NCBI GenBank assembly: GCA_001784175.1
Contig: MFPR01000001.1
Span: 248,001-292,560 of the forward strand
Origin: Candidatus Lindowbacteria bacterium RIFCSPLOWO2_12_FULL_62_27
Lineage (GTDB): Bacteria; Lindowbacteria; 2-12-FULL-62-27
Direction of reading: 5' to 3'
Length of the DNA stretch: 44,560 bases
Of the stretch, positions 1 through 44,560 are shown one piece after another. A model generated the notes under the pieces. That model had not been told where the DNA came from, made no database searches, and saw only the letters and a program-made list of their open reading frames with translations. How positions within the stretch are numbered: the first letter of the stretch is position 1; each line of letters opens with the position of its first letter. The position numbers and the translations under genes are program-made.

Positions 1-401
1 CTGCGCGCGATGACGGCGCCGTCGATGGGCGAAACCAGCGGCGCCGGCTTGTACAGCTCGCTCCAGCGCGCGACCTCCTCCGGGCCCTTCATGCGGGCCG
101 CGTCGAGCAGGGCGGCGCGCTCGGTCGAACTCATCCACGCGACGATCTGGCCCCTTCGGACGGACGCGCCCTCGCGCACGAGGATGTCCTCGATCCGGCC
201 GCCGATCGGCGGTTTGACCTCCACCCGGTTCTGCGGCTCCACCCCGCCCGTCGTCAGCACGACCGTTTCGATGTCCCCGCGCCGCACGCGCACCGTGTCC
301 CATTCGATTCCATCGGCCCGACGCCCGCCGCCGCGCCACCAGCCCCAGGCGCCGATGGCCAGCGCCACCACGACCAGCGCGATCATCCATTTGACCCTCA
401 C
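1..401 (-). CDS. Efflux periplasmic adaptor (MacA/HlyD-like MFP), 3' end outside window
   Basis: Manual translation from GTG 401 (GTGA overlap with TolC stop): MRVKWMIALVVVALAIGAWGWW...VRRGDIETVVLTTGGVEPQNRVEVKPPIGGRIEDILVREG...MSSTERAALLDAAR...LVSPIDGAVIAR; N-terminal TM plus lipoyl-like motifs. Confidence 0.85.
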   Translation of the reverse strand, partial: MRVKWMIALVVVALAIGAWGWWRGGGRRADGIEWDTVRVRRGDIETVVLTTGGVEPQNRVEVKPPIGGRIEDILVREGASVRRGQIVAWMSSTERAALLDAARMKGPEEVARWSELYKPAPLVSPIDGAVIAR

Positions 402-1648
402 GGCTCCAGCTCCTTTCCTGTCGCGTTCAGCCACTCGGCCTCGGCTAGGACGGCGTCCCGGCGGGCCGCGAGCGCGGCCCGTTCCTGTGAAATGAGATCA
501 TTTTCGATGATATCCCAATCCTGATACGTGAGCAAACCGCTCGCATACTGCGCCTGCGCGATTTCGGCCCGGACCCGCGCGGCTTCCAGAAACTCCTCGC
601 GAACGGCGACGAACTCCGCCGCGTCGACGAAGCCGGCGTGCCGGTCCCGCAGATCCAGCGACGCGAAGTTCCGCGCCGACTCCTCCACAAACGCGAGCCG
701 CTCCGCATCCGCGCGCGCCGACTCGACGTCGCGCCATTCCTTGCCGCCGGAAAAGAGCGGGAGCGACAGCGCCAGGCCGCCGGACCAGTCACCCGTGGTT
801 CGTCGCGGCGGCCAGCGGCCGTCCGAGCGTTTGGCGGACCCGGACAGCGACAGGGTCGGATAGAAATTCCGGCGCTCGATGGTGACGCCCAGTTCCCCGG
901 CCCGCCGGTCCGCAACTGATTTTCGCACGGCGGGCGTACGATCGGCGAGCGCCGCAAAGTCCGGTTCCTCCGGCGGCACGCCGGCTTCAAGCCCGCCCAC
1001 CGCGCGAACCTCGCCGTCGTCCCGCCCGCCCAGCGCGCGGCGCAGTTCCTGCTGCGCGACCCGCACGGCGCGCCGCGCCTGCCGGACATCGAAATCGGCC
1101 TCGTGGGCCTGAGCCTTTGCGCGCAAAAATGACCCCTTATGCTCGCGGCCGGCGTCAAACCTCGCGCGGACCAGATCGACGTTCTGCTTGCGGCGGTCCG
1201 CGATTTTTTCCGCCAGCGTCAAAAATTCCTGCGCGTGCAAAAGGCGGGCGAAGGCCGACCGAAGATCGATCTGCACATCGGCCGACGTTGACGCGAGGTC
1301 CGCCCGCGCCGCGTCGAGCGCGGCCTTCGCCTTCGCTACTTCCGGCTGGTCGGTCAGGCCGGGGAACAGGCGCTGGCTGGCGGAAAGGCTGTAGGCATAC
1401 TGATCGCCGGAGGCGGACGAATGAGACCGCGAGTAATCGACGCCTCCATCCAGATCCGGCCAGTACTCGGCCCGCCCGGACCCGACCGCCGCCGCGGCCG
1501 ATCGAACCGACGCTTCGGCCGCCCGAAGGTCCGGATGCCGCGCGCGGGCTTCGCGCGCGCATTGCTCCCAACTCACATCGCCGGCCCAAGCCACCATCGC
1601 CCCGAATGCGACGGCAGCGCCGACCGCAAACGTCCTTGCGATCTTCAT
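398..1648 (-). CDS. TolC-family outer membrane efflux protein
   Basis: Signal peptide MKIARTFAVGAAVAFGAMVAWA; two OEP repeats (YWPDLD, FYPTLSL...LSLPLFSGG, AQYASGL); start set at ATG 1648. Confidence 0.9.
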   Translation of the reverse strand: MKIARTFAVGAAVAFGAMVAWAGDVSWEQCAREARARHPDLRAAEASVRSAAAAVGSGRAEYWPDLDGGVDYSRSHSSASGDQYAYSLSASQRLFPGLTDQPEVAKAKAALDAARADLASTSADVQIDLRSAFARLLHAQEFLTLAEKIADRRKQNVDLVRARFDAGREHKGSFLRAKAQAHEADFDVRQARRAVRVAQQELRRALGGRDDGEVRAVGGLEAGVPPEEPDFAALADRTPAVRKSVADRRAGELGVTIERRNFYPTLSLSGSAKRSDGRWPPRRTTGDWSGGLALSLPLFSGGKEWRDVESARADAERLAFVEESARNFASLDLRDRHAGFVDAAEFVAVREEFLEAARVRAEIAQAQYASGLLTYQDWDIIENDLISQERAALAARRDAVLAEAEWLNATGKELEP

Positions 1649-1716
1649 CGACAATGGTAATATCACAAACTTTCAAATCTGGCGATTCAAAACCGCCCAA
1701 AGGGGAGACGCATCCT

Positions 1717-2061
1717 ATGAATACCATCTTGCTCTTGGTTTTCTCAAATGTGTTCATGACCATCGCATGGTACGGGCACCTGAAATACAAATCGCACGCG
1801 CTCGGGGCCGTGATCCTGATCAGTTGGCTGATCGCGCTGCCTGAGTACATGCTCCAGGTGCCCGCGAACCGGTTCGGCCACGGGGCGTTCACGGCGCCTC
1901 AGTTGAAGATCATCCAGGAGATCATCTCGATTTCGGTGTTTGTTCTCTTCTGCATGACGTACCTCAGGGAACCGATCCGGTGGAACTACGTGGTCTCGTT
2001 CCTCCTGATCGTCGCCGCCGCCTTCTTCGCCTTCGCCGATCTGCCCCGAATGCCGGCCTAA
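1717..2061 (+). CDS. DMT-family small membrane protein (DUF486-like)
   Basis: MNTILLLVFSNVFMTIAWYGHLK...SWLIALPEYMLQVPANRFG...QLKIIQE motifs; GGGGAG RBS before ATG 1717. Confidence 0.9.
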   Translation: MNTILLLVFSNVFMTIAWYGHLKYKSHALGAVILISWLIALPEYMLQVPANRFGHGAFTAPQLKIIQEIISISVFVLFCMTYLREPIRWNYVVSFLLIVAAAFFAFADLPRMPA

Positions 2062-3677
2062 CTTTTTTTGCCTGACATCTCCTCCTGAAGCTGGTCGGAC
2101 CAGGGGTCGGAGGCGGCGGGGCCGGCCGGGGCGCCTTTGAGGACTCGGTCGATCTTGGTCGAGAGTTCCGCGAGCGTGTAGGGTTTGAGGAGGAAGGATT
2201 TCAGGCCGAGCCGGAACATGGCGTCGGTGTCGCCGCGGATCGAGTAGCCGGTCGTCAGGATGGCCTTGACGTCCGGGCGGATCTTGCGCATCTCCGCGAA
2301 GGTTTCAAGCCCGTTTTTTCCCGGCATCTTCATGTCCACGATGACAAGATCGATCTCGGCCCGGCGCTCCTGAAAGATGCGGATCGCCTCGTCCCCGTCC
2401 TTTGCGGAGTGAACCATGTATCCGATTTCGCTCAGGAGTCGTGCCGTCGTTTGCAGCACGGACGGCTCGTCATCGACGACGAGGACGGTCGCCGTGCCGG
2501 GCGCCACCTTTTCTTCGGCCGACATTTTGACGAGCGCGGCGTCGGACTCGAACGCGGGAAAATAAAGATGGACCGCCGTCCCCTTGCCCTCTTCGCTGTC
2601 CAGCTCCAGGTACCCGCCGTGGGCCTTGACGGTCTTGTAGGCCATCGTGAGCCCCAGCCCGCTTTTGCCCTGCGCCTCCTTGGTGGTGAAAAATGGTTCG
2701 TAGGCGCGGCGCAGAACCTCCGGCTTCATCCCGCCGCCCGTGTCGCGGATGGTCAGTTTCACGAGCCGGCCCGGCGGCAGGCCCGGCCGCATCTCCCGAA
2801 ACGCATCGTTGGGCGAGAAGGCCGAGGTTTCGACGGACAGCACGCCGCCCTGCGGCATCGCGTCCATGGCGTTCAGGCTGACCGCCATCAGCGCCTCCTC
2901 GAGATGTTCCTGCGACCCCACGATCGGCGGCACGGCATCGGCCACGGCAAGCTGGATCTTGATCTTCGCGGGAACGGTCCGCTTCAGTGTCTGGAAAAAT
3001 GCGCGCGCGAATTCATTGACGTCCATCTGGACCCGCGAGGCCGGCGCGTCGGCCGATCCGCCGGCGCGCGCGAACGCGCGGAGTTCCTTGATGACCGCCG
3101 ATCCTTTCTGGACCAGCGCCTCGATCTGGGAAGCCGATTCGACGAGCTTTCCGTCCTGGGCGACCATCCGGATCAGGGTCGCGTAGCCTTGAATCCCGAG
3201 CAGCAGGTTGTTGATCTCGTGGGCCACGTCGCTGGAGAATTTGTCCAGAATCTCCATCTTCTGCGCTTCGTATAATTTCTGCGCCGCCTTCTTGCGCTCG
3301 GTCACGTCCCGGAAGAAGGCGCAGGCAAAGAGTTTGTCCCCGAGGGTCAGGCCGGTCAGCAGCGCCTCGCAGCGGATGTTCGACGCGCCGGCGCGCATCG
3401 CGGTGACTTCGATGGCCGTGCGCTCGAGCCTCTGCGCGGGATCCTTTTCGAAAAACCGGGTCAGAATTTTCCGGAACGCCTCGCGCTGCGGCTCGATCAG
3501 CACCTCCTCCAGCGGCATGTCCATCGCCTGCTCCTCGCCGATCCGAAAGAGCCGGGCGGCGGCCGGATTGAAATGCGTGATCCGGCCCTTCTGGTCCGCG
3601 CCGACGACGGCCTCGCGGGTCGACGCGTAGATGTGAGTCAAAAATCCCGCCGGGTCGGCGGTCGTCACGTTTGCCAT
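2058..3677 (-). CDS. PAS-domain hybrid histidine kinase/response regulator (CckA-like architecture)
   Basis: PAS (FNPAAARLF), H-box VAHEINN, N-box SLNAMDAM, PFFTTK, GLGL, REC (VVDDE, VDMKMP, LLKP); start chosen at ATG 3677 just after the upstream stop. Confidence 0.9.
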   Translation of the reverse strand: MANVTTADPAGFLTHIYASTREAVVGADQKGRITHFNPAAARLFRIGEEQAMDMPLEEVLIEPQREAFRKILTRFFEKDPAQRLERTAIEVTAMRAGASNIRCEALLTGLTLGDKLFACAFFRDVTERKKAAQKLYEAQKMEILDKFSSDVAHEINNLLLGIQGYATLIRMVAQDGKLVESASQIEALVQKGSAVIKELRAFARAGGSADAPASRVQMDVNEFARAFFQTLKRTVPAKIKIQLAVADAVPPIVGSQEHLEEALMAVSLNAMDAMPQGGVLSVETSAFSPNDAFREMRPGLPPGRLVKLTIRDTGGGMKPEVLRRAYEPFFTTKEAQGKSGLGLTMAYKTVKAHGGYLELDSEEGKGTAVHLYFPAFESDAALVKMSAEEKVAPGTATVLVVDDEPSVLQTTARLLSEIGYMVHSAKDGDEAIRIFQERRAEIDLVIVDMKMPGKNGLETFAEMRKIRPDVKAILTTGYSIRGDTDAMFRLGLKSFLLKPYTLAELSTKIDRVLKGAPAGPAASDPWSDQLQEEMSGKKS

Positions 3678-3681
3678 GATC

Positions 3682-6246
3682 TTAAACGCCATCATTCTTG
3701 ACACGCGATATTTTGTAAAGGGTTTCTCTGACCAGCGCATTCAGCCGCGCGAGGTTGTAGGGCTTTTCGAGCGTCGGAATGTTGTTTGACTCGACGAATT
3801 TCCGCGGCTCCGGGCTCATCACGTCGCCCGTGCTCAGGATGAACGCCGGCAGAAGTTCCGGCCGATGATTTTCGACGTATTCGTAGAGCGCCTTCCCGTC
3901 CTTCTCCGGCATTTTCAAATCGACGATCAGAAGGTCATAGCGCCGCTCCCGCAGGCGTTCGACCGCCTCATCCACCGAGGAGGCGGCCGTCACGCCGTAG
4001 CCCTGCCCGGTCAGATGACGTTTCAATACATTGCGAATCGACTCTTCATCGTCCACCACCAGAATCCTCGCATGGCCACGGCCGGCCGGCGTCCCTCCCT
4101 GCGCATCGACCCTCTCCGGCGGCGGGACGAGGCCGGCGGGCGCCACCGGCAACTCGACGATGAAGCGGGTGCCCCGGCCGGCCTCGCTGTCCACCGAGAG
4201 CACGCCTCCGTGCTCGGCGACGATGCCGTGGCTGATGCTGAGGCCCAATCCCGTGCCCCGGCCCACATCCTTCGTGGTGTAGAAGGGATCGAAAATCCTG
4301 GAAAGCTGTTCTGCCGGGATCCCGGAACCGGAATCTTCAATGATCATCCAGATGTGAGAGCCGGTGTGCCGGCTGCGTACCGCCACGCGGCGCGTTCCGG
4401 AGACCGGTTTCACCGCATCCAGCGCGTTGTTCAAGATATTGAAGAACACCTGCTGAATCTGGTTCGGATCGGCCATCGCCGGGGGAAGGCCCGGATCCAG
4501 CCCGGTTTCGATTGACACATTTTCTATTTTGAACTGATGCTTCATCAGCTCCAGCGTGTCGTTCATCACCCCGTTCAAATCGCAGTTCAGCCGGGCCGGC
4601 TCCCATTTCCGGGCGAAGGTCAGAAGGTTCTGGACGACGCGGGCGCACCGCGCCGCCTCTTTTTCGATCATGTCAATGTCGCTTCGGACGCCGGACATGC
4701 TCCTTGAGTGCCGGATGAGCTCGGCGTAGCCGAGGATGCCGGTCAGGGGATTGTTGATCTCATGGGCGATCCCGGCGACGAATTGCCCCACCGCCGCCAT
4801 TTTGTCGGCCTGCCGAAGTCTCTGTTGCAGCCGTTGCTCCCGGTCGGCGGCGGCCCTGCCTTCGGTCATGTCTCTCGAAATGGTGGAGTAGTATTCAATG
4901 TCCCCGGTACCGTTCCGATGCGCGACCAGGACCATCAGCGTGGGAATGGAGCGACCGCCCAGGCTCCTGAATTCTATTTCCCCGCGCCAGAATCCCCGCC
5001 GGCTGACCGCCGGGAGGATCTCGCCGACGAATTGCGCATCGAGTTCCGGCGGGTGGAACTGCCTCATGTGGTACTTCCTGACATTCTCATCCCAGCCGAC
5101 GCCGAGAAGTTCCCGCCCTGCGGCGTTCATGTAGAGCGCGTTGCCCTTCGGGTCGGCGATCGCCACAATGTCCGGCGTCGACTCAAGGATCGCGGTCAGG
5201 CGCTCGAACCGCGCCGCCTGACGGCCTTCGTGGACCAGATGCGCTCCGAGGATCAGTGTGATGGCGAGCCCCACGAACAGAACCATGAGCGACTGCGTGC
5301 GGTCCAAGGTCGCGTCGAAGGCGGGAAGCGACGCGTAGTGGACCGACCACTCCCTGCCGTAGGCGTTGATATGGACCGTGGAGACAAACAGCGGGGGGCG
5401 GCCGGTATCCTGCCGGCCGAAGCAATGGTCGGCGTCATACAGAAGCGTGGTCCCGTTCATCTCGCGTCCGTCGAATATCTCAAGGTCGATGTCCCGGATG
5501 CTGTCGCCGAGAATGCCCCGCATGAGATCGTTCATCCGGTACGGGCTGTAGACAAATCCCTCCAGCGCCGCCCAGCGTTCCTCCGTCGTTTCTGCCGGCG
5601 CGTTCCTTCGATAGAACGGCACGTACATGAGAATGCCGTGCTGAATGTCCGTTTCGGTCTCCTGAACGAGACGGACCTTCCCGGAAATGGTCGGTGCGCC
5701 GGAATCGACGGCCATCGACATGGCCCGGCGCCGGACGGTCTCCGATAACATGTCGTATCCGAAAGCGCGAAGATTACGTTGGACGAAAGGCTCCAGGTAA
5801 ATAATGGAAGTGTAGACGGAACGTTCGCCGGCGGGCCAAATATGAAAGTTCGGGTACCCCTCGGCCCGGATTTTCGCGACAAACGAATCTTTTTCCTCCG
5901 GCCGAATCCATTTGGCATATCCGACACCCTGGATTCCCGGAAAATTCTCCTCGAGCTTCAGGGTGGTGACGTAGTCCCGCCACTCGTCCCGGTCGACCGT
6001 ATGAGATCCCCTGAAATGCCCCACGCCGCCGCGCAGGACGAGTTCGTGGTCGAGGAGCCGCTTCCTGATGGCGAGATTGGTCCGCTCGACATGGGCGTCG
6101 AACCGGTCCCGGGCGAGTTGGAGTTCCTGCTCCTGCGTGAAGTTCCACGCCACGATCGTTCCGATGACATCGAGCAGCAGGATGACCACAGCCGCCATCC
6201 GGCCGACCCGCAGTCGGCGGGGCCGGCGTTTGCCCATGGACTTCAT
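3682..6246 (-). CDS. CHASE-PAS hybrid histidine kinase (paralog 1)
   Basis: TM, CHASE ([32 protein letters not shown]), TM, PAS, H-box IAHEINNPL, HATPase (DPFYTTK, GTGLGL), REC. Confidence 0.93.
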   Translation of the reverse strand: MKSMGKRRPRRLRVGRMAAVVILLLDVIGTIVAWNFTQEQELQLARDRFDAHVERTNLAIRKRLLDHELVLRGGVGHFRGSHTVDRDEWRDYVTTLKLEENFPGIQGVGYAKWIRPEEKDSFVAKIRAEGYPNFHIWPAGERSVYTSIIYLEPFVQRNLRAFGYDMLSETVRRRAMSMAVDSGAPTISGKVRLVQETETDIQHGILMYVPFYRRNAPAETTEERWAALEGFVYSPYRMNDLMRGILGDSIRDIDLEIFDGREMNGTTLLYDADHCFGRQDTGRPPLFVSTVHINAYGREWSVHYASLPAFDATLDRTQSLMVLFVGLAITLILGAHLVHEGRQAARFERLTAILESTPDIVAIADPKGNALYMNAAGRELLGVGWDENVRKYHMRQFHPPELDAQFVGEILPAVSRRGFWRGEIEFRSLGGRSIPTLMVLVAHRNGTGDIEYYSTISRDMTEGRAAADREQRLQQRLRQADKMAAVGQFVAGIAHEINNPLTGILGYAELIRHSRSMSGVRSDIDMIEKEAARCARVVQNLLTFARKWEPARLNCDLNGVMNDTLELMKHQFKIENVSIETGLDPGLPPAMADPNQIQQVFFNILNNALDAVKPVSGTRRVAVRSRHTGSHIWMIIEDSGSGIPAEQLSRIFDPFYTTKDVGRGTGLGLSISHGIVAEHGGVLSVDSEAGRGTRFIVELPVAPAGLVPPPERVDAQGGTPAGRGHARILVVDDEESIRNVLKRHLTGQGYGVTAASSVDEAVERLRERRYDLLIVDLKMPEKDGKALYEYVENHRPELLPAFILSTGDVMSPEPRKFVESNNIPTLEKPYNLARLNALVRETLYKISRVKNDGV

Positions 6247-7862
6247 ACCAGCGGGATGGGTTTAATGCCGCGTCGAGTGGCGTCGTACTTGAACCGGACC
6301 CACGAGAGGGCCTCGGAGACGTAATAGGTGGCCGGCCCGATGAGAATGCGGACGCCGCGATGGACGCGGCCGCGCACATCGAGTTCGCCGTCGGTCCGGT
6401 TTTTCATCGAGTCGATGAAGCCCTCCTCCTCCTGCTGGATTTTTTTCAGGCGCGTGCAGAGCACGATGACGGTCTTGGCCAGCTTCAACATCTGCCGGCC
6501 CTCGTCGGTCATCGCCTGCTCCTGGAGCGCCTCCGAGGAGAGGCCGAACCGGTTCAGGGCGGCCTCCGCGTCGTCCAGCGCCTTCTGCGCCGCCTGACGG
6601 CGCGCCTTGAGTTTGGTCAGCGCCATCAGGTTCTGGCCGGTGACGCCCAACTGGACCACGGTCGATTCGCCCGACCCCGCGCCCAGATCCCGGACCTCCA
6701 CGCGCGCGCCCGCGTAGATTCGGCCGCCGATCACAACCCCGCGGCCTTCCGTCACCACCACGGCGTCCCCGCCGGCCAGCTCGCTGTTCACGGCGCTCTG
6801 CGTTTTCAAAATCCCGCCCGCGATCACCGTCGCCTGCTCCACGAACTTCGCCGTCACGTCCCACGCCGCCTGCACCATGCCGCGGCCCGAACCCTGCACG
6901 CCCTTACTGATGTAGATGCTCCCGTCGACGGCCCGCACCGTCGCGGCCTCCACGCCACCCTCGATCACGATGTCCTTGTCCGCCTGGATCGACAGCCCGC
7001 TCCGGACCCAGCCGCGGATGGCCAGCTCGCCCGGAAAGAGGATATGGCCGACCGAGATGTCGGCGTCCCCGGGAACGACCATCAGATTCTCGACGTCGAT
7101 CCGGTTCCCGTCGATCACCACGCGGCCCGGGCATTTCGCGTAGAAGCATCCCTCATGCGCGTCCAACGACACGTTCTTGCCGACCGCCGGCGCGATCGGT
7201 TTGCCTGCACCGGCCGCAATGTCTCGTCCGTGGACGTCCCGGCCGGGCGTACCGGGGACCGGCGGCAGAAGCCGTGCGATTTTCTGACCGTTGGCAACCG
7301 TTGCCAGCTCGGAAAACGGAATGGCGACGGCGGACGCCGGCACGGCCACGGGCGGCGGCGCGGACGGCTGCTGAGGGACGACCGCCAGGCGGCCGTCTTT
7401 GCCCGGCTGCATGGGAATGCCTTTGGCGACCTGATATCCGGTGACGCCGGTGACGCGCCCGGATTCAACGGCCTTTTCGACGGCCGCGTCATCCAAGCCG
7501 AAGACGACGCTCTGCTCCTGCAGAATTTTCCGGACCTGTTCGACCGTCACCGGCAGCCCATCGCCTGTCGCCGGCTCGATGTCGACAACCGCCCGCATGC
7601 CCTGGTCCAGCACCCGGACCTTGCACGTGCCGGGCGCGGGCGGAAACCCCAACAGATGCACGAGCCGGGGGCCGAATCGGCGGGACATTTCGCGGATTTC
7701 GGTGAAGGCCTCCTCCGAGGGCCCGGACTTGTTGAACATGATTTCCTTAAATTCCGAATCGACGTCGAGGTTGCCCTCCGTCGCGGACAGGCCCGCAAGG
7801 ACATTGCACAGCTTGTCCTCGAGTTCGAGGATTTCCTCGGGCCGGAGCGCGCGGCCGGTCAC
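6243..7862 (-). CDS. FapA / DUF342 family protein
   Basis: VVFGLD...GKDG, PPVPGTPGRDVHG, GKNV, GDADISVGHILFPGELAIRGWV beta-solenoid, VIGG, coiled coil, VRGRVHRGVRILIG; GTG 7862 overlaps the REC stop (GTGA). Confidence 0.85.
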   Translation of the reverse strand: MTGRALRPEEILELEDKLCNVLAGLSATEGNLDVDSEFKEIMFNKSGPSEEAFTEIREMSRRFGPRLVHLLGFPPAPGTCKVRVLDQGMRAVVDIEPATGDGLPVTVEQVRKILQEQSVVFGLDDAAVEKAVESGRVTGVTGYQVAKGIPMQPGKDGRLAVVPQQPSAPPPVAVPASAVAIPFSELATVANGQKIARLLPPVPGTPGRDVHGRDIAAGAGKPIAPAVGKNVSLDAHEGCFYAKCPGRVVIDGNRIDVENLMVVPGDADISVGHILFPGELAIRGWVRSGLSIQADKDIVIEGGVEAATVRAVDGSIYISKGVQGSGRGMVQAAWDVTAKFVEQATVIAGGILKTQSAVNSELAGGDAVVVTEGRGVVIGGRIYAGARVEVRDLGAGSGESTVVQLGVTGQNLMALTKLKARRQAAQKALDDAEAALNRFGLSSEALQEQAMTDEGRQMLKLAKTVIVLCTRLKKIQQEEEGFIDSMKNRTDGELDVRGRVHRGVRILIGPATYYVSEALSWVRFKYDATRRGIKPIPLV

Positions 7863-8377
7863 AAGTCCGACCCGCCTTCGGGTTCGCGCCGGTCTTCCTG
7901 CGCCATCCGCGCCGCCAGGCCGCTGCCGCGCGGGCGGCGATGGCCGTCGCCGTCGGCGAATTCGGAAGCGTCGTCGATCGGCGCCTGCGGGGACGGTTTT
8001 TTCGGATCCAGCACCGCCCGTATTTTTCTGACGAGGGTGTTCGAATTGAACGGCTTGGCCAGGTAATCCGCCGCGCCCGCCCGGACCGCGGCCATGACGG
8101 TGTCGCGGTCGGCGACGGCCGTCATCATCACGACGGGGATGTGGCGGGTGGTCGGATTGGCATGGAGGCGCCGGCAAACTTCCAACCCGTCCAGGCCGGG
8201 CATTTTGACGTCCATCAGCACCAGCGCCGGATTGAACTCGGCGACGTGTTCAAACGCCTGCTGCCCGTCATCGGCGGAGTCGGCCTCGAACCCGGCCTGG
8301 CTGAGCAACAGCACTGTCGTGATCCGCACCGACATCTCGTCGTCCACCACCAAAATCCGGCAGGGATCGGCCGTCAT
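7859..8377 (-). CDS. Response regulator receiver protein with charged C-terminal tail
   Basis: ILVVDDE, LMDVKMPGLDG, MMTA, YLAKPF; ATGA overlap with the upstream kinase. Confidence 0.9.
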   Translation of the reverse strand: MTADPCRILVVDDEMSVRITTVLLLSQAGFEADSADDGQQAFEHVAEFNPALVLMDVKMPGLDGLEVCRRLHANPTTRHIPVVMMTAVADRDTVMAAVRAGAADYLAKPFNSNTLVRKIRAVLDPKKPSPQAPIDDASEFADGDGHRRPRGSGLAARMAQEDRREPEGGSDL

Positions 8378-10953
8378 GCGCGCCTCACCATTACATCCCG
8401 AATCACTTGCGCCAGATGGCCCATGCTGTACGGCTTTTCCACGATCCGCACGCCCGTTTCCTCAACGAATTTCCGCGGCTCGTCACTCAGCACGTCCCCC
8501 GTGCTGAGAAGAAACGACTCCAGAAGTTCCGGATGATGCCGGGCGATGTGCCGGTAGAGAACCGTTCCGTCCTTGTCTGGCATTTTGAAATCCACGATGA
8601 GGGCGTCGAACACCTGCGTTTTCAGGGCGTCGATGGCCTCATCCACCGATCCGGCGGCGATGACACGGAAGTCGCGGCCGCCAAGGTACCTTGACACCGT
8701 CTTTCGAATCGACGCCTCGTCGTCCACCAGAAGAACCGACGCTTTGTTTTCCCCGTCCCGGACGCGACGTTCCGGACGATGTTCAACGTCAGATGGAGGA
8801 AGACCGTCGGGCAATTCGACCGTAATCGTGGCGCCACGCCCCTCCTCGCTCTCCGCCCGGATGGTTCCCCCATGCTCGGCGACGATGGCGTAACTGACGC
8901 TGAGCCCCAGGCCCGTGCCCTGCCCGACCTCCTTGGTCGTGAAAAACGGATCGAATATTTTCTTGAGGTTCTCCCTGGCGATTCCCGGCCCCGAGTCCTG
9001 AAAGACAATCCGGACGCGCCCGTCGGTTTTGCACGTCTGGACCCTCAGGCGCCGCGGGCCTTCCGTTTTCTTCAACGCGTGGTGTGCGTTTTGCGCCAGA
9101 TTCAGGAAAACCTGCTGGATCATGTCGCAGTCCACCCGGATCGGAGGCAAGTCGGAACACATCAGGGTTTGAACTTCGATGCTGTCCAACCGCATCTGGG
9201 CCGAACAGAGTTCCAGAACATTTTCGAGGTGATTGTGAATGTCACAGAGACTCCTCTGCGGGTCTCCTTTCCGGGCGAACGTCAGCAGGTTCTTCACGAT
9301 CCTGGCGCACCGCTCGGCCTCTTTGGCTATGGCCGCAACGTCGGCCTTGCACTCCCCCAGATTCTGGGAATTTTGGACGAGTTCCGCGTAGCCCAGGATG
9401 CCCGTCAGTGGATTGTTCAGCTCGTGGGCGATCCCGGCGATGGTCGTCCCGAGGGCCGACATTTTTTCGGCCTGGTGAAGATGTTGTTGAAGCGCCCGTT
9501 CCCTCGTTTCGGCGGCCCGGCGATCGGTCAGGTCTCTCGAGATGGTCGAGAAGTAATCAACGCCTCCACTCGGGTTGCGATGCGCGATCAGAATCATGGA
9601 GGTGGGAATGACCCGCCCGGCCCGGCTCTGAAACTCCATGTCCCCGGCCCATATCCCCTCCTGGAAAATCGCCGGGAGCGCCGTCCGCGTCAACTGCCGG
9701 TAGCCCTCGCGGCTGTGGAATTCTTTGATGCGCAGTTTGGAAACATCCTCATTCTCTCCGATTCCCAAGAGCACCCTCCCGGCCCGATTGACGTAAAGAA
9801 TGCGTTCTTCCGGAGTGGCAATAGCCACAATGTCCGGCGTCGCGTCGAGGATGGCGATCAGGCGCTCAAATCTCTCCGTCTGGCGGCCTTCATGGGCCAG
9901 ATGCGCGCCCAAGATCAGTGTAATGAGCAGTCCCACGGCCAGCACCATGATCGATTGCCGGCGGTCCAACGTCGCGTCGAACGCCGGAAGAGAGTAGTAA
10001 TGAAGCGTCCAATCGCGTCCATAGGCGTTGATATGGGACGTGGACCGAAACAGCGGCCGGGCGCCGGTGTCCGCCAGGCTGAGCGGTGGCGCGGCGTCGA
10101 AGAGAATCGCCTCCTCCTGAATCTCCCGGCCGGCGTCGGAGACGCCGGCACTTGGGGCGCCGGAGGCGCTGACCCGGCCGTCGTAGATTTCGAGACAAAT
10201 GTCCTTGATGCTGTCGCCGAGGATGCCGCGCATGAGGTCTTTCATCCGGTACGGGCTGTAGACAAACCCGACCAGCGCCGCCCGGCGATCCTCCACGGTT
10301 TCGGTGGGCGCGTCCTTTCGATAGAACGGCACATACATCAGGATGCCGTGCTGGATGTCCGTCTCGGTTTCCTGAACCAATTTGACCTTCCCGGAAATGG
10401 TCACCATGCCGGAGTCTCTTGACAGGGACATGGCCTGGTTCCGGACAGGTTCCGCCCACATGTCATACCCAAAGGCGCGAAGATTTCGTTTGACGAACGG
10501 CTCGAGATAAATAATGGAAGTGTAGGCGGGACGATCGCCCTCCGGCCAGATCCGGTACTTCGGAAACCCTTTGGCGCGGAAGCTCGCCTCATGGGCCGCC
10601 TTTTCCTCCGGGCGAACCCATTCGGCAAATCCAACGCCCTGAATCCCGGGAAAATTTTCCTCCAGCCTCATGTTGGCGATGAAGTCGCGCCATTCCGTCC
10701 TCTCCACCCGGGCGGAGCTTCTGAACAATCCAACCCCAGACCGGAGGACCAGTTCATGATCAAGAAGCCTTTTTCTGATCGCCAAGTTCGCGCGTTCCAC
10801 ATGGGCGTCAAATCTGTCCCGGGCGATTTCGAGTTCCTGCTCCTGTGTGAAATGCCAGGCCACGATGGTTCCGACGACGTCGAGAATCAAAATAGCGATG
10901 GCGATGAGCCGTCCGATCCGTATACGCGCTTGGCAGACTCTATTGATCTTCAT
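8374..10953 (-). CDS. CHASE-PAS hybrid histidine kinase (paralog 2)
   Basis: Same architecture as 3682..6246 with long identical peptide stretches ([21 protein letters not shown]); H-box IAHELNNPL; start ATG 10953 aligns with the N-terminus of paralog 1. Confidence 0.93.
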
Positions 10954-11068
10954 CACCGCCCCCCCCCACCCCTCAACTACTTGGAGATCAGAAGGTTGGG
11001 ATTTCATGATCATAAATCCAAAATGTGCCAGGGGCGACATATATATATGGAGAGGAGGCTTCCGATTT

Positions 11069-11665
11069 TCATTTCGTGGCCTCCGCAGAGTGTCGCAGGG
11101 CCGGCAGATACTGCGGCAGAACGTCCAGCAACTCCTTCATATCCGTTCCCTTCTGAAAAAACGCGTCGGCGCCGGCCTTGAGAACCGCCTTCTCGTCCTT
11201 GACGTAGCCGGACATGGCGAGAATCTTGATGCCGGAATAGTCCGGCACCGACTTCAGGCGGTAAATGACCTCAATGCCGTCCATTTTCGGCATCAGAAGA
11301 TCGAGGATCAGGACGTCCGGGAGGGCATGTCCGATGTGGAGGAGCGCCTCGACGCCGTTGTCGGCGGTCTGGATCGTCACGTTCGGAAACCGGGCGAGAA
11401 TCCGGCGGGGGAGCGTCTTCAGGATGGATATCTCGTCATCGACGATCAGGATGCGGGGGACGCGGGATTGGAGTTCCGGCGGCACGGGAAAATGCTGGTT
11501 CCGGAGCATCCGGGCGACTTCCTCCCGGCGGAACCGCGCATGCCCGCCGAGGGTCTTGATGGCCGGAATCTTCCCGGTATGGACCCAGTCCGCCACCGTC
11601 ACCCGGTTGACTTTGAACATCCGGCAGATGTCACGCGTGGACAAAAGCTCCGCCTCTTCAGCCAT
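11069..11665 (-). CDS. Excisionase-like HTH (HTH_17) plus receiver-domain regulator
   Basis: LLSTRDICRMFKVNRVTVADWVHTGKIPAIKTLGGHARF then REC (IVDDE, LDLLMP); GGGGAGG RBS. Confidence 0.88.
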   Translation of the reverse strand: MAEEAELLSTRDICRMFKVNRVTVADWVHTGKIPAIKTLGGHARFRREEVARMLRNQHFPVPPELQSRVPRILIVDDEISILKTLPRRILARFPNVTIQTADNGVEALLHIGHALPDVLILDLLMPKMDGIEVIYRLKSVPDYSGIKILAMSGYVKDEKAVLKAGADAFFQKGTDMKELLDVLPQYLPALRHSAEATK

Positions 11666-11758
11666 CGTACCGCCTCCCCGCCACCCTCCAGCGCCGGGGT
11701 TACTATTCTCTAATATCAAACATTTCTAACAATGTCAACTAAAATTTCAATATTGGGG

Positions 11759-13306
11759 TCAGGGCGGCAGGGGCGGGCGGCGGGCGTTGACGAGGGCGTC
11801 GTTGATCGTGGAGGTGGCGGCCGAGGTTGACGATTGAAGCTGGTCCGATTGGAGCTGTTCCTGCGAAAGCCGGGCGGGGGGTGCGTCCAGAATGTCCGCG
11901 GACGTTTGCGCAGCCTCCCGCTCCGCCTCGGTCGCTCCGGCCGGCAGGAAATCTCCGAGCGCGGCGTCCCGGAGCAGGTCCAGCGGCCGCCGGACCGCCC
12001 CGAGTACCGACGGCTCAGACACAACCGCTGACATCCCCTCGCCCACCGGCATCGACCGGTCCGCACGGACCGTCTCCGGCCCGCCCGTGTTGAAGGCGGC
12101 TTCCAGGAACGCGCCCAAGTCGGAGGGCTGTTGCGGCGCGAGACCAAAAAAACCCCGCAACGCAGCCGGCAGTTGACCCGGATCCACCGGCGCGACGTAC
12201 CCCGCGCCTTCGTCCGTCCTCACCGCCGCGCCCGGGCCCTTCAGGTACGAAACCTCCTGGACCGTCCCCGTCACGCCGGCCACCGCGGTCGGCATGATCA
12301 CGCGCGCGCGGATTTCCCGGCCGGGCGACTTGGAGGAGACGGTGCGGACGCGGCCGAAGTCGAGGAGAACCTCGACCGAATGTTCGTAGCCCTCCTGAAC
12401 GCACAGGCCGACGGCGAGGTGGGTGAGGGGCGAGATTTCGAAATACACTTTTTCAAATTTCAATACGGCGCGCCCTTCGATCCCCGTGGCGATTTCGTCC
12501 CCGCGTTCGATCTCGATTCTGCCGGCGCCAGCCGCCGTCCAGCGGGTCTCGCCGCTTTTCCGGATCTCCACTTCTCCTGTCACTTCCGTGAGCTCCGCCG
12601 TCATTGGGAACCGCAACATCGACACGGGGCCGGAGCTTCCCGCCCGGAAGGCGCGCAGACGGCGCATGAGCGGCATCCGGGCCGGATGGCGGGATTCGGC
12701 TGCGCCGAATCGCTGTTCCATGCGGGTGAGGAACGCCAGAAGTTCCGGGCCGCTCATCCACTCGTCCGGATGGGTTTCGGGCGGAACGAGTCCGATATTC
12801 GCGGCGACCCGGAAGGCGTATCGCCGGCTGTTCGGAAACCAGCGCCGGAGCCAGCTTCCTTTGTATTCCAATCCCGACAGCATCACGGCCGCCGCCGCGC
12901 CATGCGTCACCGGCCGGCCGGCCTCACGCCAAAGATCCGGATCCAGCGGAACGCCCGCCTCCCTCAGATGCTCGATCTCGTGGTCCGTTCGGTCCGGACC
13001 CGCGTACCGGCGAAACCGGGCGGCGGCCCGAACCACATCGGCGACGGTGGCGGACGGCCTGACGGCCAGCGCCCGATAGAACTCCGTCGCGGCGCGGTCT
13101 TCGGCGTGGGACGCGAACGGCAGACAGAAAATCTGGACAACCCACAAAAACGCTCGGAGTAACCGGGCTGTCCCCCTCTCCCGCCATAGGCGGGAGAGGG
13201 TTGGGGTGAGGGTGGCAGGCTTCGCGCGGCGCCAATCCACCCCCCTCACCTCAATCCTCTCCCCCCTGCGGGGGGAGAGGAGGTGAATAACCACTGCGTG
13301 CTTCAC
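11759..13306 (-). CDS. Exported protein with FecR-like domain
   Basis: VTGEVEI...GDEIATG...AVLKF...PTAVAGVTGT FecR-like segment; signal peptide ending ASHA interrupted by a palindromic repeat; GTGA overlap with the upstream gene. Confidence 0.7.
   Translation of the reverse strand: MKHAVVIHLLSPRRGERIEVRGVDWRRAKPATLTPTLSRLWRERGTARLLRAFLWVVQIFCLPFASHAEDRAATEFYRALAVRPSATVADVVRAAARFRRYAGPDRTDHEIEHLREAGVPLDPDLWREAGRPVTHGAAAAVMLSGLEYKGSWLRRWFPNSRRYAFRVAANIGLVPPETHPDEWMSGPELLAFLTRMEQRFGAAESRHPARMPLMRRLRAFRAGSSGPVSMLRFPMTAELTEVTGEVEIRKSGETRWTAAGAGRIEIERGDEIATGIEGRAVLKFEKVYFEISPLTHLAVGLCVQEGYEHSVEVLLDFGRVRTVSSKSPGREIRARVIMPTAVAGVTGTVQEVSYLKGPGAAVRTDEGAGYVAPVDPGQLPAALRGFFGLAPQQPSDLGAFLEAAFNTGGPETVRADRSMPVGEGMSAVVSEPSVLGAVRRPLDLLRDAALGDFLPAGATEAEREAAQTSADILDAPPARLSQEQLQSDQLQSSTSAATSTINDALVNARRPPLPP
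13172..13289 (-). repeat. REP-like palindromic doublet, in frame in the FecR-gene 5' end
   Basis: Gene-strand sequence TATTCACCTCCTCTCCCCCC-GCA-GGGGGGAGAGG..GGTGAGGG-spacer-CCCTCACCCCAACCCTCTCCCGCC-TAT-GGCGGGAGAGGG. Confidence 0.95.
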
Positions 13307-14850
13307 AAATCCACCGACATTTTAAACCGCAGGAATTCCTCGTGGCTGCGGTTCAGGCCGTAGGCCGGGCCCGGGACGAACATGCCGAGCTGCAGGAGAT
13401 AGCGGAGGTCGGCGAGAGGTTTCCAGGAAAGTTGCGCATCGTATTCGTGGCCGATGTTGTCTCCGAGTCCGCCGGGCGACACGTTGTACACCGGGTCGGA
13501 CGTCGGGCCGGCTTCGTCTTCGGCGAGGAAATAATAGTAGGTCAATTGCAGGGTGCAGTCGTTGAGCGCCATGTGCGAGCTTCGGGCAAACGGCCGGACG
13601 CTGAATCCCGATTTGAAGGCGTGCAGGTTCGCCAGGGCCGGCGCCAGCGCCACGCCGAGATTGAGTCCGCCGAATCCCCGGAACACCGTGTCCCGCCCCG
13701 CCGTCGATCCGCCGCTCGAGGAGAACACGTTGCCGATCCGGTCCCGGTCACCCGACGCGCCGGCAACTTCGGCGAAAATCGAGGGCGCAAGATCCGTGCC
13801 GCCCACAAAAAACTGCATCCCGAGATCGTAGGCCGTCGCGTAGACGCCGATCCGCTGCGTCGTGCCGAGGTGCCCGTAGGTCAGGCCCCGCTCGAGGACA
13901 AACTCGCCCCAGATCGACAGGCGCGAAAGGGGGCTGGCCTCCATCGTGAAGCCGTAGTAGCGCGAGTCGAGCTGGTGGCGCTGGCCGTTCACGGCGAAAT
14001 CGAAGTTATGATCGAGGTTGAACAAGAGGTAGGCCCCGAAGGACTGGCCGCGGCGAATCTGATAGCGCGTTTCGAATCCGTAGAATTGCCGTTTCGTGCG
14101 GCCGGGGCCCGGCGCGAGGAAATCGAGGTTGTCATCGCCGGGATTCTGCCGGAGCGCCATCGCCCGGAGCGACCACCGGCCCCGGTCGGCCTGCCACGAC
14201 AGGCCGTCCGCCGTGAGGCCGAACGCGAGGCCGCGCCCGACCGACACAAAGTGCCGGCCGAGCCGCAGGCGGTGGCGGAAATGCGCGGAGAAGGCGCGTT
14301 CCCAGTAGAGCATTTCGATTTTGGGCTGGATAAAATCGCTGCCGCGGATCGCCGGAGAATTTTTTTTCGTCTCGGTGTATCGCGCGGCCGACCGGAAGTA
14401 GAATTTGCTGGTCCGCGGCGCGTTCTGGACCAATGCGTACACCCGGCCGTCATACACCCACGCGTGGTCTTCCGCGTCGGCCACGGTGTCCTGCCGGTCG
14501 TTGTCGTCCGAGGTCGTATAGGTCGTCGAAATCGTCGAGCCGATGTCGAGGAGCCATCCGCGCCGCCGGCTCGCCCCGAGCCCATCCTCGGTCCGCCGCA
14601 ACTCGTCCACGGATTCGACCCGCTCGCGCCGCCGGTCCTCGCCCGACATCTGGGCGGCCGCCGGGGCGGGCAATAGGCAGAAGACAAGAAGCAACAGGTA
14701 AGCGGGGAACGGTACCCCCCCTCTCCCGCCGTAGGCGGGAGAGGGTCGGGGTGAGGGTGGCAGTCTCCGGTCGTCGTCATCTGCCCCCCTCACCTCAATC
14801 CTCTCCCCCCTTCGGGGGGAGAGGAGGTGAATAGACAGATCAATTCTCAT
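13303..14850 (-). CDS. Outer-membrane beta-barrel, alginate-export-like
   Basis: Alternating beta-strand pattern, LRLGRHF..GRGL, ASGD, NL..FKSG, IGHEYD motifs; ATG 14850 overlaps the M6 stop. Confidence 0.65.
   Translation of the reverse strand: MRIDLSIHLLSPRRGERIEVRGADDDDRRLPPSPRPSPAYGGRGGVPFPAYLLLLVFCLLPAPAAAQMSGEDRRRERVESVDELRRTEDGLGASRRRGWLLDIGSTISTTYTTSDDNDRQDTVADAEDHAWVYDGRVYALVQNAPRTSKFYFRSAARYTETKKNSPAIRGSDFIQPKIEMLYWERAFSAHFRHRLRLGRHFVSVGRGLAFGLTADGLSWQADRGRWSLRAMALRQNPGDDNLDFLAPGPGRTKRQFYGFETRYQIRRGQSFGAYLLFNLDHNFDFAVNGQRHQLDSRYYGFTMEASPLSRLSIWGEFVLERGLTYGHLGTTQRIGVYATAYDLGMQFFVGGTDLAPSIFAEVAGASGDRDRIGNVFSSSGGSTAGRDTVFRGFGGLNLGVALAPALANLHAFKSGFSVRPFARSSHMALNDCTLQLTYYYFLAEDEAGPTSDPVYNVSPGGLGDNIGHEYDAQLSWKPLADLRYLLQLGMFVPGPAYGLNRSHEEFLRFKMSVDL
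14715..14833 (-). repeat. REP-like palindromic doublet, in frame in the barrel-gene 5' end
   Basis: Same two hairpin halves as 13172..13289 with a different spacer. Confidence 0.95.
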
Positions 14851-17359
14851 AATACGCGTAGACAACCTTTCGGCCTGATGAAGACGAGATCAGCCAGTCT
14901 CGCAGGTCTCGGAGGAAACCAAACGGCGGCCGATTCGCGCCGGGCCACCAGCGTCGTATCAAGCACGCCGCCGGATACGCCGCCAAGCCGCCGCTTCCGC
15001 CGCTCGCCGTGAAGAGAAACGCCCGGAACTCGCCCGGCGCCGGCGTGTACACGTACTCGGGCGACGCACGAAGATCCACGACCGCGCCCGAGACGAGATC
15101 CTGCAGCGTCAGCGGAATGTCCGGCGGGATGGATTCGATCCCCTGCGCGCGGATCGTGACCTCGCCCTCGGCGTCGGTGCCGACCTTCAGGCGCCACGAT
15201 CGCGCGTCTGTCGGCGCGCGGTACACGGCGCTGTAATGCTCGCCGGCCTCCTCCCATCCGACCCAGATGCCTGTGGGGGCTGAGGGCGCTTTGGGCGCGC
15301 GCGAGGACCGGCTCCGGACGCCGGCCTCCGTCTGCCGGTTGGCGTCGCCCCGTTGATTGACGACTTCGAACCGCACAGACCAGTCATACGCTCCGGTAGC
15401 CAAAGAGGGCGCGGAAAATCCGGCGCCCGGCGGCGCGAGCGACGCATACGGCGGGACCAGCATGGTGCAATTCTGCGCGGCGTACAGCCACAGGCCCTTG
15501 AACGGCTCCAGTGCGGGGTTCGTCACCGTGGCGCCGGCGAGGCTGGGGCCGTGGATATATCCGGTTTCGGGTTTGTAGTAGTAAACCTCGCCGTCCCGAA
15601 GCAGGCCGTTGGTGATCGCGGCCGAATAGGTGTAGGTCGATCCGGCGGTCGAGACGAATTTCAAATCTTTCACGAGAATTTTAAATTTAAACGGATTGCC
15701 GATCTGGTTCCATCCGGAAAACAGCGCGACCGGCACCGTGTCGTAGCGTGTCGTATCGCTGAGGGCCGAGGTCTGCGCGGTTTCCTGAATGTCCTTCGAC
15801 GTCGAATCGGTCAGTCTGGCCCAGTAGCCGTATCCGGCCGAGAAGGCGGAGGTCAGGGACAGCGCGGAATATTTTTGCAGGATCGGATCCTCCTCGCCCG
15901 AGGAAACCTCGGGGTTCCAGCGAAAGAGCTGGGAGGCGGAGAAGGTGACGCCGAATTCGTTCAAATCGCGGACAAGGCTGTCCGCCGTGTATGTGATTTT
16001 GTGCAGGGGAAACGGGAGAGAAAACAGGGCCCACTGATCGGGCGCCGTCAGAAAGGAGTCGACCGGCGCCTTCACATCCGCAAAATCGACCAGCAGCGTG
16101 AGTTTGCTGTTCTGCAGCGTGATGTACTTGATCGAAAATCTCGCCGCTGCGTCGCTGTTGGGCCGGGAATTCGGCGTCGTATTGTCGGCAAAGGCCGTCT
16201 TGCCTTTCGCGCCGGGCCACGGATGGGACGAGGTGGCGACATAGGACCCGCTGAGCTTGCCGATGTCGGTCCCGTCGGCCTCCTCAAGGTCGAGCCGCCG
16301 GAACTTGACGACCGTCGTGTTGTTGACGTCGTTGTTCGTGATCGTTCCCGTATCCTGGTCAATGTGCCAGATGAGCAGCCCCACGCCCGCGGCCGTGTCG
16401 GGATCGCCGGCGCCCGGGTAGCGGAACTCGAGCAGAAAATATTCGGACGTGTCGCCGGCCGCGGCGAGGATTTTATAGATGCGGGAGTCAGATTCGACCG
16501 GGTTCATCGTGACGTAGGTTGTCGTGTCGATCTGCACGGTATCGCCCCAGTTCAAGTACTCCCGGCTCCACGGGTCCATCCACGTCGGGCTGTCGCCGAG
16601 AATGGGCGCGGCGGCGCCCTGAAAATTTCCGTTGCCGAGGAGTGTCCAGTCGCCATTGCCGCCGTCGGCCGACGTCGTGTTGTAGAGGTCGGGCAGGCCC
16701 AGCTCGTGGCCGAATTCGTGGCAGAACGTGCCGAAAAAGCTGATCGAAAGCGACGAGGTGAGCTTGTAGGTTTCGAGCGGCGTGATGATCGCGTAGCCCA
16801 CGGTCTCGTTGGTCTGCGTGTCCGTGAACGGCATGGACGAAATGTTCTGCACCTTGGTCTGAAGGTCTCCGGTCTTGCTCGTAATGGATTTGCCGGGCCC
16901 AGCATGAAAGAGCGTCACGCTGTGGTACTGGGAAAAGTCGACGTAGGTGTCGACGCGCGCCAGGACTTCCCGCACAAGCAGGATCAGGCCGTTCGTATCG
17001 GTGCGCATCGTGTAACCGGCCTTCGTGTCCGACACGGTCACCATGAGCGTATCGAAGACGGTGTAGGCCAACTGCATTTTTCCGTACGAGATCCGCCGGT
17101 AAAACGTGTCGGCGCGGTCGAGCAGGACGCGCGCGTAGTTGCCGAGCGTGGTCGTATCGGCATGAAACACGCCGGTGTCGGCCGTCAGAGACGTCGACGC
17201 CTGCTGGAACTGCACGAGGAACGCGGCGATCCTGGCGGTCCCGGCGGGCGTGACATTGGCAAACCCGGGCGCGGCCTGAGCGGCGCAGACCGGCCACAGG
17301 CAACAGGCGATCGGCCAGAGCAAGATCGTGCGGAACCCCGTCCTGAAATGCTTCGACAT
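14840..17359 (-). CDS. M6-family (immune inhibitor A-like) secreted metalloprotease with CFI-box-CTERM-like tail
   Basis: Signal peptide; FHAGPG; zinc motif CHEFGHELGLPDLY; PWSREYLNW; EYFLLEFR; GLLIWHID; C-terminal ACLI...LRDLRDWL...GRKVVYAYY. Confidence 0.85.
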   Translation of the reverse strand: MSKHFRTGFRTILLWPIACCLWPVCAAQAAPGFANVTPAGTARIAAFLVQFQQASTSLTADTGVFHADTTTLGNYARVLLDRADTFYRRISYGKMQLAYTVFDTLMVTVSDTKAGYTMRTDTNGLILLVREVLARVDTYVDFSQYHSVTLFHAGPGKSITSKTGDLQTKVQNISSMPFTDTQTNETVGYAIITPLETYKLTSSLSISFFGTFCHEFGHELGLPDLYNTTSADGGNGDWTLLGNGNFQGAAAPILGDSPTWMDPWSREYLNWGDTVQIDTTTYVTMNPVESDSRIYKILAAAGDTSEYFLLEFRYPGAGDPDTAAGVGLLIWHIDQDTGTITNNDVNNTTVVKFRRLDLEEADGTDIGKLSGSYVATSSHPWPGAKGKTAFADNTTPNSRPNSDAAARFSIKYITLQNSKLTLLVDFADVKAPVDSFLTAPDQWALFSLPFPLHKITYTADSLVRDLNEFGVTFSASQLFRWNPEVSSGEEDPILQKYSALSLTSAFSAGYGYWARLTDSTSKDIQETAQTSALSDTTRYDTVPVALFSGWNQIGNPFKFKILVKDLKFVSTAGSTYTYSAAITNGLLRDGEVYYYKPETGYIHGPSLAGATVTNPALEPFKGLWLYAAQNCTMLVPPYASLAPPGAGFSAPSLATGAYDWSVRFEVVNQRGDANRQTEAGVRSRSSRAPKAPSAPTGIWVGWEEAGEHYSAVYRAPTDARSWRLKVGTDAEGEVTIRAQGIESIPPDIPLTLQDLVSGAVVDLRASPEYVYTPAPGEFRAFLFTASGGSGGLAAYPAACLIRRWWPGANRPPFGFLRDLRDWLISSSSGRKVVYAYYEN

Positions 17360-17390
17360 TTGCTTATTGTATATATCGGAAAAAAGCCTC

Positions 17391-17435
17391 AAAAAAACAA
17401 AAAAACCGGAGGCCCGCTTCTTCGCGGACCCCCGG
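17391..17435 (-). terminator. Intrinsic terminator downstream of the Pro-rich repeat gene
   Basis: Minus strand CCGGGGGTCCGC-GAAGAA-GCGGGCCTCCGG followed by TTTTTTTGTTTTTTT. Confidence 0.85.
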
Positions 17436-17467
17436 TCGATGTATCTTGAAGGTACCCTAGTTCAGCC

Positions 17468-20400
17468 TCAAACCGCTTCCATCGGAATCGGATACGGCGG
17501 CGGCGGCGCCAGCGGCGCCACGTAACCGCACCCGTCCGGCTCACAGCCGGCTACAAACGTGTTGGTGCCTTCCGGCGGAATCGTACACTGACTCGTCGCC
17601 GGATCGTAGGTCGTGCCCGGCGGGCAATCGATCATCACGCTGCCCGGAGGCGGCGGCTCGGGAGATCCCGGCGGAGGCGGCGGCGCGTCCGGTGGAGGTG
17701 GCGGCGCCACTTCCATGCCCGGCGGCATCACCGCGTACTGCGACTCGTTCGGAATCGTCACCGTTCCCGAGGTGGCATCGACTTCCGATCCCGGCGGGCA
17801 GGTCCATGCGACGGTTCCGTCCGGATTCGCCTGGACATCCGGCGGCAGGACCGCCGACTGGTACTCGTTCGGAACCGTCATCGAGCCCTCGCCAAACTCC
17901 GTGCCCGGCGGCGCCACAAACGTCACGGCGCCGTCCGGTCCCACCGCCACGTTCGGCGGCAGAACTTGGTACGTCTGGTCCGGCGGGATGACGCAGGTGC
18001 CTGTGGCCGGATCGTACGTCGCGCCCGGAGGGGGCGTAACGGTTACCGATCCGTCCGGATTGCATGAAGCTCCGTCCGGCATCACCATCGCCGAGTACTC
18101 CTGCGGGATCGTGAACGTGTTGGAATTGGCGTCAAACGTGGTGCCTTCCGGCATCGCGCACGTCACCGTGCCGTCCACGGGACTGACCGTGATGTTCGGC
18201 GGCAGTACCGCGCCGGCCTCGGCCGGCGGCAGAACGACCATGGGCGGCGGAGGCGGCGCCCCCGGCGGAACATCCGGCGGAGGCGGAAACTCCGTTCCCG
18301 GCGGCATCGTGCAGGTACACGTGCCGGCGTTCGGATCGAAAGACATCGGCACCGTCGCGTACGTCTCGCCGAAGGTTTCGGGCGGCATGACGCACATGGG
18401 CGGCGGCGGGGGAGGCGGCTCCGCGCCTGGCTCGAGCGGAGGCATGGGCGGCAGAGGCGCCATCTGGACGCCGTCGGCCGGTGTTCCCACATCCACCGCG
18501 ATCGCATACGCGGGCGGCGGCGGGGGCGCTTCTCCCGGAGGCATATCCAGGGGCGGCGGCGGCGGAGGCGGCGCGTAACCCTCGACGTCTCCGGCCGGCA
18601 CCAGTTCCCCGGTCCCGGTGTTCTCGCAAATCATCGCCGTGCCTTCCGGCGGCATCGTGAATTCGCCGGAATTGGCTTCATAGGTACAGCCCGGCGGAAC
18701 TTCGCAGGTGCAGGACCCGTCCGGATTCACCGTGACTTCCGGCGGCATCACCATCGGCGTGTACTCGTTGGGAATGGTGCAGGTCCCGGCGTTCGGATCC
18801 ACCGTCCATGCGGCGTCCCCGGCCGTCGGATAGGCCATCGTGCAGGTACCGGCGTTCGGGTCGAACTGCATGACCGGCGCGATATCGCCCGGCGGGGGCA
18901 ACGGAGCTCCCGGCGGAATCGTCTCGCATCCGGTGATGGCGGCCTGAACTTCCGATGTCGGCGGGATCGCAAACGTCCCGGCGTTCGGATCGATGTTCGT
19001 ACACTGGATCGTCAGCGCGCCGTCCGGCTGAACCGTACAGCCTTCCGGCATCACAGCGGGCGCGCCTTCGGGCGGAACCATGAACGTTCCCGCATTGGGA
19101 TCCATGGTGGTTCCCTCGGGACACGTCATGGTCATCGTCCCATCGGGATTGGCCACCACGCCCGGCGCGGGTTCGGCCATGTAGGGCGGGCAGTCCGGAG
19201 CGGGGCAGGTGATCGTTCCGTCCGGGGGATTCATCGTCGCTTCCGGGGGACACTCGCACGTGACGCTCCCGTTGGCGTTGATGTCCACGTAAGGCGGCAC
19301 ATAATCCGCAGTGGCATCGGGCGGAATCGTCACGGTGCCGGCGGCCGGATCATACTGGGTGCCCTCGGGGGCCACGCAGTTGATCGCGCCGTCCGGCGCA
19401 TAGGTCATATCCGGCGAGGGCAAGAACATCCCGCCGGCGCCGTCGGTCGGCATGGTCATCTGACCGGCGTCCGGATTGTACGTCGTCTCGGGCGGCATCT
19501 CGCAGGTGCAACTGCCGTCCGGATTGACGGTCGCATAATCCGGGCAGACCATCTCGGAGCCTTCCGGCGGCAGCGTGAACTCGCCGGAGTTGGCGTCGAA
19601 GGTGGTTCCTTCCGGACATGCAAGGGTACACGATCCGTCCGGCGCGATGTCGACGCCCGGCGGAACGGTGGGACAATCCTGAGGCGGATAGTTCAACGAT
19701 CCCGCGTTGGGATCATAGACGGTGCCCGGAGGACACTCCACACCGATGTTGCCGTCCGGCATGACGGTCGCGTCGACCGCGGGCGCGAACGTATCGATCG
19801 CGTCCTGCGGCGGCATCGTCACCGTGCCGGCTTCTGGATTGACTTCACACGTCGGCGGCAGCGCGCAGGTCACCGCTCCGTCCGGAGCGACCGCCACGTT
19901 GTCGGGACAAACCATGCTCGCCTCGGCGGGCGGCAGCGTGACGGTCCCGGCATCGGGATTCATCTCGCCGCCCGGAGGCAGGCTACACATGCAGTCGCCG
20001 GTCGGCATCACCTGAACGTCCGGCGGCGTCACTGCGTACGCGCCATCCGGCGGCAGCGTGAACTCGCCGGAGTTGGCCTCGAACGTCGTGCCTTCCGGCA
20101 TCGCAACCGCAACCGACCCGTCCGGCATCGGAGCGCATCCGTCCGGCATACAGGGTGGGGGCGGCGGGGGCGGAACGCCTGCGTCGGCCGGAGGCGGGGG
20201 CGGATATTCCACCGTGCCTCCGTACGGAGCGTCCGGCGGCGCGGGCGCGACTACCGCGTCCGGCGGCAGGGGCGCCACGACGTCACCTGTCGGCGTCACC
20301 GTCGTCTCAGGCGGCAACACCATCGCCGCTTCGCCGGCCGGGAACGTCACCACGGGCGGCGGGGGCGGAACATCGGGCGGCAGATACGGCGGCGGGGGCG

Positions 20401-20872
20401 GGGGTTCCTGGAAGGTACACCCGTCCGGGCAGCTCATGACCACCGAGCCGTCCGGCATCGGGGCGAGGCCTTCCGGCATCACCGCGTCCGCCGATTCGTA
20501 TGGAACCGCCAGCGCTCCCGCGTTGGGGTCATACGTGCAGTCCGGCGGGCATGTCATCACAGCCGCGCCGTCCGCGTTGTACATGCAGTCCATCGGGTAG
20601 GCATCCACCGGCGGCGGGGGCAGTGCGCCCTCCACCATGGTGGCGTCACCGGTCGCGGGAATAAACGTGTCCGCGCCGGCGGTCGCGCCGCTGTCGTACT
20701 GCGTCATGTCGTACGACGTCGACGTGTCGGCCGTCGATTCGGCATCGGCGGTCGTGTCGGTCGGCGCGTCCATCGGGATTGCCCCTCCGAGCGCACCGGG
20801 CGCTACAATCTCGTCCAGCTTCTCGACTCTGACTCCCTTCTTCTTACCTTTACCGGGATCCTTTGGAGCCAA
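17468..20872 (-). CDS. 1134-aa Pro/Cys/Met/acidic tandem-repeat protein with basic N-terminal leader, function unknown
   Basis: TTG start with GAGGAGGT RBS; about 40-aa repeats (CPxGTxYDPxxGxxTxPP...VxPDGxxT); own terminator. Confidence 0.85.
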   Translation of the reverse strand: MAPKDPGKGKKKGVRVEKLDEIVAPGALGGAIPMDAPTDTTADAESTADTSTSYDMTQYDSGATAGADTFIPATGDATMVEGALPPPPVDAYPMDCMYNADGAAVMTCPPDCTYDPNAGALAVPYESADAVMPEGLAPMPDGSVVMSCPDGCTFQEPPPPPPYLPPDVPPPPPVVTFPAGEAAMVLPPETTVTPTGDVVAPLPPDAVVAPAPPDAPYGGTVEYPPPPPADAGVPPPPPPPCMPDGCAPMPDGSVAVAMPEGTTFEANSGEFTLPPDGAYAVTPPDVQVMPTGDCMCSLPPGGEMNPDAGTVTLPPAEASMVCPDNVAVAPDGAVTCALPPTCEVNPEAGTVTMPPQDAIDTFAPAVDATVMPDGNIGVECPPGTVYDPNAGSLNYPPQDCPTVPPGVDIAPDGSCTLACPEGTTFDANSGEFTLPPEGSEMVCPDYATVNPDGSCTCEMPPETTYNPDAGQMTMPTDGAGGMFLPSPDMTYAPDGAINCVAPEGTQYDPAAGTVTIPPDATADYVPPYVDINANGSVTCECPPEATMNPPDGTITCPAPDCPPYMAEPAPGVVANPDGTMTMTCPEGTTMDPNAGTFMVPPEGAPAVMPEGCTVQPDGALTIQCTNIDPNAGTFAIPPTSEVQAAITGCETIPPGAPLPPPGDIAPVMQFDPNAGTCTMAYPTAGDAAWTVDPNAGTCTIPNEYTPMVMPPEVTVNPDGSCTCEVPPGCTYEANSGEFTMPPEGTAMICENTGTGELVPAGDVEGYAPPPPPPPLDMPPGEAPPPPPAYAIAVDVGTPADGVQMAPLPPMPPLEPGAEPPPPPPPMCVMPPETFGETYATVPMSFDPNAGTCTCTMPPGTEFPPPPDVPPGAPPPPPMVVLPPAEAGAVLPPNITVSPVDGTVTCAMPEGTTFDANSNTFTIPQEYSAMVMPDGASCNPDGSVTVTPPPGATYDPATGTCVIPPDQTYQVLPPNVAVGPDGAVTFVAPPGTEFGEGSMTVPNEYQSAVLPPDVQANPDGTVAWTCPPGSEVDATSGTVTIPNESQYAVMPPGMEVAPPPPPDAPPPPPGSPEPPPPGSVMIDCPPGTTYDPATSQCTIPPEGTNTFVAGCEPDGCGYVAPLAPPPPYPIPMEAV

Positions 20873-21058
20873 TCTTCCACCTCCTCAAATGTGATTGTTG
20901 AAGGACATCGAAACCTCGATCGTCCCCTCCCAATCCCCCTTGTTGCCACTCGTATTTTTATCCGCAGTCACGCGGAATATCAATGAATTCGTTGTCAATA
21001 TTGGCACTTCCGGAAAGTAGAGTCTGACACAGAATGCGTGTGTCCAAAGACACAGGCA

Positions 21059-21080
21059 AAATGTGAATAAATTCACTTTT
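21059..21080. promoter_or_regulatory. CRP/FNR-type operator
   Basis: AAATGTGA-ATAAAT-TCACTTTT versus the CRP consensus AAATGTGA-N6-TCACATTT; a Crp/Fnr gene lies in the adjacent operon. Confidence 0.65.
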
Positions 21081-21186
21081 GATTATCCACACATTGTGGA
21101 TTCTGTTGCAACACAAATGTTATCAATTGGTTACAAATCAAGCACGCGCGCCCCGCAACGCCGCCCAGGACACTTGTTGTTTTGTC

Positions 21187-21215
21187 TTGACACATCCCCT
21201 TTAAAATTGGATTAT
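21187..21215 (+). promoter_or_regulatory. Putative sigma70 promoter, possibly giving a leaderless mRNA
   Basis: TTGACA-17 nt-GATTAT ending 8 nt before ATG 21224; no clear Shine-Dalgarno. Confidence 0.45.
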
Positions 21216-21223
21216 ATAGGGTC

Positions 21224-23383
21224 ATGCCCGAAGCAGCCCAGAAACGGCTTGGACCCAAACTTCGAGACGACCTGATCCTGGTCGAGAAGATTCGCCAAGG
21301 CAAGCGGCTCCTTGTCATCAAGGACCCGCTGAAAGTTCAGTACTACCAGTTCGGCGAGCTGGAGATCACGCTCTTTCGCCTGCTGGACGGAAAGACGCCC
21401 CCGCCGAAGATCGTCGAGGAATTCAACAAGACGCACCCGGACGCCGAGATGGCGATGGACGAATTGAAGGAATTTCTCGGGGAGATCGAGAAGATGCACC
21501 TTCTGGAAAAATCGGCCGCCGAACGCAACGCCCTCCTGATTGAACGCCTCAAAGAAGAACGCAAGAACAAATTGATGAGCAAAAAGGGATCGATCCTCTT
21601 CAAGCGCTTCCCCCTGGTCGACCCGAACGACTTTTTCGACCGGATCCATCCGTACATCGCGTGGCTGTGGAGCGTGCCGAGCGTGATTTTCCAGTGTCTG
21701 GTGATTGTGGCGGCGGGGGTGGCCCTGGCGTACAACTGGGACCGGTTCATCGACGGCATCGAGGCGGTGTTTTCGTTCGGCGAGCAGACAGCGTCCAGCT
21801 TTCTGTGGCTGTGGCTGACGATCATCTGCATCATCATTTTTCACGAGCTGGGGCACGGCCTGACGTGCAAGCATTACGGGGGCGAGGTGCATGAGATGGG
21901 GTTTCTCCTGCTGTTTTTCCAGCCGTGTTTTTACGCGAACGTGACGGACGCCTACATGTTTTCGAACAAGAACCACAAGATGTACGTGACGTTCGCGGGC
22001 ATCATCGCGGAATTTTTCGCCGGCGCCATCTTCTGCTTCCTGTGGCTCCTGACCGATCCCTCGACGGGCTTCAACGCCATCTGCTACCAGGCGATGACGG
22101 TCTGCAGCGTCTCGTCGGTCGTGTTCAACCTCAATCCCCTTCTCAAGTACGACGGTTACTACGCCTTTTCCGAATGGGTGGACCTGCCGAACCTCAAGCA
22201 GAACTCGGGGGACGTGCTGGAGAAGTGGCTGCAGAGGATCTACAAGCGGAAGGAGGACATCGAAGAGGACGAATTGACGATGCGGGAGCGGCGGATTTAC
22301 ATCTGGTACGCGATCATCTCCAACCTTTTCATGATCTCGATGCTGACGGGGCTTTTTTTCATGATCAAGGACATCTTCTTCGAGGCGGCGCCGGAACTCG
22401 GGTGCCTCGCGTTTCTCTTTGTCGTCGGGAAACTCCTGAACAGCCAGATTTCCGCGACCGTGAAATTTGTCAAGGATTTCTACCAGTACGAAAGCGCGGC
22501 CTTCGGCGCGATCAAAACGCGGTTCGTGGCGCTGGCCCTCGTCGCGTTTCTGGTGGGGCTCTGTTTTACGGTGCCGTATCCGATCGTGGTGGAGAAACAG
22601 GTGACGATCGAGGCGAGGGACCGGTGGGTGGTGCGCGCGCCGGTGGAGGGATTTCTGGAGGAGATGTACGTGAAGAGCGGAGACGAGGTGAAAAGCGAGC
22701 AGCCCCTGTTTCTGATCGCGAATCCCGAAAAGAGCCGCAAACTGGCGGACCTCGCGGCCGAGGGGCCGAAATACCAGATGCAGCGCGACCAGGCGCTCGC
22801 CACGGACGAAGTCGGCAAGCTGGCCGACATTCAGCTTCGCGAATCCCAGACGGCGGCCGAGCGCAGGGCGATTTTGCGGGACCTTGAAAAAATGAAGACC
22901 TACGCGCCGGCCACCGGCCTCTTGCTGACGACCGGCGTGGAGGAGCTGAAAGGCAAGTACTACAAGGCCGGCGACAAGATTCTGGAAATCGTGTGTCTCC
23001 GCAATCTCTATTCGGTGGTGGAACTCGAAGAGCGCGAGGCGGGGGAGGTGCGGGACCAGAAATCGGCGGCGCGGATGGGCGGCGGGGTGGAGCCGACGAC
23101 GGCGCGAGTGAAAGTGAACGCGATGCCGGGCCGGCTGTTTGAGGCGCGGGTGGGCGAGGTCGATTCGTTTGCGGACACCGGCGGCGTCACGCGGAAGTTC
23201 CGCGCCAAGATCGTCATCCCCAACCCCGACTTCGACTACGGCGTCAACATCCTCGCCTCCGGCCAGATGCTGCGGCCCGGCATGACCGGCATGGCCAAGC
23301 TCGACATCGCGACCGCCACACCCGCCGGCGCCATCGGCCGGTGGCTTGCGGGATTTTTCAGAATGGATTTGTTCATGTACTGA
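21224..23383 (+). CDS. PqqD/RRE-like + site-2 protease (M50) + membrane-fusion-protein fusion
   Basis: N-terminal VIKDP..QYYQF...LLDG...L..F...LLE; FHELGHG (HExxH); NLNPLLKYDGY (NPxxxxDG); several TMs; VRAPVEG lipoyl-like segment and LRPGMTG. Confidence 0.9.
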   Translation: MPEAAQKRLGPKLRDDLILVEKIRQGKRLLVIKDPLKVQYYQFGELEITLFRLLDGKTPPPKIVEEFNKTHPDAEMAMDELKEFLGEIEKMHLLEKSAAERNALLIERLKEERKNKLMSKKGSILFKRFPLVDPNDFFDRIHPYIAWLWSVPSVIFQCLVIVAAGVALAYNWDRFIDGIEAVFSFGEQTASSFLWLWLTIICIIIFHELGHGLTCKHYGGEVHEMGFLLLFFQPCFYANVTDAYMFSNKNHKMYVTFAGIIAEFFAGAIFCFLWLLTDPSTGFNAICYQAMTVCSVSSVVFNLNPLLKYDGYYAFSEWVDLPNLKQNSGDVLEKWLQRIYKRKEDIEEDELTMRERRIYIWYAIISNLFMISMLTGLFFMIKDIFFEAAPELGCLAFLFVVGKLLNSQISATVKFVKDFYQYESAAFGAIKTRFVALALVAFLVGLCFTVPYPIVVEKQVTIEARDRWVVRAPVEGFLEEMYVKSGDEVKSEQPLFLIANPEKSRKLADLAAEGPKYQMQRDQALATDEVGKLADIQLRESQTAAERRAILRDLEKMKTYAPATGLLLTTGVEELKGKYYKAGDKILEIVCLRNLYSVVELEEREAGEVRDQKSAARMGGGVEPTTARVKVNAMPGRLFEARVGEVDSFADTGGVTRKFRAKIVIPNPDFDYGVNILASGQMLRPGMTGMAKLDIATATPAGAIGRWLAGFFRMDLFMY

Positions 23384-23384
23384 G

Positions 23385-24116
23385 ATGCCGCCCCAGAAAA
23401 TCGCGCACCGGTTCGGCCAGAGAAAAACGATGGCGGCCCCGGTTTCCTCCTTTGCGCTCCTCTCCCAGCACCCCATCTTCTCCAAGATCCCGGAAGGGGT
23501 CCGCCGGGAGCTGGTGGCCAGCGGGAGCCTCGTGCGTATACCGCAGTATTCGCTGCTGTTTCACCAGGGCGATGAGGTCACGGCCGCCTATCTCGTCATG
23601 GAGGGCCTCGTCAAAATTTACAGGAACATGGGCGAAGCCGACCGCACACTCGGATTTATCTACAAGTCGGGCATGGTCGGCTTGGACGCGCTCCACGCCA
23701 CGGACGGCCATCCCTACAGCGCCCAGGCGCTGGGCTCGGTCGTCGTCTGCGCCTTTCCCAAGGAGGCGATCCAGTCGATTCTGGCGCGCACGCCCGAGTT
23801 GGGGCCGCTGCTTCTGGCTGAAGTCACGCGCCAGTGGGAGGAGGCGCTGCACGAGCAGGACATCCTGACGCGCCGGAGCACGAACGGCCGGATCGCCGAC
23901 AAGATTTTGCGGCTGGCCGAAAAGTTCGGCCGGGTCGAGGCCGCGGGGACGGTGCTCCTGCTGAAGATCACCCAGCGCGAGCTGGCCTCCATGGCCGGCA
24001 CCAACCGCGAATCGGTCTGCAAGGCGCTCGTGACCTTCAAGCGGGAGGGCTCGATCGACATTCAGAACAAGCTGATCGTGGTCAAGAACAAAACCAAACT
24101 CGCCGCTTGGCCATAA
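23385..24116 (+). CDS. Crp/Fnr family transcriptional regulator
   Basis: LFHQGD, YLVMEGLVKI effector domain; HTH ITQRELASMAGTNRESVCKAL; alternative start ATG 23430. Confidence 0.92.
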   Translation: MPPQKIAHRFGQRKTMAAPVSSFALLSQHPIFSKIPEGVRRELVASGSLVRIPQYSLLFHQGDEVTAAYLVMEGLVKIYRNMGEADRTLGFIYKSGMVGLDALHATDGHPYSAQALGSVVVCAFPKEAIQSILARTPELGPLLLAEVTRQWEEALHEQDILTRRSTNGRIADKILRLAEKFGRVEAAGTVLLLKITQRELASMAGTNRESVCKALVTFKREGSIDIQNKLIVVKNKTKLAAWP

Positions 24117-24141
24117 GCCCGATTCTGCCGATATTATTCAT

Positions 24142-25782
24142 ATGCGGACTGCCTTTTTTCGGACAGCCTGTTTCCTGATCTGTCTGATAACTATTCACCT
24201 CCTCTCCCCCCGCAGGGGGGAGAGGACGAGCGAAGCTCGGGTGAGGGGGGTTGATTGGCGCCGAGCTAAACCGGCCACCCTCACCCCAACCCTCTCCCGC
24301 CTATGGCGGGAGAGGGGAGGGTTCCAAACGCCTCCCGCCCACGCCGAGGGGACGAGGAGACTCTCCATCACCGACGCGCTGAAGCTGGCGCAGGAGCGGA
24401 ACCCCACGTTTTCAAAGGCCAGCCTAACCTACGAATCGTCGCGGCTGACGTACCTCAAGACCCTCCACGGGCTGGGCTGGGTCGAGTCGTTCACGGCGTC
24501 CAGCGACTACAAGCGGGACGAGTCGTTCAGCTATTCGAAATATTTCAACACGACCGGCGAACGCGTCAGCGCGACCCGGAGCCGGACCCTGAGCAACACG
24601 ACGTCCTGGAACCTCAAACGCACGTTCGGGTCGGGCATGGCCACCGACTTTTATTCCAAGCTCACGACCAGCGACGGATCCAGCCGGTACAACGCGTTCA
24701 AGGGCGCGCTCGCGGACGACGCCAGCAGCAGATACAAATACATCACGCAGAAGTTCAATCCCGAAGTCGGCGTGAATCTCACGCTGCCGATCATCGGCAA
24801 GGACAAAAACAGCACCGACTACAGCCGGAAACAGGCGGACGCCTCGTGGGCGCAGGCCGAGATCGATTTTGAGGAGGCCAAAAAAAGCCTCGTGCTGTCC
24901 GTCCGGCAGGGATACTTTGATCTCCTCAAGTACCGGCGGATGGCCGCGCTTCGGAAAGAGGTGCTGGCCGAGGCCGAGGAACGGCTGGAGGTGACCAAGA
25001 AGCGGCTGAGTGTCGGGATGACGACCGAGATGGACGTGTCGCAGGCGGAGCTGACGGTTCTGAGAAACAGGGCGGACCTCGCCGACGCCGTTTTTTCGGA
25101 ACAGCAGGCCCAGAGCCGTTTCAACAGCCTGATCGGCCTGCCGCTGGACGACTACTACGACCTGACCGACGGATTTCCCCCGGAGCCGGTCCGCGAAGTG
25201 ACGATGAAGATGGTGCAAAGCCGTGTGATTTCCGCGAGCGGGGATTTGCGGCGGATGAACAAGGACATCGAAGTTTCGACGATCTCCGTCGAGCAGGCCA
25301 AGTCGAAGATGCGGCCGGCCTTCGCGTTCAAATCGAATCTTGCGCTCGAGGGCGAGCGGCGGGACCTGCCGAGGGTCCTGCGCAATCCCGAGGAGAAATA
25401 TTCCTTCACGCTGACCTACGATTTTCCGTTCGGCGAAAAGGTGACGCAGAAGGCGGACTTGGAGCTGGCTGAGGCGGGCCTGAGCACGAAGGTCCTGGAG
25501 CGGGACGAACTGAATCAGAGCCTGATCCTCGACGCGACCGAGACGTACCAGGAGCTGTTGAAGGTCCAGCGGCGCCTGGCGATCGCGCGGCAGTCGCGGG
25601 AGGTGTCGGAACGGAGTCTTCGGATCGCGCAGGCGAAGTTTGACGAGGGCCGGGGCGAGATCACCGACGTCATCTCCGCCAAAACGTCCCTCGTGAACGC
25701 GCAAGTCGAAGAGCTGAACAACCTCTACAGTCTGGCCGTGGCGACGGCCGAACTCGAGATGCTCACCGGAGAGTCGATCTAG
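24142..25782 (+). CDS. TolC-family outer membrane channel
   Basis: LSITDALKLAQERNP, VRQGYFDL, RLSVGM, KFDEGR OEP motifs; signal peptide split by a repeat. Confidence 0.88.
   Translation: MRTAFFRTACFLICLITIHLLSPRRGERTSEARVRGVDWRRAKPATLTPTLSRLWRERGGFQTPPAHAEGTRRLSITDALKLAQERNPTFSKASLTYESSRLTYLKTLHGLGWVESFTASSDYKRDESFSYSKYFNTTGERVSATRSRTLSNTTSWNLKRTFGSGMATDFYSKLTTSDGSSRYNAFKGALADDASSRYKYITQKFNPEVGVNLTLPIIGKDKNSTDYSRKQADASWAQAEIDFEEAKKSLVLSVRQGYFDLLKYRRMAALRKEVLAEAEERLEVTKKRLSVGMTTEMDVSQAELTVLRNRADLADAVFSEQQAQSRFNSLIGLPLDDYYDLTDGFPPEPVREVTMKMVQSRVISASGDLRRMNKDIEVSTISVEQAKSKMRPAFAFKSNLALEGERRDLPRVLRNPEEKYSFTLTYDFPFGEKVTQKADLELAEAGLSTKVLERDELNQSLILDATETYQELLKVQRRLAIARQSREVSERSLRIAQAKFDEGRGEITDVISAKTSLVNAQVEELNNLYSLAVATAELEMLTGESI
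24192..24317 (+). repeat. REP-like palindromic doublet, in frame inside the TolC signal peptide
   Basis: Near-identical to 13172..13289 but 9 nt longer, carrying a CGAGCGAAGCTCG mini-hairpin. Confidence 0.95.
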
Positions 25783-25783
25783 G

Positions 25784-28189
25784 ATGGCGGCCGACACGCA
25801 GACGGCGAACCTAGATGAGCTGCAGGCCAAGCTCGAGCGGCTGACGCTCCTTTACGAAATCAACCGCGATTTCCACTCCACGCAGGACCTCGCGGAACTC
25901 ATGCCGAAAGTCTTCGAGGACGTCCTCAAGGCGATGAACTGCGAGGGCGGGTCGCTGTGGATGTGGGATGACGATGCGAAGATGATCACCTGCGAAAACG
26001 CGTTCGGGCCGGGCAGCGAAAACGTCAAGGGCTTGAAGCTTCCGAAGGGCACCGGGATTGTGGGCTGGGTGATCAACATGAAGAAGCCGACGATCGTGAA
26101 GGACGCGACGGCCGACAAGCGATTTGCGGGCACGACGGACCAGAAGACGGGCTTTGTCACGAAATCGATGATCTGCGTGCCGCTCCTGACGCAGGCCGGG
26201 GTCCTGGGCGCGATCCAGGTCCTCAACAAGAAGGGCGACACCGGCCAGTTCAACGACGAGGACCTCGAGCTTTGCAAGGTCATGGCCGAAAACGCGGCCG
26301 GCGCCATCGTCAACGCGCGGGCCTACGAGTCGGAAAAGACGGCGCGGGAGCGCATCCAGGTGTTCAACGAGTTCAACAAGGCCCAGAGCACCACGCTCGA
26401 TTTGGACAAGCTGCTCGACATCATCCTCAAGCGCGTCGTCACCATCCTCGACGCCGTCGCCGGCAGCATCTGGCTCCGGCAGGGCGGAGACCTCCTCGCC
26501 AAGGTCGCGGTCGGGCCGACCGCCGGGAAGCTGGTCGGCGCCAAAGTTGGGGTCGGCACGGGGATCGTCGGGAGCGTCGTCCAGAAAAAAGCGCCGGTGA
26601 TCGTGGAAGACACCTCGAAATCGGAATTGTTTTCCGGCAAGGTCGACGATGCCACCGGATTCAAGACCAAGTCCCTCATTACCGTGCCCCTCATCCACCA
26701 GGACGAGGCGATCGGCGCCATCCAGATCATCAACAAGAAAAAGGACGACGACTGGTTCACCAAGGACGACATGGACCTTCTGTCGAGTCTCGCGGGCCTG
26801 TCGACCAGCGCCATCAAGAACGCGACGCTGTACGAGGTCGAGCGCAAGGCGAAGGACCTGTCGATTTTGCTGGACATCTCGAAAGAGGTCTCGTCGAACC
26901 TCGACATGGACAGCGTCCTTGTGACGGTCGTGAACCTCACCAACCAGGTGGTGCCCTACGAGCGGGCGGCGATGTTCGTGAAGAACGAAAACAAATACGA
27001 TTTGCGCGCGGTGTCGGGCGCCGCCAAGATCGACAAGGCCGACCCGGCGATCATGGCGCTCGACAACGCGGCCGACGCGATCGACAAGGACCTGTACATC
27101 GCCGACGCGGAGAAGTATCTGGCGGAGGGCGGGGGGATTGCGGCGGTCAAGGACTATCTGAAACAGGCCGGCATCGCGTCGTTTTACGCGCGGGTCCTGG
27201 CCGACGACCAGGGACCGCTGGGCATGATGACGATGGAGAGCAAGAACAAGGATTTCGTCCAGCCAGCGCAGATGGAGATGCTGACGATCCTGGCCAACCA
27301 GATCACCGTGTCGATCCGCAACGCCGAGCTGTACAAATCGGTCCCGATGTTTTCGGGCTTTGGCAAGGGCGCGACCCTCAAGAAGGTGCTGGTGGGCGGC
27401 GCGATCGCGCTGGGGGTTCTGGCGGGGCTCGGGGCGCTTTTGTGGTTTCCGAAAGTCGAGCACCGGCTCGGCGGGCAGGTCGACATCGAGCCGATCGTGC
27501 GCAACAAAATTTACGCGAAGGAAAGCGGGATTCTTGACAAGGTCCACTTCCGGGAGGGCGACACCATCAAGGTCGGAGACCTTTTTGCCGAACTTTCCCA
27601 ACAGGACATGGAGCAGGAGAAACTGAAGATCCAGACGAAACGCGAGATCGCCCGCCAGTCGTATCTGCGGTCGGTGGGCCTGTCGAACATGGCGGAGGCA
27701 CGGATGAAGGAGGCCGAGATCGCGCAGGCCGACCGCGAGATGTCGAACCTGTCGAACAAGATGGAGAACACGCGGATCATCTCGCCGCACGAGGGCCAGG
27801 TCCTGACGGCCGACCTGCCGCAGAAGGTCGGGGAAAACATCAGCCGGGGCGCGGTCGTCGGCGATGTCGTCGATCTGTCGAAACTTCAGGTCAAGTTCGG
27901 CGTGCCGCAGGAGCAGATCCGGTACGTCGCGGCGGGGCAGGAGATCCGGTTCAAGGTCTCCTCCTACCCGACGCGGACCTACACGGTCAAGATCGAGCGC
28001 ATCGGCATGGAAGGCTCGACCCAGGAGGACAAGACGATCTACAACGTCTACGCGACCATTGAGAACGCCGACCGGACGCTCAAGGCGGGCATGTCGGGCC
28101 GCGGGAAGATTCTGGCGGGCAAACAGCGCCCGTTCCAACTCCTGATGGAGGAACCGGTCCATTGGATGCGGATGAACTGGCAGTGGTGA
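25784..28189 (+). CDS. Triple-GAF-domain membrane fusion protein (HlyD-like)
   Basis: GAF repeats (GIVGWV...TKSMICVPL...IQVLNK..F..ED), TM VLVGGAIALGVLAGLGALLWF, then MFP (IISPHEG, LKAGMSG). Confidence 0.88.
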   Translation: MAADTQTANLDELQAKLERLTLLYEINRDFHSTQDLAELMPKVFEDVLKAMNCEGGSLWMWDDDAKMITCENAFGPGSENVKGLKLPKGTGIVGWVINMKKPTIVKDATADKRFAGTTDQKTGFVTKSMICVPLLTQAGVLGAIQVLNKKGDTGQFNDEDLELCKVMAENAAGAIVNARAYESEKTARERIQVFNEFNKAQSTTLDLDKLLDIILKRVVTILDAVAGSIWLRQGGDLLAKVAVGPTAGKLVGAKVGVGTGIVGSVVQKKAPVIVEDTSKSELFSGKVDDATGFKTKSLITVPLIHQDEAIGAIQIINKKKDDDWFTKDDMDLLSSLAGLSTSAIKNATLYEVERKAKDLSILLDISKEVSSNLDMDSVLVTVVNLTNQVVPYERAAMFVKNENKYDLRAVSGAAKIDKADPAIMALDNAADAIDKDLYIADAEKYLAEGGGIAAVKDYLKQAGIASFYARVLADDQGPLGMMTMESKNKDFVQPAQMEMLTILANQITVSIRNAELYKSVPMFSGFGKGATLKKVLVGGAIALGVLAGLGALLWFPKVEHRLGGQVDIEPIVRNKIYAKESGILDKVHFREGDTIKVGDLFAELSQQDMEQEKLKIQTKREIARQSYLRSVGLSNMAEARMKEAEIAQADREMSNLSNKMENTRIISPHEGQVLTADLPQKVGENISRGAVVGDVVDLSKLQVKFGVPQEQIRYVAAGQEIRFKVSSYPTRTYTVKIERIGMEGSTQEDKTIYNVYATIENADRTLKAGMSGRGKILAGKQRPFQLLMEEPVHWMRMNWQW

Positions 28190-29181
28190 CCAACTACCTG
28201 CCACCCTCACCCCGACCCTCTCCCGCCGGAGGCGGGAGAGGGGGGAGAGCCGGCGTGTTTCGCACGGTCGTGCCCGGACTCTTGTTCGCTGCCCTTTACC
28301 CATCATTACCCGTTACCCGGTGCCAGGCGGAGGTCTACACGAACGGTCTGACGATGATCTACCGGGAGGTTTCGGTGAGCCCGAGGTCCTCGGGCGTGAT
28401 CGAGAAGCTCTACGTGCAGGAGGGCCAGTGGGTGTCGGAAGGCGACGCGCTGGGGGAATTGGACGCGACGAAGGAAAAAATGGATTTGCTGTTGACGGAC
28501 ATGGAGCTTGAGGAGCTGCAGCTTTCTCTGGAAAAAATGAAGCTGCCCCTGCGGCCGAAAGAGATCGAGAAAATGGAGATTGACCTGAAAAAGACCCAGC
28601 TCGCCGAGGACAAGACCAAAACGGAGCTTGAGCGCACCAAGCGCCTGTATGATCAGAAGGCGGTATCGGACAAGGATGTCGCGGACGCCAAAAACGCGGC
28701 CGAGGCCGCCGCGCTCGCCACCAAGGCGCAGAAACTCTCGCTGGAACTCGCCAAGGAGGGGCCCCGCAAGGAGGAGATCATGCTTCACGAAATGAAAATC
28801 GCGCAGAAACTCCACGCGCAGGACCAGAAAAAGCTCGCGCTCGAAAAAATGACCGTCCTCTCCTCCGCCGCCGGCGTGATCTCGAAACTCTACTACGCCG
28901 CCGGCGAAAACGCGGCCGCCGGCCAGCCCTTCTGCGACGTCCTCAACACCGACTCGCTCTACGTCGAACTCAATCTGCCCGTGTCGGAGATCAACCGGAT
29001 CACGGTCGACCAAAAGGCGACCGTGACGGTTCCGTCGGTCACCTCAAAATCCCATCCGGGCCGCGTCGTGTTCATCAGCCCCACCGTCGATCCGGCCAGC
29101 CGGACGTTCAAAATCCGCATCGAAATCGCCAACCCGCAGCGCGCCCTCAAACCGGGGCTCTTCGCCACCGTTTCGATTTAG
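28186..29181 (+). CDS. HlyD/RND-type periplasmic adaptor (MFP)
   Basis: VSPRSSGVIEKLYVQEG, coiled coil, VFISPTVDPASRTF, LKPGLFA; start GTG 28186 (GTGA overlap) or GTG 28255. Confidence 0.88.
   Translation: MTNYLPPSPRPSPAGGGRGGRAGVFRTVVPGLLFAALYPSLPVTRCQAEVYTNGLTMIYREVSVSPRSSGVIEKLYVQEGQWVSEGDALGELDATKEKMDLLLTDMELEELQLSLEKMKLPLRPKEIEKMEIDLKKTQLAEDKTKTELERTKRLYDQKAVSDKDVADAKNAAEAAALATKAQKLSLELAKEGPRKEEIMLHEMKIAQKLHAQDQKKLALEKMTVLSSAAGVISKLYYAAGENAAAGQPFCDVLNTDSLYVELNLPVSEINRITVDQKATVTVPSVTSKSHPGRVVFISPTVDPASRTFKIRIEIANPQRALKPGLFATVSI
28200..28244 (+). repeat. Single REP-like palindrome at the MFP 5' end
   Basis: CCACCCTCACCCCGACCCTCTCCCGCC-GGA-GGCGGGAGAGGG. Confidence 0.9.
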
Positions 29182-29192
29182 ACCTCCTGAGA

Positions 29193-29273
29193 ATCCCTGT
29201 TGCCGGTTCGGAGAGATTCACCATCCATGGCGAATCCGGAGCCGGAGGCAACAGGGATAGTCCATCCATGGAC
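29193..29273. repeat. Compound palindrome between convergent genes
   Basis: ATCCCTGTTGCC...GGCAACAGGGAT outer stem enclosing a CCATCCATGG-centred hairpin, followed by GTCCATCCATGGAC. Confidence 0.6.
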
Positions 29274-29303
29274 AAAAACAGGGGGACGCTTGGAGCGTCC
29301 CCC
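29274..29303 (-). terminator. Intrinsic terminator of the amt-glnK-porin operon
   Basis: Perfect 10-bp stem GGGGGACGCT/AGCGTCCCCC followed by TGTTTTT on the minus strand. Confidence 0.8.
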
Positions 29304-29352
29304 CTTGGTTCTCGATTCTGAACCTTACCGGTAAAAGGGCGAAACTACCTGC

Positions 29353-30594
29353 TTAAAAATTCACCCCGAGCGAGAGGGTCAGCGCGTCGGCGTCCTGAGA
29401 AGCCCGGTCGTTCGTATTCGCGGCGAGCTGGTTGCCGAACCCGTCCCCGTCTTCATCAAACGTCGTCCACTCCGCCTTGACCATGGCGCTGTCCGCGAGC
29501 TTGTAGCCGGCCGCGACGCTCCAGAGGCTGGGCTCGCCCAGTGTATTGGAATTCACGTAATCGGGATCGAGCTGGTTCCACCGGACTGCGAGATACGAAT
29601 TCTCGTCGAAGGTGTAACGGCCCTGCAGTCCCATGTAATTCCATTCACGGCTTGCGCCGGTCGTGCCCGTGTCCGCGTCGATGTTGCCCCAAAAGCCGAT
29701 GAGATATCCGTCCCCGTAGTCGTACTTCGCGGACACTTCCCACATCTGCCGGTCGTAGCCGTTCATGAAGACCAGACCCTGGAGGTTGGAGTTGACCCCC
29801 GCGCCAAGCGTGGAGTTGACATTCTGAACGAGGAACGAGCTTCCAACGTTCAGGGGATCCTGATCGCCGTCCTTCGTCTGGTCGCTGTTGTAGAAACTGG
29901 CCTGGACCGTCAGGTTGTCCTGAACCTGCGTTTCGACCCGCAAGGCCCATGCCAGATCGTCGTTCGACCTCACCTGATTGCCTGTTCCCGCCGGATTTCC
30001 GTCGACCACGCCGCCGCCGTTCATGAGGGCGATCTCCCACGTCGACGGGGTTTTGATGTGTCCCTCAAAGGACCCGGACAGCGAGATGCCGTTTTCCGTG
30101 CCGTTGATGTCCAGCAGGCCATTGGTGATGAACTCGTTGTTGCGGTCATCGCCATGGTTGGTCCGCTTCGCGTACTCCCAGCCGTACGGAATGTCAATCA
30201 GGCCGGGTTTGAGGTTGAGCCCGCTGCCGAGAAAATCCTTGATGACGATGCACGCGTTGAGAAGCTCGAGAGATTCGGCGATGCCGGGGTTGTTGCCGGT
30301 CACCGGGGTGCCGCCGTCCGCCACCGTTCGGGTATTCTCGTGGCTGTAGTCATTGCCGGCCCAGATGCCAAGCGCGATGGAAATCTTGTCGGAGATGTCG
30401 GCGTTGACATACAGATTGATCCGCGGGTCGTTGAAATTCAAATCCTCATCGACGCCGCCCGTCGTCGAGTCGAAATCGATGTCCTGCACGCTTACGAGCG
30501 CCGCTCCCGACAGTTCGATTTTCGCGTCCGAACCCTGCGGGAACGCGAAAAGGAGCGCCGCAAAAAGTGCGGCCGTCCACAGATTCTGCTTCAC
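29353..30594 (-). CDS. Porin-like outer-membrane beta-barrel
   Basis: Signal peptide from GTG 30594 with RBS, GLIDIPYG motif, amphipathic strands, terminal LSLGVNF (C-terminal Phe). Confidence 0.75.
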   Translation of the reverse strand: MKQNLWTAALFAALLFAFPQGSDAKIELSGAALVSVQDIDFDSTTGGVDEDLNFNDPRINLYVNADISDKISIALGIWAGNDYSHENTRTVADGGTPVTGNNPGIAESLELLNACIVIKDFLGSGLNLKPGLIDIPYGWEYAKRTNHGDDRNNEFITNGLLDINGTENGISLSGSFEGHIKTPSTWEIALMNGGGVVDGNPAGTGNQVRSNDDLAWALRVETQVQDNLTVQASFYNSDQTKDGDQDPLNVGSSFLVQNVNSTLGAGVNSNLQGLVFMNGYDRQMWEVSAKYDYGDGYLIGFWGNIDADTGTTGASREWNYMGLQGRYTFDENSYLAVRWNQLDPDYVNSNTLGEPSLWSVAAGYKLADSAMVKAEWTTFDEDGDGFGNQLAANTNDRASQDADALTLSLGVNF

Positions 30595-30635
30595 TGAAAT
30601 CAGTCCCCCTTTGCCTTTGTGATGTGGGTCGCGAA

Positions 30636-30977
30636 CTAACCGATCGCGACGTTCCCTGTCTCGCTGGTCCTGATCCGAATGCACTCCGGCAGGTCCAGCA
30701 CGAAAATCTTGCCGTCGCCGATGTTGCCCGTCCTCGCGCCCTTGATGATCGCATCGACCGTCGGCTTGACGAAATTCTCGTTCACCGCGATCTCGAGCTG
30801 AACCTTGTTCAGCAGGTTCACCTCCTCGATCGCGCCGCGGTACGTTTCCGAAAACCCCTTCTGCTGGCCGCAGCCGACGACCGGCATGACCGTCATTTTG
30901 AAGACCTCGGCCTCATAGAGCGCCTTTTTCACGTCCGGCAGTTTCTCCGGCTGGATAATCGCAATGATCAATTTCAT
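30636..30977 (-). CDS. glnK: P-II nitrogen regulatory protein
   Basis: [22 protein letters not shown]-loop, [18 protein letters not shown]; linked to amt. Confidence 0.93.
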
Positions 30978-31007
30978 CGTCGTTTCTCCCTTCTCAGGCG
31001 CGCCGGC

Positions 31008-32447
31008 CTATTTGGTGACGAAAATGTTGAAGCCCGCGTAGGCTTCCATGCCGTGTTCGCCGATGTCGAGGCCTCGAAGCTCCTCGTCCCGGCCGACCCG
31101 GATACCGCCGACGGCTTTGAGAAGGCCAAACCCGGCCAGCGCCACGATGAAGGTGAACGCGCCGACCCCGACGACGCCGATGAGCTGCGTCATCAACTGG
31201 TCCGTCCCGCCGCCGTACAATAAACCCACTTTCGGCTGCGCGGCGCCTCCCGCGAAGGGGGCGCTTGCAAACAGCCCCACGCACAGGGTGCCCCAGACGC
31301 CGTTCACGAGATGCACGGCCAGCGCTCCGACCGGATCGTCGATGTGAAGCTTGTCGAAGAGGATGACACCGAAAACCACGAGGACGCCCGCGACGGCGCC
31401 GATGAGCACCGATGCGCCGACGCTCACGAACGCGCACGGCGCCGTGATCGCCACCAGCCCCGCCAAACATCCGTTCAGAATCATCGACAGGTCCGGCTTG
31501 CCGAGCAGGACCCACGCCGTGAGCATCGCCGTCACGACGCCGGCGGCGGCGGCGGAATTGGTCGTGATGCAGATTCGCGCCATGGACTCGGGGTCGGCCG
31601 CCATGGTGGAACCGGGATTGAATCCGAACCAGCCCAGCCACAGGATAAACGTGCCGAGCGTTGCGGCGAGCATGTTGTGTCCCATGATGGGATTCACGGA
31701 GCCGTCAGGCCGGAACTTGCCGATCCGCGGCCCCAGGAGCATCGCGCCGGCCAGCGCCGCCCAGCCGCCGACCGAGTGGACCACCGTGGATCCCGCGAAA
31801 TCAAAAAATCCCTTCTGGGCCAGCCAGCCGCCGCCCCAGATCCAGTGGCCGGTGATCGGATACATGACGCCGACGAGGAGAAACGAGAAAAGGACAAACA
31901 CGTGAAACTTGATCCGCCCGCCGACGGCGCCCGATACGATGGTGGCCGCCGTGCCGGCGAAAACCAGTTGGAAGAAAAATTTCGCCCAAATCGGAACACC
32001 GGTCCAGTTCATCGAGGAATAGACGCCCTGGTAGGCGGCGCCGGTGGCGGGGCTGTTGTCCGCGCCGCCGACCATCCAGAGACCCTGCAACCCGGAGAAT
32101 CCGTTGCCGTCTCCGAACATGATTCCCCAGCCGACGAACCAGAACGCCAGGGACGAAATGGCGAACACGACGAAATTCTTGGCGCAGATGTTCACGCAGT
32201 TTTTCGCCTGCTGAAGCCCCGCCTCCAGCATGCCGAAGCCCGCGTTCATCCAGAAGACCAGCATGGCCGTCACCAGGACCCAGAGGGTGTCGGCCATGAC
32301 CTTGCCGTTCGCAATCGCCGCGGCGTGTTCCTGCGTAAATGCGGGCGACGACGCCGCCGCGTCTTCCGCGGCCACCGCGCCCGCGCCCGCCAGCGTCACC
32401 AAGCCGGCCAGGAGCAGTGTCCCCATCCAATTCACCCTGTTGTTCAT
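31008..32447 (-). CDS. amtB: Ammonium transporter
   Basis: [42 protein letters not shown] (both conserved His). Confidence 0.97.
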
Positions 32448-32506
32448 CCGCTGTTCACCTGCTTTCGAATATTATTCCGGCGCTTGGCCGTTTGTCATGG
32501 ACGCGG

Positions 32507-32535
32507 ACGGTACCAACCCGTTTTTCATTTGTCAA
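32507..32535 (-). promoter_or_regulatory. Putative sigma70 promoter of the amt operon
   Basis: TTGACA-17 nt-TACCGT with a TG extended -10 on the minus strand. Confidence 0.55.
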
Positions 32536-32646
32536 GATTATTTCAAAAAAAATTTTCAAACGTTTAGATTATTGTCAGCCAACTGAATAGATGCATCGAA
32601 AGCATGGGGCGGCACGGCCATTTGGCGGACGGCGCCGGAGACGCCG

Positions 32647-33606
32647 TCAGCTCCGCCAGTCACCCTTTTTCCGGAACGTCCATTTGAGTTTTGAACGCAG
32701 GCCCAGGAGGGCGTTGATCCAGGAGCCCGGGAGGGGCCAGAGGGCGAGGAGGGACCAGGAACGGAGGTTGGCCGGGTCGTGGCGGAGGCTGTCGAGGAGG
32801 TTGCCGAGGGCCGGAAGTTTTTTGCCGAGGAGCAGCTCGTAGTAGGCGGCCCATTGCAGGAAATATCCCAAACGCTTGGGTGCGCGCTTGAGGACGTGGC
32901 GATAGCGTTCGGCGAGGTAGGTGTTGTACTCGTCCGTCATGGCCCAGAGCCTGCGGCCGCCGCTCAAGACCGTCACGTTGTCGGTGCCGCTCCAGCCGGC
33001 GACGCCCAGCGGCCGGCGGAAAATCCGGAGCTTGCCGTCGGGCAGGAGCGCCTCCCAGAGGCCGGTGAACCAGTTGAAGGGGTGCTGGTAGAATTGGAAA
33101 AAGTTATCCCAGAATACGCGTTTCCCGATGAAGAGCACGTCGGCGAAGCCTTTCGTGCCGAGCAGGAAATCCTCAAACGTCAGCGCGAGCCGGTCGTTCT
33201 GCCAGCCGGTGAAATAGTCGATCGGCGCATGGGTCCGCTCGTCGATCCAGAGGTATCCGTGGATGAACTCGTCGTCGGGCGACGAGGTGAGGTTGCGGGC
33301 GATGATGTCGAGCGCGTCGGTCGAGAGGAACCGGTCATCGCTGTCGAGCCGCAGGAGGTAATCGCCCGAACACTCCCGGAAATGCTGCGGATACCGGACG
33401 GCGTGGGTCTCGCTGGAGTTAAACCGGATATAGCGCAGGCGCGGGTCCTTGAAGGATTCCATGAGTTCGGGCGTCGCATCGGTCGAGCCGTCGTCGATGA
33501 CCCAGTACTCGAAGTTCGCGTGTGTCTGCGCCAGCACGCTGTCGATCGTCTGCTTGAGGCGATAGGCGCGGTTGTAGGTGGCGGTGAGGATGCTGAATTT
33601 TTTCAT
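32647..33606 (-). CDS. Family 2 glycosyltransferase
   Basis: FSILTATYNR, SVLAQT, VIDDGSTD, LDSDD. Confidence 0.92.
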   Translation of the reverse strand: MKKFSILTATYNRAYRLKQTIDSVLAQTHANFEYWVIDDGSTDATPELMESFKDPRLRYIRFNSSETHAVRYPQHFRECSGDYLLRLDSDDRFLSTDALDIIARNLTSSPDDEFIHGYLWIDERTHAPIDYFTGWQNDRLALTFEDFLLGTKGFADVLFIGKRVFWDNFFQFYQHPFNWFTGLWEALLPDGKLRIFRRPLGVAGWSGTDNVTVLSGGRRLWAMTDEYNTYLAERYRHVLKRAPKRLGYFLQWAAYYELLLGKKLPALGNLLDSLRHDPANLRSWSLLALWPLPGSWINALLGLRSKLKWTFRKKGDWRS

Positions 33607-33998
33607 GGATTTTTCACCCCCTCTCCCTCTTTAGAGGGAGAGGGTCGGGGTGAGGGTGTTCTCTCAATCCGGTCAATTATTCGTCCGAGGACTACATCCA
33701 TCTTGTTCAATACATCATTGTCCCAGAACCTCAGGACGTGAAAGCCCTCCTGCAATAGAAAGGCCGTCCGCTCGCAATCCTTCTGGAGGTTGACATCTTC
33801 GGCATGTTGGCCGCCATCCACTTCGATGACCAATCCCCGCTCCACACAACAGAAATCGGCGATGAACCTGCCGATGGGATGTTGCCTCCTGAATTTATAT
33901 CCTTCGAACCGGCGCGACCGAAGATGCTTCCAAAGTTTCCGTTCGGCGTCGGTCATTTCTTTGCGCAACCTTCGCGCAAATGCGATGTTCTTCTTCAT
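33603..33998 (-). CDS. DUF559 (Vsr-like PD-(D/E)xK) endonuclease-domain protein
   Basis: ARRLRKEMTDAERKLW..LR, KFRRQHPIG.FIADF, LVIEVDGGQH, VLRFWDNDV. Confidence 0.93.
   Translation of the reverse strand: MKKNIAFARRLRKEMTDAERKLWKHLRSRRFEGYKFRRQHPIGRFIADFCCVERGLVIEVDGGQHAEDVNLQKDCERTAFLLQEGFHVLRFWDNDVLNKMDVVLGRIIDRIERTPSPRPSPSKEGEGVKNP
33617..33656 (-). repeat. REP-like palindrome forming the 3' end of the DUF559 gene
   Basis: Minus strand CCCTCACCCCGACCCTCTCCCTCT-AA-AGAGGGAGAGGGG; encodes PSPRPSPSKEGEG. Confidence 0.92.
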
Positions 33999-34001
33999 GC
34001 T

Positions 34002-34044
34002 CCCCTCACCCCAACCCTCTCCCCTCTTCGAGGGAAGAGGGGGG
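34002..34044 (+). repeat. REP-like palindrome upstream of DUF559, inverted relative to the 33617 copy
   Basis: CCCCTCACCCCAACCCTCTCCCCTCTTCGAGGGAAGAGGGGG. Confidence 0.92.
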
Positions 34045-34776
34045 AATGTTCAATCCGCCCCCCATACGCTGGGCCATGCTTATAGAAAACATGATTATAC
34101 AGAGACAAAGGACAATCCCTATAGGGGTGAATTCTTCGAGGCGCGAATGCGAATTCGAAAATGTGGGAACTTTAAAATCACCGAAAATTAACCCTTCAAG
34201 ATACGCCCTGAAATATGTGAATAGAACAATCAACAAATATGTGAATGGAATACTCAACGATTCAAGCATCGAGCTTTTAATCGTAGATAATTGACGAATA
34301 CTTCTTACAATCCCAACTACAAATAAAGTCAGGATAAATCCATAGGTCCCTAGAATCTTTTCGGTGAGCCATACAGTGCCCCCAGATAAATCGAACGGGA
34401 TGTTTTTGAGTGTAAAAAAAACGATACATCCCAATGCAGGATACATCAGATAGCGGCGCTTCCTCTGTAGTGGTATTTTACATGTGATTATTTCTATAAA
34501 ACCCAACGTGGCACCCCAAGAGCAACCCAATAAAGCAGCAATAATACACACGGGAAATATGTATTTTGTACATTTTAACGCAAAATCCAATATGTCACCT
34601 GCCAGAAGCAATTTACTATACACTACTACGACGCAAACAAACGCCCCAAACCAACCTCCTAAAAACCCACCCCATATTCCACTTACGATTGGATTGAATA
34701 AAAATCCGTGTCGAACCGCTTTAGACTTTGTCGTTGGCGGAGGCACACTCTCTTTCGCAGAATTTGATTCCATCAT
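34006..34776 (-). CDS. Hypothetical polytopic membrane protein, AT-rich
   Basis: 256-aa ORF with several hydrophobic segments; visibly more AT-rich than its flanks; stop codon lies in the repeat. Confidence 0.6.
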   Translation of the reverse strand: MMESNSAKESVPPPTTKSKAVRHGFLFNPIVSGIWGGFLGGWFGAFVCVVVVYSKLLLAGDILDFALKCTKYIFPVCIIAALLGCSWGATLGFIEIITCKIPLQRKRRYLMYPALGCIVFFTLKNIPFDLSGGTVWLTEKILGTYGFILTLFVVGIVRSIRQLSTIKSSMLESLSIPFTYLLIVLFTYFRAYLEGLIFGDFKVPTFSNSHSRLEEFTPIGIVLCLCIIMFSISMAQRMGGGLNIPPSSLEEGRGLG

Positions 34777-34819
34777 AGAATCCGTTCAACTTTAATATAC
34801 ATATTAGAAGTCAAAAGAA

Positions 34820-34859
34820 CCCCCTCACCCTGACCCTCTCCCCCTGCGGGGGAGAGGGG
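34820..34859 (+). repeat. REP-like palindrome downstream of glyS
   Basis: CCCCCTCACCCTGACCCTCTCCCCC-TGC-GGGGGAGAGGGG. Confidence 0.92.
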
Positions 34860-34934
34860 ATCATCCAATCTTCTTCCGATTCTTCGTCCCAACATGACGC
34901 TATCATGCTGAAGCCTTCGCCTAAGCCGCGCATG

Positions 34935-37002
34935 TCACTCCGATACGGCGATCCTGTCGAATTCGGCGTAGGACCGGAAGGCGTCGCTGATGGCGCCAAT
35001 GAGGGACAGGCGGTTGGCCCGGAGCGACGCGTCGTCAACCATGACGAACACTTTATCGAAGAACGTGTGGAGCGGCGCCGCCATCTCCAGGATGGCGCGG
35101 AGCCGGTCGGTGTACTTGCGTTCGGGCATCCTCCGGACGGCGGCCTCCCAGTCCAGAAAGGCCTTGTGGAGCGCACGCTCCTCCTCCTGCTGGAATGCGC
35201 CGGGGTTGAGCGGCGGGAGATTTTTTTCGTTTTTGACGATGTTGTGCGCGCGTTTGGCGGTGCGAAGCAGCGTCACCCAGCGGTCCTTGCCTTCGCGCGC
35301 TATTTTCGAGAACGCCTCGACCTTGCCCGCGATCTCACACGGGTCGTCCGACACGTTGAGGCACGCCAAGACGAACTCGGCCGGATGGGTTTCGCGCAGG
35401 AGCGCTTCGAGCCGGGCGCGGAAAAACGCGAGCACCTCCGGGGCGGCCTTGCGGACGGCGCCGGGGTCCGGGAAAATCGGGGCGGCGCTTTCGGCCATCT
35501 GGCCGATGCGCAGGTGCCAGGCGCGCGCGAGGAGGATCCGGGCGATGCCGATGGCCGCGCGGCGCAGGCCGTAGGGATCGCCGGACGCGGTAGGCCGAAG
35601 GCCGACCGAGTAGGCGCCGAAGAGCAGTTCGAATTTATCGGCCAGAGCAAGGAGCGCGCCGAGCGGCGTTTCCGGCAGAGGGTCGGCCGGTCCGCGAGGC
35701 TGGTAGTGTTCGGCGATCGCAGCGGGAATTTCCGCCGGCAGGCCCTCCTTTTCGGCGTAGATGCGGCCCATGACGCCCTGAAGTTCCGGGAATTCCCGGA
35801 CCACCTCCGTGAGCAGGTCCGCCTTGCAGAGATAGGCCACATCGGCGTACCGGTCGAGATCGAGGTCGATGCCGATGCGCGGCGGCAGAATCACGAGGAG
35901 GTCCCGGAGGCGCCGCGCGCGGTCGTGCAACGTCCCGAGACCCTCGAGGTAGACCACGCCCTTGAGGCCGTCGATCCGGTCGGCCAGTTTCTTTTTGCGG
36001 TCGGTTTCAAAAAAATATTTCGTATCCGAAAACCGCGCCGTCAGCACCCGCGCGTTGCCCTTCGCGACGATGCCCTTCGGGTCCGGCGGCCCGTTGCGGA
36101 CGACCAGAAAATGCGGCGCGAGTTTCCCGCCGGCGGCCGTCACCGGGAAATACCGCTGATGGTGGCTCATGGCGCTTTTGAGAATCACGGCGGGAATGTC
36201 CAGAAAGGACCGGTCGAACCCGCCCAGAAGGACGGTCGGGAATTCCGTCAGATGAACCACCTCGGTCACCAGGTCCTCCGGCAGGTCCGCCGAAAGGCCG
36301 CGCCGCGCCAGAATCATTTTCGCGCCCCGCAGGATTTTTTCCCGGCGTTTCGCCGGCGAGACCATGACCATTTTTTGTTCGAGCTTGCGGAAATACCCGG
36401 CGGCGGACGCCGGGCGGAACGGTTGCGGATGAAAAAACTTGTTGCCGAACGTCACCGCGCCCGACTCCAACCCGTGGGCCGCGAACCGGAGCGGGCGGCC
36501 GTGCAGGAGGCACAGGATCCAGCGGACGGGCCGGGCGAAGGCGGCCGCGTCGCCGGCGCGCCAGCGCATGGCTTTGGGGAAGGAGATCGACGCGATCAGC
36601 GCGGGTAGAATCTCCGGCAGGATCTTCGCCGTGGGACGGCCTTTTTCCTTGAGCCGGACGCCGACGAAGGCGCGGTCCTTTTTCTGAACCTTCACGATGC
36701 TGTTCGCGTCGCCGCCCACCGATTTCAGGAATCCCTCGAGCGCGGCCGTGGGCCGGCCGTCGGCGCCGTAGGCCGCGTCCCACGGCGGTCCCGTCCGCTC
36801 CACCACGCGCGTGTCGGCGGCCCGGCCGATGTCGCGGGCCCAGACGACGAGCCGGCAGGGCGTGGCGTACGCATGGACGGCAGCCACCGGGATGCGGTGT
36901 TCGGCGAGGATGCGCCGAAGACCCGTCTCAAGCTGTTCGGTCGCGGGCGGGAGGAATCGCGCGGGAATTTCTTCGCACCCGATCTCGAGCAGAAAATCGC
37001 GG

Positions 37003-37010
<8 letters not shown>
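34935..37010 (-). CDS. glyS: Glycine--tRNA ligase beta subunit
   Basis: [35 protein letters not shown]...[19 protein letters not shown]. Confidence 0.97.
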
Positions 37011-37878
<868 letters not shown>

Positions 37879-37886
37879 GTGTTCAG

Positions 37887-38219
37887 TTACTGCGCGGAGG
37901 TTTCGTCGGCCAGCCACCGCAGGTAATCGGGGTTGCCGCCCTCGATCCGGAACGCGATGACTTCCGGGACCGAGTAGGAATGGAGGCGTTTGACCTCGGC
38001 GATGAGTGCGCCGAGATTGGCCTCCTGCGTTTTGATGACAAGCACGCACTCGGCCGACTCGTCGATTTTGCCCTCCCACCAGTAGAGGGACCGGGCGCCG
38101 GGGAGGATGTTGACGCACGCGGCCAGGCGCTTTTCGAGAAGCCCCCGGGCAATCTTCTCCCCCTGGTCCGGCGACTCGCAGGTGACGAGGCACATCAGAA
38201 ATTCCGGCAAGGATTCCAT
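37887..38219 (-). CDS. cutA: CutA divalent-cation tolerance protein
   Basis: [31 protein letters not shown]. Confidence 0.93.
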
Positions 38220-38271
38220 GTCGATGACCAAGCTCTACTTCGAGGGCGATGTCCCGTCAACCCCGGCGAGA

Positions 38272-38309
38272 CCCCCCCACCCAGCCTCCCCCACAAGGGG
38301 GGAGGGGGG
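38272..38309 (+). repeat. Variant REP-like palindrome
   Basis: CCCCCCCACCCAGCCTCCCCC-ACAA-GGGGGGAGGGGGG in the divergent cutA/DUF47 intergenic region. Confidence 0.75.
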
Positions 38310-38378
38310 AGAAAAGAGAGTGAGTTTCAACAGAGGTACTGCTTGTTTTTTGCGCCGGACTCTGGCAAGAGGGAGCGC

Positions 38379-39017
38379 ATGAGCTGGTTTCGGAAGGTCA
38401 TCGACGCTGTGGCGCCGCCGGCGTCCGGGAAATTTTTTCAGAGTCTCAAGGAGATCAGCCGGATGGCCCAGGAAGCCGCCAAGATGCTCGAAGGGGCGGC
38501 GCGGGACGGGCGGCTGGGGACGGCGGGGTTTGCGGCCGAGATTCATGCGCTGGAAAACCGGGCCGACGCCGCGACCGAGCGGTTTCTTCTCTCCGTGCGG
38601 CACACCATGATCCATCCGATCGATCCGGACGACCTGCGCGAAATCGCCGACCGGCTGGATTCGTGCATCGACACCATGGACCACTACTCGTGGCGCATGG
38701 AGGCCTTCCGGCTGAAGCCGACGGCCGTGATGATCGGTTTCATCGCGCTGATCCGCCAGATGGCCGACACGATGACCGAGATGTTCGACCTGCTCCTTCA
38801 TGCCGACCTCACGGGCCTCGACGCGGGGTATCGGCGGCTCAACGAGCTTGAACGGCAGGCCGACGGCCTCTTCCATTCCGCCGTGCACGAGATGCACGCC
38901 TCGGGGGGCCTGTGCTACACGGTCGAAGACGAAGTGATCTCGACGCTGGAGAAATGTTCCGACCGATGCCGCGACGTGGGGCACCTACTGGTCGTCATGA
39001 CGGAGCGGAACCGGTAG
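38379..39017 (+). CDS. DUF47 phosphate-transport regulator (PhoU-like)
   Basis: LENRAD, PIDPDDL...LD...D, LERQAD, LEKCSDRC; directly upstream of the PiT gene. Confidence 0.85.
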   Translation: MSWFRKVIDAVAPPASGKFFQSLKEISRMAQEAAKMLEGAARDGRLGTAGFAAEIHALENRADAATERFLLSVRHTMIHPIDPDDLREIADRLDSCIDTMDHYSWRMEAFRLKPTAVMIGFIALIRQMADTMTEMFDLLLHADLTGLDAGYRRLNELERQADGLFHSAVHEMHASGGLCYTVEDEVISTLEKCSDRCRDVGHLLVVMTERNR

Positions 39018-40022
39018 ATGGAAGGTGTGGTGCTGCTGATCGCGGTCGCGCTCGTGTTTGATTTCGTCAACGGCTGGCACGACAGCGCCAACAGCATCGC
39101 CACCGTCGTGGGCACCAAAACCCTCACGCCCCTGCAGGCGGTGCTGCTGGCGGGCTTCGGCAATTTCATCGCCATCCTTTTTTTTGAACTTCACGTCGCA
39201 AAAACCATCGGCAAGGGCCTGGTGGTTCCGGCCGTCGTAGACCAGCATGTGATTTTTGGCGCGCTGGCCGGCGCGATCGTTTGGGACGTCATCACGTGGT
39301 ATTTCGGCATTCCCTCGTCGTCGAGCCACGCGCTGATGGGGGGACTGGCGGGCGCGGCGCTGGTCAAGGCCGGCTGGGGAGCGATCCTGGTCGAAGGCTG
39401 GGTGCGGCCGGTTCTCTTCATAGTGCTGGCGCCGCTTTTGGGTCTTGCCATGGGCATGATCCTGATGACGCTGGTGGCGTGGCTGATCTTTCTGATCGAG
39501 CCGCATGCGCCCCATGGCGCCGTCCGGTCGGGCGGCCGGATTCTCCAAGTGTTCAGTTCGCTGTCCTATTCGGTCGGTCATGGCGGCAATGACGCGCAAA
39601 AGACCATGGGCATCATCACCGCCCTCCTAGTCGCGGTGGGCTGGCAGGCCACCTATGACCCCCCGTTGTGGGTGATCTTCTCCTGTCAAGCCGCGATGGC
39701 CCTGGGAACCGTCGCGGGCGGATGGCGGATCGTGCGGACGCTGGGCACGAAATTATGCGACCTCAAAGTCCCGGCGGGGATATCGGCGGAAGCCGGGGGC
39801 GCCGCCACGCTGTTTGGCGCGTCGATGCTGGGGATACCGGTGAGCACGACCCACACGATCACCGGCGCCATCGCCGGCGCGGGCTCGGTGTGGTACCGGC
39901 GGCTGTCGGCGGTTCAGTGGGGCATCGTGCCGAGGATCGTATGCGCGTGGGTGCTGACGATTCCGGCCTCGGCGGCCGTCGCGGCGGCAGTCTACCGGCT
40001 GAGCCGGGGCATTTCTTTTTAG
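39018..40022 (+). CDS. PiT-family inorganic phosphate transporter
   Basis: NGWHDSANSIAT, GIPSSSSH, HGGNDAQKTMG, GIPVSTTH. Confidence 0.95.
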   Translation: MEGVVLLIAVALVFDFVNGWHDSANSIATVVGTKTLTPLQAVLLAGFGNFIAILFFELHVAKTIGKGLVVPAVVDQHVIFGALAGAIVWDVITWYFGIPSSSSHALMGGLAGAALVKAGWGAILVEGWVRPVLFIVLAPLLGLAMGMILMTLVAWLIFLIEPHAPHGAVRSGGRILQVFSSLSYSVGHGGNDAQKTMGIITALLVAVGWQATYDPPLWVIFSCQAAMALGTVAGGWRIVRTLGTKLCDLKVPAGISAEAGGAATLFGASMLGIPVSTTHTITGAIAGAGSVWYRRLSAVQWGIVPRIVCAWVLTIPASAAVAAAVYRLSRGISF

Positions 40023-40026
40023 CCAA

Positions 40027-41049
40027 GTGCGTTGGCCGGCGGAGTGGGAACGGCAGGACGGAGTCCTTCTTGCGTGGCCGCACGAGGGGACCGACTGGGC
40101 GCCGCGGCTTGGGGAGGTCGAAGGTGTGTACGCGCAGATCGCGGCGGCGATCAGCCGGCGGGAGCGCGTGCTGATTGTGAGGCCCGGGGACGCAGGGCCG
40201 GTCCTAGAGGGCCTGCGGGCCGGCGGCGCGGACCTTTCGCACATCCAATTTTACGATATCCCAACAAACGACACATGGACGCGCGATTTCGGGCCGATCG
40301 GTGTTTTAGAAAAGGGCCAGCCCGTGCTTCTGGATTTCATGTTCAACGGCTGGGGCCTGAAATTTGCGGCGGATCTCGACAATCTCGTGACTTGGAAACT
40401 GGCCGAGCAGAGAGCGTTCGGGAAGATGCCCTTGAGAGCGCCGGGGATGGTGCTGGAAGGCGGCAGCGTGGACGGCGACGGCGCGGGAACCGTCCTGACG
40501 ACCGAGGCGTGTCTGCTTTCCCGGAACCGAAACCCGCATTTGACCCGTGCGAAGATCGAGCGGAAGCTGGGACGGTGGCTGGGCGCGGACCGGATTTTGT
40601 GGCTGCGTCATGGCGCGCTGGCCGGAGATGACACCGACTCGCACGTCGACACGCTCGCGCGGTTCTGCCCCAGCGACACGATCGTCCATGTCGCGTGCGC
40701 CGACCGGCGGGACGAGCAGTATGAGGAACTGGACCTCATGCGGCGGGAACTTGCGGCGCTGCGAACGCGCCGTGGCCGGAAGTACCGGCTGCTGCCGCTG
40801 CCGCTGCCGGGGGCGATCCGGGACGAGGAAGGGCGGCGGTTGCCTGCGACGTACGCGAATTTCCTGGTGATCAACGGCGCGGTCATGGCGCCGCAGTACG
40901 GGGACGCGGCGGACAAAGTAGCGCGCGCGACGCTCAAGGCGGCCTTTCCTGGCCGGGAGATCATTGGTATGGACTGCACGCCGTTGCTTTTCGAACATGG
41001 ATCGCTTCATTGCGTGACGATGCAGATTCCGGAGGGAACACTGTCATGA
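40027..41049 (+). CDS. aguA: Agmatine deiminase (peptidyl-arginine deiminase family)
   Basis: PAEWE, DTWTRDFGP, FNGWG, LEGGS, DTDSHVD, ATYANF, GSLHCVTMQ. Confidence 0.92.
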   Translation: MRWPAEWERQDGVLLAWPHEGTDWAPRLGEVEGVYAQIAAAISRRERVLIVRPGDAGPVLEGLRAGGADLSHIQFYDIPTNDTWTRDFGPIGVLEKGQPVLLDFMFNGWGLKFAADLDNLVTWKLAEQRAFGKMPLRAPGMVLEGGSVDGDGAGTVLTTEACLLSRNRNPHLTRAKIERKLGRWLGADRILWLRHGALAGDDTDSHVDTLARFCPSDTIVHVACADRRDEQYEELDLMRRELAALRTRRGRKYRLLPLPLPGAIRDEEGRRLPATYANFLVINGAVMAPQYGDAADKVARATLKAAFPGREIIGMDCTPLLFEHGSLHCVTMQIPEGTLS

Positions 41050-41933
41050 AGAAGCTGGTGGTTGGGCTTGTTCAGCACAAGGCCGGGGAATCGATGGAGG
41101 CCAACACGGACAAGAATATGGAGGGCATCCGGGAGGCGGCGCGGCGCGGCGCGGGGCTCGTGGTGATGCCGGAACTTCACCGGAGCCGGTATTTCTGCCA
41201 GAGCGAGGACGCCCGATTCTTCGACTGGGCGGAGGCCGTGCCGGGTCCGTCGACGGAGCGATTCGGGCGGCTGGCAAAGGACATGGGCGCCGTGCTGGTG
41301 ATCTCGCTGTTCGAGAAGCGGGCGACCGGCCTGTATCACAACACGGCCGTCGTGCTCGACCGAACGGGCGAGGTGGCCGGGACCTACCGCAAGATGCACA
41401 TCCCGGACGATCCGCAGTATTACGAGAAATACTATTTTGCGCCGGGCGATTCGCAGTTCCGGCCGATCGCAACGTCGGTCGGAAAGCTGGGCGTGATGGT
41501 GTGCTGGGACCAGTGGTATCCGGAACCGGCGCGGCTCTCGGCGCTGCACGGCGCGGACGTTTTGGTCTACCCATCGGCCATCGGATGGGAGCCGGCGGAC
41601 GAGGCGGGCGAAAAGGAGCGGCAGATCGACTCCTGGGTGACCGTGCAGCGGGGCCATGCGATCGCCAACGGGATTCCGGTCATGGCGGCGAACCGGGTGG
41701 GATTTGAGCCAAACCCTTTGGGAGGCAGTGAAGGGATCGACTTTTGGGGGTCGAGTTTTGTCGCCGGATGCCAGGGCGAAATCATTTCGCGGGCGGCGAG
41801 CGACCGGGAGGAAATCGTGATGGCGGAGCTGGACCTCGGCGCGAGTGAGAGAGTACGGCGGGTGTGGCCTTTTCTTAGAGACCGCAGGATAGATGCGTAT
41901 ACGGATTTGGTGAGGAGATACGGAGGGCAGTAA
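41046..41933 (+). CDS. aguB: N-carbamoylputrescine amidase (carbon-nitrogen hydrolase)
   Basis: PEL, YRKMHIPDDP.YYEKYYF, VCWDQWYPE, YPSAIGW, FWGSSF, FLRDRR; ATGA overlap with aguA. Confidence 0.92.
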   Translation: MKKLVVGLVQHKAGESMEANTDKNMEGIREAARRGAGLVVMPELHRSRYFCQSEDARFFDWAEAVPGPSTERFGRLAKDMGAVLVISLFEKRATGLYHNTAVVLDRTGEVAGTYRKMHIPDDPQYYEKYYFAPGDSQFRPIATSVGKLGVMVCWDQWYPEPARLSALHGADVLVYPSAIGWEPADEAGEKERQIDSWVTVQRGHAIANGIPVMAANRVGFEPNPLGGSEGIDFWGSSFVAGCQGEIISRAASDREEIVMAELDLGASERVRRVWPFLRDRRIDAYTDLVRRYGGQ

Positions 41934-41940
41934 ACAGACA

Positions 41941-41974
41941 CCCCCACCCATCCTCCCCCATAAAGGGGGAGGGG
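41941..41974 (+). repeat. Variant REP-like palindrome after aguB
   Basis: CCCCCACCCATCCTCCCCC-ATAAA-GGGGGAGGGG. Confidence 0.75.
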
Positions 41975-42014
41975 TAAGTAATTCATAGAGATAAGAGAAA
42001 ACAGAAAAAATAAC

Positions 42015-42043
42015 TTGATTAAAACCAGCAAATCCGGTATAAA
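42015..42043 (+). promoter_or_regulatory. Putative sigma70 promoter
   Basis: TTGATT-17 nt-TATAAA in an A-rich spacer, upstream of a GGGGAGG RBS. Confidence 0.5.
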
Positions 42044-42072
42044 TAGTAAAAGCACGAAAAGGGGAGGAAAGA

Positions 42073-42660
42073 ATGCCCAAGCCATACTACACTACCGCAG
42101 AAATTGCTCGGATGACGCATGTGAGCGCCACGACGGTGGCGGATTGGATTGATTCTGGGAAGCTGAAGGCCTACCGGACGGGAGGGGGACACCGGCGGGT
42201 GGGGCCGGAGGATTTGCGGGTATTTTTCAGAAATCAAAATATTCCCCTGCCCGACACACTTTTTTCGGGCCATCCCTCCATATTAATAATAGACGACGAC
42301 GAGGACTTCGCGGTGCTTTTGAAGGAGCGCCTGGAGCCTCGCAACATGCGGGTCACCATCGCGACGAGCGGGTTTGAAGGGATTTACAAGCTGGGGCAGT
42401 TGCATCCGGACGTTGTGATATTGGACATGATGATGCCGGGCATGAACGGGGACGAGGTGTGCGAGGAGATCAAGACGACGGAGGAGTTGAAAGACACCTA
42501 CGTGATCGCGATCACGGCCTACGAAGGGGAGGACCTGAAGCACCGCGTGATGACGAAAGGCGCGGACGCGTTTATGAAAAAGCCGGCCAAATCCGGTGAT
42601 TTTGAGGACCTGATGGAATTGATCGTGAAGCACACAGGCTCACCGGCCGCCGCCCGCTGA
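42073..42660 (+). CDS. Excisionase-like HTH plus receiver-domain regulator (paralog of 11069..11665)
   Basis: YTTAEIARMTHVSATTVADWIDSGKLKAYRTGGGHRR then REC (IIDDD, LDMMMP, KKP). Confidence 0.9.
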   Translation: MPKPYYTTAEIARMTHVSATTVADWIDSGKLKAYRTGGGHRRVGPEDLRVFFRNQNIPLPDTLFSGHPSILIIDDDEDFAVLLKERLEPRNMRVTIATSGFEGIYKLGQLHPDVVILDMMMPGMNGDEVCEEIKTTEELKDTYVIAITAYEGEDLKHRVMTKGADAFMKKPAKSGDFEDLMELIVKHTGSPAAAR

Positions 42661-42696
42661 CGGGCGCGGCCACAGGACGGGGGGTGAATTTGTTGT

Positions 42697-43446
42697 ATGA
42701 ACGCGACGCTCGTGGAGAGGAAGACGGCTGAGGTATTGTATGTAGAGGACAACGACGACGACATTCTGCTGGTACAGAATCTTCTTGGGTCCCGGGGCAT
42801 TCAGGTGACGGGCGCCCAGAATCTGACGACCGCCCGGGAGCTTTTGTCGGGGCGCAAGTTTGATCTCGTGCTGTTGGATCACGTTCTTCCGGACGGCAAC
42901 GGCCTGTCGTTCATCGAGGAGCTGTGGTGGTGTTATCCGGACGTTCCGGTGATTCTGATCACGGGCCGGAAAGACGAGTCGCTGGCGCTGGCGGCGATCC
43001 GCAAAGGCGCGACGAATTTTGTCCTGAAAGACGAAATCAAAGAAGATCTATACCCGACCCTTGTGGAAAGCCTGGGCTGGCGGCAATCCGAGGAGGCGGC
43101 GGCGATCGGCGTGAGCGACTGGCACATTCCTCCGGACGCGACGGACAAGCTGACGCCGTGGCTGGAGCCGTATCATGCGCCAAAGAAGGAACCCGGGAGC
43201 CGGTTTCTGCACCGCGCCAGCGAATTCTACCAGACGATGCGGAGGAGCAAGCGGAGCGGATCTTCGAGCTGTTCCAGCGGGCCGTGGGGCGGGAGGTGGA
43301 GGGGACGGGCGCGGGCCTGGCGATTGTGCGGCAGATCGCGGAGCAGCACGGAGGCCGCGCCTGGATGCGGCCCCGATCGGGGGGCGGGTCGGAATTCATC
43401 GTCACGTTCACGCCGCCGGCGCGGGCGGCCCGGGAGGGCGGGTTGA
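42697..43446 (+). pseudogene. REC-histidine kinase with internal deletion and frameshift
   Basis: Intact REC (YVEDN, LLDHVLPD, ITG, VLK); after about 43238 a different frame carries only the HATPase C-terminus (RIFELFQR...GTGAGLAIVRQIAEQHGG); no H-box or N-box. Confidence 0.7.
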
Positions 43447-43895
43447 CCCTCATAGAGTTTCTGGTCGTGACGGTGATCGTCGGCATCCTGGCGGTTTCGG
43501 TGGTCGCGAAGATCAAGACGAGCCTCAACAAGTCGAGGAAGGCGTCGCTGGTGTCCTACATGGCGGAGGAGGTCCGGCCGGGCATGACGCAGTATTACGT
43601 GGACGAGGGGAAGTATCCGTCGAGCGGCCTTGGGGGGCTGGGCCTCGGCGTCACCGATCCGACGGTGACGCTGAAGGCGGGCGACTACGTGACGAGGACA
43701 ATCACGGAGAAGACCGTCGACATCGACGTGACCGTCGTGTGGGTCTACGCGTCGGGCACGCCGACGCTGGGATCGAATTCGTACTGGTTCGCGTGGTGCC
43801 TGATGGGCGCGAGTGCGGACGGGATTGACCTGCCGTGCTACAAGATGACGGACTCGATGCTGGAGGAGTCGTTGAATTTGTTGCCACCGCCGTAG
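43365..43895 (+). CDS. Prepilin / pseudopilin-like protein
   Basis: G|LTLIEFLVVTVIVGILAV N-methylation motif with Glu+5, YYVDEGKYP, two C-terminal Cys; candidate ATG 43365 with GGAGG 10 nt upstream. Confidence 0.75.
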   Translation: MRPRSGGGSEFIVTFTPPARAAREGGLTLIEFLVVTVIVGILAVSVVAKIKTSLNKSRKASLVSYMAEEVRPGMTQYYVDEGKYPSSGLGGLGLGVTDPTVTLKAGDYVTRTITEKTVDIDVTVVWVYASGTPTLGSNSYWFAWCLMGASADGIDLPCYKMTDSMLEESLNLLPPP

Positions 43896-43966
43896 CCAAC
43901 ACTGCCGCCATGAGCACTTGTCTTTCATGTATCGTTGGAGGACAATGGCAAGGTGGAGGTGAGGCG

Positions 43967-44145
43967 ATGAGCAAGCCGGTTCTGGATATCAAGATTGGGA
44001 AGAAGGATGGCAAAAAGCGGCGGGCGGCGGCGCTCATCGATCCGGAACCATGCAAAAATGGGACATCACGATCAAAAATGGCCATACTCAAATCTTGGTC
44101 GGCCACGACATGAACGACCCCGACGCATCGGCGGCGTTGGAATGA
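43967..44145 (+). pseudogene. Internally deleted small gene, possibly retropepsin-like aspartyl protease
   Basis: Strong RBS GGAGGTGAGG; frame 1 reads MSKPVLDIKIG...AAALID, another frame reads GTMQKWDITIKNGHTQILVGHDM...; that frame's TGA overlaps the next ATG. Confidence 0.4.
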
Positions 44146-44560
44146 ATAAACCTATAAACCTACGCCTGACCCCCGATGCACGCACACGACTTTCTTTCTG
44201 CCTCCTCATTTCCTTGTTTTGCATTGTCCGGGACCAGCCCGCTTACGCCGCATGGTTTGTCAATGACACATCCGCAACCGGCGATTCTTACACGTTCGCC
44301 CCTGGCTACGACACGCAGCCCGGGTCCGCCAACTCACCCTTCAGGACTGTTTCCCAAGCTCTTAAATCAGCCAAATCCGGAGATACCATCTACATTGATG
44401 CGGGCCTCTATACGGAGACTGTTGTCATCGACACGGATTACATCAGTCTCATCGGCAAGGACTCGAACACGACGGTGATCGACCCGCCGGGGGCGAACTG
44501 GGTCAGCGGTCTCTACGGCATCTACGCGGCGAACCGGACAGGGCTGGCGATCAAGGATCT
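44142..44560 (+). CDS. Secreted right-handed beta-helix / DUF1565-like protein, partial
   Basis: Manual translation: signal ...RLSFCLLISLFCIVRDQPAYA|AWFVND...GSANSPFRTVSQAL...GDTIYIDAGLYTETVVID...SLIG; runs off the window. Confidence 0.75.
   Translation, partial: MNKPINLRLTPDARTRLSFCLLISLFCIVRDQPAYAAWFVNDTSATGDSYTFAPGYDTQPGSANSPFRTVSQALKSAKSGDTIYIDAGLYTETVVIDTDYISLIGKDSNTTVIDPPGANWVSGLYGIYAANRTGLAIKD

Follow-up and report, generated by a model that had tools for sequence, protein, structure and literature searches.

How does a strongly palindromic repeat come to lie, in an open frame, inside the signal-peptide regions of three genes for exported proteins, and what does it do there? The question is raised by a locus of Candidatus Lindowbacteria bacterium RIFCSPLOWO2_12_FULL_62_27, an uncultured groundwater bacterium, analysed here as a window (the whole stretch of DNA, 44,560 nucleotides). 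The three genes (gene A, gene B and tolC) and their relevant neighbours are as follows.

11759–13306, minus strand: gene A, for an exported protein; GTG start, 515 aa including the insert, with a syntenic orthologue in G002:C68.
13303–14865, minus strand: gene B, for an Alginate_exp-type outer-membrane barrel (Pfam PF13372, E 1e-12); TTG start, with an in-frame ATG at 14850.
14840–17392, minus strand: an M6-peptidase-like gene, whose stop codon (14840–14842) lies within the start region of gene B.
23346–24116, plus strand: a Crp-like regulator gene (Pfam), directly upstream of tolC and a synteny anchor common to G002 and G003.
24142–25782, plus strand: tolC, of the outer-membrane efflux protein family (Pfam OEP, 1.4e-38); ATG start.

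No family from Pfam or NCBIfam could be assigned to gene A, for which the label FecR-like used in the preliminary description of this locus holds only below threshold (Pfam FecR, E 0.035, with 15 bits where the cut-off is 24). For tolC, the NCBIfam TolC-type matches all fell under their curated cut-offs, and the next gene of the efflux-type cluster has its ATG 2 nt past the tolC stop. On the minus strand, the GTG of gene A shares the letters GTGA with the TGA stop of the barrel gene, and the ATG of gene B at 14850, likely its ancestral start, precedes the TGA of the M6-peptidase-like gene by 8 nt; the overlap of two of the three starts with the preceding stop, remarked earlier, is thus seen for genes A and B.

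The repeat is a doublet of about 120–130 nt that starts at codons 2–18 of gene A, the AlgE-like barrel gene and tolC; blastn and the open reading frames agree with the earlier account of a doublet of roughly 120 nt beginning within the first 20 codons of three exported-protein genes.

13170–13292, minus strand: doublet copy A (repeat core), characterised by blastn census, folding, orthologue comparison and peptide composition.
14714–14836, minus strand: doublet copy B, corresponding to residues 12–50 of P0002.
24190–24320, plus strand: doublet copy C, the insert covering about 24193–24318, or codons 18–59 of tolC.

Compared with the G002 orthologue, the stretch inserted in gene A is 13172–13303, that is 132 nt or 44 codons (residues 2–45 of P0001). 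Copy B starts 3–6 nt past the stop of the upstream M6-like gene, and copy C belongs to a subfamily with an additional small hairpin. Folding predicts three hairpins per doublet in all three window copies, with energies of −86.8 kcal/mol for copy A (z −6.2), −85.8 kcal/mol for copy B (z −6.9) and −91.4 kcal/mol for copy C (z −7.9), and none of 200 shuffles folded as stably as any of them. All three copies are read in sense orientation and in an open frame, and entry into the element gives IHLLSPRRGER in each translation; past the central spacer the frames diverge, copies A and C continuing as ...ATLTPTLSRLWRERG and copy B as ...PPSPRPSPAYGGRGG. The stretch SPRRGER was considered as a twin-arginine export motif and rejected on the established properties of that motif, since no hydrophobic core comes next and, in A and B, the core is about 30 residues off.

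The comparison with orthologues confirms, at the level of sequence, that copies A, B and C are in-frame insertions into pre-existing, ordinary predicted signal peptides. Alignment of orthologues, already suggested in the preliminary description, revealed insert-free forms of all three genes. In G002 and G003, the tolC orthologues have an ordinary signal peptide followed directly by the conserved mature N-terminus, and the same arrangement was found in 10 of 11 further tolC homologues among those listed, P0013 beginning within the conserved stretch; moreover, the residues of the tolC cleavage region 3' of the insert match those of the insert-free homologues. The syntenic pair of barrel gene and gene A in G002 is likewise without inserts and keeps the overlapping stop and start: gene A begins with GTG-ACC-GCC-CGG right at the GTGA overlap, and in the barrel gene, which encodes an ordinary signal peptide, stop and start overlap as ATGA. 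Once the inserts were removed, all three N-termini of the window were positive in a rule-based test for Sec-type features, namely a charged n-region, a hydrophobic core and small residues at −1/−3 (gene calls and signal-peptide calls coming from crude home-made models), and the protein families are outer-membrane or periplasmic; the statement that removal of the insert restores plausible signal peptides was therefore borne out. In gene B, both the hydrophobic core and the cleavage region lie 3' of the insert, while the signal of tolC is split by it, with the hydrophobic core at residues 1–17 and the cleavage region at residues 60–68 (AHA then E). No insert-free joint was found in the contigs of four DNA runs, contigs that drop rare variants and of which no listed piece spans a whole copy.

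By its sequence, the element is a BoxC/PIT/TMECO-type repeat and is not special to gene A, gene B or tolC. A blastn census of the genome returned 39 full-length doublets of 100–130 nt, all of them made of a CCTCTCCCCCC-type arm and a CCCTCTCCCGCC-type arm, together with 54 single units. Single units are found in the window at two places.

28196–28250, plus strand: a single repeat unit that fills the junction between a GAF-HlyD gene (stop at 28189) and the next HlyD-type gene.
33613–34049, no strand assigned: a DUF559 nuclease cassette, its gene (33666–33989, minus strand; PF04480, 134 bits) lying between inverted single units at 33613–33662 and 33999–34049.

BoxC, PIT or TMECO elements are described as intrastrand-triplex repeats of E. 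coli and other bacteria, with the pattern CCCTCNCCC, 3–6 nt, GGGNGAGGG, 3 nt and GGGNGAGGG (Holder et al., 2015; PMC4666352). The block order is alike here (C-rich block, loop, GGGAGAGGG-type block, spacer of 3–4 nt, GGGTGAGGG-type block), and so are the inverted pairs of two arm types (type A and type B in the paper), the many copies and the variable flanks; however, the stem has 12 bp, 3 bp longer, and the "loop" has 9 nt instead of the published 3–6. The right arm, read on the opposite strand, has the three TMECO blocks with a 3-nt spacer and 9 nt between the first two, a close but not exact fit, and in the left arm the spacer measures 4 nt and one TMECO block is altered at its end. The copies of E. 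coli K-12 are reported to be always intergenic and without link to mobile elements (PMC4666352), whereas terminal repeats, target duplications, a nearby DUF559 cassette and copies inside open gene frames are found here.

The marks of mobility are seen across the family. Many copies are bounded by terminal inverted repeats (GTAACTATTCACC and CCTGAACAGTTAC, one on each side), a variant subfamily having 16-nt ends. Direct repeats of at least 8 nt flank 8 of the 39 copies when 0.79 would be expected from mismatched flank pairs (P 1e-6), and repeats of at least 7 nt flank 12 of them (2.6 expected by the same procedure); three target duplications contain a start codon, one of them confirmed by a G001 orthologue. 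Terminal inverted repeats and target-site duplications are features of likeness to MITEs. The sole related gene-bearing form found is the DUF559 nuclease carrier, with no known transposase, of which a second cassette with 46-nt inverted arms is present on contig C6. Because the doublets have an arm arrangement matching that of this DUF559 (Vsr-like) cassette with BoxC-type ends, and are without the nuclease gene, they look like its gene-less derivatives. At the three window copies, no target-site duplication was found and no 3' terminal repeat is recognisable, so that their mode of insertion is less clear than that of the intergenic copies. The sequence 3' of copy A was ruled out as a terminal repeat, 10 of 12 bases matching codons 2–5 of the G002 orthologue, and the resemblance of the 3' flank of the tolC copy to that of C26:61546 was too short to shift the element boundary.

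The common orientation and entry frame of the three copies, to which attention had been drawn before, is real and at the same time weak evidence: of the three sense frames, stop codons leave only the IHLLSPRRGER frame open in 33 of the 39 doublets, each of the two others being open in 5, and the frame is mostly forced. The genome-wide frame and orientation bias envisaged in the preliminary description is, for the most part, this same constraint, with a residue: all eight in-gene doublets have one frame and one orientation (P about 5e-4 beyond the stop-codon filter, orientation unbiased), an excess that leaves a further factor, either peptide tolerance or an orientation effect, unexplained. Regarding placement, 13 doublets lie in codirectional-sense context, 7 in codirectional-antisense and 2 in convergent context, 8 have one coding flank and 9 none; element ends are typically 0–45 nt from stops or starts. 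Eight of the 39 doublets and about 14 of the 54 single units are inside open coding frames, non-randomly as had been anticipated: five of the eight in-gene doublets are within the first 25 codons or so (P 1.5e-5 under uniform placement), and a signal-type hydrophobic core follows eight of nine hand-curated N-terminal read-through copies, doublets and single units together, against a crude genome-wide signal-core rate of 23–38% (P 0.0024 when the higher rate is taken; the sets were curated with the data already seen). For two further N-terminal cases, C38:30167 and the cytochrome c peroxidase gene at C4:28036, no orthologue turned up in G001–G003, and both are readings of the sequence only. Starts are enriched as one part of a broader preference for gene boundaries, which takes in stops, starts and untranslated leaders. 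A signal enrichment among all genes whose starts abut an element was also considered, and with 21 of 42 by automatic flag, or 23 of 42 when two split signals are added by hand, it is too weak to rely on against an upper-bound background of 37.7%.

The probable explanation is that the doublets are MITE-like, non-autonomous mobile copies of a BoxC/PIT/TMECO-type repeat that settle, or survive, at gene boundaries and are tolerated in signal peptides. They would probably be derived from a DUF559-nuclease cassette by loss of its gene, their mobilisation by the nuclease being putative. In the window, three copies would have landed just within the 5' ends of genes for exported proteins; two of these genes have a start that overlaps the preceding stop, so that a copy just past the stop falls within the next gene. 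The copies would then persist because the occupied sense frame is stop-free and because the insert is located in the signal peptide, a disposable export tag. The 39–44 residues added to genes A and B, net positive and Arg-rich, would extend the n-region before an intact core and cleavage site, and the mature proteins should be unchanged since the insert only lengthens the n-region; in tolC, placed between core and cleavage site, the insert would probably impair export or processing. The insertions themselves, the repeat family, its marks of mobility, the frame constraint and the enrichment at boundaries and N-termini are shown by the sequences; that the insert is translated, that export goes on and that selection brought about the enrichment is inferred. 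The earlier proposal that insertions survive only where they are cleaved off with the signal fits the N-terminal and exported-protein enrichment, but not tolC, where core and cleavage region are split. For their genes, the three copies are probably neutral to harmful passenger DNA.

Whether tolC has lost its function is a more delicate matter, since the separation of hydrophobic core and cleavage site makes that function doubtful. Its inactivation or crippling, with an uncleaved signal anchor or no export, through a recent, slightly harmful and unpurged insertion buffered by other channel genes, is a serious possibility, if somewhat the less probable outcome. In Sec signals, positive charge right after the core inhibits translocation and signal peptidase I cuts near the membrane; the tolC insert, with 11 Arg/Lys and 4 Asp/Glu, adjoins the core and displaces the cleavage region by 42 residues. 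In addition, weaker matches of the TolC query elsewhere in the genome (E 9e-8 and 1.6e-5) may be other channel genes. On the other hand, the 1.6-kb frame of tolC is intact, the next gene of the efflux-type cluster abuts it, and the insert-bearing allele is present, with no differences, in run contigs of several studies.

Alternatively, genes A and B might be translated from the GTG inside the element, preceded by a purine-rich arm, or from a TTG just after it, the element being then a leader. Every copy does carry in-frame GTGs in its left arm, TTG candidates 19–22 nt 3' of the element would result in short signal-like N-termini, the public gene call for tolC (P0005, 513 aa) already uses the in-element GTG, and in many other copies the true start is directly downstream of the element. 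This is nevertheless unlikely: the downstream TTG starts would give signal peptides without any charged n-region, the ancestral start positions are conserved with stop/start overlaps as in G002, and a tolC start at or after the element would delete the hydrophobic core. Moreover, this genome makes only weak use of Shine-Dalgarno sequences, which accompany 27.5% of 280 clear starts and 16.4% of internal controls, on which ground the element arms were set aside as Shine-Dalgarno donors.

A more speculative proposal, and an improbable one, is that BoxC-type doublets are directed to start/stop junctions as portable leader modules by virtue of their purine-rich arms, in-frame GTGs and stop-free, Arg-rich frame; a module landing at the 5' end of an envelope gene would lengthen the n-region, make it more positive and add a strong RNA structure, so that translational coupling or export rate is reset, and this would be why the recurrent association with the starts of tolC persists in related lineages. 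Slightly less probable still is the co-option suggested in the preliminary description, by which the structured RNA or the Arg-rich extension would tune translation, translational coupling or export of envelope proteins. The very stable structures of copies A, B and C, which start about 20–55 nt past the gene starts, would agree with it, as would the frame and orientation bias beyond the stop filter, the start codons often abutted by element arms, and the related repeat units at or before the starts of tolC relatives (in the G003 leader and the N-terminus of P0012). However, the element is also present downstream of stop codons, in leaders, in the space separating convergent genes, and within genes for enzymes and membrane proteins, and the position of the insert within the signal varies from the n-region to the core/cleavage junction. 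A sequence scan found no promoter-like or terminator-like site within the copies, Rfam gave no family at threshold and only sub-threshold chance matches to hairpin families, and published work on the BoxC/TMECO family detected neither promoter nor terminator activity (PMC4666352); nothing in support of co-option was found. Finally, it is highly improbable that the repeats made false joins in a metagenome-assembled genome and that the in-frame reading is accidental: the short-read contigs of four runs all break in the hairpins and none listed spans a whole copy, but both halves of the signal peptide are found beside each copy and can be aligned with orthologues whose gene order is conserved, and the flank-to-element junctions are present in contigs from several studies (all six in X1, five in X3, three in X4 and one in X6).

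What is unusual about the doublets, as mobile copies of a BoxC-type repeat, is where they sit; the selfish repeat itself is of a known kind, and no new system is involved. Rickettsia palindromic elements, of about 100–150 nt, have been reported in frame in conserved protein genes (Ogata et al., 2000, as cited in PMC2229807 and PMC2759123); the likeness is one of behaviour only, namely a palindromic element with an open frame whose in-frame residence is apparently tolerated. The host lineage is another one, no sequence relation is expected, and those elements reside in mature proteins, whereas signal peptides and operon junctions are occupied here. Another example is the Yersinia RU-2/YPAL element, which contributes a part of the signal peptide predicted for YPO1552 (Delihas, 2007; PMC2759123). 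There, a hydrophobic MITE peptide helps to build the signal of a protein that is small and possibly new, while in the present case a charged, non-hydrophobic peptide interrupts or extends existing signals in several conserved genes of one genome. The BoxC/TMECO family, described as purely intergenic and of obscure origin, appears here mobile-element-like, entering genes in one open frame and concentrating at operon junctions. The three genes constitute an orthologue-verified natural set of 39–44-residue insertions in signal peptides, two of which lengthen the n-region and one of which splits core from cleavage site, and are ready test cases for the tolerance of Sec signals to inserts. They also carry a warning for annotation, because gene callers choose starts inside the elements; the public tolC call, starting at the in-element GTG, has therefore lost its signal peptide.

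In the window, three doublets (inverted pairs of BoxC/PIT/TMECO-like repeat units) and their host genes are arranged as follows:

13170-13292, minus strand: doublet copy A, in gene A, sense
14714-14836, minus strand: doublet copy B, in the barrel gene, sense
24190-24320, plus strand: doublet copy C, in tolC, sense
11759..13306, minus strand: gene A, an open frame with copy A
13303..14865, minus strand: barrel gene, Alginate_exp-type (Pfam, E 1e-12)
24142..25782, plus strand: tolC, OEP family (E 1.4e-38)
Around tolC: efflux-type cluster with the gene order M50-HlyD, Crp-like, TolC, GAF-HlyD, HlyD

Each copy folds into three hairpins, a central stem flanked by two 12-bp GC-rich stems, with folding energies of -86.8, -85.8, and -91.4 kcal/mol for A, B, and C (z -6.2 to -7.9; 0 of 200 shuffles as stable). 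The entry peptide IHLLSPRRGER is common to the three translations; past the central spacer one frame is shared by A and C, and B is read in another. The overlaps described between starts and upstream stops have been confirmed: the gene A start and the barrel gene stop form GTGA, and the barrel ATG (14850) lies 8 nt upstream of the TGA of the M6-peptidase-like gene.

That the doublets are in-frame insertions into signal-peptide regions, as had been proposed, is borne out by insert-free orthologues of all three genes. Only three further genomes, G001-G003, fall in the same family as that of the window (G000). In the related genome G002, tolC lies downstream of the same Crp-like gene and codes for a 21-residue signal peptide without the repeat; in G003 the signal peptide is unbroken, and a related doublet occupies the leader directly before the ATG. 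This G003 doublet (L002 1330-1445, from G003:C23), whose host belongs to a related genus, is divergent in sequence from those of G000 and ends a few bases short of the ATG. Among 11 more distant homologues from a protein collection, 10 have a plain signal peptide directly joined to the conserved mature N-terminus, and one (P0013) starts within that conserved stretch. The cleavage region of several homologues is similar in kind to the residues that follow the insert in G000, where the hydrophobic core of TolC occupies residues 1-17, the cleavage region residues 60-68, and the insert all of 18-59 between them. The called N-terminus of the homologue P0012 contains a unit-like peptide; to judge from this sequence and the G003 leader doublet, the tolC start region seems to have been hit repeatedly. 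On contig C68 of G002, the syntenic pair of barrel gene and gene A is without inserts and has the same stop/start overlaps, ATGA and GTGA. There, gene A opens GTG-ACC-GCC-CGG at the overlap and, because 10 of the 12 following bases recur directly past the G000 element, the gene A insert has been delimited to 13172-13303 (132 nt, 44 codons), directly after the start codon. In the barrel gene the element starts at codon 7, 3-6 nt past the upstream stop. Adjacent pairs of the barrel gene and gene-A type exist in many paralogous copies in all of G001-G003 (5-12 barrel matches each), gene A being sometimes split in two; these pairs are an expanded envelope gene cassette.

Sec export is compatible with an n-region that is long and positive. 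The inserts contribute 39-44 residues, of which 8-11 are Arg/Lys and 4-6 Asp/Glu, and in gene A and the barrel gene the hydrophobic core and cleavage site are unbroken downstream of them, which would give an export-compatible long n-region and an unchanged mature protein. Here the core is retained with each of three starts (the old one, an in-frame GTG of the left arm, or a TTG just past the element), the TTG giving an n-region without charge. In tolC the core is retained only from the old ATG; the Arg-rich insert comes straight after this core and shifts the cleavage region by 42 residues, which is expected to hinder both translocation and cleavage. In the public tolC call (P0005, 513 aa) the start is a GTG within the element, from which the predicted protein would lack any signal. 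An impairment of tolC function by the insert is somewhat unlikely. Function is favoured by the intact frame, by the ATG of the next efflux-cluster gene only 2 nt past the tolC stop, and by the junctions, which for the copies were found to be identical, with no differences, in contigs from several studies (both tolC-copy junctions listed for the public DNA runs X1 and X3, one for X4; short-read contigs end within the hairpins). The window sequence is present in groundwater and soil metagenomes of public sequence collections.

In the whole metagenome-assembled genome (4.39 Mb, 44 contigs), a blastn census gave 39 full-length doublets, and a one-arm profile gave 129 repeat units, namely the 39 doublets and 54 single units. 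Against gene calls from a crude home-made codon-usage model (2462 frames), 13 doublets separate codirectional genes and are in sense to them, 7 do so in antisense, and 2 separate convergent genes, whereas 8 have one coding flank, and 9 none. A stop or start typically lies 0-45 nt from the element ends, and the whole junction is therefore often filled by the copy. In the window, the gap from the stop of the GAF-HlyD gene (28189) to the HlyD-type gene that follows is filled by a single unit, 28196-28250, and the membrane-anchor-like N-terminus of the latter gene begins at or just past this unit. By hand reading, the in-frame overlaps with a 5' end number five (copies A and B, the tolC copy, C4:28036, and C38:30167); three more doublets are internal to genes (a glycosyltransferase of family 9, a PMT_2/TPR membrane protein, and a Pro-rich region), and five overlap a 3' end, with the stop of the upstream gene within or past the element. 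The fourth of the 5' cases is:

G000:C4:28036-28144 (L026 502-700): doublet in the n-region of a CCP_MauG lipoprotein gene (di-haem cytochrome c peroxidase)

On either side of it, codons of the gene itself are directly duplicated over an unusual length (17-21 nt, 2-3 mismatches). The fifth, an N-terminal doublet in the gene of an 891-aa protein, was assigned from the sequence; no orthologue was found in G001-G003. Two more doublets, C19:69081 and C40:59384, can be read in frame from a short ATG upstream, but since each precedes a complete signal peptide that has an ATG of its own, they are best taken as leaders.

As the preliminary description requires, in-gene copies are not randomly placed: five of the eight in-gene doublets fall in roughly the first 25 codons (P 1.5e-5, uniform placement), as do 8 of 22 copies when single units are added (P 7e-6, uniform placement). 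Among nine N-terminal read-through copies curated by hand and post hoc (the five doublets and the single units C20:212237, C31:32451, C28:215750, and C4:255758), eight are followed by a signal-type hydrophobic core (P 0.0024 at the higher of two backgrounds from a crude home-made rule, 22.8% of 1936 genes with the first start and 37.7% when any early start counts). Genes whose start merely abuts an element are in weak excess of signal type (21-23 of 42). Three of these single units (G000:C20:212237-212287, C31:32451-32503, and C28:215750-215797) are in the opposite orientation and end in ...RVGVRVA or ...GVRG directly before a signal or lipoprotein hydrophobic core; their own GTG, after GGGAGAGGG, could serve as start and n-region. 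The genome-wide pattern fits two layers, in which copies would land or survive at gene boundaries and a filter would then let in-frame 5' overlaps persist mainly within signal peptides. The proposal that insertions survive only where they are cleaved off fits the position of most curated N-terminal copies before signal cores, but not TolC with its displaced cleavage region.

The same orientation and entry frame are indeed common to copies A, B, and C, but the frame is not independent evidence, being forced given sense orientation: the shared sense frame is stop-free in 33 of 39 doublets, and each of the other two, owing to a TGA within TTGAGGTGAGG, in 5 of 39. On the antisense strand, 46 of 117 frames are stop-free. 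All eight in-gene doublets have the one frame and orientation; outside genes, 11 are sense and 9 antisense relative to neighbours (overall 19 to 9, P 0.09). Under a pure stop-codon filter with unbiased orientation, eight of eight has a P of about 5e-4, and a residual bias therefore remains, in a small sample and a set defined post hoc. No support was found for the suggested co-option of the structured RNA or Arg-rich peptide for tuning translation or export, which keeps a small probability through two hints, this bias and the related units that recur at tolC starts (G003, P0012): copies of the element also occur in leaders, downstream of stops and between convergent genes, as well as within genes for cytoplasmic and membrane proteins; the insert position within the signal is not constant across A, B, and tolC; a scan of the copies gave no promoter-like or terminator-like site, and no Rfam family at threshold; and Shine-Dalgarno use is weak, a core lying within 20 nt of 27.5% of 280 unambiguous G000 starts vs 16.4% of internal controls, so that the lineage depends little on this pairing.

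As to the doublets as insertions, terminal inverted repeats are present in many of them, and direct repeats of at least 8 nt flank 8 of 39 (P 1e-6, the expectation by pairing mismatched flanks being 0.79) and of at least 7 nt 12 of 39 (2.6 expected likewise). Three of the duplications, AAACATG, GCGTCTGATGG, and GTTTCATG (other strand), take in the start codon of a neighbouring gene:

G000:C40:59384-59499: doublet with the start codon in its target-site duplication
G000:C41:40116-40236: likewise
G000:C20:80665-80780: likewise

These insertions therefore doubled an ATG and left a short upstream pseudo-start, in or out of frame; in the AAACATG case, a G001 orthologue confirms the downstream ATG as the gene start. 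A duplication was looked for and not found at copies A, B, and C, where the 3' end repeat is not clear. Compared with the E. coli report, the G000 unit has the published block order and inverted pairs of two arm types, but with its longer stem it does not match the published spacing exactly (PMC4666352). That report gives no tie of BoxC/PIT/TMECO to mobile elements and leaves their origin open (PMC4666352); in contrast, the G000 copies bear marks of transposition. Single units also enclose a gene:

33666-33989, minus strand: DUF559 (Vsr-like nuclease) gene, 134 bits, exactly between the inverted single units 33613-33662 and 33999-34049

The left unit also borders a gene opening MKKFSILTATYNR, at its ATG (33605-33607, minus strand). 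A second DUF559 cassette, on contig C6, has inverted arms of 46 nt. In-frame residence in genes is known for several enterobacterial and Neisseria MITEs. Another example is that of the Rickettsia elements, described in two reports as palindromic mobile repeats in frame within genes (PMC2229807, PMC2759123). The literature searched gave no account of BoxC-type repeats that are translated as part of signal peptides or that bear target duplications.

Finally, two stretches of about 2 kb in the window (3756-5764 and 8427-10474) have 71-78% identity, the second lying within a CHASE/PAS histidine-kinase gene (8374..11040, minus strand); they are therefore probably paralogous sensor kinases. An open frame of 1134 aa at 17468-20872, which has no match in Pfam, is built of many degenerate internal repeats, each about 40 codons long; between it and the M6-like gene, a strong hairpin followed by a T run (17437-17404, minus strand) resembles a terminator.

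Follow-up and report, generated by a model that had tools for sequence, protein, structure and literature searches.

A candidate leader-guided, TolC-linked export cassette beside a giant repeat protein gene in Candidatus Lindowbacteria

The gene of a giant repeat protein (rep1134) and the operon diverging from it fairly probably form, judging from sequence, one unit in which a cargo is encoded beside a dedicated leader-guided, TolC-linked machine for its export and maturation. What can be read directly is the gene content, the folds, the catalytic residues and a conserved neighborhood of machine and leader-bearing cargo. In the window, by which we mean the whole 44.6-kb stretch of DNA analyzed, the operon (21224-29181, + strand) encodes an RRE+M50+MFP fusion, a Crp/Fnr regulator, a TolC-like channel, a 3xGAF-MFP and a plain MFP (Table 1). 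The first-pass annotation had described three different MFPs, a TolC and a Crp/Fnr protein, with no ABC or RND gene before the terminator, and a divergent 1134-aa repeat protein without a Sec signal. Pfam and NCBIfam confirm this operon content, none of the 28 window ORFs scanned with Pfam belongs to an ABC or RND family, a terminator-like hairpin closes the operon, and rep1134 has a Lys-rich N-terminus and lacks any segment resembling a TM helix or signal (hydropathy over 19 residues peaks at 1.14).

Table 1. Features of the candidate cargo gene and the divergent operon, with window coordinates.
Feature	Position	Strand	Basis
Hairpin of intrinsic-terminator type with 14 pairs and T-run, immediately behind cargo gene	17404..17437	-	hairpin sequence
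Candidate cargo rep1134, 1134-aa Pro/Cys-rich repeat protein	17468..20872	-	translation, composition, homologues
Putative leader, residues 1-25: Lys-rich run, then KLDEIVAP; GALGG just beyond	20798..20872	-	alignment of cargo N-termini
Divergent control region between cargo gene and operon	20873..21223	.	consensus matches only
CRP-type half-palindrome TGTGA-N6-TCAC	21062..21076	+	single match in 44.6-kb window
RRE + M50 (site-2 protease) + MFP fusion, 719 aa	21224..23383	+	Pfam, NCBIfam, aligned homologues, structure comparison
RRE (PqqD-like) leader-binding domain, residues ~11-96, cytoplasmic side	21254..21511	+	predicted topology, Foldseek
Intramembrane M50 / site-2 protease core, residues ~134-450	21623..22573	+	PF02163, NF041824, NF058609, invariant columns
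Periplasmic adaptor (MFP) part, residues ~452-711	22577..23356	+	Foldseek, profile vs PDB
Crp/Fnr-family regulator, cNMP_binding + HTH_Crp_2	23385..24116	+	Pfam, NCBIfam
TolC-like outer-membrane factor, 546-aa ORF	24142..25782	+	Pfam OEP E 1.4e-38; TIGR01844
3xGAF + TM + MFP protein, 801 aa	25784..28189	+	Pfam GAF x3 + HlyD, NCBIfam
Plain MFP, HlyD + biotin-lipoyl	28255..29181	+	Pfam, NCBIfam
Bidirectional terminator-like hairpin, closes operon	29281..29304	.	hairpin sequence

The N-terminal domain of the fusion had been called RRE-like, and the predicted model of residues 1-110 (pLDDT 78.5; three-strand, three-helix topology) bears this out, as its best 12 PDB matches in Foldseek are RiPP leader-binding domains without exception. 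The top match is TbiB1 with bound leader (5v1v, TM 0.62/0.76, E 2e-3, no match to the PDB having an E below 1e-3), followed by PqqD, TruD, lasso B1, ThcOx, LynD and CteB. Residues 12-415 match the daptide intramembrane metalloprotease family NF041824 (E 6.9e-53, 180 bits, cut-off 300 bits), the scores for this family and for NF058609 both lying under the family cut-off, and Pfam Peptidase_M50 matches at 28.2 bits (cut-off 27.2). The M50 core has six to seven hydrophobic helices, weakly matches MjS2P (3b4r, E 0.014) and carries HExxH at 207-211 and N302xN304P305...D310G311; with H207, E208, H211 and D310 invariant in 22/22 aligned homologues, the active site is, to judge by its residues, intact. 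The adaptor part contains a two-helix hairpin (residues 501-527 and 530-555), resembles MacA (3fpp, E 1.4e-15) and then MexA and AcrA in Foldseek, and finds MacA and EmrA by profile comparison with the PDB; HlyD_D23/HlyD_3 also match the fusion.

The Crp/Fnr ORF is open from 23346, its more likely start being the ATG 1 nt past the preceding stop, and the GAF-MFP begins likewise 1 nt past the TolC stop. The only in-frame starts of the TolC ORF are 24142 and 24241, and an in-frame stretch (24191-24324, residues ~17-61) derives from a repeat element; alignment to the orthologue in the same-family genome G008 begins at residue 66. The plain MFP ORF is open from 28162, the likelier start being a GTG beyond the repeat element, and its alignment to the G008 orthologue begins at residue 44. 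Promoter-like sites in the control region (+21187-21215, -21111-21082 and -20983-20954) are consensus matches only. The half-palindrome there, which we take to follow the CRP consensus, may be where the Crp/Fnr regulator of this operon binds; its chance expectation in the window is 0.09, and at least one match occurred in 8/100 shuffles.

The three-MFP core is widespread, being found in at least 571 species-level genomes (571 relatives among the 600 pattern matches listed), and in 67 of 80 retained loci the genes for the GAF-MFP and the M50-MFP are neighbors. The co-occurrence of large leader-bearing proteins that had been anticipated is real: rep1134 homologues lie inside the cassette in nine of the ten closest loci (L001-L010), the tenth being a 5.3-kb contig. 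In one of these (L008) the cargo gene stands between the M50-MFP and plain MFP genes, and the full arrangement including the leader is conserved in 2/3 same-family genomes. In further phyla the association extends to giant proteins of unrelated sequence and to small peptides, both carrying the same leader. Giant proteins with a basic leader of the form KKLE[ED]RIAP..GG adjoin the cassette at 13 loci in four phyla, with an OEP gene adjacent in 12/13, and the same leader occurs on giant proteins unmatched by rep1134 in tblastn (SAR324, Alteromonadaceae, Psychromonadaceae and Thalassomonas) and, in Chlamydiales, on an ORF cut after 141 residues. In Acidobacteriota and Gemmatimonadota, leader peptides of 35-50 aa replace the giant cargos beside the cassette, at 15 loci (27 ORFs, 1-4 in tandem) and 3 loci (4 ORFs), respectively. 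When the present genome was translated in six frames (6.9 million residues), the regular expression for these small leaders matched 0 times. Among the 80 loci kept, a leader ORF is present in 33 and was not found by profiles in 47, any short contigs counted in.

In cargos homologous to rep1134 the shared N-terminal leader consists of a basic run and then KKLE[ED]RIAP.M.GG, and M1, K18, L19, A24, P25, G29 and G30 are invariant in 9/9 cargo N-termini (alignment A2). The rep1134 leader is near-identical across two same-family genomes (G007 and G008), the following ~40 residues being divergent. A leader profile built without the window's leader found no match anywhere in the genome with E up to 100, and the N-terminal 60 residues of rep1134 score 0.7 bits against the leader profile from other lineages, a value reached by 100/2000 shuffles; the window's putative leader is read as a diverged variant of the shared one. 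The shared core resembles the ELExMEAP leader of daptide RiPP precursors, which the accessible text describes together with an RRE fused to a site-2 protease (bioRxiv 10.1101/2023.03.08.531785). By analogy, cleavage would come after AP.

The absence of a linked motor has to be weighed against another reading, to our minds unlikely, in which the RRE-M50 part only trims the leader and the three adaptors and TolC serve an unlinked pump (ABC/MacB, RND, MFS or Sec). It is generally known that all characterized TolC-dependent systems have an energized inner-membrane transporter (see also the accessible part of PMC8277102), and a pump partner may be encoded elsewhere in this genome, where 34 ABC matches and 8 RND genes were counted outside the locus. 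A full pump of the MacAB-TolC type is encoded 19 kb leftward, but its MacB is already provided with a MacA-like adaptor and an OEP. Related neighborhoods mostly lack such genes: no ABC or RND gene occurs within 10 kb in 54 of the 80 loci kept, including all of L001-L018, whereas in one acidobacterial subclade 7 loci have a MacB-type permease next to the GAF-MFP. Apart from this permease, those sampled among the remaining 26 loci were phosphate or peptide importers, the ABC genes sampled in three loci being Pst/PhoU or binding-protein-dependent importers. Compact operons of cargo and cassette without a pump also occur in distant phyla, as in Thalassomonas (L017), where cargo, GAF-MFP, M50-MFP, MFP and OEP follow one another on one strand, and three dedicated adaptors exceed the number used by any known pump.

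A SecA-type motor deserves separate mention. The locus of Kamneva, Poudel and Ward (PLoS One 2015; PMC4452313) contains, in the accessible text, the same M50-fused, GAF-fused and plain adaptors (secondary SecA_DEAD + Peptidase_M50/HlyD + GAF/HlyD + HlyD/biotin-lipoyl, +/- OEP); as in the operon here, there is no ABC transporter, and OEP is occasional. Those authors likewise proposed the M50 protein as the membrane passage, and they termed the role of the locus "completely unknown", with no cargo, RRE or leader mentioned in the text available. What defines their locus is a second, truncated SecA ATPase. The operon here contains no additional SecA gene, none of the 80 retained loci showed a SecA-like gene, and this genome (94% complete) has one, housekeeping, SecA and no second M50-MFP. 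The housekeeping SecA also stands alone in 4/5 other genomes checked, G004 giving a weak second SecA_DEAD match of 27 bits. The locus is without an ATPase gene and the genome without a SecA paralogue, but the same three proteins with SecA_DEAD in other lineages argue that a motor may be needed (PMC4452313, accessible text). This speaks against "ATPase-less" as a general rule. The first-pass reading is partly supported, by the RRE fold, the intact M50 site, the recurrent core and the cargo co-occurrence; it further proposes that the fusion would stand in for the ABC component as translocator and cleave the leader, and that the three MFPs would make up one heteromeric channel.

The candidate cargo itself is unusual in composition. 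It is 22% Pro with 45 Cys, in repeats of ~40 aa of the type NPDGSxTCxxPPGTxYDPNAGTxTxPP, and the 1109 residues past residue 25 include neither K nor R, with a net charge of -138 and the lowest K+R among the 4107 genome frames of at least 300 aa. In the other 14 giant cargos K+R is 0-17 in 582-2051 residues and the net charge -94 to -303; the leaders contain 6-14 K+R. This K/R-poor rule is not universal because the tails of the small acidobacterial peptides contain Lys and Arg. An improbable reading is that the cassette is a signaling or envelope-tethering device, in which regulated intramembrane proteolysis is coupled to a scaffold spanning the periplasm, with the repeat protein a cytoplasmic substrate that yields a signaling fragment, or else leaving the cell by other means. 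Regulated intramembrane proteolysis is generally the best-known role of site-2 proteases, GAF and Crp/cNMP domains have sensory functions, and the tiny neighbor peptides of Acidobacteriota and Gemmatimonadota could be signals. However, MFP and OEP are export components, Cys- and Pro-rich repeats are typical of extracellular proteins and this one has no other export signal, Pfam finds no sigma or anti-sigma gene in the operon, and an RRE paired with an N-terminal leader suits delivery of a substrate rather than cleavage of a membrane-anchored anti-sigma factor. The rep1134 frame is a real gene: a chance frame in GC-rich repetitive DNA, fortuitously linked to the operon, is close to refuted at sequence level, for although long spurious ORFs abound on both strands here at 62-68% G+C and rep1134 scores above threshold with no family of Pfam or NCBIfam, counterparts in G007 and G008 are 51% and 68% identical in the same divergent position, tblastn finds cassette-linked genes in low-GC Bdellovibrionota (E down to 3e-62) where frames are unambiguous, the gene has its own strong terminator and the extreme K/R purge is restricted to this frame.

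For the export and maturation unit that we favor, we infer leader binding, cleavage, export route and stoichiometry along the following lines. Rep1134 would be made in the cytoplasm carrying its basic leader of ~25 residues, and the fusion's cytoplasmic RRE would bind this through the KL[DE]xxxAP core, as RiPP RREs bind precursors. The unfolded, polyanionic, Lys/Arg-free chain could then thread the inner membrane at a complex of the M50 core with the three adaptors' membrane anchors and move through the adaptor tunnel to the TolC-like duct, while the site-2 protease would remove the leader, probably just past AP. GAF domains and the Crp/Fnr regulator may gate activity and expression on a small-ligand cue. 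Our preferred guess for the energy source is the membrane potential (negative inside), which would push the charge-purged chain out, assisted by folding and disulfide formation outside.

Type I systems (HlyB-HlyD-TolC; LapBCE; SiiCDF) are alike in combining an MFP with a TolC-type duct and in a giant, acidic, repetitive cargo without a Sec signal, encoded beside the machine. They differ in having an ABC transporter and a C-terminal signal, whereas here there are no ABC transporter, no RTX repeats (Pfam), an N-terminal cleavable-looking leader and three distinct adaptors, one of them metalloprotease-fused. The RRE-site-2 proteases of RiPP pathways (daptide NF041824; YydH/LiaK NF058609) share an RRE at the N-terminus ahead of an intramembrane protease with HExxH, and neighboring genes with an N-terminal L-[ED]-x-x-x-A-P motif; the protease here is instead fused to a periplasmic adaptor, modifying enzymes and an ABC exporter are lacking, and the substrate is a 1134-aa protein rather than a ~40-aa peptide. 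PCATs with double-glycine leaders are also comparable, since one inner-membrane protein recognizes and (presumably) cleaves an N-terminal leader on an MFP/TolC route and a GG pair lies beyond the leader core, but they use a C39 cysteine protease with ABC domains in place of the M50 metalloprotease and RRE without ABC domains. The core module was described in 2015 (PMC4452313, accessible text); its link to a cargo, its RRE and its leader are, from the literature searched, apparently unpublished.

The best-supported reading of the cassette, in which a fusion of an RRE, an M50 site-2 protease and a membrane-fusion protein (MFP) stands with a GAF-MFP, a plain MFP and, in the window, a TolC-like OEP, is that of a leader-guided export and maturation machine. 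Gene assignments were based on an ORF listing together with Pfam and NCBIfam scans of 28 window ORFs, and these bore out the gene list of the first-pass annotation, which had named three different MFPs, a TolC and a Crp/Fnr regulator in one operon. HlyD_D23/HlyD_3 is present in three operon proteins (Pfam). The absence of any ABC ATPase or RND gene from the operon, also claimed earlier, holds as well, with no ABC or RND domain found in the 28 ORFs scanned. Translational coupling is suggested at two junctions, where the Crp ATG (23385) follows the preceding stop by 1 nt and the GAF-MFP ATG (25784) follows the TolC stop by 1 nt. A CRP-type site in the divergent promoter region is the sole such site in the window (chance expectation 0.09; at least one match in 8 of 100 shuffles). 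Together, the GAF domains, the operon's own Crp/Fnr regulator and this single site point to ligand-controlled expression and gating. A REP-like element of approximately 55-135 nt, composed of two GC-rich hairpins, CCTCTCCCGCC-n4-GGCGGGAGAGG and CCTCTCCCCCC-n4-GGGGGGAGAGG, occurs four times in the window. The copies are intergenic, with both orientations represented, and the third lies in frame within the TolC ORF, behind a signal-like N-terminus. Since the only in-frame TolC starts are 24142 and 24241, this copy adds approximately 45 residues, which are missing from the orthologue in G008, a same-family genome.

Features of the window, with the evidence for each assignment
Feature	Position	Strand	Evidence or content
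OEP of the left-edge pump	398-1666	-	
Signalling block	2058-11719	-	two CHASE-PAS hybrid histidine kinases (854, 888 aa), PAS hybrid kinase, FapA-like protein, HTH_17 response regulator
M6-like metalloprotease, alginate-export-like beta-barrel, protein of no known family	11759-17392	-	850 aa with signal-like N-terminus, 520 aa and 515 aa; downstream of the cargo gene, past its terminator
REP-like element, copy 1	13172-13289		
REP-like element, copy 2	14715-14834		
Repeat protein (rep1134, the candidate cargo)	17468-20872	-	1134 residues
CRP-type site	21062-21076		TGTGA-N6-TCAC
Fusion (M50-MFP), 719 aa	21224-23383	+	Peptidase_M50 28.2 bits (cut-off 27.2); HlyD_D23 E 6.4e-16; NF041824 residues 12-415; YydH/LiaK epipeptide protease family residues 186-320
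Crp/Fnr regulator	23346-24116	+	cNMP_binding and HTH_Crp_2
TolC-like OEP	24142-25782	+	Pfam OEP, E 1.4e-38
REP-like element, copy 3	24191-24324		
3xGAF-MFP	25784-28189	+	three GAF stretches and HlyD
Plain MFP	28162-29181	+	HlyD and biotin-lipoyl
REP-like element, copy 4	28196-28250		
Bidirectional terminator-like hairpin	29281-29304		operon end

The fusion matched 756 database proteins at E <= 0.001 (8000 candidates scored), of approximately 700 aa and aligned over their full length, from Planctomycetota, Bdellovibrionota, Oligoflexia, Magnetococcales, Acidobacteriota and Alteromonadaceae. Scanning one genome per species confirmed at least 571 fusion relatives, and the best 80 of these loci were kept for the gene-neighbourhood survey that the first-pass annotation had proposed. 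In tblastn searches with the window proteins, the GAF-MFP adjoins the fusion gene in 67 of these best 80 of at least 571 loci. A cargo homologue is found in nine of the same 80, namely L001-L005 and L007-L010, all within the 10 closest listed; the exception among those ten, L006, is a contig of 5.3 kb. An ORF with the leader, as detected by a combined profile, is present in 33 of the best 80 of at least 571, and an OEP adjoins in 17; among the 13 giant-cargo loci it does so in 12. Pfam annotation of 92 ORFs from the nine cargo loci returned a recurrent set of M50-MFP, small MFP, GAF-MFP, one or two OEP and a repeat protein of 831-2079 residues, with no conserved ATPase among them. The M50-MFP and small-MFP genes of one planctomycetotal locus (L008) flank the gene of the repeat protein.

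To our knowledge, no TolC-linked exporter has been characterised that lacks an ABC, RND or MFS motor. We searched within 10 kb of each locus using 20 NBD and 7 RND queries from the window's genome; ABC or RND genes were detected in 26 of the best 80 of at least 571 loci, while 54 have none, and neither type was found by these queries near L001-L018. A MacB/FtsX-type permease occurs near the cassette in 10 of the best 80 of at least 571 loci, seven of them from one acidobacterial subclade (L044, L045, L047, L050-L052, L055; approximately 3250-6100, minus strand). In these seven, a MacB_PCD and FtsX permease of approximately 830 aa, without an ATPase domain, is divergent from the GAF-MFP gene and directly upstream of it, and could be a lineage-specific partner. 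The nearest ABC gene to the window's operon belongs to a self-contained MacB pump 19 kb away, which has its own adaptor and channel. This complete OEP/MacA-like/MacB pump straddles the left edge of the window (window 1-1666 and, in the window's own genome, G000:C1:245390-248434), where it comprises the OEP, a MacA-like MFP of 333 aa and a MacB of 664 aa (ABC_tran, MacB_PCD and FtsX). That ABC genes near acidobacterial loci supply a missing pump was rejected for the three loci sampled among the 26 (L026, L044, L062), in which Pfam annotation identifies them as PstSCAB/PhoU or binding-protein-dependent importers.

The core of the cassette was published in 2015 without a function, in a form that includes SecA_DEAD (PMC4452313). 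In this Kamneva module, SecA_DEAD is found with M50/HlyD, GAF/HlyD and HlyD genes, and the M50-HlyD, GAF-HlyD and HlyD/biotin-lipoyl genes stand together in the window likewise. Its authors noted the absence of an ABC transporter, suggested that SecA_DEAD is the ATPase and that the pore is formed by the M50 protein, and described the role of the module as "completely unknown"; the sections of that paper dealing with the module make no mention of a cargo, an RRE or a leader (PMC4452313). The window has the three adaptors in common with this module but the secondary SecA_DEAD is missing. SecA_DEAD has a single match in the window's genome, a 1037-aa housekeeping frame on another contig, and no secondary (truncated) copy was found in the locus or in the genome, which is 94% complete. 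A tblastn search with the genome's own SecA found no SecA-like gene in the best 80 of at least 571 loci. In five other carrier genomes, SecA is single in three and single but fragmented in a fourth; the fifth, Thalassomonas, has a weak second match of 27 bits. By these counts the window's clade carries a SecA-less form of the Kamneva module. We place the system with the TolC-dependent tripartite exporters, in the Kamneva module type. It has an MFP and a TolC-family OMF in common with type I secretion systems, but their ABC transporter with its nucleotide-binding domain is not encoded in the window's operon, and their uncleaved C-terminal signal and RTX nonapeptide repeats are not seen in rep1134, in which the conserved element is N-terminal.

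The match of the fusion to NF041824, the daptide intramembrane metalloprotease family, reaches 180.1 bits (E 6.9e-53) against a curated cut-off of 300, and NF058609 gives 50.9 bits against a cut-off of 225. In an alignment of fusion homologues, 22 of 22 sequences keep H207, E208, H211 and D310. These residues form the HExxH and supply the Asp of the NxxPxxxxDG motif at the M50 zinc site, so that the protease looks active. In an AlphaFold2 model of the 719-aa protein (mean pLDDT 79.7), the N-terminal domain has three strands and three helices. A helical membrane core comes next, with the HExxH helix at 190-217 and the last membrane helix at 429-449, and the periplasmic adaptor that follows contains a two-helix hairpin (501-527 and 530-555). 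As a whole, the model matches only adaptor proteins in Foldseek (MacA, MexA, AcrA). When folded alone (AlphaFold2, alignment of 16 rows), the N-terminal domain again gave three strands and three helices (pLDDT 78.5), and all 12 of its best PDB matches are RiPP leader-binding domains (RREs), with TM up to 0.63/0.81. These include TbiB1 with its leader peptide (5v1v, TM 0.62/0.76), PqqD (5sxy), TruD, lasso B1 (6jx3), ThcOx, LynD and CteB; the best E is a modest 2e-3 but the list is uniform. The earlier description of this domain as RRE-like is thus supported as a predicted fold. Pfam PqqD did not match the fusion at E <= 0.01, and a profile of the homologue alignment against PDB sequences found adaptor proteins only, with a weak MjS2P match (E 0.014), and did not find the RRE by sequence. 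A complex prediction for RRE residues 1-100 with a 50-residue leader, both given as alignments and run without controls, scored 0.01 against a mark of 0.32 and weighs neither for nor against binding.

The rep1134 protein is composed of repeats of approximately 40 residues, of the type NPDGSxTCxxPPGTxYDPNAGTxTxPP, with 22% Pro and 45 Cys. No hydrophobic segment was found (the highest 19-residue hydropathy is 1.14) and no Pfam or NCBIfam family matched above threshold. RTX/HemolysinCabind gave no match at E <= 0.01, nor did any NCBIfam family of the release scanned, which presumably includes the N-terminal domain "LEPR-XLL", and the first 60 residues of six cargos matched no NCBIfam family at E <= 10. 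Its database relatives amount to 11 matches, all named "hypothetical protein", in Bdellovibrionota and Oligoflexia. The frame of rep1134 is a real gene: it is kept in two same-family genomes (51% and 68% identity, at the same divergent position and adjoining the same five-gene operon), is followed by a 14-pair terminator of its own, has its Lys and Arg confined to the N-terminus and has the lowest K+R content in the genome (0.7%, among 4107 frames of at least 300 aa with a median of 14.7%). All seven of its Lys/Arg fall within the first 18 residues, leaving the other 1109 residues with none and a net charge of -138. This pattern holds in 15 of 15 giant cargos examined, the window's among them, which have nearly no Lys or Arg past the leader (0-17 K+R in 582-2051 residues), net charges from -94 to -303 and 6-14 K+R in the leader itself. 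Past the leader the count is 0 in the window and Thalassomonas cargos and 1 in those of L008, L020 and both same-family genomes (G007, G008). The scarcity also holds for cargos that are not matched by rep1134, and is therefore tied to the system rather than being a trait of a single protein family. The small peptides of Acidobacteriota do have Lys and Arg in the tail. The window's genome has four more giant open frames of low K+R content (4.1-4.9%): C19 1-21600, C34 2-15673, C18 3-8021 and C15 3-8960, of 7200, 5224, 2673 and 2986 aa, respectively, with C19 open from end to end. Each of these frames runs off the start of its contig, which leaves the N-terminus unassembled.

The element conserved among cargos is N-terminal, while C-termini are not conserved between cargo families. 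Repeat proteins linked to the cassette have in common a basic run followed by KKLE[ED]RIAP[GSA]M.GG, and an alignment of the window leader (...VEKLDEIVAPGALGG) with others contains seven invariant columns (M1, K18, L19, A24, P25, G29, G30). The two same-family genomes carry the window leader almost unchanged, while the next 40 or so residues vary. A profile of 17 leaders from other lineages did not detect it genome-wide at E up to 100, and scored 0.7 bits against the first 60 residues of the window cargo, which 100 of 2000 shuffles also attained; the combined leader profile, in which acidobacterial peptides are dominant, had no match in the window's genome at E <= 1. The window leader is accordingly a putative assignment, made from position, homology of the remaining protein and local conservation, without a significant motif match. 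Elsewhere, the leader profile finds the element at the start of further cassette proteins. They include giants that rep1134 fails to match, from Thalassomonas (L017, 1478 aa), SAR324 (L013) and two MAGs, one of Alteromonadaceae (L020) and one of Psychromonadaceae (L022), and also an ORF in a Chlamydiales MAG (L012). Daptide precursors contain ELExMEAP in the leader, with Pro at -1, and the daptide RRE is fused to an intramembrane site-2 protease (bioRxiv 10.1101/2023.03.08.531785). As the fusion matches this RRE-site-2-protease module, the L-[ED]-x-x-x-A-P parallel is meaningful, and by analogy it suggests cleavage after the AP of the leader. The fusion has the predicted RRE fold and the M50 zinc-site residues in common with the daptide protease but scores below the NF041824 cut-off, and the short precursors, aminotransferase, dehydrogenase, methyltransferase and ABC exporter described for daptide clusters are absent from the window ORFs scanned (bioRxiv 10.1101/2023.03.08.531785).

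Leaders are also found on short peptides. In Gemmatimonadota, leader peptides of approximately 50 residues occur in three loci and end 4-10 residues past ...LE[ED]RIAP. These peptides (L071 7764-8072; L073 6801-6956; L077 6254-6802, with two copies) read ...ELxVxELE[ED]RI[AT]P ahead of these last 4-10 residues and lie just upstream of the GAF-MFP. In Acidobacteriota, 27 small ORFs in 15 loci have a basic run, KKLEKK.[PT]L and then a variable tail of 5-15 residues; they occur as 1-4 in tandem, convergent with the fusion gene and just downstream of it. The acidobacterial ORFs are approximately 35-45 aa long, with a basic leader (..KKGKTLGxKKLEKK.PL) and a hypervariable tail, on the opposite strand approximately 200-3300 bases downstream of the M50-MFP; peptide loci are L018, L024, L026-L029, L033, L034, L038, L040, L044, L049, L059, L062, L065, L067 and L070. 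They look like precursor peptides for the cassette machine, and possibly they are secreted signals or RiPP-like products. Their pattern had no match in 6.9 million six-frame residues of the window's genome.

In the proposed mechanism, the RRE would capture the leader and the chain would cross at the complex of M50 protein and adaptor anchors into the adaptor/TolC conduit, with the M50 site removing the leader. The membrane potential may drive the cargo electrophoretically while the basic leader stays in the cytoplasm, and extracellular folding and disulfide formation (45 Cys) may serve as a ratchet. We infer the electrophoretic drive from its fit with a cargo without positive charge and a basic cytoplasmic leader. 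The most far-reaching version, which we consider rather unlikely, is a third way of powering TolC-dependent export: an inner-membrane complex of the RRE-protease-adaptor fusion and two further adaptors would keep a basic RiPP-type leader at the cytoplasmic face, the membrane potential would electrophorese the Lys/Arg-purged giant to the outside without an ATPase and the protease would then sever the leader, and the same machine would export peptides of 5-15 residues in Acidobacteriota and proteins of 2000 residues in Bdellovibrionota.

The genes that follow rep1134 were also considered. The M6 gene is next after the cargo gene in G007 as well, but the M6 protease and porin-like genes are not supported as parts of the system, being separated from the cargo gene by a strong terminator and absent from Bdellovibrionota loci. 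The reference set contains only three same-family genomes, the 27 other relatives being labelled merely "same domain", and the organism therefore seems to come from a sparsely sampled lineage. A sequencing-run search listed 11 DNA runs, from groundwater and soil metagenomes, with near-identical DNA; at least half of the sampled words were present in seven of these, two of which may be the source, and no RNA run was among those listed.

It is a realistic possibility that the principle of transport is new. The literature searched contained nothing on the cargo link, the RRE fold, the daptide-like leader, the K/R purge or the SecA-less form; the supplements of PMC4452313 (figures S5-S14, tables) may show neighbouring giant genes. 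A preprint on giant genes concerns other proteins (10.1101/2023.11.21.568195). Cultured carriers are known (Thalassomonas sp., L017; Algibacillus agarilyticus, L016), so that bench work is possible. The cassette occurs in hundreds of species with no motor in the locus, and the position expected for the pump is taken by a reader of RiPP-type leaders together with an intramembrane protease. If it does export its neighbour, there would be a secretion route for giant surface proteins of a large class that is now orphan, leader recognition in the RiPP style would reach beyond 40-residue peptides to proteins of more than 2000 residues, the near-absence of Lys and Arg from the cargos would offer a handle, open to direct test, on the energy source of transport, and the short leader might serve as a secretion tag.

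Follow-up and report, generated by a model that had tools for sequence, protein, structure and literature searches.

Why should a bacterial protein of more than 1,100 residues carry every one of its basic residues at the extreme N terminus, and what might the genes beside it do with such a protein? The question is posed by a locus in a window of 44,560 nt, by which we mean the whole stretch of DNA that was analyzed; all coordinates given here are positions in that window. The protein, termed the cargo below, is encoded as follows.

17468..20872, minus strand: cargo gene, encoding an acidic, Pro-rich repeat protein of 1,134 aa (ORF, composition, orthologues, dN/dS; single copy in the genome)
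20880..20886, minus strand: Shine-Dalgarno sequence GAGGAGG, read from the sequence
20798..20872, minus strand: leader as predicted, spanning residues 1-25, in which KLDEIVAP is preceded by a Lys-rich stretch and which has all seven Lys/Arg of the cargo (tag conservation; cut by analogy with daptides)
20597..20797, minus strand: spacer of low complexity and acidic composition, residues 26-92 (full-length model, pLDDT 31-39)
17558..20596, minus strand: repeat body, residues 93-1105, with 18 strong and about four partial 39-aa units separated by poly-Pro linkers (HMM hits, unit profile, AlphaFold)
17404..17437, minus strand: intrinsic terminator of the cargo gene, a stem of 14 pairs, 10 of them GC, with a T-run behind it

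The cargo ORF starts with TTG, and its translation has a computed mass of 114.3 kDa and a pI of 4.05, with 248 Pro (21.9%), 126 Ala, 116 Thr, 103 Gly, 93 Val, 81 Asp, 61 Glu, 55 Met, and 45 Cys. Lys occurs only at residues 4, 8, 10, 11, 12, and 18, Arg only at residue 15, and His nowhere, which bears out the initial annotation's reading that all basic residues fall within the first 18. The 1,116-residue stretch devoid of Lys, Arg, and His is the longest among the 7,190 open frames of at least 200 aa in the genome, where the next-longest such run is 201; in the genes neighboring the cargo, these three residues make up 14.0%. Runs of three or more Pro number 16, the longest being the seven already noted at the outset, which is seen three times. 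A dependence on EF-P had been drawn from these runs; the factor is encoded in this genome, as it is in nearly all bacteria, and the point is trivial. Neither a signal peptide nor a membrane segment was found in the cargo (top 19-residue hydropathy, 1.14).

Several long overlapping frames are present on both strands, as might be expected if the cargo were no gene but merely a chance open frame in GC-rich DNA. We give that reading next to no credence: dN/dS in the cargo frame is 0.24-0.34 against two orthologues, indicating purifying selection; relatives occur in other phyla; the repeats have a confident fold prediction; and the frame is flanked by the ribosome-binding site, 7 nt upstream of the TTG, and by the terminator, both of which had been recognized from the start. 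The comparative data already refute a non-gene, and the cargo is a real gene under selection. Pieces of the contig carrying it were identical in three further DNA runs. That the protein is abundant, as had also been proposed, follows only weakly from a good ribosome-binding site and a terminator.

Orthologues of the cargo, 76% and 58% identical to it, are encoded in two of the three other genomes of the phylum. Searches of 1.84 billion proteins returned 30 representative homologues at E <= 1e-3, and a second search returned 33; the remote relatives number about 30, and those with a name are nearly all Bdellovibrionota. Orthologues and remote relatives alike keep two traits, an N-terminal tag and a near-absence of Lys and Arg behind it. 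Among 35 relatives of at least 700 aa (seven rows having been dropped), Lys plus Arg after the tag had a median of 0.61% and a range of 0-3.76%, with none at all in three relatives, and each in-phylum orthologue has a single Lys after the leader. The tag and the exclusion of Lys and Arg are conserved in this family. A comparable acidic spacer is also present in the relatives. The composition had been thought to spare nitrogen, an idea that does not survive the comparison, because the remote relatives avoid Lys and Arg yet contain 13-97 His and 4-11% Asn, giving 0.17-0.24 side-chain nitrogens per residue versus 0.058 in the cargo. Judged from these sequences, what is avoided is positive charge rather than nitrogen.

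The key feature, which the initial annotation missed, is the N-terminal leader: the basic residues are confined to a part of the protein that is probably cut off. KLDEIVAP, at residues 18-25, is a diverged version of a tag of the form LE[ED]R[IV]AP; it aligns without gaps to the tags of 34 database relatives and is identical in both in-phylum orthologues. Within the family, it is the N-terminal and not the C-terminal part that is conserved. The tag is also found outside the family. In 5 of 12 distant loci (G191, G342, G395, G274, and G022), small ORFs bearing it share the strand of a homologous M50 protease gene and lie within about 400 bp of it; a pattern search picked up four of these cases, and the fifth came from an HMM that had not been trained on it (E 6.9e-4). 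The tag appears to mark short peptides, of ca. 8-100 residues, as well as proteins longer than 1,000 residues. The LEPR-XLL/LEPR-8K N-terminal domain of giant proteins (NCBIfam NF012209) may be linked to the cargo tag. LEPR-XLL consists of a short "LE-x-R" motif at the N terminus of very large proteins that have no signal peptide, a description that the cargo shares in size, in the absence of a signal peptide, and in the position of its motif. The 24-position NF012209 model matched neither the whole cargo nor its first 60 residues, and a genome-wide search with it was likewise without a match, but the controls were silent as well.

The genes around the cargo are these.

21224..23383, plus strand: M50 intramembrane metalloprotease fused to a HlyD-type periplasmic adaptor (Pfam Peptidase_M50, HlyD_D23), divergent from the cargo
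23346..24116, plus strand: Crp/Fnr-family regulator inside the machine operon (cNMP_binding, HTH_Crp_2; lineage-specific)
24142..25782, plus strand: TolC-like outer-membrane factor (OEP, E 1.4e-38; TolC family)
25784..28189, plus strand: GAF-GAF(-GAF)-TM-HlyD fusion (GAF, E 1.9e-40; HlyD_D23)
28162..29181, plus strand: third HlyD-type adaptor (HlyD_D23, E 5.2e-31)
21059..21080, no strand: CRP-like palindrome TGTGA-N6-TCACT (inverted repeat I4) in the shared divergent promoter region
14840..17392, minus strand: M6 (InhA-like) secreted metalloprotease, downstream neighbor (Peptidase_M6, TIGR03296)

The M50-HlyD gene starts 351 bp from the cargo start, and the TolC-like gene, the GAF-HlyD fusion, and the third HlyD gene form one operon (24142-29181). 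In 14 related loci, orthologues of M50-HlyD lie beside the cargo in 12 and those of GAF-HlyD occur in 12; the third, small HlyD was found in 12 by BLASTP and additionally in L002 by Pfam, and an OEP-like cluster of 25 ORFs, four of which were checked by Pfam, covers 13. No other gene family, shadow frames aside, occurs in four or more of these loci. The linkage spans two phyla, its synteny is kept at about 30% protein identity, and the cargo and M50-HlyD are both present in the same three of the four genomes of the phylum. The M6 protease, an orthologue of which follows the cargo gene in G002, has none in the 14 loci and is a lineage-specific neighbor outside the conserved set. Similarly, the Crp/Fnr regulator is present in G002 and G003 and was not found in the 14 loci; that it binds the CRP-like palindrome is a guess. 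In the related loci, the machine is accompanied by no conserved ATPase or other source of energy, and an ABC transporter is neither present in the window's operon nor recurrent in those loci. Thus, by sequence, the conserved set beside the cargo comprises protease, adaptor, and TolC-like genes without a pump. The called starts of the TolC-like and third HlyD genes are probably too far upstream. REP-like elements were seen at 24270-24324, inside the called 5' end of the former, and at 28196-28250, in the latter.

M50-HlyD matches the NCBIfam model daptide_HExxH (E 6.9e-53; 180.1 bits, below the cut-off of 300), with residues 12-415 aligned to positions 2-375 of the 379 in the profile, the N-terminal region included. 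The HExxH and NPxxxxDG motifs are invariant in all 14 M50 sequences, about six hydrophobic segments lie between residues 151 and 452 (GAF-HlyD has one, at 532-550), and the C-terminal part resembles MacA in a PDB profile search (E 8.9e-14). There is also a weak match to the NCBIfam YydH/LiaK family (E 1.6e-13). Pfam found no PqqD/RRE in the N-terminal 130 residues, nor was an RRE structure among the PDB profile matches; PqqD is annotated on 10-28% of the members of related Atlas clusters. In daptide biosynthesis, the MpaA leader, which has Leu at position -7 and Pro at position -1, is removed by MpaP, an intramembrane leader peptidase that depends on an RRE (Ren et al. 2023, PMC10036551). The match of M50-HlyD covers nearly the whole profile, including the region of the DapP RRE, and the cargo leader would have the same Leu and Pro spacing if cut after Ala-Pro. 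By this analogy, we infer a cut after Ala-Pro25, upstream of which all basic residues lie and which would leave a product of 1,109 aa that has 138 Asp/Glu but lacks any basic side chain. The systems differ in that the window's protease is fused to an adaptor and scores 180 bits against a cut-off of 300, in the lack of a decarboxylase, aminotransferase, or methyltransferase among the 30 window ORFs scanned, and in the cargo itself, which ends in Val rather than the invariant Thr and has 1,109 residues rather than the few dozen given for daptides (PMC10036551).

The combination of GAF, M50, and HlyD proteins was recognized by comparing genomes in 2015: Kamneva, Poudel & Ward (PMC4452313) described a GAF/Peptidase_M50/HlyD (+OEP) module without an ABC transporter, beside a secondary SecA_DEAD, and proposed a type-I-secretion-like role in which the M50 protein would be the membrane component. 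The window locus has the same three protein types and likewise no ABC transporter; in contrast to that module, its genome has no second SecA_DEAD (PF07517 gave one hit, a housekeeping 1,037-aa frame on another contig), and the 14 related loci show no recurrent gene of this kind. The parts of PMC4452313 that bear on the module name no cargo, leader, signal, or energy source; our locus supplies a cargo family and a recognizable tag, linking the module to RiPP-type leader peptidases. In a further system, the M50 protease EpeP/YydH has been proposed to export its epipeptide as well as to cut it (PMC10885120), although the account there is of a Gram-positive host and a small peptide, with no adaptor fusion and no outer-membrane part (PMC10885120).

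Because tiny ORFs with the same tag flank homologous M50 genes in 5 of the 12 distant genomes, we read the cargo as the giant substrate of a pump-less, leader-dependent protease/adaptor export machine, an interpretation that the sequences make somewhat better than an even bet. Given the shared tag and the adjoining machine, the cargo probably undergoes cleavage and leaves the cell as a rod with negative charges only. We infer docking, cleavage site, export across both membranes, location, function, and energy source. The leader, consisting of the first ca. 25 residues with the Lys-rich stretch ahead of the tag, would dock on the cytoplasmic N-terminal domain of M50-HlyD, the part that matches the RRE region of the daptide peptidase. 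The M50 protease would then remove it, probably just after Ala-Pro25, and the 1,109-residue remainder, which has 138 Asp/Glu but neither Lys, Arg, nor His, would leave by way of the three adaptors of HlyD type and the TolC-like channel. Outside the cell, the product may be a stiff polyanionic chain of two-hairpin modules on poly-Pro linkers, which suggests a surface or matrix fiber. The extracellular structural role envisaged by the initial annotation thus gains indirect support, from an envelope-spanning gene set that is held across two phyla and from rigid repeat modules. Against export stand the lack of a conserved energy source, the definition of the published module by its second SecA, a daptide_HExxH score below cut-off, the PqqD/RRE that was not found in M50-HlyD, the diverged tag of the cargo itself, and the occurrence of tag-bearing small ORFs in only 5 of the 12 distant loci. 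We also know of no precedent for the export of a protein of ca. 1,100 residues by a machine whose other partners are peptides of 8-100 residues.

The absence of a signal peptide and of an energizing transporter in the conserved set would equally suit a cargo that is cut by M50 in the manner of site-2 protease substrates but stays in the cytoplasm or periplasm, as a cation store, mineral nucleator, or decoy, with the HlyD and TolC genes serving another purpose; the GAF and Crp-type sensing parts hint at regulation as well. This seems unlikely, as the three adaptors and the TolC-like genes accompany the cargo in 12-13 of the 14 loci and across two phyla, 45 Cys and rigid repeat rods are commoner outside the cytoplasm, and the same tag occurs on tiny peptides that resemble exported products.

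Like adhesins exported by HlyBD-TolC type I systems, the cargo is acidic and repetitive, has no Sec signal, and is accompanied by HlyD/MacA-like adaptors and a TolC-like channel; unlike them, it has no RTX repeats, its signal is N-terminal rather than C-terminal, and no ABC transporter is found at its locus. It could still be an ordinary type I (RTX-like) or double-glycine/PCAT substrate of an ABC transporter encoded elsewhere, with coincidental neighbors. Many type I substrates are acidic, repetitive, and free of a signal peptide, and a Gly-Gly follows the cargo tag. However, the cargo contains no GGxGxD nonapeptide, no C39 peptidase (PF03412) was found in the 94%-complete genome (the control was positive in 7 of 14 genomes), the family is conserved at the N rather than the C terminus, and M50-HlyD synteny holds at about 30% protein identity. 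We regard such a route as very improbable.

The repeat body was defined by an iterated HMM of 39 positions, which gave 23 hits in the cargo, 18 above 30 bits and five weak or partial; the hit at residues 23-50 is probably spurious. The "roughly 20" units of about 40 aa counted earlier is accordingly a fair figure, and "20 or more" slightly generous. The two turn motifs described there are indeed present, 15 times for the DPNAG/DANSG type and 23 times for xPDG, and both carry an Asp in every unit of a profile built from 67 copies. The units are diverged at the DNA level, as had been stated, since copies within families D1 and D5 are only 61-77% identical. AlphaFold predicts four short strands, arranged as two hairpins, and a short helix per unit (pLDDT 94.3 and pTM 0.85 for a four-unit model); according to the model, the units are rigid and the fold is confident. 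The poly-Pro stretches, by contrast, are disordered; they are insertions specific to the lineage, and the G003 orthologue lacks them. Cys and Met had been considered as metal ligands or disulfide partners, but only 22 of 60 Cys columns are conserved among three orthologues and most Cys are replaced by Val, Ala, Thr, or Met, so buried strand positions fit this pattern better than fixed sites.

Why Lys and Arg are excluded is a separate matter. They may be missing on account of the mature function, through resistance to Lys/Arg-specific proteases, the binding of Ca, Fe, or Mn by a uniformly anionic brush, or the avoidance of self-association; to this we assign slightly less than an even chance. 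The Asp at both turns of every unit favors such a cause, as does the conserved avoidance of Lys and Arg but not of His and Asn. This reading is compatible with export and differs only in what causes the composition. Alternatively, the exclusion could be imposed by the route: in the absence of an ATPase, the membrane potential (negative inside) would drive the unfolded polyanion outward, while the Lys-rich leader held the N terminus in the cytoplasm until the M50 cut. We consider this doubtful; if true, it would amount to charge-driven export of chains longer than 1,000 residues and would account for the confinement of all basic residues to the discarded part. The locus gives access to how a protein may cross two membranes without a known motor, and its cargo, at 1,109 residues, a net charge of about -138, and no basic side chain, is an extreme of natural composition that trypsin-based proteomics would miss.

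The confidently predicted repeat fold has no solved counterpart: fold searches matched no solved or viral structure, no Pfam family rose above cut-off (CBM_14 was best at 19.1 bits against 22.1; DUF6799 reached 18.1 against 26.8), and no NCBIfam repeat family matched. Against PDB sequences, the unit profile picked up a streptococcal adhesin (6vs7, E 1.1e-4) and CPAP (4bxp, E 1.6e-4), in each case through stretches that are individually non-significant (i-Evalue 0.18-8.5), and both are absent from the fold-search results. What the Rib/aRib adhesin and CPAP G-box hairpin motifs have in common with the cargo unit is an "x-D-G-S/T-x-T-V" turn-strand pattern, a likeness that the sequences place at the motif level only. 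A weak aRib match was seen in one relative of the cargo.

The gene at the centre of this analysis, hereafter the cargo gene, probably encodes a giant, basic-residue-free member of a class of leader-tagged cargo proteins, and the protease-adaptor machine that would serve this class is uncharacterised. The exact composition of the protein (21.9% Pro, 45 Cys, 55 Met, 81 Asp and 61 Glu; pI 4.05) agrees with the initial annotation, which had placed all basic residues within the first 18 amino acids: there are six Lys (positions 4, 8, 10, 11, 12 and 18), one Arg (position 15) and no His. The resulting run of 1,116 residues free of Lys, Arg and His stands alone in the genome, where the next longest is more than five times shorter (201 residues; 7,190 open frames of at least 200 amino acids); in the genes neighbouring the cargo, these residues amount to 14%. 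The protein has no hydrophobic segment. The strong ribosome-binding site and separate terminator that had been described were both located.

17468-20872, minus strand: cargo open reading frame, 1,134 codons, TTG start
7 nt upstream of the cargo TTG, minus strand: Shine-Dalgarno sequence GAGGAGG
17437-17404, minus strand: terminator with a 14-pair stem, 3' of the cargo gene

An iterated profile defined the repeat unit as 39 positions, with 18 strong and 5 weak or partial matches in the cargo protein. Two turns, Pro-Asp-Gly and Asp-Pro/Ala-x-Ala/Ser-Gly, are nearly invariant in each unit across 67 copies from three orthologues, as had been claimed for units of about 40 residues, and the copies are only 61-77% identical as DNA, so that the repeats are indeed diverged at this level. 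Thus, judged by composition, repeat profile, turns and DNA divergence, the first description was correct in all essentials. Cysteine is partly conserved (22 of 60 columns), with Val, Ala, Thr or Met as replacements. The full-length structural model (pLDDT 68) gives each unit a short helix and four short strands, and leaves residues 1-93 and the poly-Pro stretches disordered. A four-unit piece (residues 487-647), modelled with 40 aligned unit blocks, reached a pLDDT of 94.3 and a pTM of 0.85; on the strength of this model, the units pack into a defined body that is probably rod-like. Neither model matched the PDB at E≤0.001; the best Foldseek match of the four-unit model had an E of 0.013 and a TM of 0.27. 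That model also gave no match to viral models at E≤0.001 and no alignment with Z≥5 among 48,161 chains searched with VIA-align (top Z 4.7, rmsd 3.8, 69 residues aligned). At the sequence level, Pfam and NCBIfam yielded only sub-threshold matches to the cargo, and the Atlas protein clusters no usable match. The unit profile did match a streptococcal adhesin and the CPAP G-box at E of about 1e-4, yet each matched stretch is non-significant alone; thus, the likeness reflects a common turn-strand motif rather than membership in either family.

The phylum is represented in the collection searched by only four species genomes, all of one family. Two of the other three encode cargo orthologues (76% and 58% identical), and neither cargo nor machine was found in the fourth, an assembly of 370 contigs that is 88% complete. 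The gene is under purifying constraint by its dN/dS of 0.24-0.34. After the leader, one orthologue (G002) has one Lys and four His and the other (G003) a single Lys. The three orthologues differ in their poly-Pro runs, which are insertions; their Pro contents are 21.9%, 18.7% and 13.2%. Identical contig pieces of the locus occur in three further DNA runs (X3-X5), and pieces from a relative occur in a fourth (X8). DNA of the locus is found in metagenome runs from groundwater and soil.

More remote relatives, only 22-36% identical to the cargo, were recovered from 1.84 billion proteins (30 representatives at E≤1e-3) and from a second database (33 proteins, the last four being weak matches of a different kind). 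Those with a name come from metagenome-assembled genomes of Bdellovibrionota, Oligoflexia or Bdellovibrionales. Scanning a single genome for each species gave 14 loci, 13 of them titled Bdellovibrionota and one "uncultured bacterium"; within Bdellovibrionota, the family occurs in 2 of 301 sampled genomes. An N-terminal tag is present in 34 relatives, consisting of a Lys-rich stretch, the motif K-L-E-[DE]-R-I-A-P-G and a Gly-rich tail; the variant in the present lineage, K-L-D-E-I-V-A-P-G, is identical in all three orthologues. After the tag, Lys and Arg together have a median of 0.61% in the 35 relatives of at least 700 amino acids and are missing altogether from three. This count leaves out P0030-P0033 and P0052 (weak matches without the family leader, the first four with signal-peptide-like N-termini), P0040 (no leader), P0047 (leader present, but 508 amino acids and rich in Lys and Arg) and all proteins shorter than 700 amino acids. 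The same relatives keep 13-97 His per protein and 4-11% Asn, which are thus not avoided; it is positive charge that is excluded and not nitrogen, and the nitrogen sparing suggested earlier is not supported as what drives the composition. The exclusion of Lys and Arg may be a demand of motor-less export or a property needed by the mature fibre.

In its own genome, the strict tag occurs once. A loose "LE-x-R" pattern gave 46 matches among N-termini there, none convincing, and the LEPR-8K model gave no match, its controls being likewise silent. A search for shorter proteins with the Bdellovibrio-type leader returned four candidates and one match, a fragment. Against Pfam and NCBIfam, six leader and small-peptide sequences gave nothing usable (top match Amm_Lyn_leader, E 0.13).

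Divergent from the cargo gene is a five-gene operon encoding an M50-HlyD fusion, a Crp/Fnr regulator, a TolC-like protein, a GAF-HlyD fusion and a third HlyD.

21224-23383: gene of the M50 protease-HlyD adaptor fusion, in the operon
21059-21080: CRP-like palindrome TGTGA-N6-TCACT, between the cargo gene and the operon
21028-21065: second inverted repeat, in the same intergenic region

The machine recurs with the remote relatives. By BLASTP, M50-HlyD, GAF-HlyD and the small HlyD are each present in 12 of the 14 related loci, with a thirteenth small HlyD detected by Pfam, and clustering placed TolC-like genes, most often two of them, in 13. No further family recurs in at least four of these loci apart from shadow frames, and no ABC transporter or other ATPase recurs in them. 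The genes downstream of the cargo, considered as candidate parts of the system, are found in none of the 14: an M6 protease, an alginate-export-like porin, a 515-aa ORF and a response regulator. The M6 (InhA-like) metalloprotease (14840-17392, minus strand; 850 aa, signal peptide) lies 3' of the cargo here and in G002 and is absent from the Bdellovibrionota loci; it may be functionally linked to the cargo, which looks protease-resistant. The GAF domains, the operon's Crp-type regulator and the CRP-like palindrome in the common promoter region together suggest small-ligand control.

The M50-HlyD protein has a soluble N-terminal domain of 150 residues followed by about six hydrophobic segments, and its C-terminal part is similar to MacA, EmrA and HlyD. 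Its HExxH and NPxxxxDG motifs are invariant in 14 sequences. The M50 part matches nearly all of the NCBIfam daptide leader-peptidase model (positions 2-375 of 379) at E 6.9e-53 and with a score of 180 bits, which falls short of the 300-bit cut-off. In three M50-HlyD proteins, Pfam found no PqqD domain within the N-terminal 130-160 residues; in some M50-HlyD clusters of the Atlas, 10-28% of members carry an annotation for PqqD, a leader-recognition region (RRE). The only pointers to a putative RRE in this protein are the sub-threshold daptide model and the annotations of related clusters.

Published work offers three points of comparison. Kamneva et al. (2015, PMC4452313) describe a GAF / Peptidase_M50 / HlyD (+OEP) module that lacks an ABC transporter and propose for it a type-I-like secretion role; their module lies beside secondary SecA_DEAD genes, whereas the present genome has a single SecA_DEAD. 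Daptide leaders share a motif with Leu at position -7 and Pro at -1, and the intramembrane leader peptidase DapP carries an RRE within its first 100 residues (Ren et al., PMC10036551). EpeP is thought both to cut its peptide and to export it (review, PMC10885120). Searches of the literature for the module and for the tag gave no account of this cargo or of the tag in the passages covered, and cargos or leader logos might appear in the supplementary figures of PMC4452313 and PMC10036551. By analogy with daptides, we infer that the N-terminal domain of M50-HlyD would read the tag and that the cut would fall after Ala-Pro25. All seven basic residues would then leave with the leader. The product, 1,109 residues long with 138 Asp/Glu and lacking any basic side chain, would exit through the HlyD adaptors and the TolC-like channel.

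Of 401 sampled genomes, 24 matched an M50-HlyD profile at E≤1e-30, among them the present genome and its two kin, and the Atlas places the architecture in Acidobacteriota, Planctomycetota and Pseudomonadota. The analysis covered 12 of the 21 distant loci. Five of these carry small ORFs with an L-E-x-[RK]-[IV]-A-P tag on the same strand as the M50 gene and about 400 bp or less from it: four (G191, G342, G395 and G274) were found by pattern, for which roughly 1.5 chance matches are expected over all DNA scanned, and the fifth (G022) by a profile whose training set did not include it (E 6.9e-4). Beyond the tag, these ORFs continue for 8 to about 85 residues, with no Lys or Arg in four of the five loci. 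Tiny tag-bearing peptides at three loci, marked by pattern or profile, have a core motif in common.

L061:7732-7911, minus strand: tiny tag-bearing peptide
L061:8210-8365, minus strand: tiny tag-bearing peptide
L062:7775-7861, minus strand: tiny tag-bearing peptide
L060:11899-11994, plus strand: tiny tag-bearing peptide

In these three unrelated genomes, an S-Q-G-G-Q motif ends the short cores or sits within them, and one peptide adds a Gly/Trp-rich tail. The same machine may thus make a separate class of small-peptide products.

Elsewhere in the window, a REP-like, GC-rich hairpin element of 55 nt recurs at gene junctions.

13235-13289, 14779-14833, 24270-24324, 28196-28250, 33995-34049 and 34814-34868: REP-like element
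13172-13234 and 14717-14779: partner arms of the element

Several ORFs called mechanically include the element within their 5' ends and therefore have a pseudo-peptide in common; translation of these ORFs probably begins further downstream. A FapA-family gene (6243-8177) is flanked by two paralogous CHASE-PAS hybrid histidine kinases (3682-6246 and 8374-11040; 71-78% DNA identity). The genome also contains very long open frames, on contigs C2 (22,286 codons), C6 (9,114), C28 (5,498), C34 (5,224), C24 (4,954) and C22 (4,790), several of which reach the contig end.

Follow-up and report, generated by a model that had tools for sequence, protein, structure and literature searches.

A putative DUF559 nuclease gene between inverted BoxC units: a likely partner enzyme for a dispersed triplex-type repeat

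The cassette and its repeat

In the genome of Candidatus Lindowbacteria bacterium RIFCSPLOWO2_12_FULL_62_27 a small putative nuclease gene is framed by two inverted copies of a dispersed hairpin repeat, which raises the question whether the encoded enzyme is the partner of that repeat. The window, i.e. the whole stretch of DNA analysed here, comprises 44,560 nt. The DUF559/YcjD-type gene (33603..33998, minus strand, 131 aa) matches PF04480 above its cut-off with 134.6 bits (E 1.6e-39) and gave no PF01797 match. Its upstream unit (34003..34041, minus strand) consists of a hairpin, a 3-nt spacer and a G-rich tail toward the ATG and carries an SD-like GAGG, ending 5 nt before this start codon. 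The downstream unit (33619..33656, plus strand) lies within the coding 3' end of the gene and has a folding z-score of -4.3, obtained with a tool that scores duplex structure only. The two arms are inverted with their G-rich tails pointing at the gene, and the order hairpin-tail, DUF559, tail-hairpin described in a first-pass annotation of this DNA is indeed present. The same holds for the downstream repeat as protein-coding sequence: the C-terminal tail of the protein is the translated unit, TPSPRPSPSKEGEGVKNP, and the stop codon overlaps the start of a family 2 glycosyltransferase gene (32647..33606, minus strand). An arm lies within the coding tail of DUF559 in 28 of 42 loci, and the distance from the tail end to the first in-frame start codon ranges from -3 to 112 nt with a median of 13 (43 DUF559 loci).

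The upstream unit also encodes the end of an AT-rich ORF of 256 codons (34006..34776, minus strand, GC 0.42), which yielded no Pfam or NCBIfam match and is possibly a passenger. This ORF is bounded on one side by the upstream arm and on the other by a single BoxC unit that follows glyS (34822..34858, minus strand) and is in direct orientation relative to that arm. The outer unit and the cassette downstream arm could bound a composite element with both ORFs (34006-34858).

Six residues of the protein (E19, D48, E59, D61, H65 and D74) are invariant in an alignment of 16 sequences. A single-sequence structure model (pLDDT 58) was replaced by one with pLDDT 84, which matches 3HRL, an uncharacterised Neisseria protein, the catalytic domain of I-Bth0305I (3R3P) and Vsr (1VSR). 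Glu, Asp, His and Asp residues make up the Vsr/EDxHD site according to passages of PMC3239194, and the residues of DUF559 were assigned to this site by motif order, not by superposition. The score against PRK09767 (113.8) is below the equivalog cut-off of 218, and no separate DNA-binding or transposase domain was found in the 131 aa. The window protein is best described as a single-domain, Vsr-fold putative nuclease with an active site that looks intact. It resembles the EDxHD homing endonuclease I-Bth0305I and Vsr in fold and putative catalytic residues (passages of PMC3239194). Unlike I-Bth0305I, it is without an N-terminal NUMOD DNA-binding domain and no intron or intein was seen, and unlike the setting of Vsr there is no methyltransferase beside the gene in the window.

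In total 12 repeat units were identified at nine loci in the window, so that the earlier count of nine loci in 44 kb holds. Doublets lie near 13175, 14720 and 24204, single units near 28204, 33617, 34004, 34820, 38274 and 41941. Two arm types make up the doublets, A with a GCC-extended stem and B, a T-A-A variant. The tails-inward A+B doublet at 13159..13294 (units 13174-13212 and 13243-13281) and the A+B doublet at 14706..14838 (units 14719-14757 and 14787-14825) each have decayed IS66-type ends with 6 mismatches over both ends. The third (24187..24316) has the order B+A, an extra small hairpin in the spacer of the B arm and an IS66-type end at 24187. All remaining single units are on the minus strand: an A-type unit at 28204..28242, a unit at 38274..38305 whose variant type is the one beside the genome's second DUF559 gene, and a similar variant at 41941..41972. 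Chance does not explain such numbers, as the motif pattern has 132 copies in the genome of the window (G000, a 94% complete assembly; G001-G003 are relatives) against 0, 1 and 0 in three order-5 Markov genomes. A sequence-blind detector gave 172 units in G000, belonging to several variant families, with 35 tails-inward doublets.

The first-pass annotation regarded the doublets as the cassette minus its gene. Their tails-inward orientation is the same, but the cassette arms are variants other than the A and B arms of the window doublets. Of the six best matches to the downstream arm one is near-identical (C2:1302, score 36/38), and none of those to the upstream arm is (top score 31/39). A literal cassette minus gene exists for the second DUF559 cassette of G000, described below.

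The palindromes had also been called REP-like, a loose label, since the repeat fits the published BoxC/TM consensus, CCCTCNCCC-loop-GGGNGAGGG-N3-GGGNGAGGG (passages of PMC4666352). With longer loops allowed, most copies in the genome agree with it, as does the downstream arm, and the upstream arm differs by one stem change. With the loop widened, the published pattern yields 23 copies in K-12, the same number as in passages of PMC4666352. By its sequence the repeat is the known BoxC/PIT/triplex motif and not a REP. According to the same passages, BoxC, also named PIT or TM(ECO), is a purine-motif intrastrand triplex repeat of E. coli and >260 genomes, described since the 1990s, with neither function nor enzyme known; triplex formation by the E. 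coli motif was shown in vitro with oligonucleotides and not seen in vivo, the motif halts polymerase in vitro and is a marker of unstable loci, and around its copies in E. coli no transposase remnants were seen (Holder et al. 2015, PMC4666352). These passages name no enzyme and mention neither ycjD nor a nuclease. Our units share with the BoxC of Holder et al. the consensus, the hairpin, the 3-nt loop and the G-rich third strand, and likewise doublets that pair two different arm types and a patchy copy number among relatives; unlike there, a nuclease gene lies between units and some doublets have IS66-type ends (passages of PMC4666352).

Stem and tail covary in the way expected of a triplex, with a third strand that mirrors the purine arm (G-G, A-A/T). 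At the varying positions outside the anchor, the stem/stem/tail combinations were C-G-G in 87 cases, T-A-A in 33 and T-G-G in 1, and at a second position T-A-A in 8, C-G-G in 6 and T-G-G in 1, these counts being copies of a few lineages rather than independent events. A permutation test of the third strand (47/56 perfect vs 15.8) is biased by how units were selected, as are the mirror-versus-direct counts, and we therefore relied on the anchored covariation table. Beside DUF559 genes of other phyla, too, mirrored tails accompany further variants of the stem, and a physical triplex is predicted here. A third triplex-type family in G000 comprises about 34 units with a AAGGGGGG arm (e.g. C4:85201, C41:47667-48481); no DUF559 partner for it was found in the 94% complete assembly, which speaks against a strict link between repeat and gene. 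The gene framed there by two direct copies of this family is presumably a Uma2-type nuclease.

Association of the repeat with DUF559 genes

Two full-length DUF559 genes and one weak match in a long frame were found in G000, and both full-length genes are bracketed, each by its own repeat variant. This genome has three tails-inward neighbour pairs 80-1600 bases apart, two of which enclose the full DUF559 genes. The second cassette (C6:217766-218191) has its own arm variants with about 14 dispersed copies; the left arm is identical to 6 of them among the matches listed, and the right arm is one base off three. Both arms recur in the gene-less doublet C43:187577-187651, separated by a 5-base spacer. 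This cassette offers the best natural pair for a comparison of specificity.

Enrichment of the repeat beside DUF559 genes, as expected from the first-pass annotation, was found in two sets of loci. The first set consists of 38 full-length loci (18 + 20, including the two from G000; five further strong matches came without locus), with an inward unit upstream in 28, downstream in 28 and on either side in 34, as against 5/620 control strand-windows and 0/10 weak or fused DUF559 matches. In the second set, from one gammaproteobacterial order, the figures are 18/30 upstream, 19/30 downstream and 25/30 on either side (controls 10/354). Altogether at least one inward-facing unit is present at 59 of 68 DUF559 loci and in 15 of 974 control windows, an association that is favoured because pattern and detector were fixed after DUF559 flanks, including flanks from the tested order, had been viewed. 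The repeat class does not significantly track the DUF559 protein tree (65/500 shuffles reach the value).

In 151 genomes of one gammaproteobacterial order DUF559 was detected (E up to 1e-15) in 44. At least 10 repeats were found in 25 of these 44 genomes, but in only 1 of the 107 negative ones (Fisher p 1e-15). Sorted by Y1 domain (PF01797, which mixes RAYT and IS200), the same threshold was reached by 21/112 genomes with and 5/39 without a match (p 0.47); five repeat-rich genomes thus have no Y1 match. On a recA tree, i.e. a single marker gene, 143 genomes were compared, leaving out 2 without recA match, 3 with partial genes and 3 with failed orientation. Out of 20 independent pairs for DUF559, 9.2 pointed the same way as the repeats and 0.1 the opposite way (median p 0.004); for Y1 it was 1.5 and 2.2 out of 23 (p 1). 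Across genomes of this order the repeats thus follow DUF559 and not Y1, also on the tree. The fit is incomplete in both directions: 13 of the 44 DUF559-positive genomes have fewer than five pattern matches (7 of them none), and genome G152, with its 85 repeats, gave no match to DUF559. A gene that spreads repeats and repeats that select for the gene are equally compatible with this correlation.

The first-pass annotation had also asked whether the same repeats flank RAYT or IS200-like genes. None of the 8 Y1-domain genes in G000 has a pattern match within 1.5 kb. Y1 genes of this genome (e.g. C41:78434, C24:14266, C44:3871) carry inverted repeats of their own that have no relation to BoxC and precede short tandem repeats.

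Mobility of the cassette and IS66-type ends on doublets

Presence and absence of DUF559 need 29 state changes on the recA tree, and about 22 neighbourhoods were counted among 30 DUF559 loci. At three orthologous sites (in G167, G091 and G147) the cassette is absent with no repeat remnant, gain and loss being unpolarised. The window site itself gave no readable junction in the comparison of empty sites proposed earlier: the glycosyltransferase on the downstream side is without an orthologue in G001-G003, where glyS is followed by different genes, and contigs from 4 of 11 sequencing runs over 16301-36200 showed no joint across the cassette among the matches listed, which are dominated by other organisms. 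An MnmA-like tRNA methyltransferase gene carries one cassette as an in-frame fusion, and a Type ISP restriction-modification gene contains another (L023, L024). A doublet of G001 is absent from the corresponding site of G000. In addition, a tails-outward pair of 90 bases lies in frame in one gene of G000 (C2:1302-1390) and of G003 and is absent from four paralogous copies. One of its arms is nearly identical to the downstream arm of the window cassette, and the order resembles the junction of joined cassette ends.

No excess of target duplications was found at cassettes (exact 8-mers in 2/34; shuffles 0.6, max 3) or at single units (7/90; shuffles 3.2, max 8). With no transposase domain and no such excess, the cassette does not look like a DDE insertion sequence. 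A search of a phage collection gave no close DUF559 at E 1e-15; DUF559 was present in 18 plasmid records, mostly megabase replicons, and neither set pointed to a carrier.

For doublets the picture is different. An exact 8-mer is repeated 8-24 bases outside the stems in 7 of 35 doublets (shuffles 0.11, max 2), and these duplications lie outside terminal inverted repeats GTAACTRTTCA. Among 14 candidates in the genome bounded by GTAACT-type ends, 5 have an 8-bp duplication with at most one mismatch (shuffles 0.36, max 3). The window doublets 13159-13294 and 14706-14838 belong to these candidates, with decayed ends and no target duplication left. GTAACT ends also bound a 1613-bp element in a viral contig that carries an IS66 transposase and an exact 8-bp duplication; the search yielding this element gave paired ends with duplication at 3/119 loci. 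In metagenomes 36 of 119 loci with a GTAACT-type end near the hairpin motif have a duplication, with varied interiors. The ends resemble those of ISDge4 from the ISBst12 group of the IS66 family (passages of PMC12898284). IS66-type ends and 8-bp target duplications on some doublets point to a DDE transposase that moved them, and part of the doublet population has, judging by its ends, spread as IS66-type MITEs; the decayed window doublets probably did so as well. GTAACT-type ends and 8-bp duplications are shared with ISBst12-group MITEs by a subset of the doublets only (passages of PMC12898284). Unlike such MITEs, the DUF559 cassette has neither these ends nor a duplication, and a motif search of 68 loci found no IS66-type ends at DUF559 cassettes. 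Target duplications around BoxC doublets are hence no evidence for DUF559-driven transposition. An IS66 transposase (PF03050) was found neither in G000 (94% complete) nor in G001-G003. A different terminal inverted repeat, CTTTCAATTACCCACA, bounds a 146-base element present in two copies (C4:369196-369341 and C6:21050-21195), with a BoxC doublet inside and different 9-bp duplications. At C30:54619 of G000 an IS66-type end abuts a hairpin resembling the NTS motif in passages of the Ssn paper (PMC11893778), from which such ends may capture several repeat kinds.

How enzyme and repeat may be linked

We regard DUF559 as the likely partner enzyme of the BoxC repeat. The earlier proposal that DUF559 rather than an HUH/RAYT enzyme serves the repeat gained from the flank enrichment, the lack of repeats at Y1 genes and the correlation. 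The cassette as autonomous maker of the doublets fared less well, given that the arms differ, that some doublets have IS66-type ends with 8-bp duplications and that cassettes have none. By analogy with SsnA we give a probability of roughly 0.6 to the reading that DUF559 binds and nicks the folded single strand, and that repair at this site spreads both repeats and cassette. The locus would then be a small selfish cassette of repeat, nuclease and repeat. On the G-rich strand the purine arm of the hairpin is mirrored by the tail 3 nt away, which would allow an intrastrand purine triplex; DUF559 would recognise the folded single-strand structure and nick at or beside the repeat, like SsnA at its own flanking hairpin. 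Repair or recombination at the nicks would leave single units, doublets and now and then a whole cassette, with no target duplication. As units would spread through DUF559, genomes gaining the gene are proposed to accumulate its repeat. In a second layer, seen in the sequence itself, some doublets came to lie between ends of the ISBst12 group of IS66, and a DDE transposase then spread them as MITEs and left 8-bp duplications. A hydrolytic nuclease cannot itself carry out strand transfer.

RAYT genes are flanked by their REP/REPIN repeats, which occur genome-wide as singles and as inverted doublets with variable spacers. The DUF559 system is alike in all these respects, but it has no HUH/Y1 domain and its repeats are not linked to Y1 genes. 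The gene of SsnA, a GIY-YIG nuclease (cd10448), likewise lies between NTS hairpins, and the enzyme cuts the single-stranded DNA of its flanking repeat in a site-specific manner (Chenal et al. 2025, passages of PMC11893778). Ssn/NTS resembles the cassette in the small single-domain nuclease gene between inverted hairpins with an oriented tail, in the many dispersed copies of the flanking repeat and in the wide, patchy distribution, and is unlike it in fold (GIY-YIG instead of Vsr/EDxHD) and in the repeat, here a triplex-type mirror motif; nuclease activity has been shown for SsnA, while DUF559 is a putative nuclease on the strength of conserved residues (passages of PMC11893778). DUF559, Vsr and BoxC are not mentioned in these passages. 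The cassette works like Ssn/NTS and RAYT/REP, yet its enzyme belongs to neither. More tentatively, and with the odds leaning against it, DUF559/YcjD proteins may be cross-phylum nucleases of about 120 aa that read a triple helix of single-stranded DNA, each tuned to its flanking motif, with nicks that drive the birth and spread of BoxC and of the cassette. If true, this would be a third enzyme-repeat partnership beside RAYT/REP and Ssn/NTS, with the triplex as selected recognition signal. An enzyme in need of the third strand would mean selection on a DNA triplex as recognition structure, and compact structure-specific single-strand nucleases.

Of the other explanations, a caretaker role is unlikely. 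DUF559 would then be a nuclease of DNA repair that recognises the repeat and clears or resolves triplexes blocking replication, with repeats spreading by other means and repeat-rich genomes keeping the gene because they need it. The fold of Vsr belongs to DNA repair, polymerase stalls at the motif in vitro, the motif is a marker of unstable loci (passages of PMC4666352), and the genome correlation is explained equally well; what a caretaker leaves unexplained is the fixed inward bracketing in many phyla, with the arm so often in the coding tail, and the many insertion sites of the gene, and repeat-bearing E. coli strains and G152 manage without the gene at the places searched. We think it quite unlikely that IS66-type and other DDE transposases spread the repeats as MITE cargo and that DUF559 uses them as ribosome-binding site and terminator without acting on them. 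The direct repeats outside 7/35 doublets, the IS66-type ends of the commonest doublets, the 5/14 candidates with duplication, the same ends on the 1613-bp IS66 element, their likeness to ISDge4 (passages of PMC12898284) and the 36/119 metagenome loci all fit such cargo. However, single units (7/90) and cassettes (2/34) have no duplication excess, IS66-type MITEs enclose many interiors of other kinds, G000-G003 gave no match to an IS66 transposase, and the genome-level link to DUF559 is left unexplained.

In a homing model the enzyme would cut at doublets or single units already present, and recombination via repeat homology would copy the cassette into them, which makes doublets the targets instead of the products. 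I-Bth0305I, a homing endonuclease, is the closest characterised structural match, cassettes have no target duplication, and a gene-less doublet with both C6 cassette arms exists; we nevertheless hold homing to be very unlikely, because the three empty orthologous sites (gain vs loss not polarised) have no repeat remnant, DUF559 with its 131 aa is without the N-terminal DNA-binding domain of I-Bth0305I, and tens of doublets are unfilled in a genome with two gene copies. The idea of REPs maintained by a RAYT or an IS200-like Y1 transposase, with an incidental DUF559 link, is largely refuted and scarcely credible: G000 does have 8 Y1-domain genes and the doublet layout is REPIN-like, but no pattern match lies within 1.5 kb of these genes, the flanks examined hold other inverted repeats, repeats show no correlation with Y1 and a Y1 match is missing from five genomes rich in repeats.

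Both the repeat and the protein family have been described before. No report of a DUF559-BoxC link was found in the literature searched, which excludes most subscription journals, and passages of PMC3184786, PMC2267715 and PMC1189080 contain no enzyme link to the repeat. The present analysis contributes a correlation paired on a tree and controlled by Y1, and it explains the target duplications around doublets by IS66.

With DUF559 as partner of the repeat, BoxC would have a small, easily expressed candidate enzyme with a member in E. coli K-12, ycjD. What speaks against a strict link in E. coli is that BoxC motifs, of which two strains carrying ycjD have 23 and 16, still number 16 and 11 in two strains that have the eef operon instead, ycjD being absent there as judged at the usual locus only. 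In addition, K-12 ycjD has no intact upstream arm. A sapF-ycjD-fabI query was covered by 3343 of 5426 E. coli genomes. The two opened beyond these have the eefRABCD operon at the ycjD site (passages of PMC12817139), which is a replacement rather than a clean empty site for ycjD. In strain ECO_2_R the BoxC in the 3' end of ycjD is complete, and in K-12 its tail has lost 12 bases by deletion (L001:4200-4830 and L034, sapF-fabI).
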